Shown one piece after another: positions 1 through 43,809 of a stretch of DNA of 43,809 bases. The stretch spans positions 1 to 43,809 of the forward strand of contig CAZQSC010000001.1 of the NCBI GenBank assembly GCA_964595705.1. Reading direction: 5' to 3'. The position numbers were made by a program, and so were the translations under genes. The notes under the pieces were generated by a model, which saw only the letters and a list, made by a program, of their open reading frames with translations, was not told where the DNA came from and ran no database searches. The DNA is from an uncultured bacterium. Lineage in GTDB: Bacteria; Latescibacterota; MVCY01. Each line of letters begins with the position of its first letter. Position 1 is the stretch's first letter.

Positions 1-1
1 T

Positions 2-274
2 ATCGATGTAGGGCCGGAGAAGTTTATCGAGGCTGTGGAGAACCAAAAGGTGGACATAGTGGCTATGTCTGCTCTTCTGACCACCACGATGCCAGGGATG
101 AAAACAGTCATTGAGAGCCTGAAAAGTGCTGGCGTAAGGGAGCGGGTGAAGACTATGATCGGCGGGGCACCGGTAACTCAACAGTATGCCGATGAGATAG
201 GTGCCGATGGCTATGCCCCTGATGCTGCCTCAGCCGTAGATAAGGTAAAAGATCTGCTAGGCATTACCGGATAA
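2..274 (+). CDS. cobalamin (B12)-binding domain / corrinoid protein, C-terminal fragment (5' end lies outside the window)
   Basis: The frame is open from nt 2. The translation IDVGPEKFIEAVENQKVDIVAMSALLTTTMPGMKTVIESLKSAG...IGGAPVTQQYADEIGADGYAPDA resembles the B12-binding domain of methyltransferase corrinoid proteins and MetH. Stop TAA at 272-274. Confidence 0.75.
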   Translation: MDVGPEKFIEAVENQKVDIVAMSALLTTTMPGMKTVIESLKSAGVRERVKTMIGGAPVTQQYADEIGADGYAPDAASAVDKVKDLLGITG

Positions 275-292
275 ATCATCTCTTTTTCTTGA

Positions 293-333
293 CTGCACGA
301 GGCTGGTTTCACAAACCCAGCCTCGTGCAGTTT
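293..333 (+). terminator. rho-independent-type terminator hairpin after the corrinoid-protein gene
   Basis: Perfect 14-bp inverted repeat CTGCACGAGGCTGG (293-306) / CCAGCCTCGTGCAG (317-330), followed by TTT. It lies 19 nt after the stop codon. Confidence 0.6.
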
Positions 334-445
334 CAACGCATCCTTCTCCTTAATTATCCCCATGCACTCCTCCCTGTTCCACGGCCAGAACCGTTCAAGG
401 TCCAAGGTTCTCATCCATAAATAGCCCAATCCAGGAGGAAACTTT

Positions 446-1747
446 ATGATCTGGAATGAAAAATACGAGCGTCTGGAGAGAAAAGACCTTGAAGCTTTGC
501 AGGTTAGACGCTTAAGAGAAATAGTAGAAACACTGTATGACAAAGTTCCCTTCTACCAGAAGAAGTTTTCAGAAAAGGCGATTGTCCCCTCCCAGATAAC
601 CTCCTTAGAAAGCCTCACCCATCTGCCCTTCACCACCAAGGACGATCTGCGGAAGAATTATCCTTTCGGGATGCTCACCACTGCTTTGGCAGACATCGTA
701 GAAATCCACGCCTCCTCTGGCACCACCGGCACTGCCACTGTGGTTGCCTACAGCCGGGAGGATGTGGCTCTATGGTCCGAAGTGATGGCCAGAACCATCG
801 CCTGCACCGGTGGAACACCGGAGGATATTGTCCATAATGCCTATGGCTACGGATTGTTTACCGGAGGCTTAGGATTCCACTACGGAGCACTGGAGCTTGG
901 TGCAACTGTTGTCCCCATCTCCTCCGGGGGAACAAAAAGGCAGATAAAGCTGATGCAAGATTTTGGGGCCACTATACTGACCTGTACCCCTTCTTATGCC
1001 CTTCATATGGCCGAGGTCGCCTCAGAGATAGGGGTTGATCCGGTTTCAACCAGTCTGAGGATTGGGATCTTCGGCGCCGAGCCTTGGAGTGAAGGGATGA
1101 GACGAGAACTGGAAAAAGCCTGGGGTATCATCGCTTGTGACATCTACGGACTTTCGGAGATCATTGGACCCGGAGTAGCAGTCGAATGCCCTGGCAAAGA
1201 AGGACTCCACCTGTGGGCAGACCACTTCCTGCCGGAGATCATCGACCCCAACACTGGAGAGGTGCTGGATGAGGGTCAGGATGGTGAACTGGTGCTCACC
1301 ACCTTGACCAAGAAAGCAATGCCCCTTATCCGCTACCGTACCGGCGACATAACCAGCATCACCTATCAGCCCTGTCCTCACTGTGGCAGAACCGCTCCTC
1401 GCATAAGCAAGCTAAAGGGCAGAACCGACGATATGTTAGTCATCCGAGGTATCAATGTCTTCCCCTCTCAAATAGAAAGCGTGCTGCTGGAGATCGAAGA
1501 GGCTAAGCCTCATTATCAATTGGTAGTGACCAGGACCAAAGGGTTGGATGAGCTGGAGATCTGGGTGGAAGTAGACGAAAAGTTCTTCTCCGACGAGGTT
1601 AAGAAATTGGAAACGCTAGAGAAAAAGATTCAAGACGAAATTGAAAGCGTTCTGGCACTGCGCACTAAAGTTAAGCTGGTAGAACCTAAGAGTATCGAAC
1701 GGAGCATGGGGAAAGCCAAGCGGGTGATCGATAAGAGAGTTATCTGA
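446..1747 (+). CDS. paaK: phenylacetate-CoA ligase family (PaaK / F390-synthetase-type adenylate-forming aryl-acid CoA ligase), copy 1
   Basis: 433-aa ORF with a GGAGG Shine-Dalgarno (SD) sequence upstream of ATG 446. PaaK-family hallmarks: N-terminus [16 protein letters not shown], the AMP motif [19 protein letters not shown], and a C-terminal [10 protein letters not shown]. Confidence 0.85.
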
Positions 1748-1786
1748 GCCAAAATGAAAGCTCAAGCCTCTGGACAGTTTTAACTA

Positions 1787-2581
1787 ATGACTAACATTAT
1801 CGACATCCACACCCACGCCTTTGCAGACGAAATAGCCCCAAAGGCAATCAGGGCGATAGAAGGGATGAGCCACACCCGGGCGATCCTGAACGGCACGATC
1901 TCCGAGCTTAAGGCCTCGATGAAAAAGGGGGGCATCAGCATTTCAGTGCTTCAACCTGTCTCTACCAAACCCTCCCAGGTTAGAGTCATCAACGACTGGG
2001 CTGGGGGGGTAGTAGGCAACGGATTGCTGTGTTTTGGCACCATTTATCCTGGCCAGAAGGACTGGGAAGAGGAGATCGACCGGATAAAGGCGTTGGGGAT
2101 GTTCGGGGTCAAACTCCACCCTGAATATCAAGGTTTCTATCCTGACAGTCAGTCCATGTTCCCCGTGTATGAGAAACTTGCCGAGGTTGGGCTGATCGTC
2201 CTGTTTCACGCTGGTGAGGATATCGCCTTCTCCGCTCCGTTTCGCGGTTCCCCTCAGAGAATCTCCCAGGTGGTGGATAATTTCCCTGCCCTGAAGGTTA
2301 TAGCTGCTCACCTGGGCGGATTTCGAATGTGGGACCAAGTTGAGCAATATCTTGTAGGTAAGGAATTATATTTTGATACTTCTTATACATTTGGACACTT
2401 AGGAACCGATAGAATAATTAAGATTATGGAGAACCATGGCTTCGACAGAATTCTGTTTGGCACCGATTCGCCCTGGACTGACCAACAGGCTGAGGTGAGG
2501 CAGATATTGGAACTGGATATCCCTGATTGGGCCAAGGAGAAGATCCTGTGGGCCAACAGTGCAAGTTTGTTAGGCCTGTGA
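1787..2581 (+). CDS. amidohydrolase-family (Amidohydro_2-like TIM-barrel metal-dependent hydrolase) protein
   Basis: 264-aa ORF starting MTNIIDIHTHAF (HxH metal motif) and ending ..RILFGTDSPW.. I see no clear SD. Family call is from motif memory. Confidence 0.7.
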   Translation: MTNIIDIHTHAFADEIAPKAIRAIEGMSHTRAILNGTISELKASMKKGGISISVLQPVSTKPSQVRVINDWAGGVVGNGLLCFGTIYPGQKDWEEEIDRIKALGMFGVKLHPEYQGFYPDSQSMFPVYEKLAEVGLIVLFHAGEDIAFSAPFRGSPQRISQVVDNFPALKVIAAHLGGFRMWDQVEQYLVGKELYFDTSYTFGHLGTDRIIKIMENHGFDRILFGTDSPWTDQQAEVRQILELDIPDWAKEKILWANSASLLGL

Positions 2582-2655
2582 TATTTCACGTCCAAAGGAC
2601 TATACTACGCATTAATGGGGCATTTGACCTGAGCATAGCCATTTGGATATGGCGT

Positions 2656-2684
2656 CTTCACGTTTCACGTATTCACGCTTCACG
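2656..2684. repeat. tandem 7/8-nt array (CTTCACG TTTCACG TATTCACG CTTCACG)
   Basis: Four consecutive TTCACG-containing units read directly from the sequence. A fifth isolated TTTCACG lies at 2584-2590. The array sits in the amidohydrolase-ACT spacer. Confidence 0.7.
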
Positions 2685-2742
2685 TACTATCAAATTTAAT
2701 GGCAGCAGTCATAATAACTGACTTGCCAGGAGGCTTTGAAAA

Positions 2743-3174
2743 ATGTTAGTCAAACAGATTTCGGTCTTTTTGGAAAATCGTTCCGGCCGACTTCACGAGG
2801 TGAGCGAGGTTTTAAAAGAGGCGGGTATCAACATCCGGGCCCTTTCGTTGGCCGACACCTCGGACTTCGGCATCCTGAGGCTGATTGTGGACAGACCTGA
2901 CAGGGCGCAACAGGTCCTGAAGAACTCTGGTTTTACCATCAGCCAGACTGAGGTGTTGGCAGTGGAGGTGGAGGACAAACCGGGCGGTCTGGCTCAAATA
3001 CTGGGAGTCTGTGACTCCGGCGGTATCAATGTGGAGTATATGTATGCATTTGTGGAAAAATCAGGCCGGAATGCAGTGGTGATCTTCCGAGTGGAAAATC
3101 CTGACAGATCCATTAAGTTGCTTCAGAAAAGCGGTGTGCATCTGTTGAGTGCAAGTGAAGTGTATGCCCTTTAG
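2743..3174 (+). CDS. ACT domain-containing protein (two ACT-like halves)
   Basis: 143 aa with an [34 protein letters not shown] and [18 protein letters not shown] are typical ACT beta-alpha-beta starts. This is the small ACT protein type often found beside PaaK genes. Confidence 0.85.
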
Positions 3175-3303
3175 AATAAAGCGATATATCAACAGCTACA
3201 ATCCTAACGCTCACGGGAGGTGGTGTCATGACTATCTTCTAAATTCGAGGAAAGGGGAGAAGTGAATAGATACTTAATCAAGTTTTCAAAAAAGGAGTCA
3301 GAG

Positions 3304-4719
3304 ATGAAAAAGTCGATAGTGGTATTCTTGACGTTTGTCTTCCTTCTGAGCTGTGCTGCGCAAGCGCTCGCGTCGTCTGAGGCCGAGGAGAATCCGAAGA
3401 AGATAGATGTATCGGGCAAGATCATCTACCGGGGACGTTGGTACAACCTGGACTTCAACGATGACTCCGACAAGGGATCGCTGAACCGGAAGAACTACTA
3501 CGGCGACATCACGCTGACGATGAAGTTCCACCCGATCGAAAATGTGAGCGGATGCTTCCAGTTTTACAAACAGGTGTACGGGACTGGCCTGGCCCAGTAT
3601 AATACGATTCAGACCGGCGAGACCGTAGCGGGGAATTGGGCGGTGAACGAAGATGAGAACTGGGAGATGACGCTGATGCAGGCCTGGGGCAAGGTGGACC
3701 TTCCCTTCGCTCCTGTCTCCCTTAAGGTCGGACGACAGCCGTTGGTGTTCGGAAACGGGCTCTATCTGAACACAGGGATCAGCAAAACGTTTGCTATGGT
3801 GGCCGATGCCTGCTTGCCTTTTGCAAAGGTCTCTGTGGGTACAGCCAAGCTCTACGAGGGAGTCCGCGAAGCAGATGACGACGCGGACATCAACTTCGTT
3901 ACGGTGAACAAGACCGTGGGGCCTCACAACTTAGGCCTCTTCGTCGCCCACGAGAAGGACATTTCTTCCTCGAAGGCGGCCCCGGCTGCGGCCATTGTAG
4001 ACAGCCTCGAACGGACGATCACCAACATCGGCGTGACGGGTAAGGGAAAGATCGGTCCTCTCACCTATAAAGCCGAGTTCGACTATATGGTCGGTAAGGA
4101 TAAGTCCACTAAGACGGTGAATCCGGCAGATGTGGACATCGCCGGATATGCCTTTATGGCCGGAGTAGGACTTCCTCCCCTTAGCATCTTCAAGCTGGGG
4201 TTGGAAGTAGGCCTGGGGTCCGGGGATGATGTGGGTACAAAGGACAAGAACGAGGGGTATATCCCGCCGGGACCGTTCTATCCATATGCCTGGGCCTACG
4301 AATATCGGTTCATCCACTGGATCTGGAACAGCTCTCGCTTCCTGAAGGGAACGGTCGGCGTGAGGGAGGCTCTGGCGCCCGGGTTGGAAAACACCACCTA
4401 CTTGAAAGCCTCAGCCAGATGGAAGCTGAACAAATGGCTCAGTGGAGCCGAGCAGTTCATCTACCTGATGGCAACGGAGCCCAAGCCGATTAAAGATAAT
4501 ACCGGGGCCTCCTTTGACCCGGGCAAAAACATCGGCATTGAGATTGATACGATTGTAAATTGCGTCATAAACAAACATTTCTCGTATCAATTCATCTTCG
4601 CTTACGTGCTCCCTGGCAATTTCTTCGATGGGCGCATCAAAGGCTTCGATGCAGCCAACAAACCCATCGGGGCTGACAATGCTTGGGGTATCCGTTCACA
4701 GTTTGCTTTCACCTTCTGA
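3304..4719 (+). CDS. porin-like outer-membrane beta-barrel protein (possibly alginate-export/AlgE-like family)
   Basis: I moved the start to ATG 3304 (AAGGAG SD about 7 nt upstream). This gives the signal peptide MKKSIVVFLTFVFLLSCAAQALA. Other support: a LKVGRQPLVFGNG motif, a strand-like alternating pattern, and the C-terminal ...FAFTF (terminal Phe typical of BAM substrates). Confidence 0.65.
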   Translation: MKKSIVVFLTFVFLLSCAAQALASSEAEENPKKIDVSGKIIYRGRWYNLDFNDDSDKGSLNRKNYYGDITLTMKFHPIENVSGCFQFYKQVYGTGLAQYNTIQTGETVAGNWAVNEDENWEMTLMQAWGKVDLPFAPVSLKVGRQPLVFGNGLYLNTGISKTFAMVADACLPFAKVSVGTAKLYEGVREADDDADINFVTVNKTVGPHNLGLFVAHEKDISSSKAAPAAAIVDSLERTITNIGVTGKGKIGPLTYKAEFDYMVGKDKSTKTVNPADVDIAGYAFMAGVGLPPLSIFKLGLEVGLGSGDDVGTKDKNEGYIPPGPFYPYAWAYEYRFIHWIWNSSRFLKGTVGVREALAPGLENTTYLKASARWKLNKWLSGAEQFIYLMATEPKPIKDNTGASFDPGKNIGIEIDTIVNCVINKHFSYQFIFAYVLPGNFFDGRIKGFDAANKPIGADNAWGIRSQFAFTF

Positions 4720-4835
4720 GAGCGCTACCCCTCGCATAGCAGAGTGCTCAGGGAGGGCAACGCTCTAGTGGAAACCCTCGGGGGAGGGCTCTCATCAACC
4801 GGAGCACTCCCCAGAAAAGCATAAAAGGAGGGAAA

Positions 4836-5990
4836 ATGTTTAGATTAAATAAGAAGTTGATGTGCTTGTTTTGCTTACCAGTGCTCCTCTTTGTGTTGAT
4901 CTCTGGCTGTGCTAAGGAGAAGAAAGTTTATAAAATAGGGGCTATTTTTGCCATCACTGGACCGGCTTCCCCCTTAGGAACCCCAGAGAGAGACACGGTA
5001 AAGTTGCTGGAAGAGGAGATAAATCAGGCTGGCGGGATCAATGGCCATCGGCTGAAAGTGATCATTTACGATACCGCCGGAGATGAGACCAAATGTCGTA
5101 TGGCGGTCAAAAAACTTATCTATAAGGATAAGGTTCTGGCCATCATAGGCCCCAGCAGAAGCGGCACCACTTTGGCGATCATAGATGAGGTCCAAAAAGC
5201 CGAAATCCCTCTTGTCTCCTGCGCTGCCAGCATAAAGATTGTCGAGCCTGTCAAGAAATGGGTCTTTAAGACTCCCCAGTCCGACGTGCTAGCCGTAGCC
5301 AAGATTATAGACTATCTAAAAGAACGCAATATCGACAAAATCGCCATAATCAACGTCTCTAATCCCTATGGGATAAGTGGAAAAGAGCAGCTGGACATAC
5401 AGGCCCCTCAGGCAGGCATCCAGGTTGTGGCCCACGAGGAGTTCGGTCAGAAAGACCCGGATATGACCGCCCAGTTAACCAGGATCAAAGGCACAGATGC
5501 CCAGGCAGTGATATGCTGGGGAACAAATCCTGGGCCGGCTATTGTGGCCAGAAATATGAGACAACTGGGAATGCAAATCCCACTTATCCAGAGCCACGGC
5601 ATTGCTAACAAGAAGTTTATTGAACTGGCTGGAGAGGCGGCAGAGGGAGTCGTCTTCCCGGCAGGCAGACTCATTGTGGCCGAAGAGCTCCCCGACAGTG
5701 ACCCGCAAAAATCCCTCTTGCTGAAATACGCCAACGACTTCCAGCAGAAATACGGTCGTAGTGCTGATACCTTTGGGGGCCATGCCTGGGATGCCCTGCA
5801 ACTGGTGGTCAGCGCCCTCAAGAAGGCAGGTCCAGACAAGGCAAAGATCCGGGATGAGATAGAAAATACCCGTAACTTCATAGGCACCGGAGGGATATTT
5901 AACTTCTCCCCCACTGAACACAACGGTCTGACCAAAGAGGCCTTCGTTATGGTCACTATCAGAGACGGCAATTGGACTCTGCTGAAGTAG
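4836..5990 (+). CDS. ABC transporter substrate-binding lipoprotein, Leu/Ile/Val-binding-protein (LivK/LivJ) family
   Basis: 384 aa with an AAGGAGGG SD and a lipobox (LISGC). YKIGAIFAITGPASPLG... and the overall type-I periplasmic binding protein pattern fit. It is followed by livHMGF-type genes. Confidence 0.9.
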   Translation: MFRLNKKLMCLFCLPVLLFVLISGCAKEKKVYKIGAIFAITGPASPLGTPERDTVKLLEEEINQAGGINGHRLKVIIYDTAGDETKCRMAVKKLIYKDKVLAIIGPSRSGTTLAIIDEVQKAEIPLVSCAASIKIVEPVKKWVFKTPQSDVLAVAKIIDYLKERNIDKIAIINVSNPYGISGKEQLDIQAPQAGIQVVAHEEFGQKDPDMTAQLTRIKGTDAQAVICWGTNPGPAIVARNMRQLGMQIPLIQSHGIANKKFIELAGEAAEGVVFPAGRLIVAEELPDSDPQKSLLLKYANDFQQKYGRSADTFGGHAWDALQLVVSALKKAGPDKAKIRDEIENTRNFIGTGGIFNFSPTEHNGLTKEAFVMVTIRDGNWTLLK

Positions 5991-6043
5991 GAGCAGAGGG
6001 GACTACAGATGAACCTCAGGCTCGAAATTACATAATTGGGAGG

Positions 6044-6077
6044 GCCACCTTCGCCAAAAGGGCGAGGGTGGCTTTTT
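6044..6077 (+). terminator. intra-operon terminator/attenuator hairpin after the binding-protein gene
   Basis: GCCACCTTCGCC (6044-6055) pairs with GGCGAGGGTGGC (6061-6072) as a 12-bp stem with one G-U, followed by TTTTT (6073-6077). Confidence 0.6.
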
Positions 6078-6193
6078 CCTAGGTACGGCTCTCTTGCCCC
6101 TCAAAAAAAGGTTGCCTTCAGCCCCCAATTTGGCTATATTTTCAAAAAGCTATTTCCCCTTCATCTGTTTATCAACCTACAGATTTCAGATAT

Positions 6194-7060
6194 ATGACCA
6201 CTTACAGCCAAATTCTCCAATATCTTATCACCGGGATAACCATCGGTGGCATCTACGCCCTTATCGCTCTTGGATTCACTATAATATACAATACAACCGG
6301 GATTATTAACTTTGCCCAGGGCGAGTTTGTGATGCTGGGGGGGATGACCGCTGTTTCCCTGGCGACGGCTGGTCTGCCTCTGTTGTGGGCCTTTCTTCTC
6401 TCTGTGCTCTTGGTGACTGCTGTTGGCCTTCTGTTTGAGAGGCTGGCGATTCATCCCCTTAAGGGCACCTCCATAATCACCTTGATCATAATCACTATTG
6501 GGGCCTCTATCTTCCTTAAGGGGGTGGCGATGCTTATCTGGGGAAAAGATGCAGTACGGCTTTCCTCCTTTTCTGGAGACAAACCCTTTCATATCTTGGG
6601 GGCCACAATCCTTCCCCAACACTTGTGGATACTGGGCATAACCCTCTCAGTGATGCTTCTGCTTCATCTGTTTTTCGAATACACTATCTTAGGCAAGGCG
6701 ATGCGGGCTTCGGCGGCCAACCGACTGGCTGCAAGTCTGGTGGGGATTAATGTGAGGAAGATGGCTATGTGCTCTTTTGCCCTGAGCGCTGCCATAGGGG
6801 CAGTGGCCGGCATCATCATCTCCCCGGTCACCTTCTCCTCTTACGATGTGGGCACGATGCTGGGGCTGAAGGGCTTTTGTGCAGCCATAATCGGGGGCTT
6901 GGGCAGTAGCCCTGGGGCTATCCTGGGCGGGTTCCTCCTGGGTATCCTGGAGTCCTTAGGGGCAGGATTTCTCTCCTCCAGCTACAAAGACGCTACCGCC
7001 TTCTGTATCCTGCTGACCGTACTTTTCCTCCGACCCCGGGGAATACTGGGACGCCCCTGA
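6194..7060 (+). CDS. livH: branched-chain amino acid ABC transporter permease (LivH type)
   Basis: 288 aa and polytopic. The N-terminus ...LITGITIGGIYALIALGFTIIYN matches the conserved LivH start. Confidence 0.9.
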   Translation: MTTYSQILQYLITGITIGGIYALIALGFTIIYNTTGIINFAQGEFVMLGGMTAVSLATAGLPLLWAFLLSVLLVTAVGLLFERLAIHPLKGTSIITLIIITIGASIFLKGVAMLIWGKDAVRLSSFSGDKPFHILGATILPQHLWILGITLSVMLLLHLFFEYTILGKAMRASAANRLAASLVGINVRKMAMCSFALSAAIGAVAGIIISPVTFSSYDVGTMLGLKGFCAAIIGGLGSSPGAILGGFLLGILESLGAGFLSSSYKDATAFCILLTVLFLRPRGILGRP

Positions 7061-7064
7061 GAGA

Positions 7065-7142
7065 CAGTGACCGGTAAGGAGGAAGCAGTTAAGTGGTGAG
7101 CGCCCATTCGGGATTGCTTCCAACACACTAATGATCAATAAC
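7065..7142. repeat. degenerate copy of the heptad-repeat element family in the livH-livM spacer
   Basis: CAGTGACC..AAGTGGTGAGCGCCC..CGGG..CACACTAATGATCAATAACC parallels element C (GTGGTGAGTTCGCCC..CGG..CACTCACTGATGACTAATGAC). It contains an orphan AAGGAGG (7076-7082) and a 12-codon GTG mini-ORF (7093-7131). Confidence 0.35.
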
Positions 7143-7144
7143 CA

Positions 7145-8134
7145 ATGGCTAACAACTTAAAAAAACTGGCCTCCGGCCACTGGGGGATAGCCATATTTAT
7201 CCTCTGTCTGGCCTTTTTCCCCCTTCTGACAGTAAACAACCCTTACTATATAAATGTGATGGTCTTTGTGGGCATCAACACCATCATTGTAGTAGGGTTA
7301 AACCTACTGATGGGATATGCGGGGCAGATATCCTTAGGACATGCCGCCTTCTATGGCATAGGGGCTTACTGTTCAGGCCTTCTCACAGCAAAGTACGGTT
7401 GCTCTCCCTGGCTGGCCCTGCCAGCAACGGTGGCTTTAACCGCTTCTGTGGCCTATCTCATCGGCCTTCCCACCCTGAGACTGAAGGGTCATTACTTAGC
7501 TATGGCCACCTTAGGGTTCGGAATGGTGGTCTACATTGTCCTGCGACAGCTCAGTTGGCTTACCGGAGACTCCTCAGGCCTGCTGGGTATCCCTGGCATC
7601 TCCATAGGAAGATTCAAGCTGGATACCGATTTGAAGTACTATTTTCTGGTCTGGACGATGGGAGTGGGGGTTCTACTGCTTTCCCGCAACATTGTTAACT
7701 CTCGTATAGGGCGGGCACTGCGGGCAGTGGAGGGCAGTGAAACCGCTGCTCGCACCTTAGGGGTGGACACCGCCAGGTACAAGCTTCAGGTCTTTGCCCT
7801 CAGCGCCGCCTACGCCGGGCTGGCTGGATTCCTCTACGCCCACTTTATGGGATTCATTGGTCCACCCACCTTCGGATTCAAGTTCTCAATAGAGCTGGTA
7901 ACCATGGTAGTGGTGGGAGGAATGGCCAGTATTTGGGGTTCTGTCTTCGGAGCTGCCTTCCTCACCATACTGCCTGAATGCCTCAGGGTGGCCGAGGACT
8001 ATGACATAGTGATTTATGGACTGCTCCTTATGGTGGTTATGATATTTATGCCCAAGGGGCTGACCCGAACAACTGTAGACCTATTAAAAAGCAGATGGAC
8101 AGCCTCCTCAGTTTCGCAGATCAACGAGGAGTAG
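7145..8134 (+). CDS. livM: branched-chain amino acid ABC transporter permease (LivM type)
   Basis: 329 aa and polytopic. The GYAGQISLGHAAFYGIGAY motif is typical of LivM. Confidence 0.9.
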   Translation: MANNLKKLASGHWGIAIFILCLAFFPLLTVNNPYYINVMVFVGINTIIVVGLNLLMGYAGQISLGHAAFYGIGAYCSGLLTAKYGCSPWLALPATVALTASVAYLIGLPTLRLKGHYLAMATLGFGMVVYIVLRQLSWLTGDSSGLLGIPGISIGRFKLDTDLKYYFLVWTMGVGVLLLSRNIVNSRIGRALRAVEGSETAARTLGVDTARYKLQVFALSAAYAGLAGFLYAHFMGFIGPPTFGFKFSIELVTMVVVGGMASIWGSVFGAAFLTILPECLRVAEDYDIVIYGLLLMVVMIFMPKGLTRTTVDLLKSRWTASSVSQINEE

Positions 8135-8139
8135 ATTCT

Positions 8140-8910
8140 ATGGCAATCCTGGAAGCAGTCAACTTAAAGAAGAGTTTCGGGGGGGTAGTGGCCGTGGATA
8201 ATCTAAGTTTCTCGGTGGAAGCCGGACAGATTAAATCGATTATCGGCCCCAATGGCGCCGGCAAAACCACGGTATACAACCTCATCACCGGGCTTCTCCC
8301 ACCCACCAGCGGCCTGATCAGATTCAACGGCCAGACCATTACTGGGCTGAAAACCCACACTATTGCTTCCTTAGGATTGGCACGGACCTTTCAAAATGTG
8401 AGGCTGTTTGAGAATATGACGGTGCTGGAAAATGTTATGGTGGGTTGCCACCAAAGGATGGGTTCAGGGTTGTTCTCTGCCATCTGCCGATTGCCTAAAT
8501 TTAAAAGAGAGGAGAAACAAACCGCTGCTGTGGCCTTAGAGAAACTCGCCTTGGTGGGATTGGCAGACCAGAGTCACCGCCCCGCTTTCAGCCTTCCCTT
8601 TGCCCAGCAGCGAGCATTAGAGATCGCCCGGGCCCTGGCAGCCGAACCCCGGATGATCCTTTTAGACGAACCCGCTGCAGGACTTAATAGCCATGAGACC
8701 GTCCAACTGGGAGAACTCATCCTGAAAATCCGCCAGATGGGACTTACTGTCCTTCTGGTGGAGCACGATATGGAACTGGTAATGGATATCTCCGAGGAAA
8801 TCCTGGTGATAAACTATGGCAAGAAGATCGCTGAAGGGAAACCAGCGGAGATTCAAGATAACCAAGAGGTCATTAAAGCTTATTTAGGAGAGGATTTCAA
8901 AGGAAGATAA
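8140..8910 (+). CDS. livG: ABC transporter ATP-binding protein (LivG type)
   Basis: I moved the start to ATG 8140 (GAGGAG SD 8 nt upstream, just after the livM stop at 8134). Walker A GPNGAGKTT and Walker B ILLDEPAAG are present, and the C-terminal QEVIKAYLG is typical. Confidence 0.9.
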   Translation: MAILEAVNLKKSFGGVVAVDNLSFSVEAGQIKSIIGPNGAGKTTVYNLITGLLPPTSGLIRFNGQTITGLKTHTIASLGLARTFQNVRLFENMTVLENVMVGCHQRMGSGLFSAICRLPKFKREEKQTAAVALEKLALVGLADQSHRPAFSLPFAQQRALEIARALAAEPRMILLDEPAAGLNSHETVQLGELILKIRQMGLTVLLVEHDMELVMDISEEILVINYGKKIAEGKPAEIQDNQEVIKAYLGEDFKGR

Positions 8911-9647
8911 TGCTTACTATAAGAAATCTGGAGGTCTATTACGGGGCCATTCAGGCCCTCAAAGGGGTCTCTCTGCACATCCTGCCAGAAGAGATCGTCT
9001 GTCTGATAGGGGCCAATGGGGCGGGTAAATCCACCCTACTGCATGCCATCTCCGGACTTGTGCCCTTGGTAAAGGGGGAGATCAGCCTGGATGGCGTCTC
9101 TTTAGTTGGGCACTCACCAGAGCAGATCGTCGCACTGGGGATATCGCAGGTGCCGGAGGGGAGACAGATATTCGCCCCCCTGACAGTGTTAGAGAACTTA
9201 GAACTGGGCGCCTACCAGCGATTCCGGAGAGAAAGACGTCGGCAGATTTCCCGGGAGATAGAACGGATCTTTCAACTTTTCCCTGTGCTGAAGGAAAGGA
9301 GATCTCAACCGGCCGGAACCCTCAGCGGAGGCGAACAGCAGATGCTGGTCATAGGAAGAGCTCTGATGTCAAAGCCCAAACTGCTTCTTTTAGATGAACC
9401 CTCAATGGGACTGGCCCCTATCGTGGCCAAAGAGATACTTCAGATTATTCGAGACTTAAGAGAGTCAGGCACCACCATCCTCTTGGTAGAACAGAACGCC
9501 AAAATGGCCCTTTCTCTAGCCGACAGAGGCTATGTCCTGGAAACTGGTAAGATTATCCTCGAAGGAGAAACCTCAGAGCTGCTGCAAAATCGAGAAGTGA
9601 AACGGGCCTACTTGGGTAAAGGGAGAAAAGGGTTCCTGGAAGAATAA
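8910..9647 (+). CDS. livF: ABC transporter ATP-binding protein (LivF type)
   Basis: ATG 8910 overlaps the livG stop (TAATG). Walker A GANGAGKST, signature LSGGEQQM and Walker B LLLDEPS are present, and the C-terminal REVKRAYLG is typical. Confidence 0.9.
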   Translation: MLTIRNLEVYYGAIQALKGVSLHILPEEIVCLIGANGAGKSTLLHAISGLVPLVKGEISLDGVSLVGHSPEQIVALGISQVPEGRQIFAPLTVLENLELGAYQRFRRERRRQISREIERIFQLFPVLKERRSQPAGTLSGGEQQMLVIGRALMSKPKLLLLDEPSMGLAPIVAKEILQIIRDLRESGTTILLVEQNAKMALSLADRGYVLETGKIILEGETSELLQNREVKRAYLGKGRKGFLEE

Positions 9648-9708
9648 ATAGCCAGCTCATGCTTCTTCTTAACCACATAAATCTTAAACTTATGTCAATT
9701 CTCTCAAG

Positions 9709-9780
9709 GTGATCATTGAGTCATTAGTCATTGGTCATTAGTGAATTCAATTTACCACTCACTAATTAACCAGTTAACTA
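9709..9780. repeat. heptad-repeat intergenic element, copy A
   Basis: TCATTGAG TCATTAG TCATTGG TCATTAG (9713-9741), then GTGAATTCAATTTACCACTCACTAATTAACCAGTTAAC. Its parts recur at 15471-15550, 21130-21202, 31397-31468 and 14518-14559. Confidence 0.6.
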
Positions 9781-9819
9781 AAGTCTTTTACATAGATTGA
9801 GCTCGAAAAGGAGGTGGTA

Positions 9820-11202
9820 ATGGATCTAACCCCCAGAATAGAAAATGGACAAGAAGGGCAGCAACCCTCAGAGGCCCGGGCAAACTCCAGAAAGTTTCTG
9901 AGAGGCGTCCCCCCTTGGGGGGTAGCATTAGGTATACTGGCGGCAGGTCTGTTAGCAGGGTGGTTTGGCGGCCGAAACAGTGTAAAACCCGGTGACTCCC
10001 CTCAAGTGGTTAACCAACCTCAGCAAACACCATCTGATGTCCCTTCGGCCGCCAAGGAAGACTACCCTGAGGATCAATCTCTTAAATGGTTGAAAGGAGT
10101 CCTTCCCAGAGGAAGCTCGCTTTATCTCTGCCTAGTTGGGCAGGGAGTTGGCCCTGAAGAGGTGTTCAAGCTTCAAAAGGCGTTGAAGCCGTTGTTTGAT
10201 CTCCGAAAGTGCCCGGCGGGAAGCAGATACCAACTGGCACTGGACGGCCAGGGCAGGGTTGCCCAATTTATCTACCAGCCCAATGCAATAGACCTCTACT
10301 CCGTTCACCTATCTCCCCAGGGCAGCTTGGAAGCGGCTAAGGAGAAAAACCAGACCAGAGTGGTGAAGATAGAGGGGGAGATCAACAGTTCACTCTACGA
10401 GGCAGTCTTGGAGTTGGGACATTCAGCTGAGGTGGCAATGCAGTTGGCCGATATCTTCGCCTGGCAGATCGACTTTCTCACCGAACCTCGCCCAGGCGAC
10501 AGATTTAAACTGGTAGTGGAGGAAGAGTACAGAGGCAAGGCCAAACGGCCTAAACGGATATTGGCTGCTCAATACAAGGGCAAATTAACCGGGGAGCACA
10601 CCGCCATCTTCTTCTGCGACCCTTCTGGGCACTGTGATTACTACACCCTTGAGGGAAAGTCTTTACGCAAGGCCTTTCTACGAGCTCCACTTAAATACCG
10701 ACGCATCAGCTCCCACTTCTCTTATCGGCGACTGCACCCCATTCTGCGGATATGGCGCCCCCATCTGGGCATTGACTACGCCGCCCCTATAGGTACACCT
10801 GTGTCTGCAATCGGTGACGGAGTGGTAATTAAGAAGGGATGGAACCGTGACGGCGGAAAGTTCCTCAAACTTCGCCATCCCAACGGCTACACCAGCACCT
10901 ACTGCCATCTCTCCCGCTTTGCAAAGGGAATTAAACCTGGGGTAAAGGTCCGACAGGGAGAGGTTATCGCCTATGTGGGCTCCACTGGCCTGTCTACCGG
11001 ACCCCATCTCTACTTCGCCATAAGCAAGAATGGGAAAAAGATAAATTTCTTAAAGATGAAACTACCCTCCGCCTCATCGGTAGACCCTAAATATCTCAGC
11101 CAGTTCAGCCGGGTAAAAGAAGAGCGTCTGGCAATGCTCAACTCCCCGGCAGATTCTGACTATGTAGTGCTTCAGCCTGAAAAAGAGATTTCCCAACAGT
11201 GA
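9820..11202 (+). CDS. M23-family peptidoglycan metalloendopeptidase with an N-terminal membrane anchor
   Basis: ATG 9820 follows an AAAGGAGG SD; the ORF track starts at GTG 9814. A TM segment (WGVALGILAAGLLAGWF) is present. The M23 catalytic motifs are HLGIDYAAPIGTPV and GSTGLSTGPHLYF. Confidence 0.85.
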   Translation: MDLTPRIENGQEGQQPSEARANSRKFLRGVPPWGVALGILAAGLLAGWFGGRNSVKPGDSPQVVNQPQQTPSDVPSAAKEDYPEDQSLKWLKGVLPRGSSLYLCLVGQGVGPEEVFKLQKALKPLFDLRKCPAGSRYQLALDGQGRVAQFIYQPNAIDLYSVHLSPQGSLEAAKEKNQTRVVKIEGEINSSLYEAVLELGHSAEVAMQLADIFAWQIDFLTEPRPGDRFKLVVEEEYRGKAKRPKRILAAQYKGKLTGEHTAIFFCDPSGHCDYYTLEGKSLRKAFLRAPLKYRRISSHFSYRRLHPILRIWRPHLGIDYAAPIGTPVSAIGDGVVIKKGWNRDGGKFLKLRHPNGYTSTYCHLSRFAKGIKPGVKVRQGEVIAYVGSTGLSTGPHLYFAISKNGKKINFLKMKLPSASSVDPKYLSQFSRVKEERLAMLNSPADSDYVVLQPEKEISQQ

Positions 11203-11384
11203 ACAATTGGAGCTTTATGAACCTCACCCCGTTGTTTGGAACTCGGGATGTGGAGTTTAGGCTTTATAGAATAGAGGATTGCTGCCTCAGGTAGCGGCCC
11301 TGGAGAAGCAATCAGACAGATCAGCATCAGCATTGACTGAGACAGAACAAAAAAACCTTTCATAACTGGTTGTTGTCTGTTTTT

Positions 11385-11427
11385 ATCTGTCCACATCAAT
11401 GCTTGCATCTGTCTACATCAATGCTTG
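11385..11427. repeat. tandem 21-bp direct repeat (22-bp period) abutting the paaK2 ribosome-binding site
   Basis: ATCTGTCCACATCAATGCTTG (11385-11405) and ATCTGTCTACATCAATGCTTG (11407-11427) are 20/21 identical. A partial inverted copy (CAGACAGAT..AGCATTGA) lies at 11313-11345. Confidence 0.7.
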
Positions 11428-11441
11428 GGAGGTGTCCTACG

Positions 11442-12743
11442 GTGATCTGGAATAAGAAGATGGAGTGCCTGCCGCGTAAGCAGTTAGAGCAGATTCAGAT
11501 TGAGCGGCTTCAATCCACACTAAATCGGGCCTATAAGAATGTTCCTTTCTACCACCAAATTTTTGAACAAAACAGAATCATCCCCGAGAAGATCAGATCT
11601 GTTGCCGACCTGGCACATATTCCCTTTACCACTAAGGAGAATTTGAGGGATAACTATCCCTACGGGATGTTTGCCGTGCCTCTGCGGGACATCGTCCGTA
11701 TCCATGCCTCTTCAGGTACAACTGGCATGCCCATCGTGGTGGGTTACTCGGCGAATGATATGAGACACTGGGCTGAGGTAGTAGCTCGAATTATGACCGC
11801 TGGGGGGGTAACCAAGGAGGATATAGTTCAGATAGCCTTCAATTACGGGCTTTTCACTGGCGGATTTGGCCTGCACCACGGTGCGGAAACTATCGGAGCC
11901 ACAGTAATCCCTGCATCTTCAGGCAACAGCCGCCGCCAGATTATGATTATGAAAGACTACCGCACCACCGCCTTAGTGTGCACCCCCAGCTATGCTCTTT
12001 ATCTGGCAGAGGTGATGGGCGAGATGAAGATAACCAAAGAGCGACTTGCTCTGAGGGTAGGACTTTTCGGGGGGGAGCCTTGGTCAGAGAATATGAGAGC
12101 AGAGATAGAACAGAAACTCGGCCTCAGCGCCACTGATAACTACGGCCTCAGCGAGATTATGGGACCCGGAGTAGCAGGAGAGTGCCAGGAGAAAAATGGC
12201 CTTCACATCGCCGAGGACCATTTCATAGCCGAGATAATCGACCCTGACACTGGCCAGGTCCTGCCCTATGGAGAACAAGGGGAATTGGTACTTACCACCC
12301 TCACCAAAGAGGCATTCCCGATGATAAGATACCGTACCCACGACATCACCCGGCTTAACCCCGAGCCCTGCCAGTGTGGGAGGACCCACATCAGAATGGA
12401 GCGGGTCCGAGACCGAACTGACGATATGCTTATTGTGCGGGGAGTCAATGTCTACCCCTCCCAGGTGGAGAGCGTGCTGACCGAGATCGAAGGCACCAGC
12501 CCCCATTACCAGATTATTGTCGACCGCAAAGGCGCCCTGGACGAATTGGAAATATTGGTGGAGGTGAAAGAGGGCTTCTTCTTCGATGAGATGAAGAGGC
12601 TGCGCTCGTTTAAAGAGAAGGTGGAAGAAAAGATGGAAAGCGCCCTGGGTATCTCCGCCAGGATAAAGTTGGTGGAACCAAAGACACTTGAGAGAACCGA
12701 AGGCAAAGCCCAAAGGGTAGTAGACAGGAGAAAACAGAGATGA
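11442..12743 (+). CDS. paaK: phenylacetate-CoA ligase family (PaaK-type) protein, copy 2
   Basis: I chose GTG 11442 as the start (GGGAGG SD 9 nt upstream) because [19 protein letters not shown] aligns with [19 protein letters not shown] of copy 1. [19 protein letters not shown] and [10 protein letters not shown] are present. Confidence 0.85.
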
Positions 12744-13957
12744 AGAGCACAGAAGAGAGACTTGCCAGGCGGGCCTTGGGGATGAAGGGCTCTGAAATCC
12801 GGCGGCTGTTCAAAATGTCTATGAAACCAGGGGTAATCTCCTTTGCTGGGGGCCTGCCTGATCCCCAGTCGTTCCCCTCAGAAGAGGCAGCCGAGGTTCT
12901 CCACAGTCTCCTTCACCAAGATGGCAAAACCCTTCTGCAATACGGCTCTGCTCGAGGAGACACAAGGCTCATCCAGATAATACAGAAAAGGATGCACCAG
13001 AGGGGAATAGAGACAGAACCGGAGGAGATTCTGATAACTGCTGGGGCACAACAGGTTATGGACCTCTGCGCCAAAATCCTGGTAGATCCTGGAGACATTG
13101 TCCTGGTGGAATCTCCCAGCTTTATCGGCGCCTTAGGGACCTTCCGGAACTACCAAGCTCGGTTGGCCGGCGTGCCTATGGAGGAGTCAGGCATAAGATT
13201 GGAGAGCTTAGTAGGGGTCCTAAAAAAGCTTCAGACAGAGGCAAGCTTCCCAAAGTTTTTCTACACCATCCCTAATTTTCACAACCCCACCGGTGCCATT
13301 ATGTCCCAAGAAAAACGGCGCAAACTTCTAGAAATAGCCGATGAATTTGATCTTCTCATCTTAGAAGACGATGCCTACGGCGATCTCTGGTTCGAGGGAG
13401 GCCAGCAGGAGATTCTGCCTATTAAATCCTCGGACAAGCAGCAGAGAGTCATCTACGCTGGCTCTTTCTCCAAGATCATCTCTCCCGGGATCCGCCTGGG
13501 ATGGGCCGCCGGCCCCAGAGAGTTGGTCGAAAAGTTCGAGATGGCCCGCCAGGTGATGGATGTGTGCCCCAACCCCCTGATTCAGGCCCTGGTTGTCAGA
13601 TTGGCCGAAGAGGGTTACCTGAACCACCATATCCCTAAGCTGCGAGAGACTTACCGTCTACGCCGAGACGCTATGCTGGCTGCCTTAGAAAGATATATGC
13701 CTGAAGGCGTGTGCTGGACAGTCCCCAAGGGGGGATTCTACATCTGGGTGACCCTGCCCGAGAAGTTAGATGCCTCGGAGCTTTTCCCTAAGGCGGTGGA
13801 GAAAAATGTGGCCTATGTGATCGGACAGCCCTTTTATCCGGACGAGAACATAAAAAATACGCTCAGACTCTCATTCTCCCATGAGCCTGAGGAGATGATC
13901 GAAGAGGGGATAAGAAGACTGGGAGAAGCTGTGAAAGAGGCACTGACAAAAGATTAG
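12740..13957 (+). CDS. PLP-dependent aminotransferase, class I/II fold (aromatic / 2-aminoadipate aminotransferase-like)
   Basis: 405 aa. The ATG overlaps the paaK2 stop (ATGA at 12740-12743). The pattern ..[27 protein letters not shown] (PLP-lysine in SFSK) is typical of this fold. Confidence 0.85.
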
Positions 13958-14168
13958 CTGGAAAGTTGTCAACGGCAACATTCAGAAATTCCCTGCGGAC
14001 GAAACTTCGTTTCGCATTTCAAAATGAAAAATGGAGGGAGCAAAAGTCAAATTGTCTTTCTTTAAGAACCCGTTAAAACAATATCTTCCATTTGGCATTG
14101 AATGTGTTCAAAACTTAACCTACGTTCCGAGGTTTTTCAGCTAATGAAGAGGGCTAAGGGCGAGTAAA

Positions 14169-14510
14169 ATGATTATTGAGTCCTATCGGTTTGGAAATAT
14201 TACGATTGACGGAAACACTTACACCTCTGATGTGATCATCTATCCCGACCGTGTAGATGGCAGTTGGTGGCGTAAACAGGGACATCGGCTGAGCATCGAA
14301 GACCTAAAGGGGATAGTGGAGGCAAAGCCAGAGGTGCTGGTGGTGGGTATGGGAAGTCCAGGACTTATGCAGGTCCCGCCCGAGACCAGGGATTACATTG
14401 AAGCCCGGGGGATAGAACTGGTGGTAGAGCCTACAGACAAGGCCTGGAGGACCTACAATCGACTTAAAAACTCCCGCAGGGTTGTGGCTGCCCTCCATCT
14501 TACTTGTTAA
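14169..14510 (+). CDS. Mth938-like (DUF498/NDUFAF3-type) domain protein
   Basis: 113 aa. IESYRFGNITIDGNTYTSDVIIYPDRV...WR....H.L...DL..IVEAKPEVLVVGMGSPG...ARGIELVVEPTDKAWRTYN matches the family pattern as I remember it. Confidence 0.75.
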   Translation: MIIESYRFGNITIDGNTYTSDVIIYPDRVDGSWWRKQGHRLSIEDLKGIVEAKPEVLVVGMGSPGLMQVPPETRDYIEARGIELVVEPTDKAWRTYNRLKNSRRVVAALHLTC

Positions 14511-14514
14511 CAGT

Positions 14515-15477
14515 ATGTTACCAGTTACTAATCACCAGTCACCGATCACCAGTCACCAGTTTGAACCCGCTTACCTGAAACTCCAGCGCTCTGGCGGACT
14601 AAAAGAGCGGATAGAAAAGGCCTGGGGGCTGCTGGAGGGCTGCGCCCTTTGCCCCCGAAGCTGCGGAGCCAACAGACTTGCTGGGGAACGAGGCTTCTGC
14701 CGGGCAGGCCGGCTGCCCATCGTCTCCAGCTGGGGACCGCACTTCGGCGAAGAGAGACCCTTAGTGGGGACAGGGGGCTCTGGGACTATATTTTTAACTC
14801 ACTGCAACTTAGGCTGTATCTTTTGCCAGAACTACGATATAAGCCACCTGGGCAGAGGAGAGGAGATAAGCACTCAGCGCCTGGGAGAGATTATGCTGGA
14901 GCTTCAGCGGATGGGTTGCCACAACATCAACTTCGTCACCCCAACCCACTTTATCCCCCAGATTCTGGATGCTTTGCCCTTCGCTATTGAGACTGGGCTC
15001 TGCCTGCCACTGGTCTATAACTCCGGGGGCTATGACTCAGTGGAGACGCTTCGACTCTTAGATGGGGTCTTTGACATCTATATGCCCGACTTCAAATACT
15101 CTGACGGGCAGATCTCAACCCAACTCTCCAGCGCACCTGACTATCCTGAAGTGGCCAAAGCTGCCCTGCAGGAGATGCATCGACAGGTAGGAGAGCTTCA
15201 GCTGGATGAGCGAGGGATTGCCCAGCGGGGACTTTTGGTTCGCCACCTGGTATTGCCACAAGGTCTAGCCGGCACAAAAGAGGTAATGCGCTTCATTGCT
15301 CAGTACATCTCACCCCAAACCTATGTTAATGTTATGGAGCAGTATCGCCCTTGTTACCAAGCTGGCGAACACCCACCTTTAGACCGCCCCATAACTGGCA
15401 AAGAGTTCCGAGAGGCTGTAGAGATGGCCCTCCAGGAAGGTCTGAGAAGATTAGAGGGGGTCTCGGGGGACTGGTGA
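14515..15477 (+). CDS. radical SAM protein, PflX-like (COG1313-type putative activating enzyme)
   Basis: ATG 14515 lies just after the upstream stop. The CNLGCIFC (CxxxCxxC) radical-SAM cluster motif follows an N-terminal Cys-rich CALCPRSCGANRLAGERGFC. The conserved family start (F/Y)EPAYLKL comes only after a 14-codon stretch encoded by a heptad array. Confidence 0.8.
   Translation: MLPVTNHQSPITSHQFEPAYLKLQRSGGLKERIEKAWGLLEGCALCPRSCGANRLAGERGFCRAGRLPIVSSWGPHFGEERPLVGTGGSGTIFLTHCNLGCIFCQNYDISHLGRGEEISTQRLGEIMLELQRMGCHNINFVTPTHFIPQILDALPFAIETGLCLPLVYNSGGYDSVETLRLLDGVFDIYMPDFKYSDGQISTQLSSAPDYPEVAKAALQEMHRQVGELQLDERGIAQRGLLVRHLVLPQGLAGTKEVMRFIAQYISPQTYVNVMEQYRPCYQAGEHPPLDRPITGKEFREAVEMALQEGLRRLEGVSGDW
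14518..14559. repeat. six-unit heptanucleotide array (copy D) inside the 5' end of the radical SAM ORF
   Basis: TTACCAG TTACTAA TCACCAG TCACCGA TCACCAG TCACCAG totals 42 nt, so it is in frame and encodes LPVTNHQSPITSHQ. Confidence 0.65.
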
Positions 15478-15550
15478 GTGGTGAAAGGCACGAGGATAAC
15501 TATACTTACTAATAAGTTACCACTCACTACTCACCTAATTAACTAATTTC
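15471..15550. repeat. heptad-repeat intergenic element, copy B, with an 11-bp stem
   Basis: CTGGTGA GTGGTGA begins at 15471, and the first TGA (15475-15477) is the stop codon of the radical SAM gene. GTGAGTGGTGA (15474-15484) pairs with TTACCACTCAC (15517-15527). The element ends with CACTCAC TACTCAC CTAATTAACTAATTTC. Confidence 0.55.
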
Positions 15551-15567
15551 TCACAAGGAGGATTCCA

Positions 15568-16473
15568 ATGGCAGAGGTAAAATTGGGGATCAACGCCTGT
15601 TTTGCAGTCAAAAGGTGGCCGGAACCAGAGGCCTGGCTTAAGATTGTAGGCGAGGAGCTGGACCTGCGGGAGGCTCAGTTCTCCTTCGACCTGCTGGATC
15701 CCAGGGTGGAGGAGCCCACCCGCTGGAGGATGTGCGAAAGACTCAACCAGGCGGCAGCAAAATATAATGTCCACATCCAAACCACCTTCACTGGTCTGGC
15801 AGCATACTGCTTTAATCTTCTGCTTCACCCGGACCTGGGGATGAGAATCGACGCCCTCCGGTGGTTCGAGGAAGCCATTGCCGTCACCTCAATGCTGGGC
15901 GCCGACGGCACCGGAGGTCACATAGCCTCGCTTTCTATGTGGGACATCCAGAACAAAGAGAGAACCGAACAGCTGACTGCCAGTCTTATGGACTCCCTCC
16001 ACCACTTGGCTGAGTTGGCAAAGCTAGAGGGGTTAAAATACCTACTGTGGGAGCCAATGCCTGTGCCCAGAGAAAGGCCCTGCACTATCGACCAGGCAAA
16101 GGCGCTTTATGAGAAGGCAAATCGGGACACCCCAGTCCCCATTTTCTACTGTATAGACTGGGGACATCAGTGTACCTACAACGCAACCGGAAGGGACAGA
16201 GACCCATATTCCTGGCTACGGGAGCTTGCCCCTCTGTCTCCGGTAATGCATGTGCAGCAGACAGACGGCAAAATGGATCGCCACTGGCCTTTCACCCGCC
16301 AGTATAACCAGCAGGGTATAATCCAGCCCCAGAGAGCCTTAGAGGCAATAGAGCAATCCGGTGCCAAGGAGGTAATCTTGATGCTGGAGATAATCCACCC
16401 CTTTGAGACCGAAGAGGCCCAGGTGCTGGCTGATCTGAAAGAGACGGTGGAATATTGGAAGCAGTACCTTTAA
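15568..16473 (+). CDS. xylose isomerase-like TIM-barrel protein (sugar phosphate isomerase/epimerase family)
   Basis: 301 aa with an AAGGAGG SD. The N-terminal KLGINACF... and the overall pattern fit the AP-endonuclease-2/xylose-isomerase-like TIM barrel fold. Specificity is unknown. Confidence 0.7.
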   Translation: MAEVKLGINACFAVKRWPEPEAWLKIVGEELDLREAQFSFDLLDPRVEEPTRWRMCERLNQAAAKYNVHIQTTFTGLAAYCFNLLLHPDLGMRIDALRWFEEAIAVTSMLGADGTGGHIASLSMWDIQNKERTEQLTASLMDSLHHLAELAKLEGLKYLLWEPMPVPRERPCTIDQAKALYEKANRDTPVPIFYCIDWGHQCTYNATGRDRDPYSWLRELAPLSPVMHVQQTDGKMDRHWPFTRQYNQQGIIQPQRALEAIEQSGAKEVILMLEIIHPFETEEAQVLADLKETVEYWKQYL

Positions 16474-16715
16474 TCGCCAGGGCTTTTTTCCTCACTGGCA
16501 AAACAGATAAATCTCCACGGAGATGAACCCTGGAGTGTAGGGGCTTGTTCCTGTGAAAATAACGAGAAATTTGGTTTACGTCCCATAAAGGGACTACACT
16601 ATGAGGTGGAGGACCTCTGTAGGGCTCAGGGTGCCCTGTAGCGGCACTATGCTCCTACAAGTCCCCGGGAGAGGGAAAAACCTGAGATACCCGTCAAATT
16701 CAAAGGAGAACCCGG

Positions 16716-17753
16716 GTGGGAACAAAAAAGTTCACATACGCCAAGGCAGGGGTAGACATCGAGGCGGCTAATCTCACCAAACAGAGAATAAGATCTATTG
16801 TTCGTTCTACCTTCCGCCCTGAGGTCCTCTCCGATGTGGGCAGCTTTGGAGGAGTTTTTGCACCTAAGTGGCAGAAGTATAGAGAACCTGTGTTAGTCTC
16901 CAGCGTCGATAGCGTAGGCACAAAGCTGAAGATAGCCTTCCGGATGGGGGTGCATAATACGGTGGGCATAGACATTGTCTCCCACTGTGTCAACGATATC
17001 CTGGTGCAGGGAGCAGAACCACTCTTCTTTATGGACTACATCGCTATGGCAGAACACCGAGGTGATGTAGTGGTGGAGATCATCGAAGGGATTGCCCAAG
17101 GCTGTCGGGCGGCTGGCTGCGCCCTGTTGGGCGGGGAGATGGCCGAGTTGCCTGGATTCTACCACAAGGGAGAGTACGACCTGGTAGGGATGATCGTAGG
17201 AGTGGTGGATCGCCAGAAGATTATCGACGGCTCAAATATCAGGCCCGGAGACCTTATTATTGGCTTAGCATCGAACGGACTTCACACCAATGGCTACTCC
17301 TTGGCCAGAAAGCTACTCTTTGAAGTAGCCGGCCTGGATGTGCACAGCTTCGTTGAGTCTCTGGGAACAACGGTAGGAGAGGAACTGCTCAGGCCTCATC
17401 ACTGCTATGCCCGGCCAGTGCTGAAGTTGCTGGAGACCTTTCCTGTGCATGGGATAGCCCACATCACCGGCGGTGGGCTTCAGGACAATATCCCCCGGAT
17501 CCTGCCTTCCGGGATGGGGGCGGAAATCCGCCTGGGAACCTGGGAAATTCCCCCCATATTTCCACTGTTGCAACGGATAGGAGATGTGCCTCAAGAGGAG
17601 ATGCTCCACACCTTTAATATGGGTATCGGGCTGGTTCTTGTGGTGCCAGACCAAAGGTGCCAACAAGTACGGCAGTTTTTAGAAAAGCAAGGGGAAAGAA
17701 CTTTCCTTATCGGCGAGATCGCCCGAGGAGAGCAAAAAGTGGGCTTCGTTTAG
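16716..17753 (+). CDS. purM: phosphoribosylformylglycinamidine cyclo-ligase (AIR synthetase)
   Basis: GTG start with an AAGGAG SD 7 nt upstream. YAKAGVDIEAAN, VSSVDSVGTKLKIA, DIVSHCVNDILVQGAEPLFFMDY and GLASNGLHTNGYSLAR are canonical PurM motifs. Confidence 0.95.
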   Translation: MGTKKFTYAKAGVDIEAANLTKQRIRSIVRSTFRPEVLSDVGSFGGVFAPKWQKYREPVLVSSVDSVGTKLKIAFRMGVHNTVGIDIVSHCVNDILVQGAEPLFFMDYIAMAEHRGDVVVEIIEGIAQGCRAAGCALLGGEMAELPGFYHKGEYDLVGMIVGVVDRQKIIDGSNIRPGDLIIGLASNGLHTNGYSLARKLLFEVAGLDVHSFVESLGTTVGEELLRPHHCYARPVLKLLETFPVHGIAHITGGGLQDNIPRILPSGMGAEIRLGTWEIPPIFPLLQRIGDVPQEEMLHTFNMGIGLVLVVPDQRCQQVRQFLEKQGERTFLIGEIARGEQKVGFV

Positions 17754-17784
17754 CCCAGGGGCTTATAAAAGATCAGTAAAAATT

Positions 17785-17808
17785 AGGGGCGATTCATAAA
17801 TCGCCCCT
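17785..17808 (+). terminator. hairpin after purM (possible terminator, no U-tract)
   Basis: Perfect 10-bp stem AGGGGCGATT / AATCGCCCCT with a 4-nt loop, 32 nt after the purM stop. The T-run is on the opposite side (AAAAATT upstream). Confidence 0.45.
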
Positions 17809-17988
17809 ACAATGATCCAAATTCGGAACATTTGGTAAGCGGATTATCATAAAACCGTTCACCGTTAGATCTCTATTTACAGGATGAGCGGGCAACTCTA
17901 ACACACTTTAATTGTAAGACTTGCGGAGTGCAAAAATCCTTGGCAAATTAGCTCGTCTTCAAGGGATACAACCGGAAGAAGGAGAACC

Positions 17989-18378
17989 TTGTCTAACAGG
18001 GAGATTTTCCTAAAATACCGGCTGCCGGCGATCCTATGGGCTACCTTTATATTCATCGGTTCCTCTATTCCCGGCAAAACACTGCCCCCTCTGCGCATAT
18101 TCTCCTGGGATAAGTTGCTTCACATATGCGAATTCGGCATATTGGGACTCCTGCTGGCCAGGGCCTTCAGTAGTTGGCTGAACACAGAGAAGACAGGAAC
18201 ATTAGTAACCTTTGCTGCCTCCACCGGCGTCCTCTGGGCACTGCTGGATGAAGTCCACCAGATGTTTGTCCCGGGCAGGGACGCCAGTATTTACGATTTC
18301 CTTGCCGATACACTGGGAGTGATAGTTGCCCAAGTCATCTTCACCCAGATCTGGCAACGAAAGCCTCACCGTCCTTAG
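17989..18378 (+). CDS. VanZ-like family membrane protein
   Basis: TTG start after AAGGAG. 129 aa with four hydrophobic segments. DKLLHICEFGILG and LLDEVHQMFVPGRDASIYDFLADTLG match VanZ-like proteins. Confidence 0.75.
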   Translation: MSNREIFLKYRLPAILWATFIFIGSSIPGKTLPPLRIFSWDKLLHICEFGILGLLLARAFSSWLNTEKTGTLVTFAASTGVLWALLDEVHQMFVPGRDASIYDFLADTLGVIVAQVIFTQIWQRKPHRP

Positions 18379-18680
18379 CCCTGTGTCACAGGCGTCTGGA
18401 ATCCAATGCTTTTCTCCCCTCGGGGAGCTACTTTAATCTGACCAAATTGGGCCTCGTATTTTTCGACATTTTCTCTCAGGGCCTTCTCCAGCAGTTTAGC
18501 ATGGTGAGGGGTCATAACAACTCTGGCGTAAACCCTCCCTTTAGGCGCTCCCGGAAGCACCCTGGCGAAATCGATAATAAACTCTGAAGGGGTGTGAGTG
18601 ATCACAGCCAGGTTGGAATAGATTCCCTCGGACTCCTTCTCTCCCAGTTCGATGTTGATCTTTTGGCGTTTCTCTCCCAT
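18375..18680 (-). CDS. DUF3467 domain-containing protein
   Basis: 101 aa. IELGEKESEGIYSNLAVITHTPSEFIIDFARVLPG....V.ARVVMTPHHAKLL is the DUF3467 pattern as I remember it. Its stop overlaps the convergent VanZ stop (TTAG). Confidence 0.75.
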   Translation of the reverse strand: MGEKRQKINIELGEKESEGIYSNLAVITHTPSEFIIDFARVLPGAPKGRVYARVVMTPHHAKLLEKALRENVEKYEAQFGQIKVAPRGEKSIGFQTPVTQG

Positions 18681-18883
18681 CTATCTCCCTTCGTTCTATT
18701 TATCAGGGCTCATCTCCCTAATGCATTTGTTGTTGATCAGAGATGAGGGAATTAAAAAAGAGAGGTTTTCCCCCTGATCAACCTTTATTAGAGGTGGTAG
18801 TGCACTGGGCCTATCCCTCCAAAATCTGCCGTACCTTATGGGCCAATTGGACAGGGCTAAAGGGGTTGCTCAAAAAAGGGAGG

Positions 18884-18919
18884 GTTGAATCCCAAAAAAA
18901 GCAGAGAGTTACTAAAATC
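18884..18919 (-). terminator. candidate rho-independent terminator of the minus-strand OMP operon
   Basis: On the minus strand, AGCAGGG pairs with CTCTGCT (7 bp, one G-U) around a 16-nt loop, followed by TTTTTT. It lies 26 nt after the stop at 18945. Confidence 0.45.
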
Positions 18920-18944
18920 CCGCCCTGCTTGTGAGAAAAAGTTT

Positions 18945-20279
18945 TTAAAATCGGTAAGTTGCGGTTACAAACAGCCTGTCTGCCTTGTGCTTCTGCGTTA
19001 AATTGCCCTCGGTCTGTTCCCAGCTCCCATGGACCCAGGCAGCGTCGATGGAGAAGACTCTGTCCACCGTGGTGCCCGCACCCAGGGTGAGCCATCTCCT
19101 CTGCTTAGTGGTTCGAATAGCTGAGCCGTAGCCCGATCGGGGGCCAAGATAAGCAACCGGGTCGGTGTAGAACCCCGCCCGCAGTTTTATCTCCGTAAAA
19201 GGCACGGAGACCTCGCCTCCGAAGTGCAGCCTCCAGACCTCCTTATATTTCAGCCGGAAATCGCTACTGCTGCCAAAATCTGAGGGCAAATCTTTATATT
19301 CTGTCTGCTTCCAATCGGCATAATGGGCGCCAAAGGCCAAAATCAGCCCAGGGGTGGTCCAGGAAACTCCAAAGCCAAACTGGTAAGGGAGCTTAACCTT
19401 GTATTCGAGGAAATAGGCCACATCAGGCCAATCCCAGGTAAAGATACTGTCCGGGGTAACAGTTCTGTATTCATCCCACCAGTTCTTCTCCACCTTGTAG
19501 GTTACGGGGGAAGAAACAGTCGCTGCAAATTTAAGACTTCCCTGGCCTTTGAGGATTGTTGCCAGCTTCAGGTTTGTGCCGCTATATTGGTCAGAACAGC
19601 GGATATGGCCGTAGAGGCTGTCCAGATCGGCGTGGACTTGTTTACCGTCGGCCAAGCTTAGATCCCATCTCAGGTTGCTGTCTCCGGTCCAGAAGTTGAT
19701 TGCCCCCCCTACTGAGAGATTGGGAGAAAGGTCGATTGCCCCGGCAACCGACCATGCCCCGATACCACCGTCAATCGTCATATGTTCTTGTTGCTGAAAG
19801 CGAAAGTCGTCATTGTAGCCCAGGGCGGAGGCTCCAAACTCAAAATCTTTCAGCCTGTTAAATCCTATAGCAAAGACAAGGCTGCCCCGAGTGGTGGGAA
19901 CAGGGAGCACTGCACCGATAGAACTCAGGCGGGCGCTGGTAATCTGTTCAGAGTGCGGGGAATCTGGTCTAAAGAGAGAATCCACTTGTCTTTTCCAATA
20001 AGGAAGGAGAGTGCCGGAGAGCTGCATCTGTCTGACTTGGGCAAGTCCTGCTGGATTCCAGTAGAGAGCGGAGAGGTCGTTAGCTACCGCAATGTAAGCC
20101 CCTCCCATCCCCATTGCCCTTGCTCCCAGCCCGCTGAAATTGTCGACAGTAAGTTCCTCGGGACCAAGTAGGGGGTCTTTGTAGTCTAATATCTCCTGGC
20201 AAAACCCACCTCTAGGGAGTAGAATCACCACCATAATAGCTCCCATCAGTGTTCTAATCGTGCTACTTGGAATTCTCAT
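18945..20279 (-). CDS. FadL/TodX/PorV-like outer-membrane beta-barrel protein
   Basis: 444 aa with a signal-like N-terminus. GARAMGMGGAYIAVANDLSALYWNPAGLA is the N-terminal hatch motif shared by FadL-type transporters and PorV-like barrels. The C-terminus is ...VTATYRF. The start overlaps the upstream stop (ATGA). Confidence 0.7.
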   Translation of the reverse strand: MRIPSSTIRTLMGAIMVVILLPRGGFCQEILDYKDPLLGPEELTVDNFSGLGARAMGMGGAYIAVANDLSALYWNPAGLAQVRQMQLSGTLLPYWKRQVDSLFRPDSPHSEQITSARLSSIGAVLPVPTTRGSLVFAIGFNRLKDFEFGASALGYNDDFRFQQQEHMTIDGGIGAWSVAGAIDLSPNLSVGGAINFWTGDSNLRWDLSLADGKQVHADLDSLYGHIRCSDQYSGTNLKLATILKGQGSLKFAATVSSPVTYKVEKNWWDEYRTVTPDSIFTWDWPDVAYFLEYKVKLPYQFGFGVSWTTPGLILAFGAHYADWKQTEYKDLPSDFGSSSDFRLKYKEVWRLHFGGEVSVPFTEIKLRAGFYTDPVAYLGPRSGYGSAIRTTKQRRWLTLGAGTTVDRVFSIDAAWVHGSWEQTEGNLTQKHKADRLFVTATYRF

Positions 20280-20998
20280 CTCTGCCTCGCTTCTTTAGAA
20301 TCTGGCTTTCTCCTCCTTTTGGACGTCTCCTTCTTCTTCTCTTCCTTCTCCTCGGTGGAAGTCCGAGATCTTTTTCTCTCCACGGCTTTTTTCACCTCAG
20401 TTGCCCCCTGGGTCTCCTGTCCTATCACCCTCTTTTCTGAGCGACTCTCTGGCCGGGAACGAATCCAGAGGGATGTTTCTTCCCCAGTGATCGTCTTTTC
20501 GATCTCTGAAGAGGTGCGGGATGTAGCCCTGTCGTATCCCCGTCTTCTGGTAGGTTGGGGTTTCTCCTGCCGGTAGTACCTCTCTCCCCACCAGGGATCC
20601 CAGTAGTAATAGCCTGGATAATCATAATAACCCCAGCTGTAATAGGAGGGGCTATACCAGGGGTGGTAGACCCTAACCCAGTATAGATCATCCCAACAGG
20701 GTTCATACCAGTAATATGTCTCACACCAGTTCCAATAGTCCCAATAAGAGCGCCAGCGGAGGTAAGAAGGCCAGTAAAAGCGCGATCTGAACCAGTATGG
20801 CTCGTCCCAGCCAGGGACATATTGATAGTAGAAATAGTAGTGGTATTCCGGGACGAGCTTCTCTTTCTGTCCCTGAACCACCGGTGGTTCCTCCGATACC
20901 CGGGTGAAAAGCTTCACCTGGGTGTAACAACCGGCAAGGGCAAGCAGCCCCAAGCTGAGCACCACTGTAAGCAGTGCCCTCTTGTTTCCTTTAAACAT
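20276..20998 (-). CDS. lipoprotein with an extremely Tyr/Trp-rich core and a highly charged C-terminal tail (no family recognised)
   Basis: GGAGGTG SD 7 nt upstream of ATG 20998. Signal peptide plus the lipobox LAGC. Residues 52-142 are about half aromatic. The tail is rich in R/K/E/S. The gene is translationally coupled to the downstream barrel gene. Confidence 0.7.
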   Translation of the reverse strand: MFKGNKRALLTVVLSLGLLALAGCYTQVKLFTRVSEEPPVVQGQKEKLVPEYHYYFYYQYVPGWDEPYWFRSRFYWPSYLRWRSYWDYWNWCETYYWYEPCWDDLYWVRVYHPWYSPSYYSWGYYDYPGYYYWDPWWGERYYRQEKPQPTRRRGYDRATSRTSSEIEKTITGEETSLWIRSRPESRSEKRVIGQETQGATEVKKAVERKRSRTSTEEKEEKKKETSKRRRKPDSKEARQR

Positions 20999-21129
20999 AG
21001 AAAACCACCTCCGATAAGCTCAAAGTCTTTTTCTCCCCATCTATAAAACGCCTCAATGGAAGAATAGTTGCATCAGGTTCCTGCAGGCCTAAGATCAGCA
21101 AGATCTTTAACTTGACCAAGAAGGGTAAT

Positions 21130-21202
21130 TTGGTGAGTGGTGAGTTCGCCCTGCCCGGTCACTCACTGATGACTAATGACTGATGACCGATGACTAATGA
21201 CC
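21130..21202. repeat. heptad-repeat intergenic element, copy C
   Basis: TTGGTGA GTGGTGA (21130-21143), a spacer, CACTCAC, then CTGATGA CTAATGA CTGATGA CCGATGA CTAATGA (21166-21200). GTGAGTG (21133-21139) is complementary to CACTCAC (21160-21166). The reverse complement matches copy A. Confidence 0.65.
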
Positions 21203-21215
21203 TATATTAATCTTC

Positions 21216-21971
21216 TCAGAAATATTCTAAATAGACCACCCTCAACTCTCGATTGGGCTTAGAGCTATCCTTGGCATTTCGGAGCAGGTCTTTTACATCC
21301 AGTTCGAGGTTCAGGCGGCTGGCGAATGTCCAGCGCAGACCAGCGTTCAGATAGCCCCCTCCTGAACCTAAAGCATTGGGGCCGTTGTCGTTCTGGGCCA
21401 GGTCGTACTCAGCCAGCACCACTAAGTCTGGCCCTAAGTATTTGTCCAGACCAAAGTAGCCAGAGATGTCTTTATCCTCGTCGCCTTTTTCTAAGCTGTA
21501 ATTAACCCCAGCGTGAAGACCACACGGCCCCAGAAAAGAGTACCCTTTACTGAGAGTTAAATAGAACCCCTTTGACTTGGTGCCATATCTTTTCAGCTCC
21601 TTATGATACTTGCCGAATCCCTGGGAGTCGAAGCCCACTGCCACAGCAGGATAAAGCCCTCCTTCATCGAACAGGCGGATTTTCACTGCCACGCCCACCG
21701 TTGGGTTCCAGACCACGGGTTGATTGCCGATAATCTGGGTGCCGCCGAAGCAAAGTCCTACCAGAAAACTGTCGGTCAGCCCTACATCAACCCCGGCCAG
21801 AATCCCCCCTTCGGAGAACACCCTCAGGTCCAGAGTAAAGCTTCCCCGGGGTAGAAGTCCAGCAGTAGGGCATTCTACCAGATCCTGTGGCTCTATCTCG
21901 CTCTGCTGTGCCCAGCTTAAAGAGCAAAAGACTACAATTGCCAACAACACCAGTGAAAATTTCTTCAACAT
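21216..21971 (-). CDS. small outer-membrane beta-barrel protein (family not recognised)
   Basis: 251 aa. Signal peptide MLKKFSLVLLAIVVFCSLSWAQ, alternating-strand pattern, and C-terminal ...RVVYLEYF with a terminal Phe. Confidence 0.6.
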   Translation of the reverse strand: MLKKFSLVLLAIVVFCSLSWAQQSEIEPQDLVECPTAGLLPRGSFTLDLRVFSEGGILAGVDVGLTDSFLVGLCFGGTQIIGNQPVVWNPTVGVAVKIRLFDEGGLYPAVAVGFDSQGFGKYHKELKRYGTKSKGFYLTLSKGYSFLGPCGLHAGVNYSLEKGDEDKDISGYFGLDKYLGPDLVVLAEYDLAQNDNGPNALGSGGGYLNAGLRWTFASRLNLELDVKDLLRNAKDSSKPNRELRVVYLEYF

Positions 21972-22123
21972 CCTTCTCCTCCTCGATAAATTTTCCCGAC
22001 ATTAAGGTAAGTCGCTCTGGTCCTTACACGCTTTTTACCTTCAAGATAGCTATCTCTAGAACAAAAAGTGCCCCCCTTTTATAAAAACTTGTCTCTGTGG
22101 TTTCTAAACGTAATACTCAGATT

Positions 22124-23500
22124 CTACTCCTTCTTCTCTCCTACCTCACCCGATTCTGCAGCCTTTTGAACTATATCTTCCACTTTCACCGAGAGGTCCT
22201 TCACAATGTTATCTTTAACCAAGAAGACAGTAGGGCTTTGTTTCGTTTTAACATATACTAAGTCACCCTTTTTCTTACCCAGCAAAAGTTCCACTACTGG
22301 ATTTTCATCTTTCCAGAGTCTGGCTATGATCTGTGGCTTATCCAGTCCGTATTTGGAAAGCCTTCCGGGTTTTTCTGTCACGAACTGCTGGGCTTTCAGT
22401 CCCTTGATATCCCACAACATACCGCTGATCTTCCAATCTTTTGCCTTCCTCTCTACCGGCTGGTTCAACTGCCAGCTTCCGGAGGTATCTTTAACGCAGA
22501 GGATGGTAGTATCCGGGTAGATAAGTTCCAGTTTATTAATTTCCTTTACCTCAAATTCAGCTACAGTCTTGTCCCGCAGGTCGAAAGGTGTTTTTCGTAA
22601 CTGTTTAACTAAGTCTGCTCCAACCAAGAAGACGGGACTGCGGGATTCATCCCAGGCATAGTAGTTCTCGCCCTTCTTGTCGCCGATTCGGAGCAGTTTC
22701 CTCGCCTTATCCTCTCCCACCCAGAGGGTGACCTCCACCTGGGGTTTGTGCAACCCATATTTTCTGAGGCTCTCCGGCTTCTCGTCCACGAATTCCTTGG
22801 CCTTGGCATTTTTCAGTCTGCTCAAAAGCCTCTCTATCTCATTCTTGTCTGCCTTCGTCTTAAGCGGTTTCTCCATTTGCCACTGGGGGCCCATCTGAGT
22901 GCAGACTATCCGCTGTCGCCCTTGGGCAAGTTCCAGTTTCCTAACCTCTGCCTTGTCAAAGGCAAGCACCCTTTTGTCTCGCAGGTCGTAAACGGTCTTC
23001 TCCAGTGAACTCAACAACCAGGAACGGAGGGTAAAAACCTGGGGGCGAGAGCTCTTCTGAGCAAAGACAAAATCACCGGTAGGGCTTCTGTCACCTAACA
23101 GAAGGGTGTCGGTGGTGCCTTTTTCTAAGTCTAAATACACTTTCACATTGGGATACAGAAGGCCAAACTCCGAGAGATTGGCAGCGCTGTCGGCCACCAC
23201 CTGCTCGGCCTTTGCACCCTCTAAGTTGCTAACAATTCTGTCTATTGCATCTTTATCTCCCTCAGTCTCAATGGGGTAGATCAGTCTCCAATCACCGTCG
23301 GGCTTTTTCGCACAGACTATTTTCTTCTCAGGATAAATCAAGGTTAATTTCTGCACATCCTCCTTTGAGAAGAGAAAGACCTTTTGTTCTGCCTCCTTCT
23401 GCTTCTTCATCTCTGCCGGACGCCGGACTTCATACAACCAGACATAAAGCCCTAAGGCCACCAGCACACCAGCCAGAATAGCAGTGGTTTTAAACTTCAT
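22124..23500 (-). CDS. DUF4340 domain-containing protein (membrane-anchored, three internal repeats)
   Basis: 458 aa with the N-terminal anchor TAILAGVLVALGLYVWLY. Three repeats share the pattern KL(T/E)LIYP....I.C.K...G.W.L..P...(K/E)AD......(L/I)...L...KA..FV. The position downstream of a GldG-like gene is the usual context for DUF4340. Confidence 0.8.
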   Translation of the reverse strand: MKFKTTAILAGVLVALGLYVWLYEVRRPAEMKKQKEAEQKVFLFSKEDVQKLTLIYPEKKIVCAKKPDGDWRLIYPIETEGDKDAIDRIVSNLEGAKAEQVVADSAANLSEFGLLYPNVKVYLDLEKGTTDTLLLGDRSPTGDFVFAQKSSRPQVFTLRSWLLSSLEKTVYDLRDKRVLAFDKAEVRKLELAQGRQRIVCTQMGPQWQMEKPLKTKADKNEIERLLSRLKNAKAKEFVDEKPESLRKYGLHKPQVEVTLWVGEDKARKLLRIGDKKGENYYAWDESRSPVFLVGADLVKQLRKTPFDLRDKTVAEFEVKEINKLELIYPDTTILCVKDTSGSWQLNQPVERKAKDWKISGMLWDIKGLKAQQFVTEKPGRLSKYGLDKPQIIARLWKDENPVVELLLGKKKGDLVYVKTKQSPTVFLVKDNIVKDLSVKVEDIVQKAAESGEVGEKKE

Positions 23501-23686
23501 TTCTTCCTTCTCCTGTTGTTAAAGTTAGTCTTAAATTAATCTTTTTCAAATTTAACTGCAAAGCCCCCAAAGAAGAGGCAAAGTTCGCTAAGCTTGTTTT
23601 CTTTCGGCTTGTTGACTAACTTCTCACCCCCAATGCCTTGCTTTTTTGGCGTCTCCTCTGCGATCTTTACAGCTAAATCTTCCTTC

Positions 23687-25228
23687 CTATCTTTTTCTTC
23701 TCCACCAGATGCTGACGCCGGTGATTAACACGGCAGCGGGGTAGATTATCAGCACCAACCAGAAGATGGTTTTGGCTTGGTTCTTGGTAAGTTGCAGGGG
23801 GTTAAATTCGGGACTTTTGGGCCGGATGGAGATAAGCTCTTCCTCCTCGGTCAGCCAGTTGATGCAGTTGAGGAACAGGTCCCCGTTGGCCTGCTGCTTG
23901 AAGAACTGGTTGTCAGCAAAGTCAGAATCTCCAAAGACCACCAGACGGGTTTTCCCCTTGGTAGCCCCTGTAGCTTTGGGCTCCCCACTGACAGCAACAG
24001 CCAGAGAGACGGGCCCTTTCTTGTCGGTCTTGGGGTCGAATCTGGGTACTTTGGCCTTCGCCTTCACAGGGGCCAGATCCGTCTCTGCCCAGCTCTGGGG
24101 CGAAGTCTTGGCCAATTCTGTCCCCTGCACTCCCCCCTTGCTCTGTTTCGACAGCGAAACCGACCGGGCCAGGGGATAGAAGCTCATCACTCTGAGATCT
24201 TTGGTAATGGGGTGATTTCCATAAATAGAGATTATGGGCATAGCGTAGCTAACCCCGAACAGGCTTCCTATGCCGCTGGCATCTACTACAAAGTCATTGC
24301 CGACCACGATCCCCCAGGAGGCGGCTATCCCTTCCAGGCCGGAGTAGACCCCTGGGTCCAGAAGGAAAAATGCCTTGCCTCCCCCATCCAGATAGTCTCG
24401 GATCATAGACAATTCCTTCACCAAATACTCTTTCTGGGGGCCAGCAGCAACCAGCAGGGAGCAGTCCTCAGGCACCTTATCCTTCTCTGCCAGAAGTAGG
24501 CTCTTAGGCTCGTAGTTGTTGTTCTTCAGCTCATCCCTGACCACACTGTAGCCTTCCCGGCCGGTGTCATCGAGCTCCTTCTCTCCATGTCCCTTAAGGA
24601 AATAGACCACCTTCTTCTCCTCTTTGCTCACCTTTAGAATGGCACTGGTGAGCTTCTTCTCGGTGGCCTTGCCAGTGAACCTCTCCTCACGGGTTCCGGA
24701 CTCAACCACTACAGTCTCATACTCCTTAATACCATATCGCCTTGCTTTCTCCGGACTTCTGTCTGGATCGACAAACTCGAAGGATACCTTACGTGAACGT
24801 GACCGGTAGCTTTCCAAAAGGTCCTTAAGCCTCTGTCCCCGGGCCTGCCGGTAAAAGGCAATGACCTTCACATCCCGGTTTAAGTTCTTCAGCACCTTAA
24901 TTGTCTGATCCGAAAGGCTGTAAATTTTAACCTTGGTGGTATCAAAGACCCAATGATGGCGCGTGCCGATGAAATTAACCAGCACAACTATCGCTAATAC
25001 AACGACTACCATAAGGATGGCATTTGTACCGTACTGGGTAGACCTCCGGCCCCAGAATTTTTTTACTATATCGAAACCTAAGGAGAAAAAGACGACCAAG
25101 AGGAGAAGGCCTCCAATTAAGGGTATACCCACTTTTAGATTGAATGACGGGGCGAGAGCAAGAAGAATCAGTCCAACCAGCAGTAATCCGGCCCCTACTA
25201 AACCGTAGATAGGCAGATATCTTCTCAT
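23687..25228 (-). CDS. GldG-like auxiliary component of an ABC-2 'gliding-motility-type' transporter
   Basis: I moved the start to ATG 25228 (GGAGGTG SD 5 nt upstream; the ORF track starts at TTG 25255). N-terminal TM segments and the C-terminal TM IFWLVLIIYPAAVLITGVSIWW flank a large periplasmic domain, as in GldG. Confidence 0.8.
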   Translation of the reverse strand: MRRYLPIYGLVGAGLLLVGLILLALAPSFNLKVGIPLIGGLLLLVVFFSLGFDIVKKFWGRRSTQYGTNAILMVVVVLAIVVLVNFIGTRHHWVFDTTKVKIYSLSDQTIKVLKNLNRDVKVIAFYRQARGQRLKDLLESYRSRSRKVSFEFVDPDRSPEKARRYGIKEYETVVVESGTREERFTGKATEKKLTSAILKVSKEEKKVVYFLKGHGEKELDDTGREGYSVVRDELKNNNYEPKSLLLAEKDKVPEDCSLLVAAGPQKEYLVKELSMIRDYLDGGGKAFFLLDPGVYSGLEGIAASWGIVVGNDFVVDASGIGSLFGVSYAMPIISIYGNHPITKDLRVMSFYPLARSVSLSKQSKGGVQGTELAKTSPQSWAETDLAPVKAKAKVPRFDPKTDKKGPVSLAVAVSGEPKATGATKGKTRLVVFGDSDFADNQFFKQQANGDLFLNCINWLTEEEELISIRPKSPEFNPLQLTKNQAKTIFWLVLIIYPAAVLITGVSIWWRRKR

Positions 25229-25232
25229 TTGC

Positions 25233-26009
25233 TCACCTCCATCTCTGGGATTCAATCACCTTAACAGTTAAAAAGAGGAAGAATGTTATGAAACTCAGGT
25301 AAAAAACGACATCCTGGGTGTCGATCACCCCTTTTTCAAACGGGAGCATATGGGTGAGGATAGAGAGATAGGAGAAGATCTTCCCGGCGCCAGGGCGGGT
25401 GAAGATAGAGGCTGAGCCGATCACCCAGAAGAGCAACAGGGCGCCAAATCCCAGAACTACAGCGATAATCTGACTCTCGGTGAGCGATGAGGCAAAGATG
25501 CCCACAGCAATAAAGGCTGCCCCCATCAGAAGCACCCCCAAATAGCCCGAAAGCACCGGCCCCCAGTCCGGATGGCCATAGGCTCCCAGTATAATTTGGT
25601 AAAGCACAGTTAAACCTATGATGATAGCATACAAGGCAAAACAAGCAAAGAACTTGCCCAGCAGAGTCTCGGTTATCCGCACCGGAGAGGTCATCAAAAG
25701 CTCCATCGTTCCCGCCCTCTTCTCCTCGGCGTAAAGCCTCATAGTGAGCATAGGAATGATGAACAAAGAGATGAAACTGATAAGCCCGAACATCCCTCTT
25801 ATCACCTGCTGGTTGAGATTCAGAGAGGGCATTCCCCCATAGCGAGATGCATATTGCATATAGTAGAGACACTCATTGCTGAATGTGACGGTCATCCCAT
25901 AAAAGAAATAGCCAGTTATGACAAGAAAAACTGCTGCCAGCACATAGGCAATGGGGGAGGTGAAGTATGTTTTGAGCTCTTTCTGAAATATGGCGGCGAT
26001 ATTCCTCAT
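25233..26009 (-). CDS. ABC-2 type transporter permease (GldF-like)
   Basis: 258 aa with about 6 TM segments. The N-terminal FQKELKTYFTSPIAYVLAAVFL is typical of ABC-2 permeases. It overlaps the ATPase gene by 4 nt. Confidence 0.85.
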   Translation of the reverse strand: MRNIAAIFQKELKTYFTSPIAYVLAAVFLVITGYFFYGMTVTFSNECLYYMQYASRYGGMPSLNLNQQVIRGMFGLISFISLFIIPMLTMRLYAEEKRAGTMELLMTSPVRITETLLGKFFACFALYAIIIGLTVLYQIILGAYGHPDWGPVLSGYLGVLLMGAAFIAVGIFASSLTESQIIAVVLGFGALLLFWVIGSASIFTRPGAGKIFSYLSILTHMLPFEKGVIDTQDVVFYLSFITFFLFLTVKVIESQRWR

Positions 26010-26950
26010 CCTTCTGCCTCCTCTGTAGTTAGCTGTAAGAATATCTCCTCTAAGCTTAACCCAACGCGTCTTATCTCCAACAGTCCAAATCCGCTACTGG
26101 TAATTGCTGCGGCCAATTGCGACCTGATGTCTGTCTTCACTTCACTCTCTACAAAGAAACCGTTCCTCTGTCCATTGCCCCCAGGCTCTATGCTAACGGC
26201 TGTGACCTGGGGGATCTGTTTGATCTTCTGCTCCACCTGATCAACAGGTCCTTCCACCTCTACATAGATTCTTTCGGAGCCTTTCAGGCGGGCGGTGAGA
26301 TTCTCAGGGGTGTCTACAGCAGCGATCCTGCCCTTATTGATAATGACCACCCTCTGACAGGTGACACTTACCTCCGGCAGGATGTGGGTGCTGAGGATGA
26401 TGGTGTGCTCTCCTCCTAACTCTTTGATCAACTGGCGAACCTCGATTATCTGCCGGGGGTCAAGTCCTATGGTAGGCTCATCTAAGATTAACACCTCCGG
26501 GTCGTGGATTAGGGCCTGAGCCAGTCCCACTCTCTGTTTATAGCCCCGGGAGAGTTTGCCGATAATGGTCTCCTTCACCTCCTGGAGGCCGCATTTCTCC
26601 ATCGCTGCCTCTGCCCTGCTTCTCTGCTGTTTGGGCTCGATGCCCTTTATCTTTGCGTTGAACTCCAGGAAATACCTGACAGTCATATCGTTGTAAAGCG
26701 GTGGGTTCTCAGGCAGGTAGCCTATTCTTTTTCTCACCTCCAGGGAGTCGGTGAAGACATCGTATCCGGCCACCCGGGCGGTGCCTGCCGAGGCGGGCAG
26801 GAAGCAGGTTAGAATGCGCATAGTGGTGGTCTTGCCCGCACCGTTGGGCCCCAGGAATCCGAGTATCTCCCCCTTTTCTACTCGAAAGGATATGTCGTCC
26901 ACCGCCCTTGTTCTGCCGAAATATTTGGTGAGATGTTCAACCTCTATCAA
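26006..26950 (-). CDS. ABC transporter ATP-binding protein (GldA-like)
   Basis: TTG start with an AAGGAGG SD 7 nt upstream. Walker A GPNGAGKTT, signature LSRGYKQRV and Walker B LILDEPT are present. Confidence 0.9.
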   Translation of the reverse strand: MIEVEHLTKYFGRTRAVDDISFRVEKGEILGFLGPNGAGKTTTMRILTCFLPASAGTARVAGYDVFTDSLEVRKRIGYLPENPPLYNDMTVRYFLEFNAKIKGIEPKQQRSRAEAAMEKCGLQEVKETIIGKLSRGYKQRVGLAQALIHDPEVLILDEPTIGLDPRQIIEVRQLIKELGGEHTIILSTHILPEVSVTCQRVVIINKGRIAAVDTPENLTARLKGSERIYVEVEGPVDQVEQKIKQIPQVTAVSIEPGGNGQRNGFFVESEVKTDIRSQLAAAITSSGFGLLEIRRVGLSLEEIFLQLTTEEAEG

Positions 26951-27217
26951 GGCAGCACCTCCTTTGGTTTAAGCTTTATTAACCTCCTTTAGAGAACCTC
27001 CTCGGTACTTTGGGCTGATCCGAATCCAAAGTGCCTTCTTCAGTAACTCACTGTCTTTAGACCTGCTATTGCATACTCCTTCACAGAGAACACTTTGGGG
27101 CTCTCATTCCCACACTACCCTTCATTGATACCGTGCCACAGCCTCAGACTCGCACCTCTCTACAGATAGAGTTTATACAATATAACCTAACTCCTTGTTT
27201 CCTGCAAGGGGGTCGCC

Positions 27218-28474
27218 TCACTCCAGAACCTCCCTCGGGTCAGAGATCTCCCCTCTCGTGGCCGAATAGGCCGCAGTGGCAGGAGAGCAAAGATAGATGA
27301 ACCCCTTGGGATTGCCCATCCTACCCTTGAAGTTCCGGTTAGCAGTGGAAAGGCAGACCTCGCCATCTGCCAGCACCCCCTGATGCACCCCCACACAGGG
27401 GCCACAGCCTGGAGGAAGCACCGAGGCCCCCGCCGCCACAAAGACATCCAACAACCCCTCCCGCAGAGCATCTAAATAGACTCGCCGAGAGGCAGGACAG
27501 ACAATAAGCCTGGTGCCAGGATGGCAGGTTCTACCTTTGAGAACCTCAGCCACTACCCTCAGGTCCTCCAACCGCCCATTGGTGCAGGTGCCAATAAATA
27601 CTTGATCCACCCTTGTTCCCACCGCCTCCGAGACAGGCTTGGTGTTGTCCACCTGATGGGGGAAACAGATCTGCGGCACCAGTTCAGAGATATTAATCTC
27701 CACAATTCTCTCATACCGGGCATCGGGGTCGGCAGCTATGGGGCTGAAGTCGTCGGCCCTTCCCTGCTCCTCCAGATACTGGCGGGTCACCTCATCGGCC
27801 CCGACCAGGCCTGTCTTGGCACCTGTCTCCACTGCCATATTCGCCAGGGTAAGCCTTTCAGCCATAGACATCCTCTCTACAGTCTCCCCGTCCAGCTCTA
27901 AGGCCTTGTAGGTGGCACCGTCAGCGCCGAGTGTGCCGATAAGGTAGAGAATCAGATCCTTGGCGTAGACACCTGAGGGAAAGGCCCCGGAGACAACTAT
28001 TTTAAAGCTTTCTGGCACCTTAAGCCAGACCTTCCCCAGGGCCACAGCCACCGCTACATCAGTAGAGCCCATCCCGGTGGCAAATGCCCCTAAGGCCCCG
28101 GCGGTGCAAGTGTGGGAGTCAGCTCCGATTATTATGTCTCCCGGACGGGCGTAAGATTCGCTCACAATCTGATGACATACCCCTTGTCCCACATCGGAAA
28201 GCAGAGCGCCTGTCTTCTGAGCGAACTGCCTCAGAGTAACGTGATCATTGGAGAGTTCACGGCGGGGGCTGGGAGCAGCATGGTCGATAAACAGGACCGT
28301 CCGCTCAGGATGGGCCACTCTCCTGGGTCCCATCTGCTCCAGCTCTCTGACTGCCAGGGGACCGGTGCCGTCCTGGAGGAAACAGAGGTCCACATCGGCT
28401 ATCACGAACTCCCCTGCCCTCACTTGCCGCCCGCAATGTCGACTGATAATCTTCTCAGCTAAGGTCATCCCCAC
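27218..28474 (-). CDS. aconitase-family dehydratase large subunit (3-isopropylmalate dehydratase / homoaconitase LeuC/HacA type)
   Basis: 418 aa. MTLAEKI, GADSHTCTAGALGAFA, IGTCTNGRLEDL and PGCGPCVG are the Fe-S cluster and substrate motifs of the short LeuC/HacA type. GTG 28474 or ATG 28468 overlaps the upstream gene end. There is no small-subunit gene in the window. Confidence 0.85.
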   Translation of the reverse strand: MGMTLAEKIISRHCGRQVRAGEFVIADVDLCFLQDGTGPLAVRELEQMGPRRVAHPERTVLFIDHAAPSPRRELSNDHVTLRQFAQKTGALLSDVGQGVCHQIVSESYARPGDIIIGADSHTCTAGALGAFATGMGSTDVAVAVALGKVWLKVPESFKIVVSGAFPSGVYAKDLILYLIGTLGADGATYKALELDGETVERMSMAERLTLANMAVETGAKTGLVGADEVTRQYLEEQGRADDFSPIAADPDARYERIVEINISELVPQICFPHQVDNTKPVSEAVGTRVDQVFIGTCTNGRLEDLRVVAEVLKGRTCHPGTRLIVCPASRRVYLDALREGLLDVFVAAGASVLPPGCGPCVGVHQGVLADGEVCLSTANRNFKGRMGNPKGFIYLCSPATAAYSATRGEISDPREVLE

Positions 28475-30302
28475 GGCTCTGCTCCTCTAGTTTAACCAGA
28501 TCTTCAAACTTAAGGTCGAACTCCAGCACTCCGATTATCTCTTCGTCCTGGTCTCTAATCGGGGCAGAGACGGTGATGCATAGGGCTCCTGTGACGGCTG
28601 AGGTGTAAAGTCCCGTCACATAAGTCCTCCCGCTCTTCAGCGGCCCGATAAACCACTCCCGGTCGGAGAAATCATCCCCAATGCGGTGGTATTCGTATTT
28701 TGCTTTATCCACCGGTTGAGTGATATTTCTGGTAACCCTTCTGCCTTCTTTATCAGTGACGGCTATCAACTGTACATAAGGATTCTCTTCGATCACCTTG
28801 GTTAAGAGGGGTTCCTGTTGGGATGGGTCCATTGAACGGATAGCAGGCAGATTCACAACCTCTTCGATAAGCTCCTGGGCCAGCAGACGGGCGTGTGCCT
28901 TTATCCGGTCAAAGTCTGAGATAAACAACTCTGGCAGATATTTCTTCGCCTTCTCCACCATCTCCTCGGTAGAGATACTGGTGACTCTGCCCTCTCTGTA
29001 TTGATCCATCACCCAGTGGTAGATTTTACCTACTCCTGGGTGTCTCTTATCAATCACTCTCTCCCCGGTCAGTTTGAAGTGAGAGTTAATCCAGTAGGCA
29101 ATACCAGCAGTGCCGGATTTGTCGGTGACCATAACTCCAGGAGGCCGATTCAGGATCTTAGTAGTGTCAAAGATATTGTATATCTCCTCATTTTTGCTGA
29201 TCCCGTCGGCGTGGATGCCGGCCCTGGTGAAATTAAACTCTGACCCCACAAAAGGATAGTTAGCAGGGATTGAGGCTTTGACCTCGTTTCTGAAGTAGTC
29301 GGCGATCTCGGTGATCACGGTGGTATCCACTCCGTTGGTCTCGCCCTGCAGGGCGATATATTCGATAATCAGCCCCTCGATAGGGGGATTGCCGCATCTT
29401 TCTCCGAAGCCCAGGAGTGTCCCGTTGGCAGCGGCACAGCCGTGGAGCCAGGCAGCCTCGCTGTTAATCAGGGCCTTGTGGAAATCGTTGTGCCCATGCC
29501 ACTCCAAGGCATAAGAGGGAACACCAGCCTCATGAATCATAGCGTGCACCATCTTAGGGATGCCCCGAGGCAGGGCTGCCTCCGGGTAGGGAAGGCCATA
29601 TCCCATAGTGTCACAAAGTCTTATCTTAATTGGCGGGCCTCCTAATGCCTCCTCCCCCACCTCCTCGTAAATCCTCATCAACTGCTGGGCAAAGGGGATG
29701 ATAAAGCCGGGGAAATCGGCCCTGGTGATGTCTTCCATGTGGCATCTTATCCGCACCCCGGCATCCATTGCCTCTTTTACAATGGCTAAATAAACCTCTA
29801 AGGCGGTTTCTCTGTCCATACCCAGTTTAAGAAAGATATGGTAGTCAGAGGCAGAGGTGAGCACCCCTGTCTCTTTCAGCCCCATCTGTTTTACCAGTTG
29901 AAAATCGGACTTCACTGCCCTTATCCATCCAGTAACCTCTGGATATTTATATCCCCTTTCCAGGCATTGTTGTACTGCCTCTTTGTCCCCGTGGCTGTAA
30001 AGAAAGAATTCGCACTGTCGGATCACACCTTGGGGGCCACCCAGTCGGTGTAGCATGTCGTAGAGATCCACTATTTGCTTAACCGTGTAAGGAGGCCTGG
30101 CCTGTTGACCATCCCTGAAGGTGGTACAGGTTATCCATATCTCATCCGGCAGCTCCACAGGTACTATCACATTGTCAAAAACCATACGGGGCACTTCTGT
30201 GTAGGGGAAGATATCCCTGAACAGGTTGGGCTGTTCTACATCTTCAATCTGGTATTTTGGCCGTTGTGGTTTTATAAGTTTTGATATCCCCATTTTTGGC
30301 AA
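28455..30302 (-). CDS. HMGL-like Claisen-condensing enzyme (LeuA/NifV/Re-citrate-synthase-like) fused to a C-terminal Cache-like ligand-binding domain
   Basis: The N-terminal roughly 475 aa carry NLFRDIFPY, IWITCTTFRDGQQ, EFFLYS, SDYHIFLKL, HMEDITRADF, LCDTMGYG, EWHGHNDF and GERCGN. The last 139 aa (nt 28458-28874) carry the Cache-type pattern SDREWF...G.TYVTGLYTSAVTGALCITVSAPIRD.DEEIIGVLEFDL. An alternative start is ATG 30293. Confidence 0.75.
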   Translation of the reverse strand: MPKMGISKLIKPQRPKYQIEDVEQPNLFRDIFPYTEVPRMVFDNVIVPVELPDEIWITCTTFRDGQQARPPYTVKQIVDLYDMLHRLGGPQGVIRQCEFFLYSHGDKEAVQQCLERGYKYPEVTGWIRAVKSDFQLVKQMGLKETGVLTSASDYHIFLKLGMDRETALEVYLAIVKEAMDAGVRIRCHMEDITRADFPGFIIPFAQQLMRIYEEVGEEALGGPPIKIRLCDTMGYGLPYPEAALPRGIPKMVHAMIHEAGVPSYALEWHGHNDFHKALINSEAAWLHGCAAANGTLLGFGERCGNPPIEGLIIEYIALQGETNGVDTTVITEIADYFRNEVKASIPANYPFVGSEFNFTRAGIHADGISKNEEIYNIFDTTKILNRPPGVMVTDKSGTAGIAYWINSHFKLTGERVIDKRHPGVGKIYHWVMDQYREGRVTSISTEEMVEKAKKYLPELFISDFDRIKAHARLLAQELIEEVVNLPAIRSMDPSQQEPLLTKVIEENPYVQLIAVTDKEGRRVTRNITQPVDKAKYEYHRIGDDFSDREWFIGPLKSGRTYVTGLYTSAVTGALCITVSAPIRDQDEEIIGVLEFDLKFEDLVKLEEQSRGDDLS

Positions 30303-30454
30303 ACTCTCCTTTCGAATTTAGAAGACATTGTCAAAAATTTAACCAGAGAGAACGCAGAGAAAAATCCTATATTAGATCCCTCCGCGCACTCCACACCTCT
30401 CTGTGCTCCCTGTGGTCTGTTTCATCCAATTTTTGATACTTTCGGTCAGGTTTG

Positions 30455-31249
30455 TCAGAAGCTCTCCTCCAGTGAGGGGAACTTCCCTCTCTTTACATCC
30501 TGTAGGTAGGCTGTACAGGCCTGTCTTATCTGTTTGCTCAGCTCCGCATATCTCCTTACAAATGGGGGGTGAAACCTCTCAAACAGTCCCAGCATATCGT
30601 GGGTCACCAGGATCTGGCCGTCGCAGTCGGGACCAGCTCCAATTCCGACTGTCGGGATGGTCAGACTTTCAGATACTTCCCGTGCCAGCTGGCGAGGGAT
30701 CTTCTCCAAAACAATAGAGAAAACCCCACATTCCTGGAGGATCTTTGCGTCTTTGCGCAACTTCTCGGCCTCTCGGGAACTTCTGGCTCGCACTGCATAG
30801 CTGCCAAATTTGTGAACCGACTGGGGCAGAAGTCCCAGATGGCCCATCACCGGGATACCGGCATCAACTATCCTCTTCACGGTGGGAGCAATCTCCTCCC
30901 CACCCTCCAGCTTCACCGCCTCTGCCCCTGCCTCCTGGAGAAACCTACCGGCATTCCGCACTGCCTCATCTGGATTTATCTGAAAAGACATAAATGGCAT
31001 ATCGCCAACTACTAAGGCATTTTTGACATGCTGGGAAACTATCCTGGTGTGGTAGAGCATCTGCTCTAAACTCACCTGTACCGTAGTCTCATACCCGGCA
31101 AAAACAGTCCCCAATGAGTCACCCACCAAGATGAGGTCGATGCCTATCTCATCAAGGATAGCGGCCATGATATAGTCGTAAGCAGTGAGGGCGGCGATCT
31201 TCTCCCCTCGGGCCTTCATTTCGATGAGGGTCGCAGTGGTTTTTTTCAA
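30455..31249 (-). CDS. panB: 3-methyl-2-oxobutanoate hydroxymethyltransferase
   Basis: TTG start with an AGGAGGG SD 7 nt upstream. KIAALTAYDY, LVGDSLG and GADAV-type motifs (AEAVKLEGG) are canonical PanB. Confidence 0.95.
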   Translation of the reverse strand: MKKTTATLIEMKARGEKIAALTAYDYIMAAILDEIGIDLILVGDSLGTVFAGYETTVQVSLEQMLYHTRIVSQHVKNALVVGDMPFMSFQINPDEAVRNAGRFLQEAGAEAVKLEGGEEIAPTVKRIVDAGIPVMGHLGLLPQSVHKFGSYAVRARSSREAEKLRKDAKILQECGVFSIVLEKIPRQLAREVSESLTIPTVGIGAGPDCDGQILVTHDMLGLFERFHPPFVRRYAELSKQIRQACTAYLQDVKRGKFPSLEESF

Positions 31250-31334
31250 AATATTACCCTCCTATCTATTTCACTCTTAGCTGAGTTACATCTATGTATA
31301 ATACTGCTTTGCCCTTTTGTTGTCAAGATTTTTA

Positions 31335-31363
31335 TTGACCCGCTCACTACGTCATTGTATATT
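31335..31363 (+). promoter_or_regulatory. candidate sigma-70 promoter for the 31485 gene
   Basis: TTGACC (31335-31340), a 17-nt spacer, then TATATT (31358-31363). This implies a roughly 115-nt 5' UTR containing heptad element E. Confidence 0.45.
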
Positions 31364-31396
31364 AGCTGGGCAGATTTAAAGTAATTGCGGCATTAA

Positions 31397-31468
31397 GTCA
31401 ACAGTCATTAGTGGTCATTAGGAGAGTGAATCGATTACTTGTCAGTTAATCTGTTTAACCAGTTAATT
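31397..31468. repeat. heptad-repeat intergenic element, copy E
   Basis: GTCAACA GTCATTA GTG GTCATTA G..GTGAATCGATTACTTGTCAGTTAATCTGTTTAACCAGTTAATT. It shares GTCATTAG units, GTGAAT and TTAACCAGTTAA with copy A. Confidence 0.55.
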
Positions 31469-31484
31469 CCTTTGCGCAAAACAA

Positions 31485-32036
31485 ATGACAACCTATGATT
31501 TAGCCATTACTGCCGTTTTCATTGCCTTAGTTGTCACCCTGGGCTATGCCTTTATCTTCCTCCCCAATGTAGAGGCGGTGACGGCTACTGTATTCATCTC
31601 CGGATTCCTTCTGGGCAAAAAACGGGGAGCGATTGTAGGCCTTTTAGGAGAGTTCATCTATGCATTAGTAAACCCCTACGGGGCATCAATGCCACCGCTT
31701 TTAGCGGCTCAGGTGGGCTCAATGGGCCTGACAGGTCTGTTAGGGGGATTTGTCGGCAGTCGCTTTAAGAGAGAAATCACATTCAAGGCTCTGTTGCTTG
31801 TGAGGTTCGCCCTCTGGGGAATTCTGTTAACCCTCATTTACGATGTGGCAACTTGTATCGGCTTTTTCACCTTCGCAGGGTTCTCTCCCCGCCAGATGCT
31901 GGCAAGCCTTGCAGTGGGCCTGCCTTTCTATGCCGTCCATCTGATCTCCAACACCGTAATCTTCGCATCGGTTGTCCCTGTGCTGCTCAAGATAGCCTTA
32001 GACAGGAGACTTCTGCAGGAAAGAGAAGATAAATAA
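31485..32036 (+). CDS. small polytopic membrane protein, ECF-transporter S-component-like (tentative)
   Basis: 183 aa with about 5-6 hydrophobic segments. The start (DLAITAVFIALVVTLGYAFIFLPNVEAVTATVF) resembles ECF S components. I see no ECF A/T genes nearby. Confidence 0.45.
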   Translation: MTTYDLAITAVFIALVVTLGYAFIFLPNVEAVTATVFISGFLLGKKRGAIVGLLGEFIYALVNPYGASMPPLLAAQVGSMGLTGLLGGFVGSRFKREITFKALLLVRFALWGILLTLIYDVATCIGFFTFAGFSPRQMLASLAVGLPFYAVHLISNTVIFASVVPVLLKIALDRRLLQEREDK

Positions 32037-32128
32037 ATTCTATGTGAATGACAAAATCCAAAGCCCAACTGCCAAAATATCTATTTCTTTTGGATATTTG
32101 AATTTTGATAATTAACATTCCTTTCCAG

Positions 32129-32800
32129 CTAAAACCTAGCAGTCTGTCTGCTTTCACCCTTGTAAAATCTTTCAACTGTGGCCACCACCTCTTCAGGGGT
32201 ATCCACGACGGTAAATATTTTCATATCTCTCTTGGATATATATCCTCTATCTAAGCAAATCTTCTGCAGCCAGTTCAAAAGTCCATCCCAGTATTCTCTG
32301 CCCAACAGGATCACCGGGAAGCTTTCGATTCTCTTGGTCTGGATTAAGGTTACGGCCTCGAACAGCTCATCCATGGTGCCAAAACCGCCAGGCATTATCA
32401 CAAACGCCTTAGCGTATTTGACGAACATAACCTTGCGACAGAAAAAATAGCGGAACTCCAGAAGAGTAGTTATAAAGCGATTGCTCTTTTGTTGAGATGG
32501 AATAATAATGTTAAGTCCCACGGAGGTCCCTCCGGCCTCTTTGGCCCCCTTGTTGGCCGCCTCCATAATCCCCGGACCGCCCCCAGTGATCACCCCATAG
32601 CCGGCCCTAACCAGCAGTGAGGCGGTCTGTTCGGCTAACCGGTAATACCTGTCTCCCCGTTTAGCCTTGGAAGAGCCAAATATGGAAACCGCCGGTCCAA
32701 TCTTGGAAAGCGTCTCAAATCCCTCCACAAACTCGGCCATTATCCGAAATACCCGCCAGGTGTCCTCTCCTGTGAAACCAAGTTCAGTCCTCTCCGCCAT
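32129..32800 (-). CDS. LOG-family (TIGR00730-type) Rossmann-fold nucleotide-binding protein
   Basis: I moved the start to ATG 32800 (GGAGG SD 5 nt upstream). GGGPGIMEAANKGA and the PGGFGTMDELFE motifs are diagnostic of LOG/lysine-decarboxylase-like proteins. Confidence 0.85.
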   Translation of the reverse strand: MAERTELGFTGEDTWRVFRIMAEFVEGFETLSKIGPAVSIFGSSKAKRGDRYYRLAEQTASLLVRAGYGVITGGGPGIMEAANKGAKEAGGTSVGLNIIIPSQQKSNRFITTLLEFRYFFCRKVMFVKYAKAFVIMPGGFGTMDELFEAVTLIQTKRIESFPVILLGREYWDGLLNWLQKICLDRGYISKRDMKIFTVVDTPEEVVATVERFYKGESRQTARF

Positions 32801-32825
32801 ACCGGCCTCCGTTCTCTGATGCTTT

Positions 32826-34364
32826 TCACTGCAGCCCATACTTCTGAATCTTGCGATAAAGGGTTCGCTCTCCTATCCCTAACATCTTGGCTGCCTTTTT
32901 CTTATTCCCTCGGGTTTCTCTTAGTGCCTTTCGAATCATCTCTTTCTCCATCTCAGCAATCGGTTTTAACTCCCCGGCATCGGTCTGAGCTACCTCTTTA
33001 ATCTCTCTTTCCCCGACCTCCCCAACTTCGGATACAAAGGGCACCTCATAGGGATTTATAGGGATGGGTTTGGTAACTCTTTGTCCTTCCAGGAGGAATT
33101 TCTTGATCTCTGCCACATCCTCTCTCAGGGCCAGCAGGCTGCGATAGATTAGCTCTCGTTCAGACTGGTCCGGGGTTTTCTGTACCCTTACAGGCAGAAG
33201 GCGACTGAAGGACGGCCCTTGCTCCAGGTAATCTTTGAAATATCGAGGGATATCATCGGCAGTTATCTTCCTCTTGGGAGACAGAGCTACCATACTCTCC
33301 ACCAGGTTTTTAAGCTCTCTTATATTTCCAGGCCAGGGATAGCGCATAAGCAGTTGCATCGCGTCTTCGGATATACCGGGGAAGCTGATCTTATGTTCTT
33401 CGCAGTAGCTGCGCACAAAGGCATCCACTAACAGAGGGATATCCTCTCTCCTCTCTCGCAGAGGGGGCACATATATCTCAAAGACCTTCAGACGGTAGTA
33501 GAGGTCCTGGCGAAAATTGCCTTCCCTGACTGCGGCGGCTAAGTCACGGTTGGTGGCGGCGATCACTCTGACATCCACCTTTACGGTCTCTGTGCCTCCG
33601 ACACGGCGCAGCTCCCTCTGCTCCAACACCCGCAGGAATCTGACCTGTGTGGCCGGCGACATCTCTCCGATCTCATCCAAAAATATGCTCCCCCCCTCAG
33701 CAGCCTCAAAAACACCTTTATGTCGGGCAACCGCCCCAGTGAAGGCACCTCTTTCGTGCCCGAAGAGCTCGCTCTCTAAAACTCCTTCTGCCAGCGCCCC
33801 GCAGTCGACAGCCAGAAAAGCCCTAGCCTTGCGTCTGCTGTGGTTATGAATTGCCCTTGCTATTAGCTCCTTGCCTGTACCTGTCTCTCCGGTGATAAGG
33901 ACGGTTATCTCGGTGGGGGCAATCTGGATAATGGCTTCCAGGACCTGCTTCATCTGCTCGGACTTCCCTACCAGTCCGGACTCCAGCGAGACCCTCTTTC
34001 GCACCTGTGCCCTGCCCACAACCTCTGCCAGTTCGTGCCGATCAATGGGCTTCTCTAAGATGGCATCGACCTCCATCCGAACGGCTGAGGCTTCCCCCTT
34101 GGGGCACAACAACACCAGGGTGCCCCAGTAACGGCCATCCTTAAGTCGCTCTGAAATCTGCACCAGCTCCGCCTCTGGAATCGAGGCATCAGCCACTACA
34201 ACATCAACAGGGTTGTGCTGAAGAAAATCGACTGCTGCCTTCCCATCGTCTGCTGCTACCCACTCCCAATGCCCTTCCCCTGAAACGGCGAAGATCGCCT
34301 CTTGGACTTCTTCGTCTAAACCCACCAGCAGAAGATTGAGCTTCTCATCCAATTGAGCAATCAC
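32826..34364 (-). CDS. sigma-54-dependent transcriptional activator (receiver-like N-terminus, AAA+ core, Fis-type HTH)
   Basis: GETGTGKELIARAIH (Walker A), ESELFGHERGAFTGA (GAFTGA loop), VRVIAATNRDL, and the C-terminal KKKAAKMLGIGERTLYRKIQKYGL. The start is uncertain (GTG 34364 or a downstream TTG). Confidence 0.9.
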   Translation of the reverse strand: MIAQLDEKLNLLLVGLDEEVQEAIFAVSGEGHWEWVAADDGKAAVDFLQHNPVDVVVADASIPEAELVQISERLKDGRYWGTLVLLCPKGEASAVRMEVDAILEKPIDRHELAEVVGRAQVRKRVSLESGLVGKSEQMKQVLEAIIQIAPTEITVLITGETGTGKELIARAIHNHSRRKARAFLAVDCGALAEGVLESELFGHERGAFTGAVARHKGVFEAAEGGSIFLDEIGEMSPATQVRFLRVLEQRELRRVGGTETVKVDVRVIAATNRDLAAAVREGNFRQDLYYRLKVFEIYVPPLRERREDIPLLVDAFVRSYCEEHKISFPGISEDAMQLLMRYPWPGNIRELKNLVESMVALSPKRKITADDIPRYFKDYLEQGPSFSRLLPVRVQKTPDQSERELIYRSLLALREDVAEIKKFLLEGQRVTKPIPINPYEVPFVSEVGEVGEREIKEVAQTDAGELKPIAEMEKEMIRKALRETRGNKKKAAKMLGIGERTLYRKIQKYGLQ

Positions 34365-34499
34365 CTCTGATTAGCTAAGTCTCCATTCTATGGAGACCTG
34401 AAGGCCTCCGCTACTGTTGGCAATAAACTGCAAGCCAGCGTACTTCGTAAACTGAGGCATTTTTTCCCTAAAAATAACTCTTTCATCGACTATTAAGGT

Positions 34500-35777
34500 C
34501 TAATTTTCCGGTTTAGATAGAACCTCCACTAAATAATCGCACAAATTTTCGATTTCCACCTCTTCCTGGTGGGAACTCTCCATATTGCGCACCGAGGCCT
34601 TCCCCTTGTTTAACTCCTCCTGGCCGATAATCACAGTATACTTAGCTTTCAGATTATTTGCGGCTCGCATCTGGGCCTTTAGGCTTCTGTCCAGATAATC
34701 GGTGTCGGCACTTACCCCTCGAGTTCGCAGCTTCCGCAGCAGGCGCACGGCCAATTGCTTGGCCTCCTCCCCCATAGAGGCAATATAAACCTCAGGGTGG
34801 AGAAGCTCAGGAGACAGAGAGCCTTCTTCCTCCATCGTCAGAAGGATTCGCTCTATGCCAGCTGCAAATCCCACCGCAGGAGTTGGTTTTCCCCCCAGTT
34901 CCTCAACCAAGCCGTCGTAACGCCCTCCCCCACCCAAGGCATCCTGAGCCCCCAGTTGAGGATTTACCACCTCGAAAACCGTCTTGGTGTAGTAATCAAG
35001 GCCTCTCACCAGCCGCTGGTTGATCTGATAACCAATATCCAAGGTATCCAGATGGACCTTAAGCTCCTGGAAGTGTTGGGCACATTCATCACACAGGTAG
35101 TCCAGCATAGAAGGGGCATTCTCGGTTATTTGGCGACAAGCGGGGTTTTTGCAGTCAAGGATCCTCAAAGGGTTCCTCTGGTAACGCTGTTTACAGTCGG
35201 CACAGAGAAGGTCATATTCATCGGCGAAAAAACCCAGTAATCTCTCTCGATAAGGGGGACGACACCGAGGACAGCCAATGGTGCCCAGCTGGAGGGAAAG
35301 CCCTTTCAGCCCCAAGTCATCACAGATATCCAGGAAAAGGGAGATGATCTCAGCATCCAAGGCAGGGGCAAGAGAACCTATAGCTTCGGCTCCAAACTGG
35401 TGAAATTGTCTCAGTCTGCCTGCCTGGGGATTCTCTTGGCGGTACATTGGACCGATGTAGAAGAGCTTCTGAATCGGCTTTTTCATTCCCAGACTGTGCT
35501 CGATGTAAGTGCGAACTACCGGTGGGGTGCCCTCTGGCCTGAGGGTCAGACTGCGCCCGCCCTTATCCTGGAAGGTGTACATCTGCTTCTGTACTATCTC
35601 GGTGCCCTGCCCGGTGGAGTGAATGAAAAGCTCTGTGCGCTCAAATGTCGGCGTGGCTATCTCCTGGTAGTTGTAGAGCCTCATTCTCCTCCTAACTGTC
35701 TCCTCAAGACGACGCCAGAGGGGCATCTTATCGGGAAGTATATCCTGAGTTCCACGCAATGCTTTGTATTTTAGCAT
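34500..35777 (-). CDS. hisS: histidine--tRNA ligase
   Basis: 425 aa. ALRGTQDILP, LRPEGT, FHQFGAE and GGGRYDGL are canonical class-II HisRS motifs. Confidence 0.95.
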   Translation of the reverse strand: MLKYKALRGTQDILPDKMPLWRRLEETVRRRMRLYNYQEIATPTFERTELFIHSTGQGTEIVQKQMYTFQDKGGRSLTLRPEGTPPVVRTYIEHSLGMKKPIQKLFYIGPMYRQENPQAGRLRQFHQFGAEAIGSLAPALDAEIISLFLDICDDLGLKGLSLQLGTIGCPRCRPPYRERLLGFFADEYDLLCADCKQRYQRNPLRILDCKNPACRQITENAPSMLDYLCDECAQHFQELKVHLDTLDIGYQINQRLVRGLDYYTKTVFEVVNPQLGAQDALGGGGRYDGLVEELGGKPTPAVGFAAGIERILLTMEEEGSLSPELLHPEVYIASMGEEAKQLAVRLLRKLRTRGVSADTDYLDRSLKAQMRAANNLKAKYTVIIGQEELNKGKASVRNMESSHQEEVEIENLCDYLVEVLSKPEN

Positions 35778-35875
35778 CTTCTCTATCCTGCTTACCTATT
35801 CTGCTCTCCTATATCTTTGTTTAAGAGTAGCTTGCCCCTTCTTTAAGGATCAGGGGACTAACGACTTAGGGGTGC

Positions 35876-36583
35876 CTATCTAAAAATACCCGAGATAGAG
35901 GAGAAAGCCCCTAAGAACATCAGCAGGCCAAAGACCACCAACACCAATCCGGAGATAATCTCCACTGAGCGAAGGTGAGCCTTCGCCCGGCTGAAGAGGC
36001 TCAGGAAGGCATTTATCCCCAGTCCCGATGCTACAAAGGGGATGCCCAGCCCCAAGGAATAAGAAGCTAACAGCAAGACTCCTTTGCCCACTGTCTGCTG
36101 TGTTCCAGCGTAAGCTAATATTGTTGCCAGAATTGGTCCTACACAGGGTGTCCATCCGAAAGCAAAGGCCAGACCAACAACAAAGGCACCTATGGTACTG
36201 GCCGGCACAGTTCTGGCCTGAAATCTCTTCTCATAATTCAGGAATCCTATCCGCAGCCATCCGATGGTGTGGAGCCCCAAAACCACTATGATAGTGCCTG
36301 CTATCTTGCTGAGCAGGGCGAGATGAGAAAGTAGAAACTGACCTATAACTGTAGCCGTCGCCCCCAGGGCGACAAAGACAATGGAGAACCCCAGGACAAA
36401 CATCAGAGAGTTGGTTCCCACCTTAAGGAGCCCCCGGACATCTGTCGAAACGGTTCTCATCTGGCCCAAAGAGAGGCCAGAGATAAAACAGAGATAGGCC
36501 GGGACCAAAGGGAGAACACAGGGGGAGAGAAAACAGAGAACCCCTGCCCCAAAAGCTGCGATCACAGAGATATCGCTCACCAT
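35876..36583 (-). CDS. ccdA: cytochrome c biogenesis protein CcdA (DsbD-family thiol:disulfide electron transporter)
   Basis: 235 aa with 6 TM segments. FLSPCVLPLVPAY and GWTPCVGPIL are the two conserved Cys motifs of CcdA. Confidence 0.85.
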   Translation of the reverse strand: MVSDISVIAAFGAGVLCFLSPCVLPLVPAYLCFISGLSLGQMRTVSTDVRGLLKVGTNSLMFVLGFSIVFVALGATATVIGQFLLSHLALLSKIAGTIIVVLGLHTIGWLRIGFLNYEKRFQARTVPASTIGAFVVGLAFAFGWTPCVGPILATILAYAGTQQTVGKGVLLLASYSLGLGIPFVASGLGINAFLSLFSRAKAHLRSVEIISGLVLVVFGLLMFLGAFSSISGIFR

Positions 36584-36960
36584 TGCACCCCTTTTATGGT
36601 ATCATTAAACTCTGGCAAAATGGCCAGGATTCATAAATTCCAAGTCACAAATTCAAAGCAAGTTGCAATAACAATGCTCTGACCCTTCTGTTGGTGTACT
36701 CTCCAGCATTATCAACAGACTTGCTCAACAGGTTTGTCAAACGAGGATCCACTCGACCTGCAACCGTCAGAGACTGTGAGACGTAGCTTTTCCCCTCTGC
36801 CTTTTGTAAATATAGAACAAAAAAGGTGAAATATCAAGCCGTTTTTTTACTGTTATAACATAATACTACCTAAAGCTTGGAGTTATCGCAAATACCCCTA
36901 GGACTGGGATTCTGGAGCTCCCGGGAAGGCATCTTGTTAGAGAACTCTCATTTAAGCAGG

Positions 36961-37069
36961 TTTTCCACAAAGAAAGGCCCCGTTTCTTAGGATCTGCATT
37001 AAAAGGAATAACAAGTGGTTATCCTACGCCTCTATGTGAGTTATCCACATTTTAAAGAGGTTATCCACA
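36961..37069 (+). promoter_or_regulatory. DnaA-box cluster (candidate oriC core or DnaA-regulated region)
   Basis: Two perfect TTATCCACA boxes (37041-37049 and 37061-37069, 20 bp apart, inside a 14-nt direct repeat GTTATCCACATTTT). Also TTTTCCACA (36961-36969) and TTATCCTAC (37019-37027). All four have the same orientation. Confidence 0.5.
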
Positions 37070-37197
37070 TTTTCCCTCACCTGTAAGAAAGGGGAGGCGG
37101 TAGTGGTTGCGAGATTTAAATCGAGCATCTTTCTTTGATACTCTCCTGTTAATTTCTGTTGACAACTCTGTCGAATACTGCCAGGGGAATTTTTCTC

Positions 37198-37226
37198 TTG
37201 CTACCCACGGGATTCTATGTTATATT
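37198..37226 (+). promoter_or_regulatory. candidate sigma-70 promoter upstream of rsmI
   Basis: TTGCTA (37198-37203), a 17-nt spacer, then TATATT (37221-37226). Confidence 0.35.
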
Positions 37227-37273
37227 TATTATGATATCTACACTGAGAGATTCGCAAGCAGGGGGGAAGGAGC

Positions 37274-37987
37274 GTGGGACAGAAAGGCGGGCAACTTTAT
37301 ATTGTGAGCACCCCCATTGGTAATTTAGAGGATATAACCCTCCGTGCCCTGAAGGTGCTCAAAGAGGTGGAGATTATAGCTGCTGAGGACACTCGTCGCA
37401 CCAAGCAACTGCTGGCTCACCACCAGATCAAAGGCCCCAGTGTTACCAGTTACCACGATCATAATAAGGAGAGAAAAACCCCCTTTTTGATCCGCCAGAT
37501 GCTTTCTGGTCAGTCAGTTGCTGTAGTCTCCGATGCTGGCACCCCAGGGATTTCCGATCCTGCTTATTTTCTGGTGCGGCATGCCATAGAGAATCAAATC
37601 CCAGTAGTTCCTATCCCTGGAGCCTCGGCACTGATGGCTGCTTTGGTAGTCTCAGGGCTGCCCACCGATCGCTTTGTGTTCGAAGGATTTCTGCCCGCCA
37701 GAGGGTCCAAAAGAAGGAAGCGCCTGCAGGAGTTGAAAGAAGAGATCAGAACTGTTTTGCTTTTCGAATCGCCCCACCGACTTTTGCGGTTGTTGAACGA
37801 CGCCTACCAAATTTTGGGAGACAGGGAGATCTGCCTTTGCCGGGAGCTGACTAAAAGGTTCGAAGAAACGCTCAGAGGCAGATTAAGCCAGATTATCGAG
37901 CAGTTTCAAATAAAAAACCCTCGGGGAGAATTTGTCCTCGTTATCAGGGGAGCAGAGAAAACCAATCCGATAGATTCTGTAGACTAA
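37274..37987 (+). CDS. rsmI: 16S rRNA (cytidine1402-2'-O)-methyltransferase
   Basis: GTG start. The N-terminal GQLYIVSTPIGNLEDITLRAL, EDTR and VSDAGTPGISDPG-like motifs are canonical RsmI (tetrapyrrole-methylase fold). Confidence 0.9.
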   Translation: MGQKGGQLYIVSTPIGNLEDITLRALKVLKEVEIIAAEDTRRTKQLLAHHQIKGPSVTSYHDHNKERKTPFLIRQMLSGQSVAVVSDAGTPGISDPAYFLVRHAIENQIPVVPIPGASALMAALVVSGLPTDRFVFEGFLPARGSKRRKRLQELKEEIRTVLLFESPHRLLRLLNDAYQILGDREICLCRELTKRFEETLRGRLSQIIEQFQIKNPRGEFVLVIRGAEKTNPIDSVD

Positions 37988-38001
37988 GGAGGTTCTCCTC
38001 T

Positions 38002-38667
38002 GTGAAATTAAGACTGTTTTTCTCAAAGTTATTCAACCGGGAAATGACCTTCAGCGGCAAGCTGAAAGAGTGTTTTGCCCGCTTTGTGAGACCTCTGGTG
38101 GAGTTATTTGCGAACCTTGGGCTACGACCTGATTTTTTCACTGCCTTAGGATTGCTTTTAAGCATCGGGGCCGCTGTCGCTTTTGCTGTAGGCTGGTTCC
38201 CCTGGGCCGGTGTTGTTGTCCTGCTGGCAGGGCTTTGTGATGTCTTCGACGGGCAGGTTGCCCGAGCGGCTAACAAAGGGACGAAGTTCGGTGCCCTGTT
38301 GGACTCAACTTTAGACCGTTACTCGGAAGCGTTTATCTTCTTCGGTATCGCCTTCTATCTGGTACGCACAGACAGTATGTTAACCAAGATGGCCTTACTA
38401 TTCGCCCTAGCAGGCTCTCTGATGGTGAGCTATGTGCGCGCCCGGGCCGAGGGACTGGGAATCGAGTGTCAGGGCGGCCTGATGCAAAGAACTCAACGCA
38501 CCTTGGCGGTGGCCTTAGGAGCCCTTTTCGGAAAAACCGGTCTGACAGTAGTAATCTGGATATTAGCAGTGCTTGCTAATTATACGGTCGTGGAGAGAAT
38601 ATACCATGTCTGGATGAAGACAAAGGCCCTGAACCTGAAAAAGGAAGACCCTACAGCCCCAGGATAG
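38002..38667 (+). CDS. CDP-alcohol phosphatidyltransferase family protein (phosphatidylinositol-phosphate-synthase-like)
   Basis: GTG start 9 nt after AAGGAGG. The signature D-x2-D-G-x2-A-R-x8-G-x3-D-x3-D reads [30 protein letters not shown]. About 6 TM segments. Confidence 0.85.
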
Positions 38668-38732
38668 GGAGAGTTGCAACCCCTCGGAGCCCGCTTGCCC
38701 TGGCAAACAAAAACTTAGAAAGGAGGAGTTTA

Positions 38733-39839
38733 ATGGGCAAACTAAATGTAGCTATTATCGGCGTTGGCAACTGTGCTTCTTCACTGATACAAGGGGTAGA
38801 GTTTTACAAAAACGCCAAAGAGACCGATTTTGTTCCTGGATTAATGCATGTCAATTTAGGCGGATACCATGTGCGCGACATCCAGTTTGTAGCCGCCTTT
38901 GACATCGACAAAAACAAAGTAGGAAAGGATTTAAGTGAGGCTATCTTCACTTATCCCAATAACACTTACAAATTTACTGATGTGCCTAATTTAGGAGTTA
39001 AAGTCCACAGAGGAATGACCCACGATGGTCTGGGGAAATATCTATCTCAGATAATTAAAAAAGCCCCCGGGTCAACAGATGATATAGTGGGCATCTTGAA
39101 AGAGACAAAGACCGATGTGGTGATCAACTACCTACCGGTGGGAAGTGAAGAGGCCACAAAGTGGTATGTTGAACAGGTGCTTGAGGCTGGTTGTGCTTTT
39201 ATCAACTGTATCCCCGTGTTCATAGCCAACCAAGCCTACTGGAGACGCCGCTTTGAGGAGCGGGGCTTGCCCATAATAGGCGATGACATAAAATCTCAGG
39301 TGGGAGCCACCATCGTACATCGAATCCTCACCTGGTTGTTCAGACAGAGAGGAGTACGACTTGAACGCACCAGCCAGCTTAATGTAGGCGGTAATACCGA
39401 CTTCCTTAATATGCTGGAGCGTTCCCGGTTGGAGTCGAAGAAGATTAGCAAAACCCAAGCAGTGACCTCTCAACTGGACTACGATATCGGGGCAGACAAC
39501 ATATACATCGGCCCCAGTGACTACATCCCCTGGCTGAAAGACAGAAAATGGTGCCACCTCAGAATGGAAGGGAGAACCTTCGGGGACGTCCCTCTGAACT
39601 TAGAGCTGAAGCTTGAAGTCTGGGATTCTCCTAACTCCGCCGGGGTGGTTATCGATGCTATAAGGTGCTGTAAACTGGCCTTAGACAACGGAGTAAAGGG
39701 AGCATTAGAGGCTCCATCGGCCTACTTCATGAAGTCGCCTCCCAAACAGTACAGCGACTCAGAGGCCAGGAATCTGGTAGAGGAGTTTATCGCCACCTAC
39801 CAGAAGAAGGGGAAAGAGAAAAAACTAAAGGAAACCTAA
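38733..39839 (+). CDS. ino1: inositol-3-phosphate synthase (myo-inositol-1-phosphate synthase, short prokaryotic type)
   Basis: 368 aa with an AAGGAGG SD. The N-terminal [21 protein letters not shown] (NAD-binding) and the overall pattern match archaeal/actinobacterial MIPS. Confidence 0.9.
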
Positions 39840-39897
39840 CCAGCCTTTAGCCTCAGCCAGAGGGGAAAACCCTCTCCAGTACAAAAACAAAGAGACG

Positions 39898-40019
39898 GGG
39901 AAATAGAGAACGGAGGCAAGCTCAAGTGCTAAAGTTACGGGGCGCTTTATCCGAAACCATCTGAGGAGGAGCTGTCCCGCAGAGGAAATAACTTGAGGCA
40001 CCGCTGTTTTCTATTTCCC
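39898..40019 (+). other. about 120-nt long-stem hairpin in the ino1-tmk spacer (unclassified structured element)
   Basis: GGGAAATAGAGAACGG (39898-39913) pairs with CGCTGTTTTCTATTTCCC (about 40002-40019) as 16 bp with two G-U pairs. An inner stem pairs CTCAAGT (39921-39927) with ACTTGAG (39991-39997). Confidence 0.4.
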
Positions 40020-40040
40020 TATTCTTTATGGGAAAAATAG

Positions 40041-40646
40041 ATGTTCATAACATTTGAGGGCATCGATTCTTGTGGAAAGACCACCCAGGCAGGCCTTTTA
40101 GCTGAGGGCTTAAGAGAGGCAGGCTACCCGGTTGTTTTCACTCATGAACCGGGTGGAACAGAAATCGGTGAGAAGATCCGTCACCTGCTTTTAAGCAGGG
40201 AAAACAATCAGATGGTCTGGCTGACCGAGCTTTTTCTCTATATGGCCAGCCGGGCCCAGCATACCGAAGAACGAATTCGCCCGGCCATACGACAGGGAAA
40301 GATTGTGGTCTGCGACCGTTACACAGATTCCACCTTGGCCTATCAGGGCTATGGCCGGGGCCTGGACCGAAAACTGATACATCAGCTTAACCAGATAGCC
40401 ACCGGGGGGTTGATCCCACAGCTCACTTTCTTAATCGACATCCCACCCCAGGTGGCCATGCAGAGAAAATCGAACAAAGACCGCTTAGAGGGCGAGGACT
40501 TCGACTTTCACAGCAGAGCGAGAAAAGGTTACCTGAAAATTGCCAAAGATGAACCCCAGCGTTTTCACATCATCGACGGCTCCAGAGGTATCCAAGAAAT
40601 TCACCGAGAGATAATGACCACCACCGTGGGCAGATTAAAGGACTGA
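40041..40646 (+). CDS. tmk: dTMP (thymidylate) kinase
   Basis: MFITFEGIDSCGKTTQ (P-loop), DRY motif (CDRYTDSTLAYQG) and a lid region. Canonical Tmk. Confidence 0.95.
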   Translation: MFITFEGIDSCGKTTQAGLLAEGLREAGYPVVFTHEPGGTEIGEKIRHLLLSRENNQMVWLTELFLYMASRAQHTEERIRPAIRQGKIVVCDRYTDSTLAYQGYGRGLDRKLIHQLNQIATGGLIPQLTFLIDIPPQVAMQRKSNKDRLEGEDFDFHSRARKGYLKIAKDEPQRFHIIDGSRGIQEIHREIMTTTVGRLKD

Positions 40647-40695
40647 GACTCTTTGATCCCTGGAGGGCAATCCCATCTGCTTCCATTGATGAAAC

Positions 40696-40959
40696 TTATG
40701 ATGTTTCTGCTTTTCCCTTCTCACCTTTGGTCTGTTTCCCCTCTGCTTTCTTCTCTGCCTCCATGCCCTCCTTCCGGGATTTGCTGGGGTAATCAGTAAT
40801 ATACCAGCCTGAACCCTTCAAAACAAAGGCAGTGCGGGATATCACCCGGCGCACAGGGCCACCACACTTCTCGCAGATCCTCGCCTCTTTATCATGAAGA
40901 CTCTGAAATTGTTCAAACCTGTGTCCACATCTCTCACACTTATACTCATAGATTGGCAT
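40696..40959 (-). CDS. FmdB-family zinc-ribbon putative regulatory protein
   Basis: MPIYEYKCERCGHRFE....CEKCGG is the family-defining start with CxxC...CxxC. The second ATG (40959) is better spaced from AGGAGGG than ATG 40962. Confidence 0.85.
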   Translation of the reverse strand: MPIYEYKCERCGHRFEQFQSLHDKEARICEKCGGPVRRVISRTAFVLKGSGWYITDYPSKSRKEGMEAEKKAEGKQTKGEKGKAETS

Positions 40960-41213
40960 CATTCCCTCCTGGTTTATCTAACTCGCAGTGAACTCAAAGC
41001 CTGTAGCTACTCTTCCAGTCGCATCATTGCTGGCTCCCGGGGGTTTAAACCAGATTCATTGGTCTTCATCCCCCTGAGGGGGTTAATATTAAACTATAAT
41101 GGAGGAAAAGTCAAGCACTATTTGGGCCTTTACCTAAACTAACCTTGTTTTATCTGTGACTTATCCCCAGTGTTCGATAAGATCCAAATTTTTCAGCCCA
41201 AAGGGACGAAGAT

Positions 41214-42290
41214 ATGTCAGTGCCAATTGAAATCGACACGGAATGGGTGGAAAGCGTTAAGAAGAGATATGAAGAGGTATTTGCCCTGAAAGAGCCGGAT
41301 CGCGTGCCTGGCTGTGCTCATACGGTTTTCCCTGAACCGTTTGGAGGACGAGGGAATATTCAGGAGTATATCCTCAATCCCAAGCGACAGTTGGAGTTCA
41401 AGCTCAGGGAGATCAGAGAGTGCCAGCGCCTGAAGGCGGATGTGGTCCCATTTCTGATTCCCGAGTTTGATCAGGGGGTGTATGCCTCTGCGTTGGGTGG
41501 CAAAGTTGCTTTTGCTCCTAATCACTTTCCCTGGGTGGTAGAACATCCCTTGAGGAATCTAGAGGCTGTGCGATGGCTGGAAATTCCCGATATGCGCAAG
41601 GCAGGCTACGGTCCTCATATCCTTCACACCCTAGAATACTTCATGGAGCAGGCGGGCGAAATTTTGCCAGTTGCTCCCTTTGGTCTTCAGAGTCCTTTTT
41701 CAGTGGCCTATGAGCTGCGCGGCCCCGACCTTTACACCGACGTCTTCGACGCACCGGAGCTGGTACGAGAGCTTCTGGATTTCTGCTGTGAGCTTCTGAT
41801 CTCGTGGGCCAAGGAGCAGTCTAAGATCACTGGGCGCCATTTTCAAAGTCCGGCTGGATTTGTGGACAAGCTTTGGCTTCCACCTGGCAAAGGCGGTTTT
41901 TATCTGGTGGAATTAGAGGCTCAGATGCTCTCCCCAGAACTGTACCGGGAGTTTGCATTTCCAGTGAATCAGAGGCTATTTGAAGCTTTTGGCGGTGGTG
42001 CTATCCATACAGATGGCAGTGCTGCTCATCTCCTTGATTTCTATCTGAAATTACCGGTATCCCTGGTGAGATTCTACGGTGGGGCCATCGACCTTAACCA
42101 ACTGAAAGAGAAACTCAAGGGGAAGATAGTGCTGTATGGGGTTAAGACAAGGGCTCAGGGAGGAGCTATGGCAACCAAGGAGGAACTGGTCGAATCTCTG
42201 CAAATGTTTGCCCCGGGCGGTGGGTACATCCTCGGCCCCGATGCCTATCTTACAGATGTGATGGAGACTATTGGAGAATACTATGGTTAA
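41214..42290 (+). CDS. uroporphyrinogen decarboxylase (URO-D) fold family protein, possibly MtaA/CmuA-like methyltransferase (tentative)
   Basis: 358 aa. The size and the N-terminal layout (KRYEEVFALKEPDRVP..., later GGAIHTDGS) resemble URO-D family members. I cannot see decisive motifs. Confidence 0.5.
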   Translation: MSVPIEIDTEWVESVKKRYEEVFALKEPDRVPGCAHTVFPEPFGGRGNIQEYILNPKRQLEFKLREIRECQRLKADVVPFLIPEFDQGVYASALGGKVAFAPNHFPWVVEHPLRNLEAVRWLEIPDMRKAGYGPHILHTLEYFMEQAGEILPVAPFGLQSPFSVAYELRGPDLYTDVFDAPELVRELLDFCCELLISWAKEQSKITGRHFQSPAGFVDKLWLPPGKGGFYLVELEAQMLSPELYREFAFPVNQRLFEAFGGGAIHTDGSAAHLLDFYLKLPVSLVRFYGGAIDLNQLKEKLKGKIVLYGVKTRAQGGAMATKEELVESLQMFAPGGGYILGPDAYLTDVMETIGEYYG

Positions 42291-42309
42291 CTGCGCTGAA
42301 AAAATTACC

Positions 42310-42338
42310 TTGACAGCGAAAGAAAAGATACATATCTT
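42310..42338 (+). promoter_or_regulatory. candidate sigma-70 promoter of the LacI-family gene
   Basis: TTGACA (42310-42315), a 17-nt spacer, then TATCTT (42333-42338). Confidence 0.35.
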
Positions 42339-42360
42339 TCGGTTTTATTAAAACGGTTGC

Positions 42361-42372
42361 GTAAACGCTTAC
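42361..42372 (+). promoter_or_regulatory. candidate LacI-family operator half-palindrome pair
   Basis: GTAAACGCTTAC is symmetric at 10 of 12 positions around a central CG. It resembles the TGxAAxCGxTTxCA-type operators of LacI/CcpA regulators. It lies between the putative -10 box and the lacI-family start codon. Confidence 0.45.
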
Positions 42373-42391
42373 TTCCGCGTCAGAGAGAATT

Positions 42392-43399
42392 ATGTCTACC
42401 ATTAAAGATGTCGCCCGGAAGGCCGGGGTCTCCACGGCCACTGTCTCTCACGTGGTTAACAGGACCAGATTTGTAAGCCAGGAGCTTCAACAGAGGGTCT
42501 GGCAGGCGATAGAGGAGCTTGGCTATCGGCCAAACTTGTTTGCCCGGGCACTGGTGACGAAAAGGTCTGGAACACTGGCCCTGCTTATCGACGATATCCT
42601 CAATCCCTTTTTCTCGGAGATCGCTCTGGCAGCTATGCAACGGGCCAAGCAATTTGGCTACCGGATTCTTGTTTGCAACACCAGGGGCAACCAAGAAGAG
42701 AAAGAAGGATTCTTCAACTCCTTTCATCAGGGTTATGTAGATGGGGTGATCTCCATGATCGACGTAGAAGAGCCCTTGATGCAATCCTTGGTCGCTGACG
42801 GAGTGCCGCTTGTTCTCTCCGGACAGACTAAGCAAAAAAGCCGACTTGTCCGTTCTATCATTGTGGATTTTGCTAAGGGGGCCTTTGAGGCCACGCAGTA
42901 TCTCATTAGTCTGGGACACAGAAGGATCTGCTTCATCCCTGGGCCGTTGACCTCTACGGCCGACCGCGAAAAACTCGAGGGCTACAAACAAGCATTGGAG
43001 ACCTCTTCCATTCCCTTTGCCGCGGATTTGGTTGTGGAGAGCAACGCCCAGTTGCAAGGAGGTTATGAGGTTACCCTGGCCCTTCTGGCAAGGGAACAAC
43101 CTCCTACGGCTATCTTCACCTCCAGTGACCTTCTGGCCCTTGGAGCCCTCAGAGCAGTGCTGGACAAGAGGATGAGAGTGCCAGAGGAGATCTCCATCGC
43201 CGGCTACGACGACATCGAGGTCTCCAAATACGCAGAACTTCCCCTCACCACGGTTCACCTTCCCAAATACGAGATAGGAAGCACAGCTGTAGATCTTATG
43301 GTCAAGGTTCTGCAGGGCAAGAGGACCAACCGGAGCATTTCGTTTTCACCTCGATTAGTGATTCGACGTTCCACAGGGCCAGTAGAAAGTATTGGATAG
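42392..43399 (+). CDS. LacI-family transcriptional regulator
   Basis: MSTIKDVARKAGVSTATVSHVVN (HTH), followed by a periplasmic-binding-protein-like sugar-binding core. Confidence 0.9.
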   Translation: MSTIKDVARKAGVSTATVSHVVNRTRFVSQELQQRVWQAIEELGYRPNLFARALVTKRSGTLALLIDDILNPFFSEIALAAMQRAKQFGYRILVCNTRGNQEEKEGFFNSFHQGYVDGVISMIDVEEPLMQSLVADGVPLVLSGQTKQKSRLVRSIIVDFAKGAFEATQYLISLGHRRICFIPGPLTSTADREKLEGYKQALETSSIPFAADLVVESNAQLQGGYEVTLALLAREQPPTAIFTSSDLLALGALRAVLDKRMRVPEEISIAGYDDIEVSKYAELPLTTVHLPKYEIGSTAVDLMVKVLQGKRTNRSISFSPRLVIRRSTGPVESIG

Positions 43400-43410
43400 A
43401 GTGGAAGAAA

Positions 43411-43425
43411 TTGATTTTAAATCAA
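43411..43425. repeat. perfect AT-rich palindrome directly after the LacI-family gene
   Basis: TTGATTT-T-AAATCAA has 7-bp arms. It lies 12 nt after the stop, at the start of a markedly AT-rich 340-bp spacer. Confidence 0.6.
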
Positions 43426-43740
43426 GATTAGGCAATATAGTATTACCAATCAAATTTTTGTTTTTTGGAGCAAAATTATCTTACCAATTCAAAAGTCAAA
43501 TATCAAAATTGCATTGTAAAATCCAAAATCATTTTCTCCTCAGAATATAAAATCGGTAAGTTGCTGATCCTGTTGCAGACCATAGATTCTTAAGACAAAA
43601 ATATAGTCTCAAATCGCGGTTTGTGGTGGTGTTTGTATATCTCAGCATGATGAGGAAATTTTTGAATTTTCATTTGCAGTTTTACTGCGCTGGGTTATAT
43701 AGCACCAACAGCGTTCCCTCAAAGGAAAAGAGGTTTAAAA

Positions 43741-43809
43741 ATGGCTTTGGGTATAGGGATCATTGGATGCGGGGCAATCAGCAAATTTCACCTCGAAGGC
43801 TACCGAAAA
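43741..43809 (+). CDS. Gfo/Idh/MocA-family oxidoreductase, N-terminal fragment (runs off the window)
   Basis: MALGIGIIGCGAISKFHLEGYRK is the typical Rossmann N-terminus (GxGxxG/A) of this family. A purine-rich SD-like AAGAGG lies upstream. Confidence 0.6.
   Translation, partial: MALGIGIIGCGAISKFHLEGYRK

Follow-up and report, generated by a model that had tools for sequence, protein, structure and literature searches.

FadL-type barrels were shown in 2025 to act as anchoring platforms for lipoproteins in the BAM machine of the Bacteroidota. In this system, BamG anchors the conserved lipidated N-terminus of BamH, and bamG lies next to bamH in Ignavibacterium, Salinibacter, Fibrobacter, Gemmatimonas, and Caldithrix, and also in the BamG2H2 paralogues (PMC12611786, PMC12578637). 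Published BamG/BamH accessions include GAU_1453/GAU_1452, IALB_1455/IALB_1454, and Cabys_4206/Cabys_4207, besides an unpaired Cabys_3919 (PMC12611786). The EL3 loop of Bacteroides BamA is flexible and unresolved, with 13 Tyr in 38 residues plus Gly and Asn (PMC12578637). PorV, a FadL homologue and cargo-binding shuttle, binds and shuttles surface-bound proteins (PMC12578637). In Vibrio cholerae, the surface lipoprotein VolA is co-transcribed with a FadL homologue (PMC3656444). Lipoproteins have also been linked to other barrels: NilC is one of the lipoproteins reportedly exported as cargo by DUF560 barrels (TXISS/Slam; PMC9100927), and RcsF reportedly forms complexes with OMPs (PMC7553776). 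RcsF-OmpA/C/F and the DUF560 cargo both reportedly involve a lipoprotein with a disordered segment that depends functionally on a specific barrel.

A gene pair of similar design is found in the window, that is, the whole stretch of 43,809 nucleotides analysed here (contig CAZQSC010000001.1 of an uncultured Latescibacterota bacterium). All the features described below lie on its minus strand. An ORF of 240 aa with an ATG start (20276-20998) is preceded by the Shine-Dalgarno sequence GGAGGTG (21012-21006), which the sequence itself shows at a spacing of 7 nt from the ATG at 20998. Its residues 1-23 (MFKGNKRALLTVVLSLGLLALAG; 20930-20998) show the positively charged n-region and hydrophobic h-region of a signal peptide and a lipobox of the type [LVI][ASTVI][GAS]C, here L-A-G-C ending at Cys24; by these features the product is a bacterial lipoprotein and a predicted substrate of signal peptidase II. 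The mature protein has 217 residues and the N-terminus C-Y-T-Q-V-K-L, in which Cys24-Tyr-Thr-Gln-Val (20915-20929) forms the signature of the family described below. Then come a spacer (residues 29-51; 20846-20914), which is charge-neutral in this protein; an aromatic low-complexity core (residues 52-142; 20573-20845) with 27 Tyr, 15 Trp, and 3 Phe in 91 positions, i.e., 45 aromatics or 49.5%; and a basic, fast-evolving tail of 98 aa (residues 143-240; 20279-20572) with 18 R, 16 E, 13 K, 11 T, and 11 S and a net charge of about +13. The stop codon (20276-20278) shares an ATGA (20276-20279) with the start of the barrel gene, and this overlap is kept in three related loci (L001, L005, and L006). 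The original prediction, made from the sequence of this locus, had already described the ribosome-binding site, the lipobox, the ATGA overlap, and the core with its two cysteines (C92 and C101) exactly as found here, and its estimate of about 95 residues for a charged tail was close.

The composition of the core is far beyond chance. The next best 91-aa window, over all stop-free stretches in six frames, holds 22 aromatics, 200 shuffles of the window give at most 21 per 91-aa stretch, and the binomial P is 7e-24 given the average of 8.7% Y+W+F in the 31 long ORFs. An origin of the core from DNA repeats was rejected, as TRF finds only a 19-nt match with a score of 31. A composition so extreme, in a place where two more frames are open on the same strand (20425-20820 and 20721-20930), could also mean that no real protein is encoded and that the frame read is open by chance or is the wrong one within an overlapping gene. 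This reading can practically be dismissed. Compared with three relatives, the core read in the annotated frame has a dN/dS of 0.148-0.176, lower than that of the other two segments, whereas the same nucleotides give 0.72-1.58 in the other two frames, and we count this difference (about 0.15-0.18 versus 0.7-1.6) as already refuting it; the conservation of the Shine-Dalgarno sequence, lipobox, and ATGA overlap in relatives and the existence of a family of at least 162 clusters argue in the same direction. By these substitution rates, the annotated frame, which is also the one originally chosen, is the coding frame and is under purifying selection, and the frames 20425-20820 and 20721-20930 were rejected. 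A conserved disulfide between C92 and C101 was likewise discarded, because C92 is Arg in the homologue P0004. Upstream of the gene, an alignment of five related contigs shows long invariant runs at 20999-21073, including the Shine-Dalgarno sequence, while the remaining intergenic region has diverged. This conserved region may hold the own promoter or 5' UTR of the lipoprotein-barrel pair; a known RNA was rejected here, since Rfam gave no match in it. On the other side, a terminator-like hairpin with a T-run (18759-18775), recognised by pattern match only, lies 3' of the barrel gene and is likely the end of the transcription unit.

The lipoprotein is not an orphan but, by homology search, a member of an unnamed family. 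It has four close homologues and one more at 31% identity, and a profile search recovers at least 162 protein clusters at E<=0.01, all of them "hypothetical" and with no Pfam domain. One candidate of an exhaustive phmmer search, P0005, proved spurious, being an 832-aa repeat protein matched in 14 short stretches. We call these proteins CYT lipoproteins, a family defined here, and absent from any database, by Cys-Tyr-Thr at mature positions +1 to +3, Q/K/R/V at +4, and L/I/V at +5. The window protein reads CYTQV at these positions, and its aromatic core is followed by a basic tail as in most of the family. In all 121 relatives fetched, the lipobox is followed by CYT, with Q (97), V (11), or K (10) as the usual residue at +4 and L, I, or V at +5; in the alignments A5, A6, and A7, G-C-Y-T is invariant and provides essentially the sole invariant columns. 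The idea that CYT is a general lipoprotein feature of these genomes found no support, as YT occurs at +2/+3 in none of 12 other putative lipoproteins of the examined loci, a small sample. The general layout is a lipidated Cys-Tyr-Thr-(Gln)-hydrophobic sequence, a spacer that is usually acidic (median net charge -6, 17% E, 9% D), a Tyr/Trp/Pro/Gly/Arg low-complexity core (32% Y, 11% P, 10% R, 8% G), and an Arg/Ser/Lys tail. The median member has 31 aromatics in its richest 80-aa window, a C-terminal K/R cluster is present in 155 of 171 members, and the subfamily of the window protein is the most Trp-rich.

Curated resources agree with the earlier impression that no characterised family is involved. 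The lipoprotein has no Pfam match at E<=0.01 or even at E<=0.1, aromatic repeat families of the YXWGXW/WXXGXW types included; no NCBIfam model, that of BamH included, matches it or 10 other family members; a profile search of the PDB returns only a chance ribosomal-protein match (E 0.88); and no description of CYT lipoproteins was found in full-text literature searches. Structure prediction gives a similar picture. The AF2 model of the lipoprotein, built from a 48-sequence alignment, has a mean pLDDT of 52.6; its only helix and only confident segment is the signal peptide, and the core has no secondary structure at pLDDT 41-48, although a low pLDDT is not proof of disorder. The mature chain is thus predicted to have no fixed fold. 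We also count toward disorder that in one sister lineage (L001/L004) the tail has been swapped for a non-alignable sequence, which is again basic, with the ATGA overlap kept. The core, given its low dN/dS, could instead fold on a partner.

The partner gene (18945-20279) encodes a 444-aa outer-membrane barrel of the FadL superfamily that is distantly BamG- and PorV-like. It scores 28.2 bits over residues 48-423 against Toluene_X (PF03349; gathering threshold 29.7), and its relatives carry precomputed Toluene_X matches. The BamG model NF053685 is the only curated model that covers most of the barrel, which holds in 10 of 10 diverse members tested, with 50.3 bits over residues 54-371 for the window barrel and 42-76 bits for the 10 clade barrels; as the curated cutoff is 250 bits, these scores speak against identity with BamG. 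Its best PDB match is 9hiv_F, a 431-aa OMP of the BAM complex of B. thetaiotaomicron (E 2e-6). In the type IX secretion system (T9SS), PorQ and PorV anchor PorZ and PorU, and the N-terminal segment of the window barrel matches PorV_fam (55 bits) and PorV2. However, the PorV_fam/PorV2 matches are confined to the N-terminal 35-60 residues and stay below the cutoffs, the lipoprotein partner lacks a T9SS C-terminal domain, and the window contains no T9SS genes. Folding of the barrel without an alignment gave no usable model (pLDDT 30.5).

The barrels keep a strongly conserved N-terminal segment, GxGxRAMGMGGA...NPAGL, which we take to be the FadL hatch motif, the barrel's own plug; in FadL-family structures, the N-terminal hatch segment occupies the lumen. 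The distance from the likely signal cleavage site, judged by eye, to GxGxRA is about 22 residues in the window lineage and about 9-10 in most clade barrels. BamG exceeds FadL by about 10-12 conserved residues at the N-terminus, an extension that most clade barrels may lack, and this would count against the partner-subunit reading given below. The hatch also bears on the possibility that part of the disordered lipoprotein chain is threaded through the barrel lumen or plugs it, with the lipid anchor on one side and the basic tail on the other, as proposed for RcsF-OmpA/C/F or LptE-LptD. A long flexible chain with blocks of opposite charge, the translational coupling of the two genes, and the complexes of RcsF with OMPs cited above would suit this arrangement, and the RcsF linker is reportedly threaded through its barrel. 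Nevertheless, the conserved segment leaves little room in the lumen, and a chain of 50% Tyr/Trp is bulky for a 14-strand pore. A lumen plug is therefore improbable, since the barrels keep their own N-terminal segment, and of the original proposal of a "barrel plug or partner" only the second half is supported, by conserved synteny.

That synteny is extensive. Of the 80 loci recovered by way of the barrel, 75 have the two genes immediately side by side: the lipoprotein gene is upstream on the same strand in 56 and downstream in 19, where its supposed loss turned out to be wrong. Four further barrel loci were cut by contig ends. Gaps of the upstream type range from -11 to +175 nt, and 12 of the 56 overlap by 4 nt or 1 nt, as in the window, where the two genes share the ATGA on the same strand. 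The pair occurs in Latescibacterota, Gemmatimonadota, Poribacteria, KSB1, Calditrichota, Zixibacteria, and Ignavibacteria. The adjacency is found in essentially every complete locus, in at least six phyla, and in two gene orders; the coupling of the lipoprotein to a FadL/PorV-like barrel, first noted from the ATGA, extends well beyond close relatives. The reverse test, started from the lipoprotein profile, gave the same result: P0006, P0098, P0105, and P0008 are each followed by a barrel-sized gene (422-455 aa), three of which have a Toluene_X match, and the 426-aa gene after P0008 has no Pfam match. Moreover, barrel clades and lipoprotein subtypes co-cluster. The product of a third gene (21216-21971) is a secreted 'PTAGL'-family protein of 251 aa with ...YLEYF at its C-terminus, and its homologues adjoin the barrel gene in 29 of the examined loci, an arrangement that places it in the same conserved module. 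This protein is probably a small outer-membrane beta-barrel; four of 10 members have weak YjbH matches (best E 3e-4), one has a DUF5777 match, and a search of the PDB found no relative. Upstream lie genes for a GldA/F/G-like ABC transporter and for DUF4340; their linkage to the module was set aside, as it is confined to the closest relatives, and in the neighbourhoods examined nothing is conserved beyond the module of two to three genes.

Our best explanation, to which we give about an even chance, is that the CYT lipoprotein is a dedicated, barrel-docked, disordered "sticky" partner subunit of the adjacent BamG/PorV-like barrel. Lipoprotein and barrel would form a complex in which the invariant lipidated peptide at the N-terminus, our candidate for a docking or recognition element, is bound by the barrel, following the precedent of the BamH N-terminus wedged into BamG. 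The barrel would thereby hold the flexible aromatic sticky chain and the polycationic tail at the outer membrane, probably at the cell surface. The role might, speculatively, be to handle clients of an amphipathic or hydrophobic nature, either during envelope biogenesis or on the cell surface, and not to transfer electrons. Among the three roles first proposed, a barrel partner is favoured because conserved synteny supports it, although a cargo or substrate relation would account for the adjacent genes just as well. As in BamG-BamH, the gene for a FadL-family (14-strand) barrel lies beside that for a lipoprotein with a highly conserved lipidated N-terminus, on which the hold of the barrel has been shown for BamH and is proposed here, and both the curated model that best covers the window barrel and its best PDB match (9HIV) lead to this machine. 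On the other hand, BamH is a large, folded, two-domain surface lipoprotein with a carbohydrate-binding-like domain, whereas the window protein, at its 217 mature residues, has no predicted fold and no similarity to BamH or to any other model searched. BamH also carries acidic residues just after the Cys, where the window protein has Tyr-Thr-Gln. Bacteroidota surface lipoproteins are marked by acidic residues no more than six positions away from the Cys (PMC12578637), and the window protein has none there, which counts against the partner-subunit reading. The resemblance to the EL3 loop is compositional only: both would be flexible Tyr-rich segments at the outer face of an outer-membrane machine, the placement of the lipoprotein being our proposal, but EL3 is a loop of BamA itself, is much shorter, and has neither Trp enrichment nor a basic tail.

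A different relation between the two proteins, which we consider unlikely, is that the lipoprotein is cargo and the barrel its dedicated translocon or shuttle to the surface. Cys-Tyr-Thr-Gln would then be an export signal, and once outside the aromatic, polycationic chain would bind polysaccharide, mineral, or DNA as an element of adhesion or of a matrix. An export signal explains the invariant N-terminal peptide and the obligate adjacency equally well, PorV and the DUF560 barrels provide models for shuttling and export, and DUF560 barrel genes adjoin their cargo genes. In addition, the Tyr/Arg/Ser composition of the chain is typical of sticky, adhesive disordered proteins. Against this, no FadL-family barrel is known to flip lipoproteins, and the N-terminal segment that we read as a hatch would fill the lumen. 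The RcsF and DUF560 systems also differ from the window pair in belonging to other barrel families, in having lipoproteins with folded domains, and in showing no sequence relation to it. The barrel could instead be an uptake channel of the FadL type to which the aromatic chain passes hydrophobic or aromatic compounds captured at the surface. The Toluene_X/FadL match of the barrel, the name "outer membrane protein transport protein" given by NCBI to one clade member, and the example of VolA, another lipoprotein whose gene is paired with that of a FadL-family barrel, would agree with substrate capture. However, VolA, a folded lysophospholipase, supplies FadL with fatty acids, whereas the window lipoprotein has no enzyme or binding fold. 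Since the neighbourhoods examined contain no fatty-acid or aromatic catabolic genes and are not conserved past the module, and the polycationic tail is left unexplained, we regard such a function as quite improbable.

Electron transfer along the Tyr/Trp chain, which would make it a hole-hopping or radical-transfer path at the outer membrane, had been suggested from the beginning. A CxxCH motif does occur about 27 residues after the lipidated Cys in 14 of 121 members, a sister subgroup; all 14 also have a His at +7 in the pattern CYT[VIL]x[KQV]HP, and one of them, in the A5 alignment, matches Pfam Cytochrom_C (E 7e-4). A heme beside a Tyr/Trp-rich chain is an arrangement where hole hopping is discussed. 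Yet the window protein, with cysteines at 24, 92, and 101 only, lacks the CxxCH of a c-type cytochrome, and neither it nor about 88% of the family has this or any other cofactor motif; there are no redox partners in the neighbourhoods examined, and no fixed Tyr/Trp spacing is expected because the chain is predicted to be disordered. A redox element is thus exceedingly improbable, and for the window protein the original suggestion found no support. Also very improbable is a wider version, in which a FadL-like barrel holds the family at the outer membrane as a lipid-anchored "wire" of Tyr/Trp or as an element of radical chemistry. Members with CxxCH and His+7 would carry a covalent heme near the anchor that feeds the aromatic chain or is shielded by it; the mechanism could be hole hopping, or a peroxidase-type reaction in which dityrosine cross-links build up a matrix on the surface. 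The window protein, heme-less and extremely Trp-rich, would be a derived form that runs the same chemistry with an oxidant from outside. Less exotic, though still new, would be a BAM-type machine outside the Bacteroidota in which the pair supplies a disordered protein in place of BamH.

The dedicated-partner reading would be of significance in the light of the BamG-BamH precedent. In six or more poorly studied phyla, a related clade of barrels pairs in essentially every complete locus with a completely different partner, namely a lipoprotein with no predicted fold, 30-50% aromatics, an invariant lipopeptide of four residues, and a polycationic tail. If the complex is true, this would be a rare case of a disordered aromatic "sticker" protein as a fixed part of outer-membrane machinery, and a concrete target for studying the construction or decoration of outer membranes beyond the model phyla. 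The two genes make up a clean module that lends itself to testing. Family members have also been found in MAGs of groups with cultured representatives, such as Gemmatimonas, Calditrichaceae, and Ignavibacteria.

The lipoprotein gene at 20276-20998(-) has the features given in the original prediction: it encodes 240 aa from an ATG start, a strong SD sequence (GGAGGTG, 21012-21006) lies 7 bases upstream, and the N-terminus, MFKGNKRALLTVVLSLGLLALAG followed by Cys24, is a standard lipoprotein signal. The hand-counted composition has been borne out as well, with 27 Tyr, 15 Trp and 3 Phe among the 91 residues from 52 to 142 (nt 20573-20845) and a charged tail (residues 143-240) of 18 R, 16 E, 13 K, 11 T and 11 S. 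This aromatic composition cannot be due to chance: Y+W+F average 8.7% in the long ORFs and the binomial P for the core is 7e-24, the runner-up 91-residue stretch among all open stretches of the window holds 22 aromatic residues, and the highest count in 200 shuffles of the window was 21. No DNA repeat was found beneath the core. As to which open frame is under purifying selection, a word-index search gave four close homologues (58-88% identity), and against three of them the core has a dN/dS of 0.148-0.176 in the annotated frame versus 0.72-1.58 in the other two frames of the same nucleotides; of the protein's three segments, the core is under the strongest constraint. Five related contigs share the SD, the start codon and about 75 nt of upstream sequence, and the ATGA overlap between the lipoprotein stop and the start of the 444-aa barrel ORF (18945-20279(-)) is likewise conserved. 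The two core cysteines are no conserved pair, because C92 is replaced by Arg in one homologue. In the L001/L004 lineage, the tail beyond "YYRQE" cannot be aligned to that of the window but is again basic, with a C-terminal KRGRKR and the same overlap with the barrel; therefore, composition is conserved and sequence is not. In the related protein P0004 (locus L007, 1575-2350), the C-terminus looks frameshifted relative to L001, and reading in another frame brings back both the barrel start and the ...KKKKPGLDKRGRKR ending; the cause is a genuine frameshift or else an error in the assembly.

The view that no characterised family accounts for this lipoprotein has held, as profile searches gave no Pfam, NCBIfam or PDB match, and no description of the family was found in the searchable literature. 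With an exhaustive phmmer search, one genuine but distant relative was gained, P0006 (31% identity); it shares the GCYTQ start and likewise has an aromatic core and a Ser/Arg tail, and a gene for a Toluene_X-like barrel follows its own in surroundings that otherwise differ. A second addition was rejected as a spurious repeat protein. When a profile of 28 diverse lipoproteins was searched against 5.8 billion sequences, at least 162 clusters were recovered at E<=0.01, none of them named or assigned a Pfam domain. In each of the 121 sequences fetched, C-Y-T comes after a lipobox, with Q (97), V (11) or K (10) at +4 and L, I or V at +5, and the invariant alignment columns are essentially G-C-Y-T alone. 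For comparison, Y-T follows the lipidated Cys in none of 12 other putative lipoproteins from 843 kb of loci, a small sample. The signature is followed by a spacer (median 52 aa; 17% E, 9% D), a core (median 71 aa; 32% Y, 11% P, 10% R, 8% G, 5% W) and a tail (median 48 aa; 20% R, 18.5% S), and 155 of 171 members have a C-terminal K/R cluster. The window protein belongs to the Trp-richest subfamily (15-16 Trp). AlphaFold2, with a 48-sequence alignment, gave it a mean pLDDT of 52.6 (41-48 in the core) and no secondary structure except the signal helix; on this model, the protein is predicted to be disordered, or to fold only upon a partner.

A subgroup of the family bears a CxxCH motif about 27 residues after the lipidated Cys (14 of the 121 database relatives: P0097, P0102-P0107, P0109, P0113, P0114, P0118 and P0120-P0122), and all 14 also have a His at +7 within the pattern CYT[VIL]x[KQV]HP. 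Among the members derived from loci (L010, L020, L024, L028, L030, L051, L088 and L090), L088 is an exception to this His (CYTVLMSP). The motif may be a mono-heme c site adjoining the lipid anchor, and one CxxCH-bearing member of A5, an alignment of the family, matches Pfam Cytochrom_C (E 7e-4). These relatives would favour redox hole-hopping along the Tyr/Trp chain, one of the roles first proposed; however, the window lipoprotein has no CxxCH and itself gives no support, which leaves this role highly improbable.

The barrel encoded at 18945-20279(-) falls just below the Toluene_X threshold (28.2 against 29.7 bits), and matches PorV_fam over the N-terminal segment only (55 bits) and NCBIfam BamG (NF053685) over residues 54-371 (50 bits). 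For ten diverse barrels of the clade, BamG was the sole model spanning most of the length, with 42-76 bits against a cutoff of 250. The strongly conserved N-terminal segment, GxGxRAMGMGGA...NPAGL, is presumably the FadL hatch that plugs the lumen. The suggestion that the lipoprotein is itself a plug, or a chain threaded through the barrel, is disfavoured by this segment, read as the barrel's own plug, and we consider it quite unlikely. The best PDB match of the barrel profile is 9hiv_F (E 2e-6); in the BAM complex of B. thetaiotaomicron this is the 431-aa "outer membrane protein", which we infer to be BamG from the paper's data-availability statement. Relative to most of the clade, the window lineage has barrels in which the signal peptide and the GxGxRA segment are set about 12 residues further apart (ILDYKDPLLGPEEL..., about residues 28-49), a length similar to the N-terminal extension that sets BamG apart from FadL. 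With signal cleavage sites judged by eye, this possible BamG-type extension is confined to the window lineage and appears to be missing from most clade barrels; these barrels therefore constitute a separate clade within the FadL/PorV/BamG superfamily rather than a BamG equivalog.

The association of the two genes extends well beyond the window. A profile of four barrels matched 80 loci among GTDB species representatives, from Latescibacterota, Poribacteria, Gemmatimonadota, Calditrichota, KSB1, Zixibacteria, Ignavibacteria and a few others. In 56 of them, the product of the immediate same-strand upstream gene is a lipoprotein that has [GAS]-C-Y-T as well as a region rich in aromatic residues; the gaps are -11 to +175 nt (12 pairs overlap). 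Nineteen other complete loci lack the lipoprotein in appearance only, its gene directly following that of the barrel; four loci are truncated at contig ends, one carries the gene 2 kb off, and in one no lipoprotein gene was seen. In the reverse direction, the relatives chosen through the lipoprotein profile each precede a barrel-sized gene (about 425 aa), two with a Toluene_X match and a third, after P0008, with no Pfam match. Lipoprotein subtypes co-cluster with barrel clades, and the 19 downstream-order loci (L012, L014, L022, L025, L026, L029, L032, L034, L037-L041, L043-L045, L048, L050 and L054) form one barrel clade. In this clade, the order is 251-aa protein, barrel, lipoprotein, the last about 100-250 nt past the barrel stop; these lipoproteins are Tyr/Gly-rich (GYGYDPYY) and bear conserved motifs that are not of low complexity (YVPPGYELVT..EL..LR and AWTQR), neither of which the window protein has.

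A FadL-family barrel with a dedicated lipoprotein is a known kind of system, and it is this partner that is new. The closest working model, by analogy, is BamG-BamH, described in two 2025 papers (PMC12611786, PMC12578637): the FadL-family barrel BamG grips the surface lipoprotein BamH by its lipidated and highly conserved N-terminus, either in a groove or between strands, and the two genes, or their paralogues, are neighbours in several FCB phyla. By this analogy, the window pair would form a complex in which the invariant Cys-Tyr-Thr-Gln-hydrophobic lipopeptide is recognised by its cognate barrel, which would thus keep a flexible, aromatic, sticky chain and its polycationic tail at the outer membrane, possibly on the surface and with some role in envelope biogenesis. 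A disordered Tyr-rich loop of unknown function also lies beneath the BAM dome in BtBamA (PMC12578637). The same data would fit a lipoprotein that is the cargo of a dedicated exporter barrel, a less probable reading that retains some weight, while capture of substrate for a FadL-type channel, as with VolA, finds no catabolic context and appears doubtful. In Gemmatimonas, Ignavibacterium and Caldithrix, the genes described as BamG/BamH (including the unpaired Cabys_3919) may be either this cassette or a paralogue.

A third gene, 21216-21971(-), encodes a 251-aa secreted protein, which probably represents an undescribed family of small outer-membrane barrels; searches gave only weak YjbH and DUF5777 matches, with no PDB relative or other Pfam match. 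Its homologues share a "PTAGL" motif and a C-terminal ...Y.E.F (...YLEYF in the window), and were found in L012, L014, L022, L024-L026, L029, L030, L032, L034, L037-L041, L043-L045, L048, L050-L052, L054, L077, L080, L083 and L088. In the 19 downstream-type loci these homologues immediately precede the barrel gene, and in another 10 they are close to it; therefore, the conserved module comprises two or three genes. In the window, the same-strand order is a GldA/GldF/GldG-like ABC transporter, a DUF4340 protein, the 251-aa protein, the lipoprotein, the barrel and a DUF3467 protein, and the linkage to the ABC transporter and DUF4340 is confined to the nearest relatives. The nearest named relatives are Candidatus Latescibacterota MAGs; in NCBI the window proteins themselves are unnamed, and their cluster-mates are named "hypothetical protein". 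Directly upstream of the lipoprotein start, the block 20999-21073 is conserved in five related contigs while other intergenic sequence diverges, which suggests a promoter or 5' UTR dedicated to the pair; the block had no match in Rfam. Between the 251-aa and lipoprotein genes, a 16-nt direct repeat, ACYGATGACTAATGAC, occurs in two copies with 21-nt spacing (21165-21201); it may be an operator, and L001 and L005 retain it only in part. The remaining window genes are housekeeping. A 615-aa ORF (28455-30302(-)) has an unusual pairing of an HMGL-like domain (57-335) with a Cache/PDC sensor domain (478-602), and could be two genes fused by the mechanical ORF call. Finally, a 485-aa ORF (3262-4719(+)) upstream of a branched-chain amino-acid-type ABC transporter operon matches Alginate_exp, an AlgE-like outer-membrane barrel.

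Follow-up and report, generated by a model that had tools for sequence, protein, structure and literature searches.

A conserved outer-membrane lipoprotein and barrel gene module of non-Bacteroidota FCB phyla, with a possible tie to type IX secretion

Three neighbouring minus-strand genes of an uncultured Latescibacterota bacterium, all with export signals, belong to an outer-membrane module that is conserved in non-Bacteroidota FCB phyla and has no described function. They encode a small barrel, a Tyr-rich lipoprotein and a big barrel of the FadL fold, and they lie within a window of 43,809 nucleotides (the whole stretch of DNA that was analysed). The explanation we favour, with a confidence that falls somewhat short of even, is that the lipoprotein and barrels form a complex at the outer membrane with a tie to envelope biogenesis or type IX secretion.

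Gene layout and distribution

The original prediction had listed three minus-strand open reading frames with export signals, and each was recovered with the features ascribed to it (Table 1): a 251-residue barrel with a terminal phenylalanine (..YLEYF), a Tyr/Trp-rich lipoprotein with the lipobox LAGC, and a 444-residue barrel with a signal peptide and the motif GMGGA..NPAGLA. In keeping with the proposed coupling of the last two genes, the lipoprotein stop codon and the big-barrel start codon overlap in ATGA (..CAGAGATGAGAATT..). A Shine-Dalgarno-like GGAGG precedes both the small-barrel start and the lipoprotein start, and the ribosome-binding site of the lipoprotein gene (GGAGGTGG) sits in the spacer that separates it from the small-barrel gene. 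The same spacer, whose folding is not significant (z = -0.74), carries a dispersed heptad-repeat element at approximately 21130-21202; the repeat recurs at 9720-9738, where chance would give none.

Table 1. Features of the three-gene locus, with positions counted from the first letter of the window
Feature	Position	Strand	Size	Remark
Small barrel, open reading frame	21216..21971	minus	251 aa	
Spacer between small-barrel and lipoprotein genes	20999..21215	minus	217 nt	
Lipoprotein, open reading frame	20276..20998	minus	240 aa	
Big barrel, open reading frame	18945..20279	minus	444 aa	
Imperfect hairpin followed by U-run	18899..18930 (approximate)	minus		15 nt past the big-barrel stop; from a fold calculation

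A hairpin after the third gene, previously placed at 18884-18919, does exist, but its position is revised (Table 1). It has an imperfect 8-bp stem and a long loop followed by a U-run; its folding energy of -16.1 kcal/mol is unremarkable (z = -1.1) and a consensus terminator scan did not report it. The hairpin may act as an intrinsic terminator for the unit.

Gene linkage was surveyed across 80 named loci, many of them close kin and not independent. Three gene orders were found: small barrel-lipoprotein-big barrel, small barrel-big barrel-lipoprotein, and lipoprotein-big barrel with the small barrel elsewhere. Synteny of all three genes extends to Latescibacterota families f1, f3, f5 and f7, to Zixibacteria, and to metagenome-assembled genomes (MAGs) labelled Gemmatimonadota, Handelsmanbacteria and Ignavibacteria. 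The claim that the genes constitute one outer-membrane module was thus sustained far beyond the genus and in three orders, and the suspicion that this is not a described system was borne out, none of the three genes having a separately explained partner. The bracketing of a lipoprotein by two barrels does occur, but as only one of the three arrangements. Co-occurrence with the upstream ABC-2 (GldAFG-like)/DUF4340 cluster was confined to contigs of the same genus, and a link to that cluster was dropped.

The lipoprotein and the big barrel are linked. A lipoprotein with the G-C-Y-T start adjoins the big-barrel orthologue, either directly upstream (often overlapping) or directly downstream; this applies to the majority of 17 loci from Latescibacterota and to approximately 60 of 77 named loci. 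Lipoprotein subtype and gene order track the big-barrel clades. The small barrel is directly upstream of the big barrel, sometimes overlapping it, in approximately 25 loci, and upstream of the lipoprotein-big barrel pair in Zixibacteria, in the Ignavibacteria-labelled MAG and in the window's genus. Translational overlaps are found at both junction types of the module. In some families the pair can do without the small barrel; f6 and f10 (genomes 95-99% complete) have the pair, but no small barrel was found there. In f4, where both barrels are present, no lipoprotein was found.

The FadL-fold barrel

The big barrel carries the motif AMGMGGAYIAVANDLSALYWNPAGLA (hatch GARAMGMGGA...WNPAGLA) and ends in ..ATYRF. 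Its AF2 model (pLDDT 85.8) is a 14-stranded barrel with an N-terminal hatch, which together with the NPA motif places it within the FadL/Toluene_X fold, and N75-P76-A77 is invariant in 44 big-barrel sequences.

The original prediction had left the protein between FadL-type channels and PorV-like shuttles. Fold rank, profile and tree all support the FadL/BamG side of that alternative and speak against the PorV side. In a Foldseek search the three best matches were BamG chains, followed by FadL, with PorV at rank 46; a profile run against the PDB retrieved BtBamG at 1.9e-10 and PorV at an E-value of 0.26. Against the PorV/PorQ models NF033709, NF033710 and NF033711 the protein scored 55 versus 90, 23 versus 250 and 13 versus 220 bits, respectively, and the match was limited to residues 52-99. 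PorV and PorQ belong to the same superfamily and have an N-terminal GxGARxxGMGG in common with the big barrel, but the PorV/PorQ-like paralogues of the genome (approximately 300-350 aa) occupy a separate branch. The fold rank, the profile E-value and this branch led us to drop a PorV-like shuttle as the primary reading. PorV and PorQ are part of type IX secretion, and the genomic tie to PorX suggests such a connection for the big barrel too. The classification by profile models that had been proposed for both barrels was carried out, and neither barrel passed a family threshold.

Likeness to FadL raises the question of hydrophobic uptake, in which the big barrel would be a FadL-type channel working by lateral diffusion, the aromatic lipoprotein a substrate-binding or hand-over partner, and the small barrel an independent small porin. 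Sources name the relatives as transport proteins for long-chain fatty acids, and nearly all of them have a precomputed PF03349 (Toluene_X) match; the window's protein scores 28.2 bits, just under the gathering threshold of 29.7, and the L117 orthologue 57 bits. (L117 is a MAG labelled Gemmatimonas phototrophica that groups tightly with a Handelsmanbacteria MAG inside a Latescibacterota clade, so that its label may be unreliable.) FadL, TodX and TbuX superimpose on the model at TM 0.56-0.66 (0.6-0.66 for FadL and TodX), and fold, hatch, NPA motif and the length of the mature N-terminus are those of FadL and TodX. In addition, the hydrophobic channel COG4313 is among the top folds for the small barrel. 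We nevertheless regard uptake as unlikely. Within the phylum the big-barrel gene is near-universal, mostly as one copy per genome, and no catabolic or fad-type genes were found beside it at approximately 100 loci. Its recurrent neighbours are secretion regulators, and it has a fixed, obligate lipoprotein partner; to our knowledge, the known FadL/TodX channels have none. Finally, BamG chains match it better than FadL does.

The lipoprotein and the small barrel

The lipoprotein satisfies the features of a bacterial lipoprotein, with cleavage predicted at LLALAG|C before Cys24, and its mature start reads YTQVKLF after the cysteine. Tyr, Trp and Phe account for 48% (27 Y, 15 W, 3 F) of a 93-residue core, residues 51-143, which ends in DPWW. 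The tail that follows is disordered, consists to 49% of K/R/E/D and has a net charge of +12, with basic residues last. A word-based homologue search returned only four close relatives; the family becomes visible by profile search, which gave 296 clusters at E<=1e-3. Among the best 149 of these 296 matches, C[YFW]T is present in 145 and PW[WYF] in 139. G-C is invariant in 18 aligned relatives, and across the family invariance is confined to G-C-Y-T and to the first two residues, P-W, of PWW. Copies of the downstream type have YGG repeats in the core. Most family members, the window's excepted, have a co-occurring His-Pro...CxxCH site, a sequence feature that may indicate haem or metal binding.

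The family is unnamed; its defining traits are the lipidated start G-C-Y-T, a low-complexity core rich in Tyr, and a tail that is disordered and has a basic end. The lipoprotein has no Pfam or NCBIfam match. Its profile retrieved from the PDB only compositional matches to mollusc haemocyanin and no BamH chain, and a Protein Atlas feature search returned unnamed clusters only, with recognition under the reliable range. When the lipoprotein core and the big barrel, both in mature form, were co-folded from 18 paired rows, the scores were 0.04 and 0.01 (mark 0.32). The fold of the partner was itself uncertain, and the scores speak neither for nor against a complex.

The small barrel is an exported 12-stranded outer-membrane beta-barrel (AF2 model pLDDT 89.6, pTM 0.83), with a signal peptide ending in ..SLSWA|QQ and a C-terminal beta-signal. 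It matched no Pfam or NCBIfam family above threshold, and its family, too, is unnamed: 352 relatives were found at E<=1e-3, with identities of 42-63% outside the genus, and a PTAGL segment near the N-terminus is conserved. A weak match to YjbH/GfcD (PF06082) reached 12.5 bits against a gathering threshold of 24 and covered profile positions 77-133 of 658 (approximately 57). Weak matches of this kind, to the first part of the model, occur in 30 of 44 relatives (best E 9e-6), and PF06082 is assigned to 17% of the members of one structural-atlas cluster. The sequences thus suggest a kinship with YjbH that is distant at most. YjbH/GfcD proteins belong to group-4-capsule or exopolysaccharide loci, whereas the small barrel is about a third as long as YjbH and lacks YjbE/F/G-like neighbours.

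By VIA-align, the top fold for the small barrel was FapF, a channel for amyloid secretion (Z 18.2; rmsd 3.2 A over 208 aligned residues), followed by KdgM (17.1), the COG4313 channel (16.8) and autotransporter beta-domains (approximately 15). This ranking, together with the low-complexity Tyr/Trp core (or YGG repeats in downstream-type copies) and the disordered tail of the lipoprotein, is what an export and display system might look like. The small barrel would then be a FapF-like or autotransporter-like conduit for the unfolded part of the lipoprotein, which would build an adhesive, cross-linked or amyloid-like surface layer, with the big barrel holding the lipid anchor. We consider this improbable. 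The match to FapF is that of a generic 12-stranded barrel at 11% identity, and the sugar porins KdgM/NanC score nearly equally. Across FapF, KdgM/NanC, COG4313 and the autotransporters the 12-stranded architecture is common (Z 15-18), but identity to the small barrel is 6-16% and no motifs are in common; the PTAGL segment, GFDSQG and EYD are found in the small-barrel family only. Neither sequence kinship with FapF, nor a Pfam Fap family, nor a fap operon context was found, and Kdg genes, passenger-domain genes and Fap or curli accessory genes are likewise missing from the neighbourhood. Moreover, f6 and f10 have the pair but not the small barrel, and the complete genomes G012 and G029 have the small barrel but not the pair.

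Relation to BamG-BamH and to the PorX operon

The closest known parallel is BamG-BamH (PDB 9n2d, 9hiv/9hj3, 9hjm; PMC12611786, PMC12578637), a 14-stranded FadL-fold barrel and a lipoprotein that are often encoded in one operon. In Bacteroidota the conserved, lipidated N-terminus of BamH contacts the BamG barrel, into which it is wedged, and a bamG2-bamH2 operon exists (PMC12578637); many species of the FCB group have bamG and bamH side by side (PMC12611786, Supplementary Table 1). By fold as well as by profile, the big barrel matches BamG chains best. However, the big barrel scores only 50.3 bits against the BamG model NF053685 (cut-off 250), whereas a true member in CP070758 gives 169 bits over the whole model. 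In a quick IQ-TREE search, short of a finished careful one, the big barrel, whose clade has support 100, and canonical BamG fall into separate clades (support 100 and 99). Before ARxMGG, canonical BamG has approximately 20 residues including (S/T)IFS, whereas the big-barrel family has approximately 11 (QE....F.G.GARAMGMGG), as in FadL, and lacks the extension of approximately 10-12 residues. Nor does the gene adjoin bamD or a BamH-type lipoprotein. The module lipoprotein differs from BamH in being low-complexity and Tyr-rich; it has neither a folded DNRLRE or carbohydrate-binding-type domain nor, past the cysteine, the acidic export signal of Bacteroidota surface lipoproteins. The BamH-like protein of the phylum itself scores 78 bits with the DNRLRE model and starts with C-DERK.

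The big barrel is not canonical BamG, since it falls into a clade apart and most Latescibacterota families carry a separate BamH-BamG-BamD operon. That candidate was dropped, the low model score and the different N-terminus also counting against it. A narrower version, in which the pair replaces BamG-BamH as accessory barrel and lipoprotein of BAM in the window's lineage only, is improbable. Two queries found neither canonical BamG nor a DNRLRE-type lipoprotein in genomes G000, G003, G007, G008 and G014, the big-barrel orthologue is the sole BamG-model match in G014, and a 13-residue N-terminal insertion in the window's genus gives a BamG-like length. Against this, most families have the canonical DNRLRE-lipoprotein-BamG(-BamD) operon at another locus as well as the module pair, and the insertion is unrelated to that of BamG, lacks (S/T)IFS, is modelled at pLDDT <50 and is absent in f3 and f4. 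G000, moreover, is a 91% complete draft with a second, equal-scoring BamG-model match on contig C142.

That three envelope genes are neighbours by chance and form no functional module was already disfavoured and is very improbable: for each gene there are genomes where one of its two companions is missing, but adjacency recurs in three orders across phylum-level lineages with overlaps at both junction types, the lipoprotein and big barrel are duplicated together in G020, and searches of G012 and G029 recovered no full-length orthologue of the big barrel and no match to the lipoprotein.

The recurrent outside neighbour of the module is an operon of a histidine kinase, PorX and TsaE (UbK). In type IX secretion, a PorY-like kinase, PorX and UbK (TsaE) make up the regulatory unit. 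The order kinase-PorX-TsaE-small barrel was found in approximately 28 named loci and in G009, as well as in g8 and f4 genomes in which the pair is elsewhere or was not found; PorX scored 669 bits against a cut-off of 300. In P. gingivalis porX and ubK1 (TsaE) are adjacent and UbK1 phosphorylates PorX (PMC13241743). PorX and SprA are present in G000 and in every genome tested, PorX and type IX secretion being near-universal in these phyla, and their co-occurrence with the module is therefore uninformative. The PorX neighbourhood could also reflect inherited synteny rather than shared function.

Our preferred reading is a model in which the core is an obligate pair of a FadL-fold barrel, a paralogue of the BAM subunit BamG, and its dedicated lipoprotein. 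By analogy with BamG-BamH, the lipidated N-terminus of the lipoprotein (Cys-Tyr-Thr-x-Leu) would dock on the big barrel, and its Tyr-rich core and polybasic tail would hang off this anchor. The big barrel would serve as a docking platform and not as a fatty-acid channel. The small barrel would be a third, facultative partner that links the module to the operon of PorY-like kinase, PorX and UbK (TsaE) and, because of this link, the most likely role is in type-IX-linked biogenesis of the cell surface or outer membrane. More tentatively, the genes may represent an unrecognised outer-membrane set of the type IX secretion or surface-assembly machinery, composed of the 12-stranded barrel of the PorY-PorX-UbK operon, the BamG-paralogue barrel and a disordered Tyr-rich lipoprotein clamped by its Cys-Tyr-Thr N-terminus, with haem or metal binding possible in most members.

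FadL-fold barrels that act as partner platforms rather than channels have been recognised only recently (PorV, PorQ, BamG). If the model is correct, the module would add a further, widespread platform-type barrel with an unusual low-complexity Tyr-rich lipoprotein as its partner. Two unnamed protein families are defined here, one of GCYT lipoproteins and one of 12-stranded barrels with PTAGL, and both extend to hundreds of metagenomic clusters. Moreover, these would be the first candidates for structural genes in physical linkage with the PorX/UbK signalling operon outside Bacteroidota, and the output of the PorX/UbK system would thereby become testable in Latescibacterota, Zixibacteria and their relatives.

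The module and its surroundings

Re-reading of the window bore out the three consecutive minus-strand genes of the original prediction, with their coordinates, export signals, lipobox and the ATGA common to the lipoprotein stop and the start of the big barrel. The terminator-like hairpin predicted after the third gene exists but is weak. Tyrosine, tryptophan and phenylalanine make up 48% of the lipoprotein's 93-residue core, while its tail contains 49% charged residues with a net charge of +12.

Features of the outer-membrane module and of a canonical BAM accessory operon
Feature	Location	Strand	Description
Small barrel	21216-21971	-	ORF, 251 aa; cleavable signal peptide; C-terminus ..YLEYF
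Lipoprotein	20276-20998	-	ORF, 240 aa; lipobox LAGC, Cys24
Big barrel	18945-20279	-	ORF, 444 aa; signal peptide; motif AMGMGGAYIAVANDLSALYWNPAGLA; C-terminus ..ATYRF
Hairpin 3' of third gene	~18899-18930		imperfect 8-bp stem, then U-run; z = -1.1
Canonical BAM accessory operon	L128 (CP070758.1) 6902-10147		DNRLRE lipoprotein (BamH-like), BamG (169 bits), BamD

The 217-nt spacer preceding the lipoprotein gene holds a heptad-repeat element of a dispersed type (21130-21202), in which GTCATYR units on the minus strand are followed by an inverted repeat. The unit array occurs again at 9720-9738, where chance expectation is none, and the initial sequence-only reading placed further copies near 14515 and 15471; the element seems to belong to a family of dispersed intergenic repeats. 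Upstream of the module on the same strand (22124-26950) lie an ABC ATPase (predicted from position), a GldF-like permease and a GldG-like protein (155 and 105 bits, both below cut-off) and a DUF4340 protein; a DUF3467 protein is encoded downstream (18375-18680). Named relatives assign the window to Candidatus Latescibacterota. The draft genome comprises 2.6 Mb in 321 contigs and is 91% complete.

Gene order and distribution

The big barrel and the lipoprotein behave like an obligate pair; the small barrel, a third and facultative partner, ties them to the PorX operon. Linkage was assessed in 20 regions from related genomes, metagenome contigs and 80 named loci, many of them close kin. The original check asked whether the three genes co-occur in relatives, and with the upstream ABC cluster; they proved syntenic beyond the genus in three recurrent arrangements, while the GldAFG-like ABC/DUF4340 genes recurred in same-genus contigs only.

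Type A (~28 loci) reads histidine kinase, PorX, TsaE, small barrel, big barrel, GCYT lipoprotein, often with an overlapping junction between the barrel genes, and is carried by Latescibacterota as well as by MAGs with a Gemmatimonadota or Handelsmanbacteria label. In type B, found in Zixibacteria, an Ignavibacteria-labelled MAG, locus L036 and the window's genus, the small barrel comes first, then the lipoprotein and then the big barrel. In type C the lipoprotein precedes the big barrel and the small barrel sits elsewhere in the genome, behind kinase-PorX-TsaE (genomes G033 and G040). Genome G009 has the order PorX-TsaE-small barrel-lipoprotein-big barrel. The PorX assignment has a score of 669 bits (cut-off 300); in P. 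gingivalis, porX and ubK1 (TsaE) are adjacent and PorX is phosphorylated by UbK1 (PMC13241743).

At ~20-23 type A loci two genes converge on the module (for example L112 7810-10959 and L090 7138-7827, both minus strand). One encodes a 1049-aa protein in which PD40 beta-propeller repeats and a C-terminal Omp85 barrel are combined with a Peptidase_MA_2 domain; the product of the second is a 229-aa lipoprotein of no family. MAG labels in this set may be wrong in places: the big barrel of L117 (CAMAVQ010000066.1), labelled Gemmatimonas phototrophica, takes almost the same place in the tree as that of a Handelsmanbacteria MAG, within a Latescibacterota clade, and the contig may be mis-binned or mislabelled.

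Across 41 Latescibacterota genomes, a full-length big-barrel orthologue was present in ~34, the lipoprotein in 29, the small barrel in 30 (single-copy throughout) and PorX in 39. One genome (G020) encodes two big barrels with one lipoprotein to each. Two closed genomes (G012 and G029) yielded neither a full-length big-barrel orthologue nor a lipoprotein match and retain PorX-TsaE-small barrel. In this survey the small barrel was not found in families f6 or f10, nor the lipoprotein in family f4 (G008 and G014), where both barrels are present. PorX and SprA occurred in every module-bearing genome tested; since both are near-universal in these genomes, their co-occurrence does not discriminate.

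Lipoprotein and small-barrel families

A word-based search with the lipoprotein returned four close relatives only. Gene-by-gene inspection revealed the same architecture next to almost every big-barrel orthologue. After the signal peptide comes an invariant G-C-Y-T start; an aromatic core of low complexity follows, mostly closing with (D/Y/S)PWW, and the polar, disordered tail has basic residues at its end. A profile built from 18 of these sequences matched 296 clusters (E<=1e-3; median length 205 aa) in a set of 1.84 billion representatives. Among the best 149 of these 296 matches, C[YFW]T was found in 145, PW[WYF] in 139 and a CxxCH ~29 residues past the lipid Cys in 128; CxxCH co-occurred with a His-Pro at +6/+7 (both in 121, neither in 15, one only in 7 and 2). 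These sequence motifs, which most family members carry, may be a site for c-type haem or a metal on a lipoprotein of the outer membrane; the protein encoded in the window belongs to the minority that has neither. The observation refers to matches P0245-P0393 and to loci L019-L024, L030 and L014.

Where the lipoprotein gene lies 3' of the barrel, GCYTVL and the basic end (..KKRRR) are retained and the core is rich in YGG repeats; the basic end is therefore a protein feature rather than merely a ribosome-binding-site imprint of the next gene. At locus L048 (CP070758.1, 3568-4902), the gene upstream of the big-barrel orthologue encodes 444 aa, in which a DUF4384 domain is joined to an aromatic stretch with CxxCH and to a tail rich in Lys and Ser; this may be a fusion form of the lipoprotein. 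A motif scan flagged a candidate GCYT/PW-motif ORF downstream of that barrel.

The small barrel matched no family model above threshold. It has 352 relatives (42-63% identity outside the genus); an N-terminal PTAG motif is conserved, as are GFDSQG and EYD motifs. Of 44 relatives, 30 weakly match the start of PF06082 (YjbH), and a structural atlas places the family in Fidelibacterota, Calditrichota, Zixibacteria and Gemmatimonadota. The protein is modelled as a 12-stranded barrel (AF2, pLDDT 89.6), with FapF (Z 18.2), KdgM (17.1) and a COG4313 channel (16.8) as best structural matches, followed by the NalP and EstA translocator domains (~15.7) and NanC. FapF-like export of the low-complexity protein is a less likely rival account of the module.

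Big barrel, BamG and a probable role for the module

The big barrel scored below threshold against Toluene_X (28.2 versus 29.7 bits), BamG (50 versus 250) and PorV_fam (55 versus 90, over residues 52-99 only). It is modelled as a FadL-fold barrel with a hatch (AF2, pLDDT 85.8). Fold ranking placed FadL, TodX and TbuX after the BamG chains and PorV at rank 46; a 44-sequence profile ranked BtBamG first (1.9e-10) and a FadL homologue second (3.6e-7), with PorV at 0.26. Thus, of the FadL/PorV-like barrel originally predicted, the FadL fold stands and the PorV side does not. Hydrophobic-substrate uptake is a less likely rival reading of the module. Another contig of the same draft (C142 385-1671, L033) encodes a second FadL-like protein (428 aa) with the same BamG score (~50 bits); this short contig shows no lipoprotein gene beside it, and the tree gives the protein no firm placement.

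Identity with canonical BamG was rejected on the basis of a separate canonical operon, N-terminus length and a separate tree clade. In CP070758, another gene covers the whole BamG model and is flanked by BamD and a BamH-like lipoprotein (start C-DERK); the FCB type of BAM accessory operon thus occurs in canonical form outside Bacteroidota. A PorV/PorQ-like barrel lies 1.6 kb downstream of it. Of 25 Latescibacterota genomes searched, 13 carry orthologues of the BamH-like/BamG operon, at loci separate from the big barrel, and such pairs occur in many families of the phylum. In canonical copies ARxMGG is preceded by ~20 N-terminal residues that include an (S/T)IFS motif, against ~11 residues in the big-barrel family, the same as in FadL. 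In a quick maximum-likelihood search, 27 big-barrel orthologues formed one clade (SH-aLRT 100), canonical BamG its own (99) and two BamD-adjacent Zixibacteria/Ignavibacteria proteins a third (100), with the genome's 300-350-aa PorV/PorQ-like paralogues on their own branch; this tree sets no branching order among the three clades and FadL. As two queries did not find the canonical pair in G000 (the window's draft), G003, G007, G008 or G014, and the big barrel of the window's genus carries 13 inserted residues near its N-terminus, a lineage-specific BamG replacement is retained at low odds.

BamG-BamH is the best structural precedent for the pair. BamH has a conserved, lipidated N-terminus that wedges into the barrel of BamG (PMC12578637), and in many FCB species bamG and bamH are neighbouring genes (PMC12611786, Supplementary Table 1). 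From this precedent we infer that the lipoprotein's invariant Cys-Tyr-Thr-x-Leu start would dock on the big barrel, which would serve as a platform, not a channel. The module had been flagged as not matching a described system, and our literature search found no paper on it. Judging only from neighbourhood and paralogy, the module probably helps to build the cell surface or the outer membrane in connection with type IX secretion.

Follow-up and report, generated by a model that had tools for sequence, protein, structure and literature searches.

A probable long-form Re-citrate synthase with a single soluble Cache/PDC module in an uncultured Latescibacterota bacterium

The window (the whole 43,809-nucleotide stretch of contig CAZQSC010000001.1 that was analysed, from an uncultured Latescibacterota bacterium) carries on its reverse strand a gene of the Re-citrate synthase clade, followed directly by a gene for an aconitase-family large subunit. 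The features of the locus are listed below, and all residue numbers, here and in the text, count from the TTG codon at position 30302, that is, on the 615-aa translation.

27218 to 28474, reverse strand: large subunit of the aconitase/HacA family, whose start overlaps the 3' end of the synthase gene by 14-20 nt.
28455 to 30293, reverse strand: Re-citrate-synthase-clade gene, 612 aa plus stop, counted from the ATG at 30293.
30306 to 30311, reverse strand: Shine-Dalgarno-like AAGGAG, 12 nt 5' of the ATG, read from the sequence.
29298 to 30134, reverse strand: HMGL-like DRE-TIM catalytic barrel, residues 57-335, from Pfam.
28938 to 29297, reverse strand: post-barrel subdomains and linker, residues 336-455; the NifV, LeuA and CimA models align to about residues 407-438.
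28485 to 28937, reverse strand: one cytoplasmic Cache/PDC module (residues 456-606) with helices at its N-terminal side and then a PDC-type sheet, from Pfam, profile comparison with the PDB, AF2 and Foldseek.
28515 to 28661, reverse strand: conserved pocket stretch with R548, W550, F551, Y566, S568 and D596, from counts in 65 homologs and alignment to PctA, Tlp3 and KinD.

The program-listed open reading frame (28455-30302, reverse strand) begins with TTG and gives 615 aa on translation. The ATG at 30293 is the likelier start, because AAGGAG lies 12 nt upstream of it and a 95%-identical homolog (P0002) has a length of 612 aa. The gene belongs to a known family of enzymes as one of its ordinary members, and bears a little-studied tail domain.

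A Pfam search of the protein gave an HMGL-like match over residues 57-335 (104.5 bits) and a weak HCS_D2 match in the post-barrel region. The substrate/metal motif R63-D64 of the barrel lies inside TTFRDGQQ and the HxH metal ligands H269 and H271 inside EWHGHNDF. The motifs quoted in an earlier note, made from the DNA letters, were all found, with NLFRDIFPY at residue 26, TTFRDGQQ at 60, EFFLYS at 98, EDITRADF at 190 and EWHGHNDF at 267. That note had assigned the catalytic part to the Re-citrate synthase clade, an assignment that holds on the signature motifs, which it shares with both characterised Re-citrate synthases, SYN_02536 of Syntrophus aciditrophicus and CKL_0973 of Clostridium kluyveri. 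CKL_0973 shares with the present protein the catalytic domain, FPY near the N-terminus, EFFLY[ST], EDITRADF and EWHGHNDF. The sequence of SYN_02536 is printed in Table S1 of PMC12016533, and that of CKL_0973 likewise in its supplement. Kuenenia/Brocadiaceae proteins share 63% identity with the catalytic domain, and an identity of 55.1% has been reported between the Kuenenia stuttgartiensis homolog and the C. kluyveri Re-citrate synthase (PMC8027424). In a phylogenetic tree from which the characterised SYN_02536 and CKL_0973 sequences themselves were left out, the protein fell with the Kuenenia candidates in a clade supported at 98% (SH-aLRT), apart from the LeuA and CimA of the host genome; its subclade includes relatives from Omnitrophota, Armatimonadota and Auribacterota.

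The protein scored far under the cut-offs of all LeuA, CimA and NifV NCBIfam models, NifV being the top match with 123.6 bits against a cut-off of 462.9. Furthermore, LeuA_dimer (PF08502) had no Pfam match to the protein even at E ≤ 1, in agreement with the earlier proposal that the LeuA-type regulatory domain is absent. Taken together with the architecture described below, we conclude that the gene probably encodes a Re-citrate synthase (EC 2.3.3.3 type) of the common long form, whose tail is one soluble Cache/PDC module and whose inferred substrate is oxaloacetate. Proteins of this clade bear the NCBI product name 'histone-lysine N-methyltransferase', a label that looks wrong and that no domain found here backs.

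The overlap of 14-20 nt between the synthase gene and the aconitase-family gene makes their co-transcription probable. An aconitase-family large subunit lies directly downstream in 7 of 80 related loci, and panB and an ABC transporter, which flank the synthase gene here, are not conserved neighbours across these 80 loci. The host genome encodes a true LeuA elsewhere, beside ilvC (828 bits, cut-off 532), and a true CimA (747 bits, cut-off 450), as well as an NADP-isocitrate dehydrogenase above the equivalog cut-off, an orphan LeuD-like small subunit and a malate dehydrogenase. No match to Si-citrate synthase (PF00285) was detected in the host MAG (91% complete, 321 contigs), and neither AcnA nor AcnB was found in the host genome. 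Since isocitrate dehydrogenase is present and Si-citrate synthase and AcnA/AcnB are absent from this assembly, the synthase/dehydratase pair is the sole visible route to isocitrate. The genome context is thus consistent with the enzyme acting as the cell's citrate synthase and with its citrate feeding the oxidative branch, which leads to 2-oxoglutarate and glutamate. It is very unlikely, in our estimate, that the catalytic domain is instead a homocitrate synthase or another 2-oxoacid-elongating synthase paired with the adjacent HacA-like dehydratase. Such an activity would fit with the NifV homocitrate synthase being the top NCBIfam match, though far under its cut-off, and with the neighbour passing the cut-off set for TIGR01343, the family model of homoaconitate hydratase. 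However, both the chain of identities and the signature of the clade point to two characterised Re-citrate synthases, and no route to isocitrate other than this gene pair is visible in the genome.

At its C-terminal end this protein matched two Pfam sensor families, MCP-like_PDC_1 (PF22673) over residues 497-602 with 55.7 bits (cut-off 27) and dCache_1 (PF02743) over residues 478-602 with 49.9 bits (cut-off 45). The dCache_1 match spans profile positions 32-155 of 240, as for a single module of about 150 aa and not a double dCache. When the profile of the tail family was compared with the PDB, Tlp3 was matched at E = 8e-11, and KinD and PctA were matched as well. An AF2 model, built on the tail alone with a 65-sequence alignment, reached a pLDDT of 91.5 and a pTM of 0.83, whereas a full-length run without alignment gave a pLDDT of 40. 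The predicted fold is of the PDC type, in which an antiparallel sheet flanked by helices comes after a long N-terminal helix. With this model, Foldseek returned 169 matches in the PDB at E ≤ 0.001, and those listed at the top were Cache/PDC-type sensor domains; the best were the sensor domains of KinD, Tlp3, Mlp24 and PctA, with KinD first, and the cytoplasmic YkuI C-terminal domain was also among the matches. The earlier note had described a Cache/PDC-type module in the last 139 aa: the fold is borne out by all four methods, while the extent is now about 150 aa (residues 456-606), including the N-terminal helix. A homodimer prediction of the Cache tail scored 0.01 and returned no answer.

The maximum 19-residue Kyte-Doolittle mean of the protein is 1.37 and it therefore has no transmembrane segment; no signal peptide was seen either, the N-terminus being polar. 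The cytoplasmic location suggested earlier is thus retained. The membrane-distal dCache_1 modules of PctA, Tlp3, Mlp24 and KinD have the same PDC fold, and the present protein keeps the R-x-W, Y and D pocket positions of the amino-acid motif, but in chemoreceptors and kinases dCache_1 is double and flanked by transmembrane segments and its output is a transducer, whereas here the module is single, cytoplasmic, without transmembrane helices and fused to a metabolic enzyme. Judged from its sequence, this Cache module, without the extracytoplasmic, transmembrane-flanked setting usual for the family, is a cytoplasmic exception.

The earlier note had implied that the fusion was novel, which does not stand. 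The HMGL-like plus Cache architecture was found in all of the best 120 of more than 8000 protein clusters, in many anaerobic phyla; it predominates in a large clade and occurs already in the purified S. aciditrophicus enzyme, so that the new allosteric input suggested in the note is a reasonable possibility for an old and widespread domain and nothing peculiar to this locus. SYN_02536 has the same HMGL-like catalytic domain and C-terminal Cache module, with the clade motifs and pocket residues seen here (SDREWF, Y-x-S, G-x-x-x-D) and 32 of 59 positions identical over the pocket stretch, and Syntrophales proteins are about 58-60% identical to the present protein over its full length. The two belong to different subclades, however, and the Syntrophus proteins (629 aa) carry a C-terminal extension of about 20 residues that is missing here (612 aa). 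Additionally, SYN_02536 has been characterised as an enzyme whereas the present protein is known from its sequence.

Within the clade the tail was lost several times, in Kuenenia, Auribacterota and some Omnitrophota, and CKL_0973 ends at the domain boundary just past the linker helix, without a Cache module. Given these repeated losses and the absence of a tail from the active C. kluyveri enzyme, the tail is dispensable for catalysis. In related enzymes of the clade different signal-type domains take its place: three independent clusters have a receiver domain at the N-terminus, and weak ACT-like tails occur as well. That the enzyme was retained where the tail was lost could also be expected if the tail bound no ligand and served as a structural or oligomerisation module, for example in building a tetramer, with no regulatory input. 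The Syntrophus Re-citrate synthase is indeed said to be a homotetramer of 72.9-kDa subunits that is active without added effectors. We nevertheless regard a purely structural tail as unlikely, as the best-conserved tail columns coincide with the canonical ligand-pocket positions and not with surface or helix ones.

Conservation of these positions was counted over 65 homologs whose tails share only 26-62% identity. W550, S568 and D596 were present in all 65, F551 in 64, R548 in 59 and Y566 in 53, with Phe in a further 7. The geometry of the pocket was taken solely from the sequence alignment to PctA, Tlp3 and KinD. The AA_motif of the dCache_1AA amino-acid sensors starts with YxxxxRxWY and corresponds in PctA to residues Y121, R126, W128, Y144 and D173 (PMC8915833). 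R548, W550, Y566 and D596 align with PctA R126, W128, Y144 and D173, with the published spacing (W+16, Y+30), so that the tail has four of the motif's five residues. The equivalent of Y121 is not kept, being D543 in the present protein, and among the 65 homologs this column holds E 27 times, Y 9 times and D 6 times; because of this missing residue, the tail is likened to dCache_1AA and not filed there. On these alignments the pocket looks made for an amino-acid-like ligand. When the tail was searched against Atlas features, leaving HMGL clusters aside, same-family fragments and generic PDC-sensor and YkuI_C-like clusters came up, and no ligand lead.

The missing Y121 equivalent would also fit a tail whose ligand is a carboxylic acid lacking an amino group, such as pyruvate, 2-oxoglutarate, citrate or similar, for feed-forward or product control of citrate synthesis. 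The Bacillus subtilis KinD sensor domain, which heads the Foldseek matches, was crystallised with pyruvate and binds this ligand and not an amino acid, which speaks against the amino-acid reading; DcuS, CitA and DctB are among the matches too. Moreover, the Y-x-S of the tail (Y566, S568) is shared with KinD (Y-S-S), PctA having Y-V-D. D596, on the other hand, is invariant and aligns with PctA D173, which binds the ligand by its amino group and whose loss abolishes binding, and KinD has Ala in this column. Sensing of such an acid by the tail thus appears somewhat doubtful to us.

LeuA, CimA and homocitrate synthase share with the present protein the catalytic fold, the R-D and HxH motifs and the post-barrel subdomains. 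In these enzymes a C-terminal regulatory domain acts on a committed step, which is subject to end-product feedback by Leu, Ile and Lys respectively. A like logic may apply here, even though LeuA_dimer is missing and the scores lie far under all curated cut-offs for LeuA and CimA. In the scheme that we propose, the DRE-TIM metallolyase domain would condense acetyl-CoA and oxaloacetate to citrate, which the aconitase-family dehydratase and NADP-isocitrate dehydrogenase would then take to 2-oxoglutarate, mainly for glutamate synthesis. The Cache/PDC module would stand in place of the LeuA-type regulatory domain, its pocket binding some small ligand with a carboxylate, for which glutamate or a similar amino acid, or a closely related metabolite, is the likeliest candidate. 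Occupancy of the pocket might be signalled via the long N-terminal Cache helix to the post-barrel subdomains capping the active site, and the committed step would be tuned by analogy with LeuA, CimA and homocitrate synthase. A literature search returned no paper testing a ligand or regulatory role of the tail in any family member, and nothing on Re-citrate synthase regulation. The pocket residues make it plausible that an amino-acid-like ligand, for instance glutamate, controls the enzyme allosterically. The more specific proposal, that glutamate or another 2-oxoglutarate-derived amino acid binds the R548/W550/Y566/D596 pocket and feedback-inhibits Re-citrate synthase, is put forward as a tentative possibility.

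In many strict anaerobes, among them sulfate reducers, syntrophs, Nitrospirota and Omnitrophota, the way into glutamate synthesis is through Re-citrate synthase. Most members of its clade bear a domain that is otherwise known from the extracellular sensors of chemoreceptors and whose pocket is strongly conserved. If feedback by glutamate or another 2-oxoglutarate-derived amino acid were true, the module would be the first of the Cache domains for which direct control of a metabolic enzyme is shown, and in this branch of the superfamily it would functionally replace the LeuA regulatory domain. A sensor role would give the Cache repertoire a cytoplasmic output that is linked to an enzyme, and the ligand of the tail would tell how these anaerobes control the entry of carbon into the oxidative TCA branch.

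The earlier note had reported a reverse-strand ORF fusing a Re-citrate-synthase-like enzyme to a Cache-like domain. This ORF is real, and every motif quoted for it is present in its translation from the TTG, P0001, whose residue numbers are used throughout. The ORF, its Pfam domains and its neighbours in the window are as follows.

28455-30302, (-) strand: synthase ORF, stop-free translation of 615 aa (P0001)
Residues 57-335 of P0001: HMGL-like domain, 104.5 bits, above the cut-off
Residues 478-602: dCache_1, 49.9 bits against a cut-off of 45
Residues 497-602: MCP-like_PDC_1, 55.7 bits against a cut-off of 27
22124-26950, (-) strand: four-gene cluster (ABC ATPase, ABC-2 permease, ABC_transp_aux/DUF7088, DUF4340), downstream of the dehydratase gene
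32826-34364 and 32129-32839, (-) strand: overlapping genes for a sigma-54-dependent response regulator and a LOG-family ("lysine decarboxylase-like") protein

Translation most likely starts at the ATG at 30293, since an AAGGAG lies 12 nt ahead of it and the homolog P0002, 95% identical to P0001, is 612 aa long. As previously claimed, a LeuA-type regulatory domain is absent (no LeuA_dimer match in the Pfam search) and so are TM segments. Because the Kyte-Doolittle mean over 19-residue windows reaches a maximum of only 1.37 and the N-terminus is polar, the synthase is predicted to be soluble and cytoplasmic. The four-gene cluster displays no conserved adjacency to the synthase in related loci. 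The regulator, with a weak, sub-cut-off receiver-domain match followed by AAA+ and Fis-type HTH domains, and its LOG-family partner lie upstream of the synthase at a distance of a few kb, and no connection between this pair and the synthase was seen.

The catalytic part is matched by every LeuA, CimA and NifV model of NCBIfam, and by those for homocitrate synthase of the lysine pathway, but always far under the curated cut-off. The sequences of two purified Re-citrate synthases, SYN_02536 of Syntrophus aciditrophicus and CKL_0973 of Clostridium kluyveri, were taken from the supplement of PMC12016533; both share with the synthase the N-terminal FPY motif, EFFLY[ST], EDITRAD and EWHGHND. Together, these scores and motifs uphold the original family assignment. 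SYN_02536 is also tailed (SDREWF...Y-x-S...TGALC...G-x-x-x-D), with 32/59 identical positions against synthase residues 546-604, whereas CKL_0973 stops just past the linker helix, without a tail. Tail-less proteins from Kuenenia and Brocadiaceae display 63% identity to the synthase catalytic domain, and 55.1% identity to the C. kluyveri enzyme has been reported for the K. stuttgartiensis homolog (PMC8027424).

We aligned residues 440-615 of the synthase with 64 homologous tails sharing 26-62% identity with it (alignment A1, 65 sequences in total). A search of the PDB with A1 as profile retrieved Tlp3 (E = 8e-11), KinD, PctA, PctC and PctB, each by its dCache_1 sensor domain. The confident AF2 model built from A1 (pLDDT 91.5 and pTM 0.83 for the tail) gave 169 PDB matches at E ≤ 0.001 in Foldseek, with KinD at the top followed by Tlp3, Mlp24, PctA/PctC, DcuS, CitA and DctB; YkuI is also among them, through its cytoplasmic C-terminal domain. 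We conclude from the above-cut-off Pfam matches, the profile matches, the model and Foldseek that the tail is a genuine module of the Cache/PDC type, as first proposed. There is one such module, of about 150 aa, and its counterpart in a dCache_1 domain is the membrane-distal half.

Several columns of A1 are invariant or close to it: W550, S568, L574 and D596 are kept in 65/65 tails, F551 in 64/65, T571 and T577 in 63/65 each, G558 in 60/65 and R548 in 59/65, while position 566 is Y in 53/65 and F in 7/65. By profile alignment to PctA, four conserved residues fall on the published amino-acid motif (PMC8915833).

Tail residues aligned with the PctA amino-acid motif
R548: PctA R126, touches the ligand carboxylate
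W550: PctA W128, touches the ligand carboxylate
Y566: PctA Y144, touches the ligand amino group
D596: PctA D173, touches the ligand amino group and is indispensable for binding

Both spacings, W+16 to Y and Y+30 to D, lie in the ranges published for the motif. Its fifth residue, PctA Y121, is not retained in the synthase tail (D543), and PctA Y129 and D146 are replaced by Phe and Ser in the tail family. KinD, which binds pyruvate, shares the Y-x-S motif but carries Ala where the tail family has an invariant Asp. On the basis of pocket conservation, the PctA alignment and this difference from KinD, we propose that the tail senses a small molecule in the cytoplasm; the ligand would carry a carboxylate, an amino acid such as glutamate being likelier than a plain oxo-acid. 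LeuA, CimA and homocitrate synthase are controlled by their end products, and by analogy ligand binding might modulate the committed condensation step, possibly through the long helix joining the tail to the post-barrel subdomains.

The host MAG (2.6 Mb, 321 contigs, 91% complete) encodes three HMGL-like proteins: the synthase, a true LeuA adjoining ilvC and a true citramalate synthase, the latter two well over their equivalog cut-offs. Neither a Si-type citrate synthase (PF00285) nor an AcnA/AcnB-type aconitase was found in it. An NADP-isocitrate dehydrogenase over its equivalog cut-off adjoins a malate dehydrogenase gene. Two LeuC/HacA-type large subunits are present, one of them directly downstream of the synthase (27218-28474), its start (GTG 28474 or ATG 28468) overlapping the synthase stop by 14-20 nt. 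The second large subunit, on contig C3, has a LeuD-like small subunit nearby. A further LeuD/HacB-like small subunit, an orphan of 166 aa directly after an acetate kinase gene and distant from every large subunit (genome G000, contig C3, L008:1375-1875(+)), is likely the partner of the window dehydratase. The same dehydratase gene directly follows the synthase in 7/80 related loci, and in four Desulfovibrio-type loci an aconitase-family gene lies farther off, 1-2.4 kb downstream.

The fusion is widespread. The best 120 of more than 8000 clusters (90% identity) are all about 600 aa with PF00682, PF02743 and PF22673, and at least 594 stretches from species-representative genomes encode a relative. 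Among the best 80 of these, the majority are full length with the tail present; their records are labelled Nitrospirota, Omnitrophota, Armatimonadota, Syntrophales, Syntrophobacterales, Syntrophorhabdales, Desulfobacterales, Desulfovibrionaceae (Desulfovibrio, Bilophila, Mailhella), Spirochaetales, Lentisphaerae, Elusimicrobia and Termititenax. Tailed synthases of the Desulfovibrio or basal type also occur in unexpectedly labelled bins (locus L078, Odoribacter splanchnicus; P0128, Nanoarchaeota archaeon), which could reflect bin contamination or gene transfer. NCBI labels the whole clade, tailed or not, "histone-lysine N-methyltransferase" (P0003, P0006, P0128, P0273, P0281); no domain found in these proteins supports that name, which therefore looks like a propagated misannotation. 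In JGI they appear as "isopropylmalate/homocitrate/citramalate synthase" or "citrate (Re)-synthase".

The catalytic domains were placed in a quick maximum-likelihood tree with the host LeuA and CimA as root. One clade (98% SH-aLRT) takes in all 40 tail-bearing rows; nested within it are tail-less proteins from Kuenenia/Brocadiaceae, Auribacterota and one Omnitrophota, plus a receiver-domain fusion. At least four tail gains or losses are forced by this tree, the simplest reading of which would be a single early gain followed by several losses. Since the tail was repeatedly lost and the tail-less clostridial enzyme is active, the tail is dispensable for catalysis. Other domains are appended elsewhere. 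In three independent clusters (P0122, P0285, P0286; about 600 aa) an N-terminal response-regulator receiver is joined to a catalytic domain 60-62% identical to that of the synthase and the Cache tail is absent, which suggests that citrate synthesis may be phosphorylation-controlled in some uncultured bacteria. The more distant HMGL-branch members P0146, P0181 and P0149 carry at the C-terminus either a weak ACT-like region under the Pfam cut-off or an ATP-grasp/L-amino-acid-ligase module (833 aa).

The synthase is an unexceptional member of a large family that has already been sampled and whose characterised representative, SYN_02536, has the same design.
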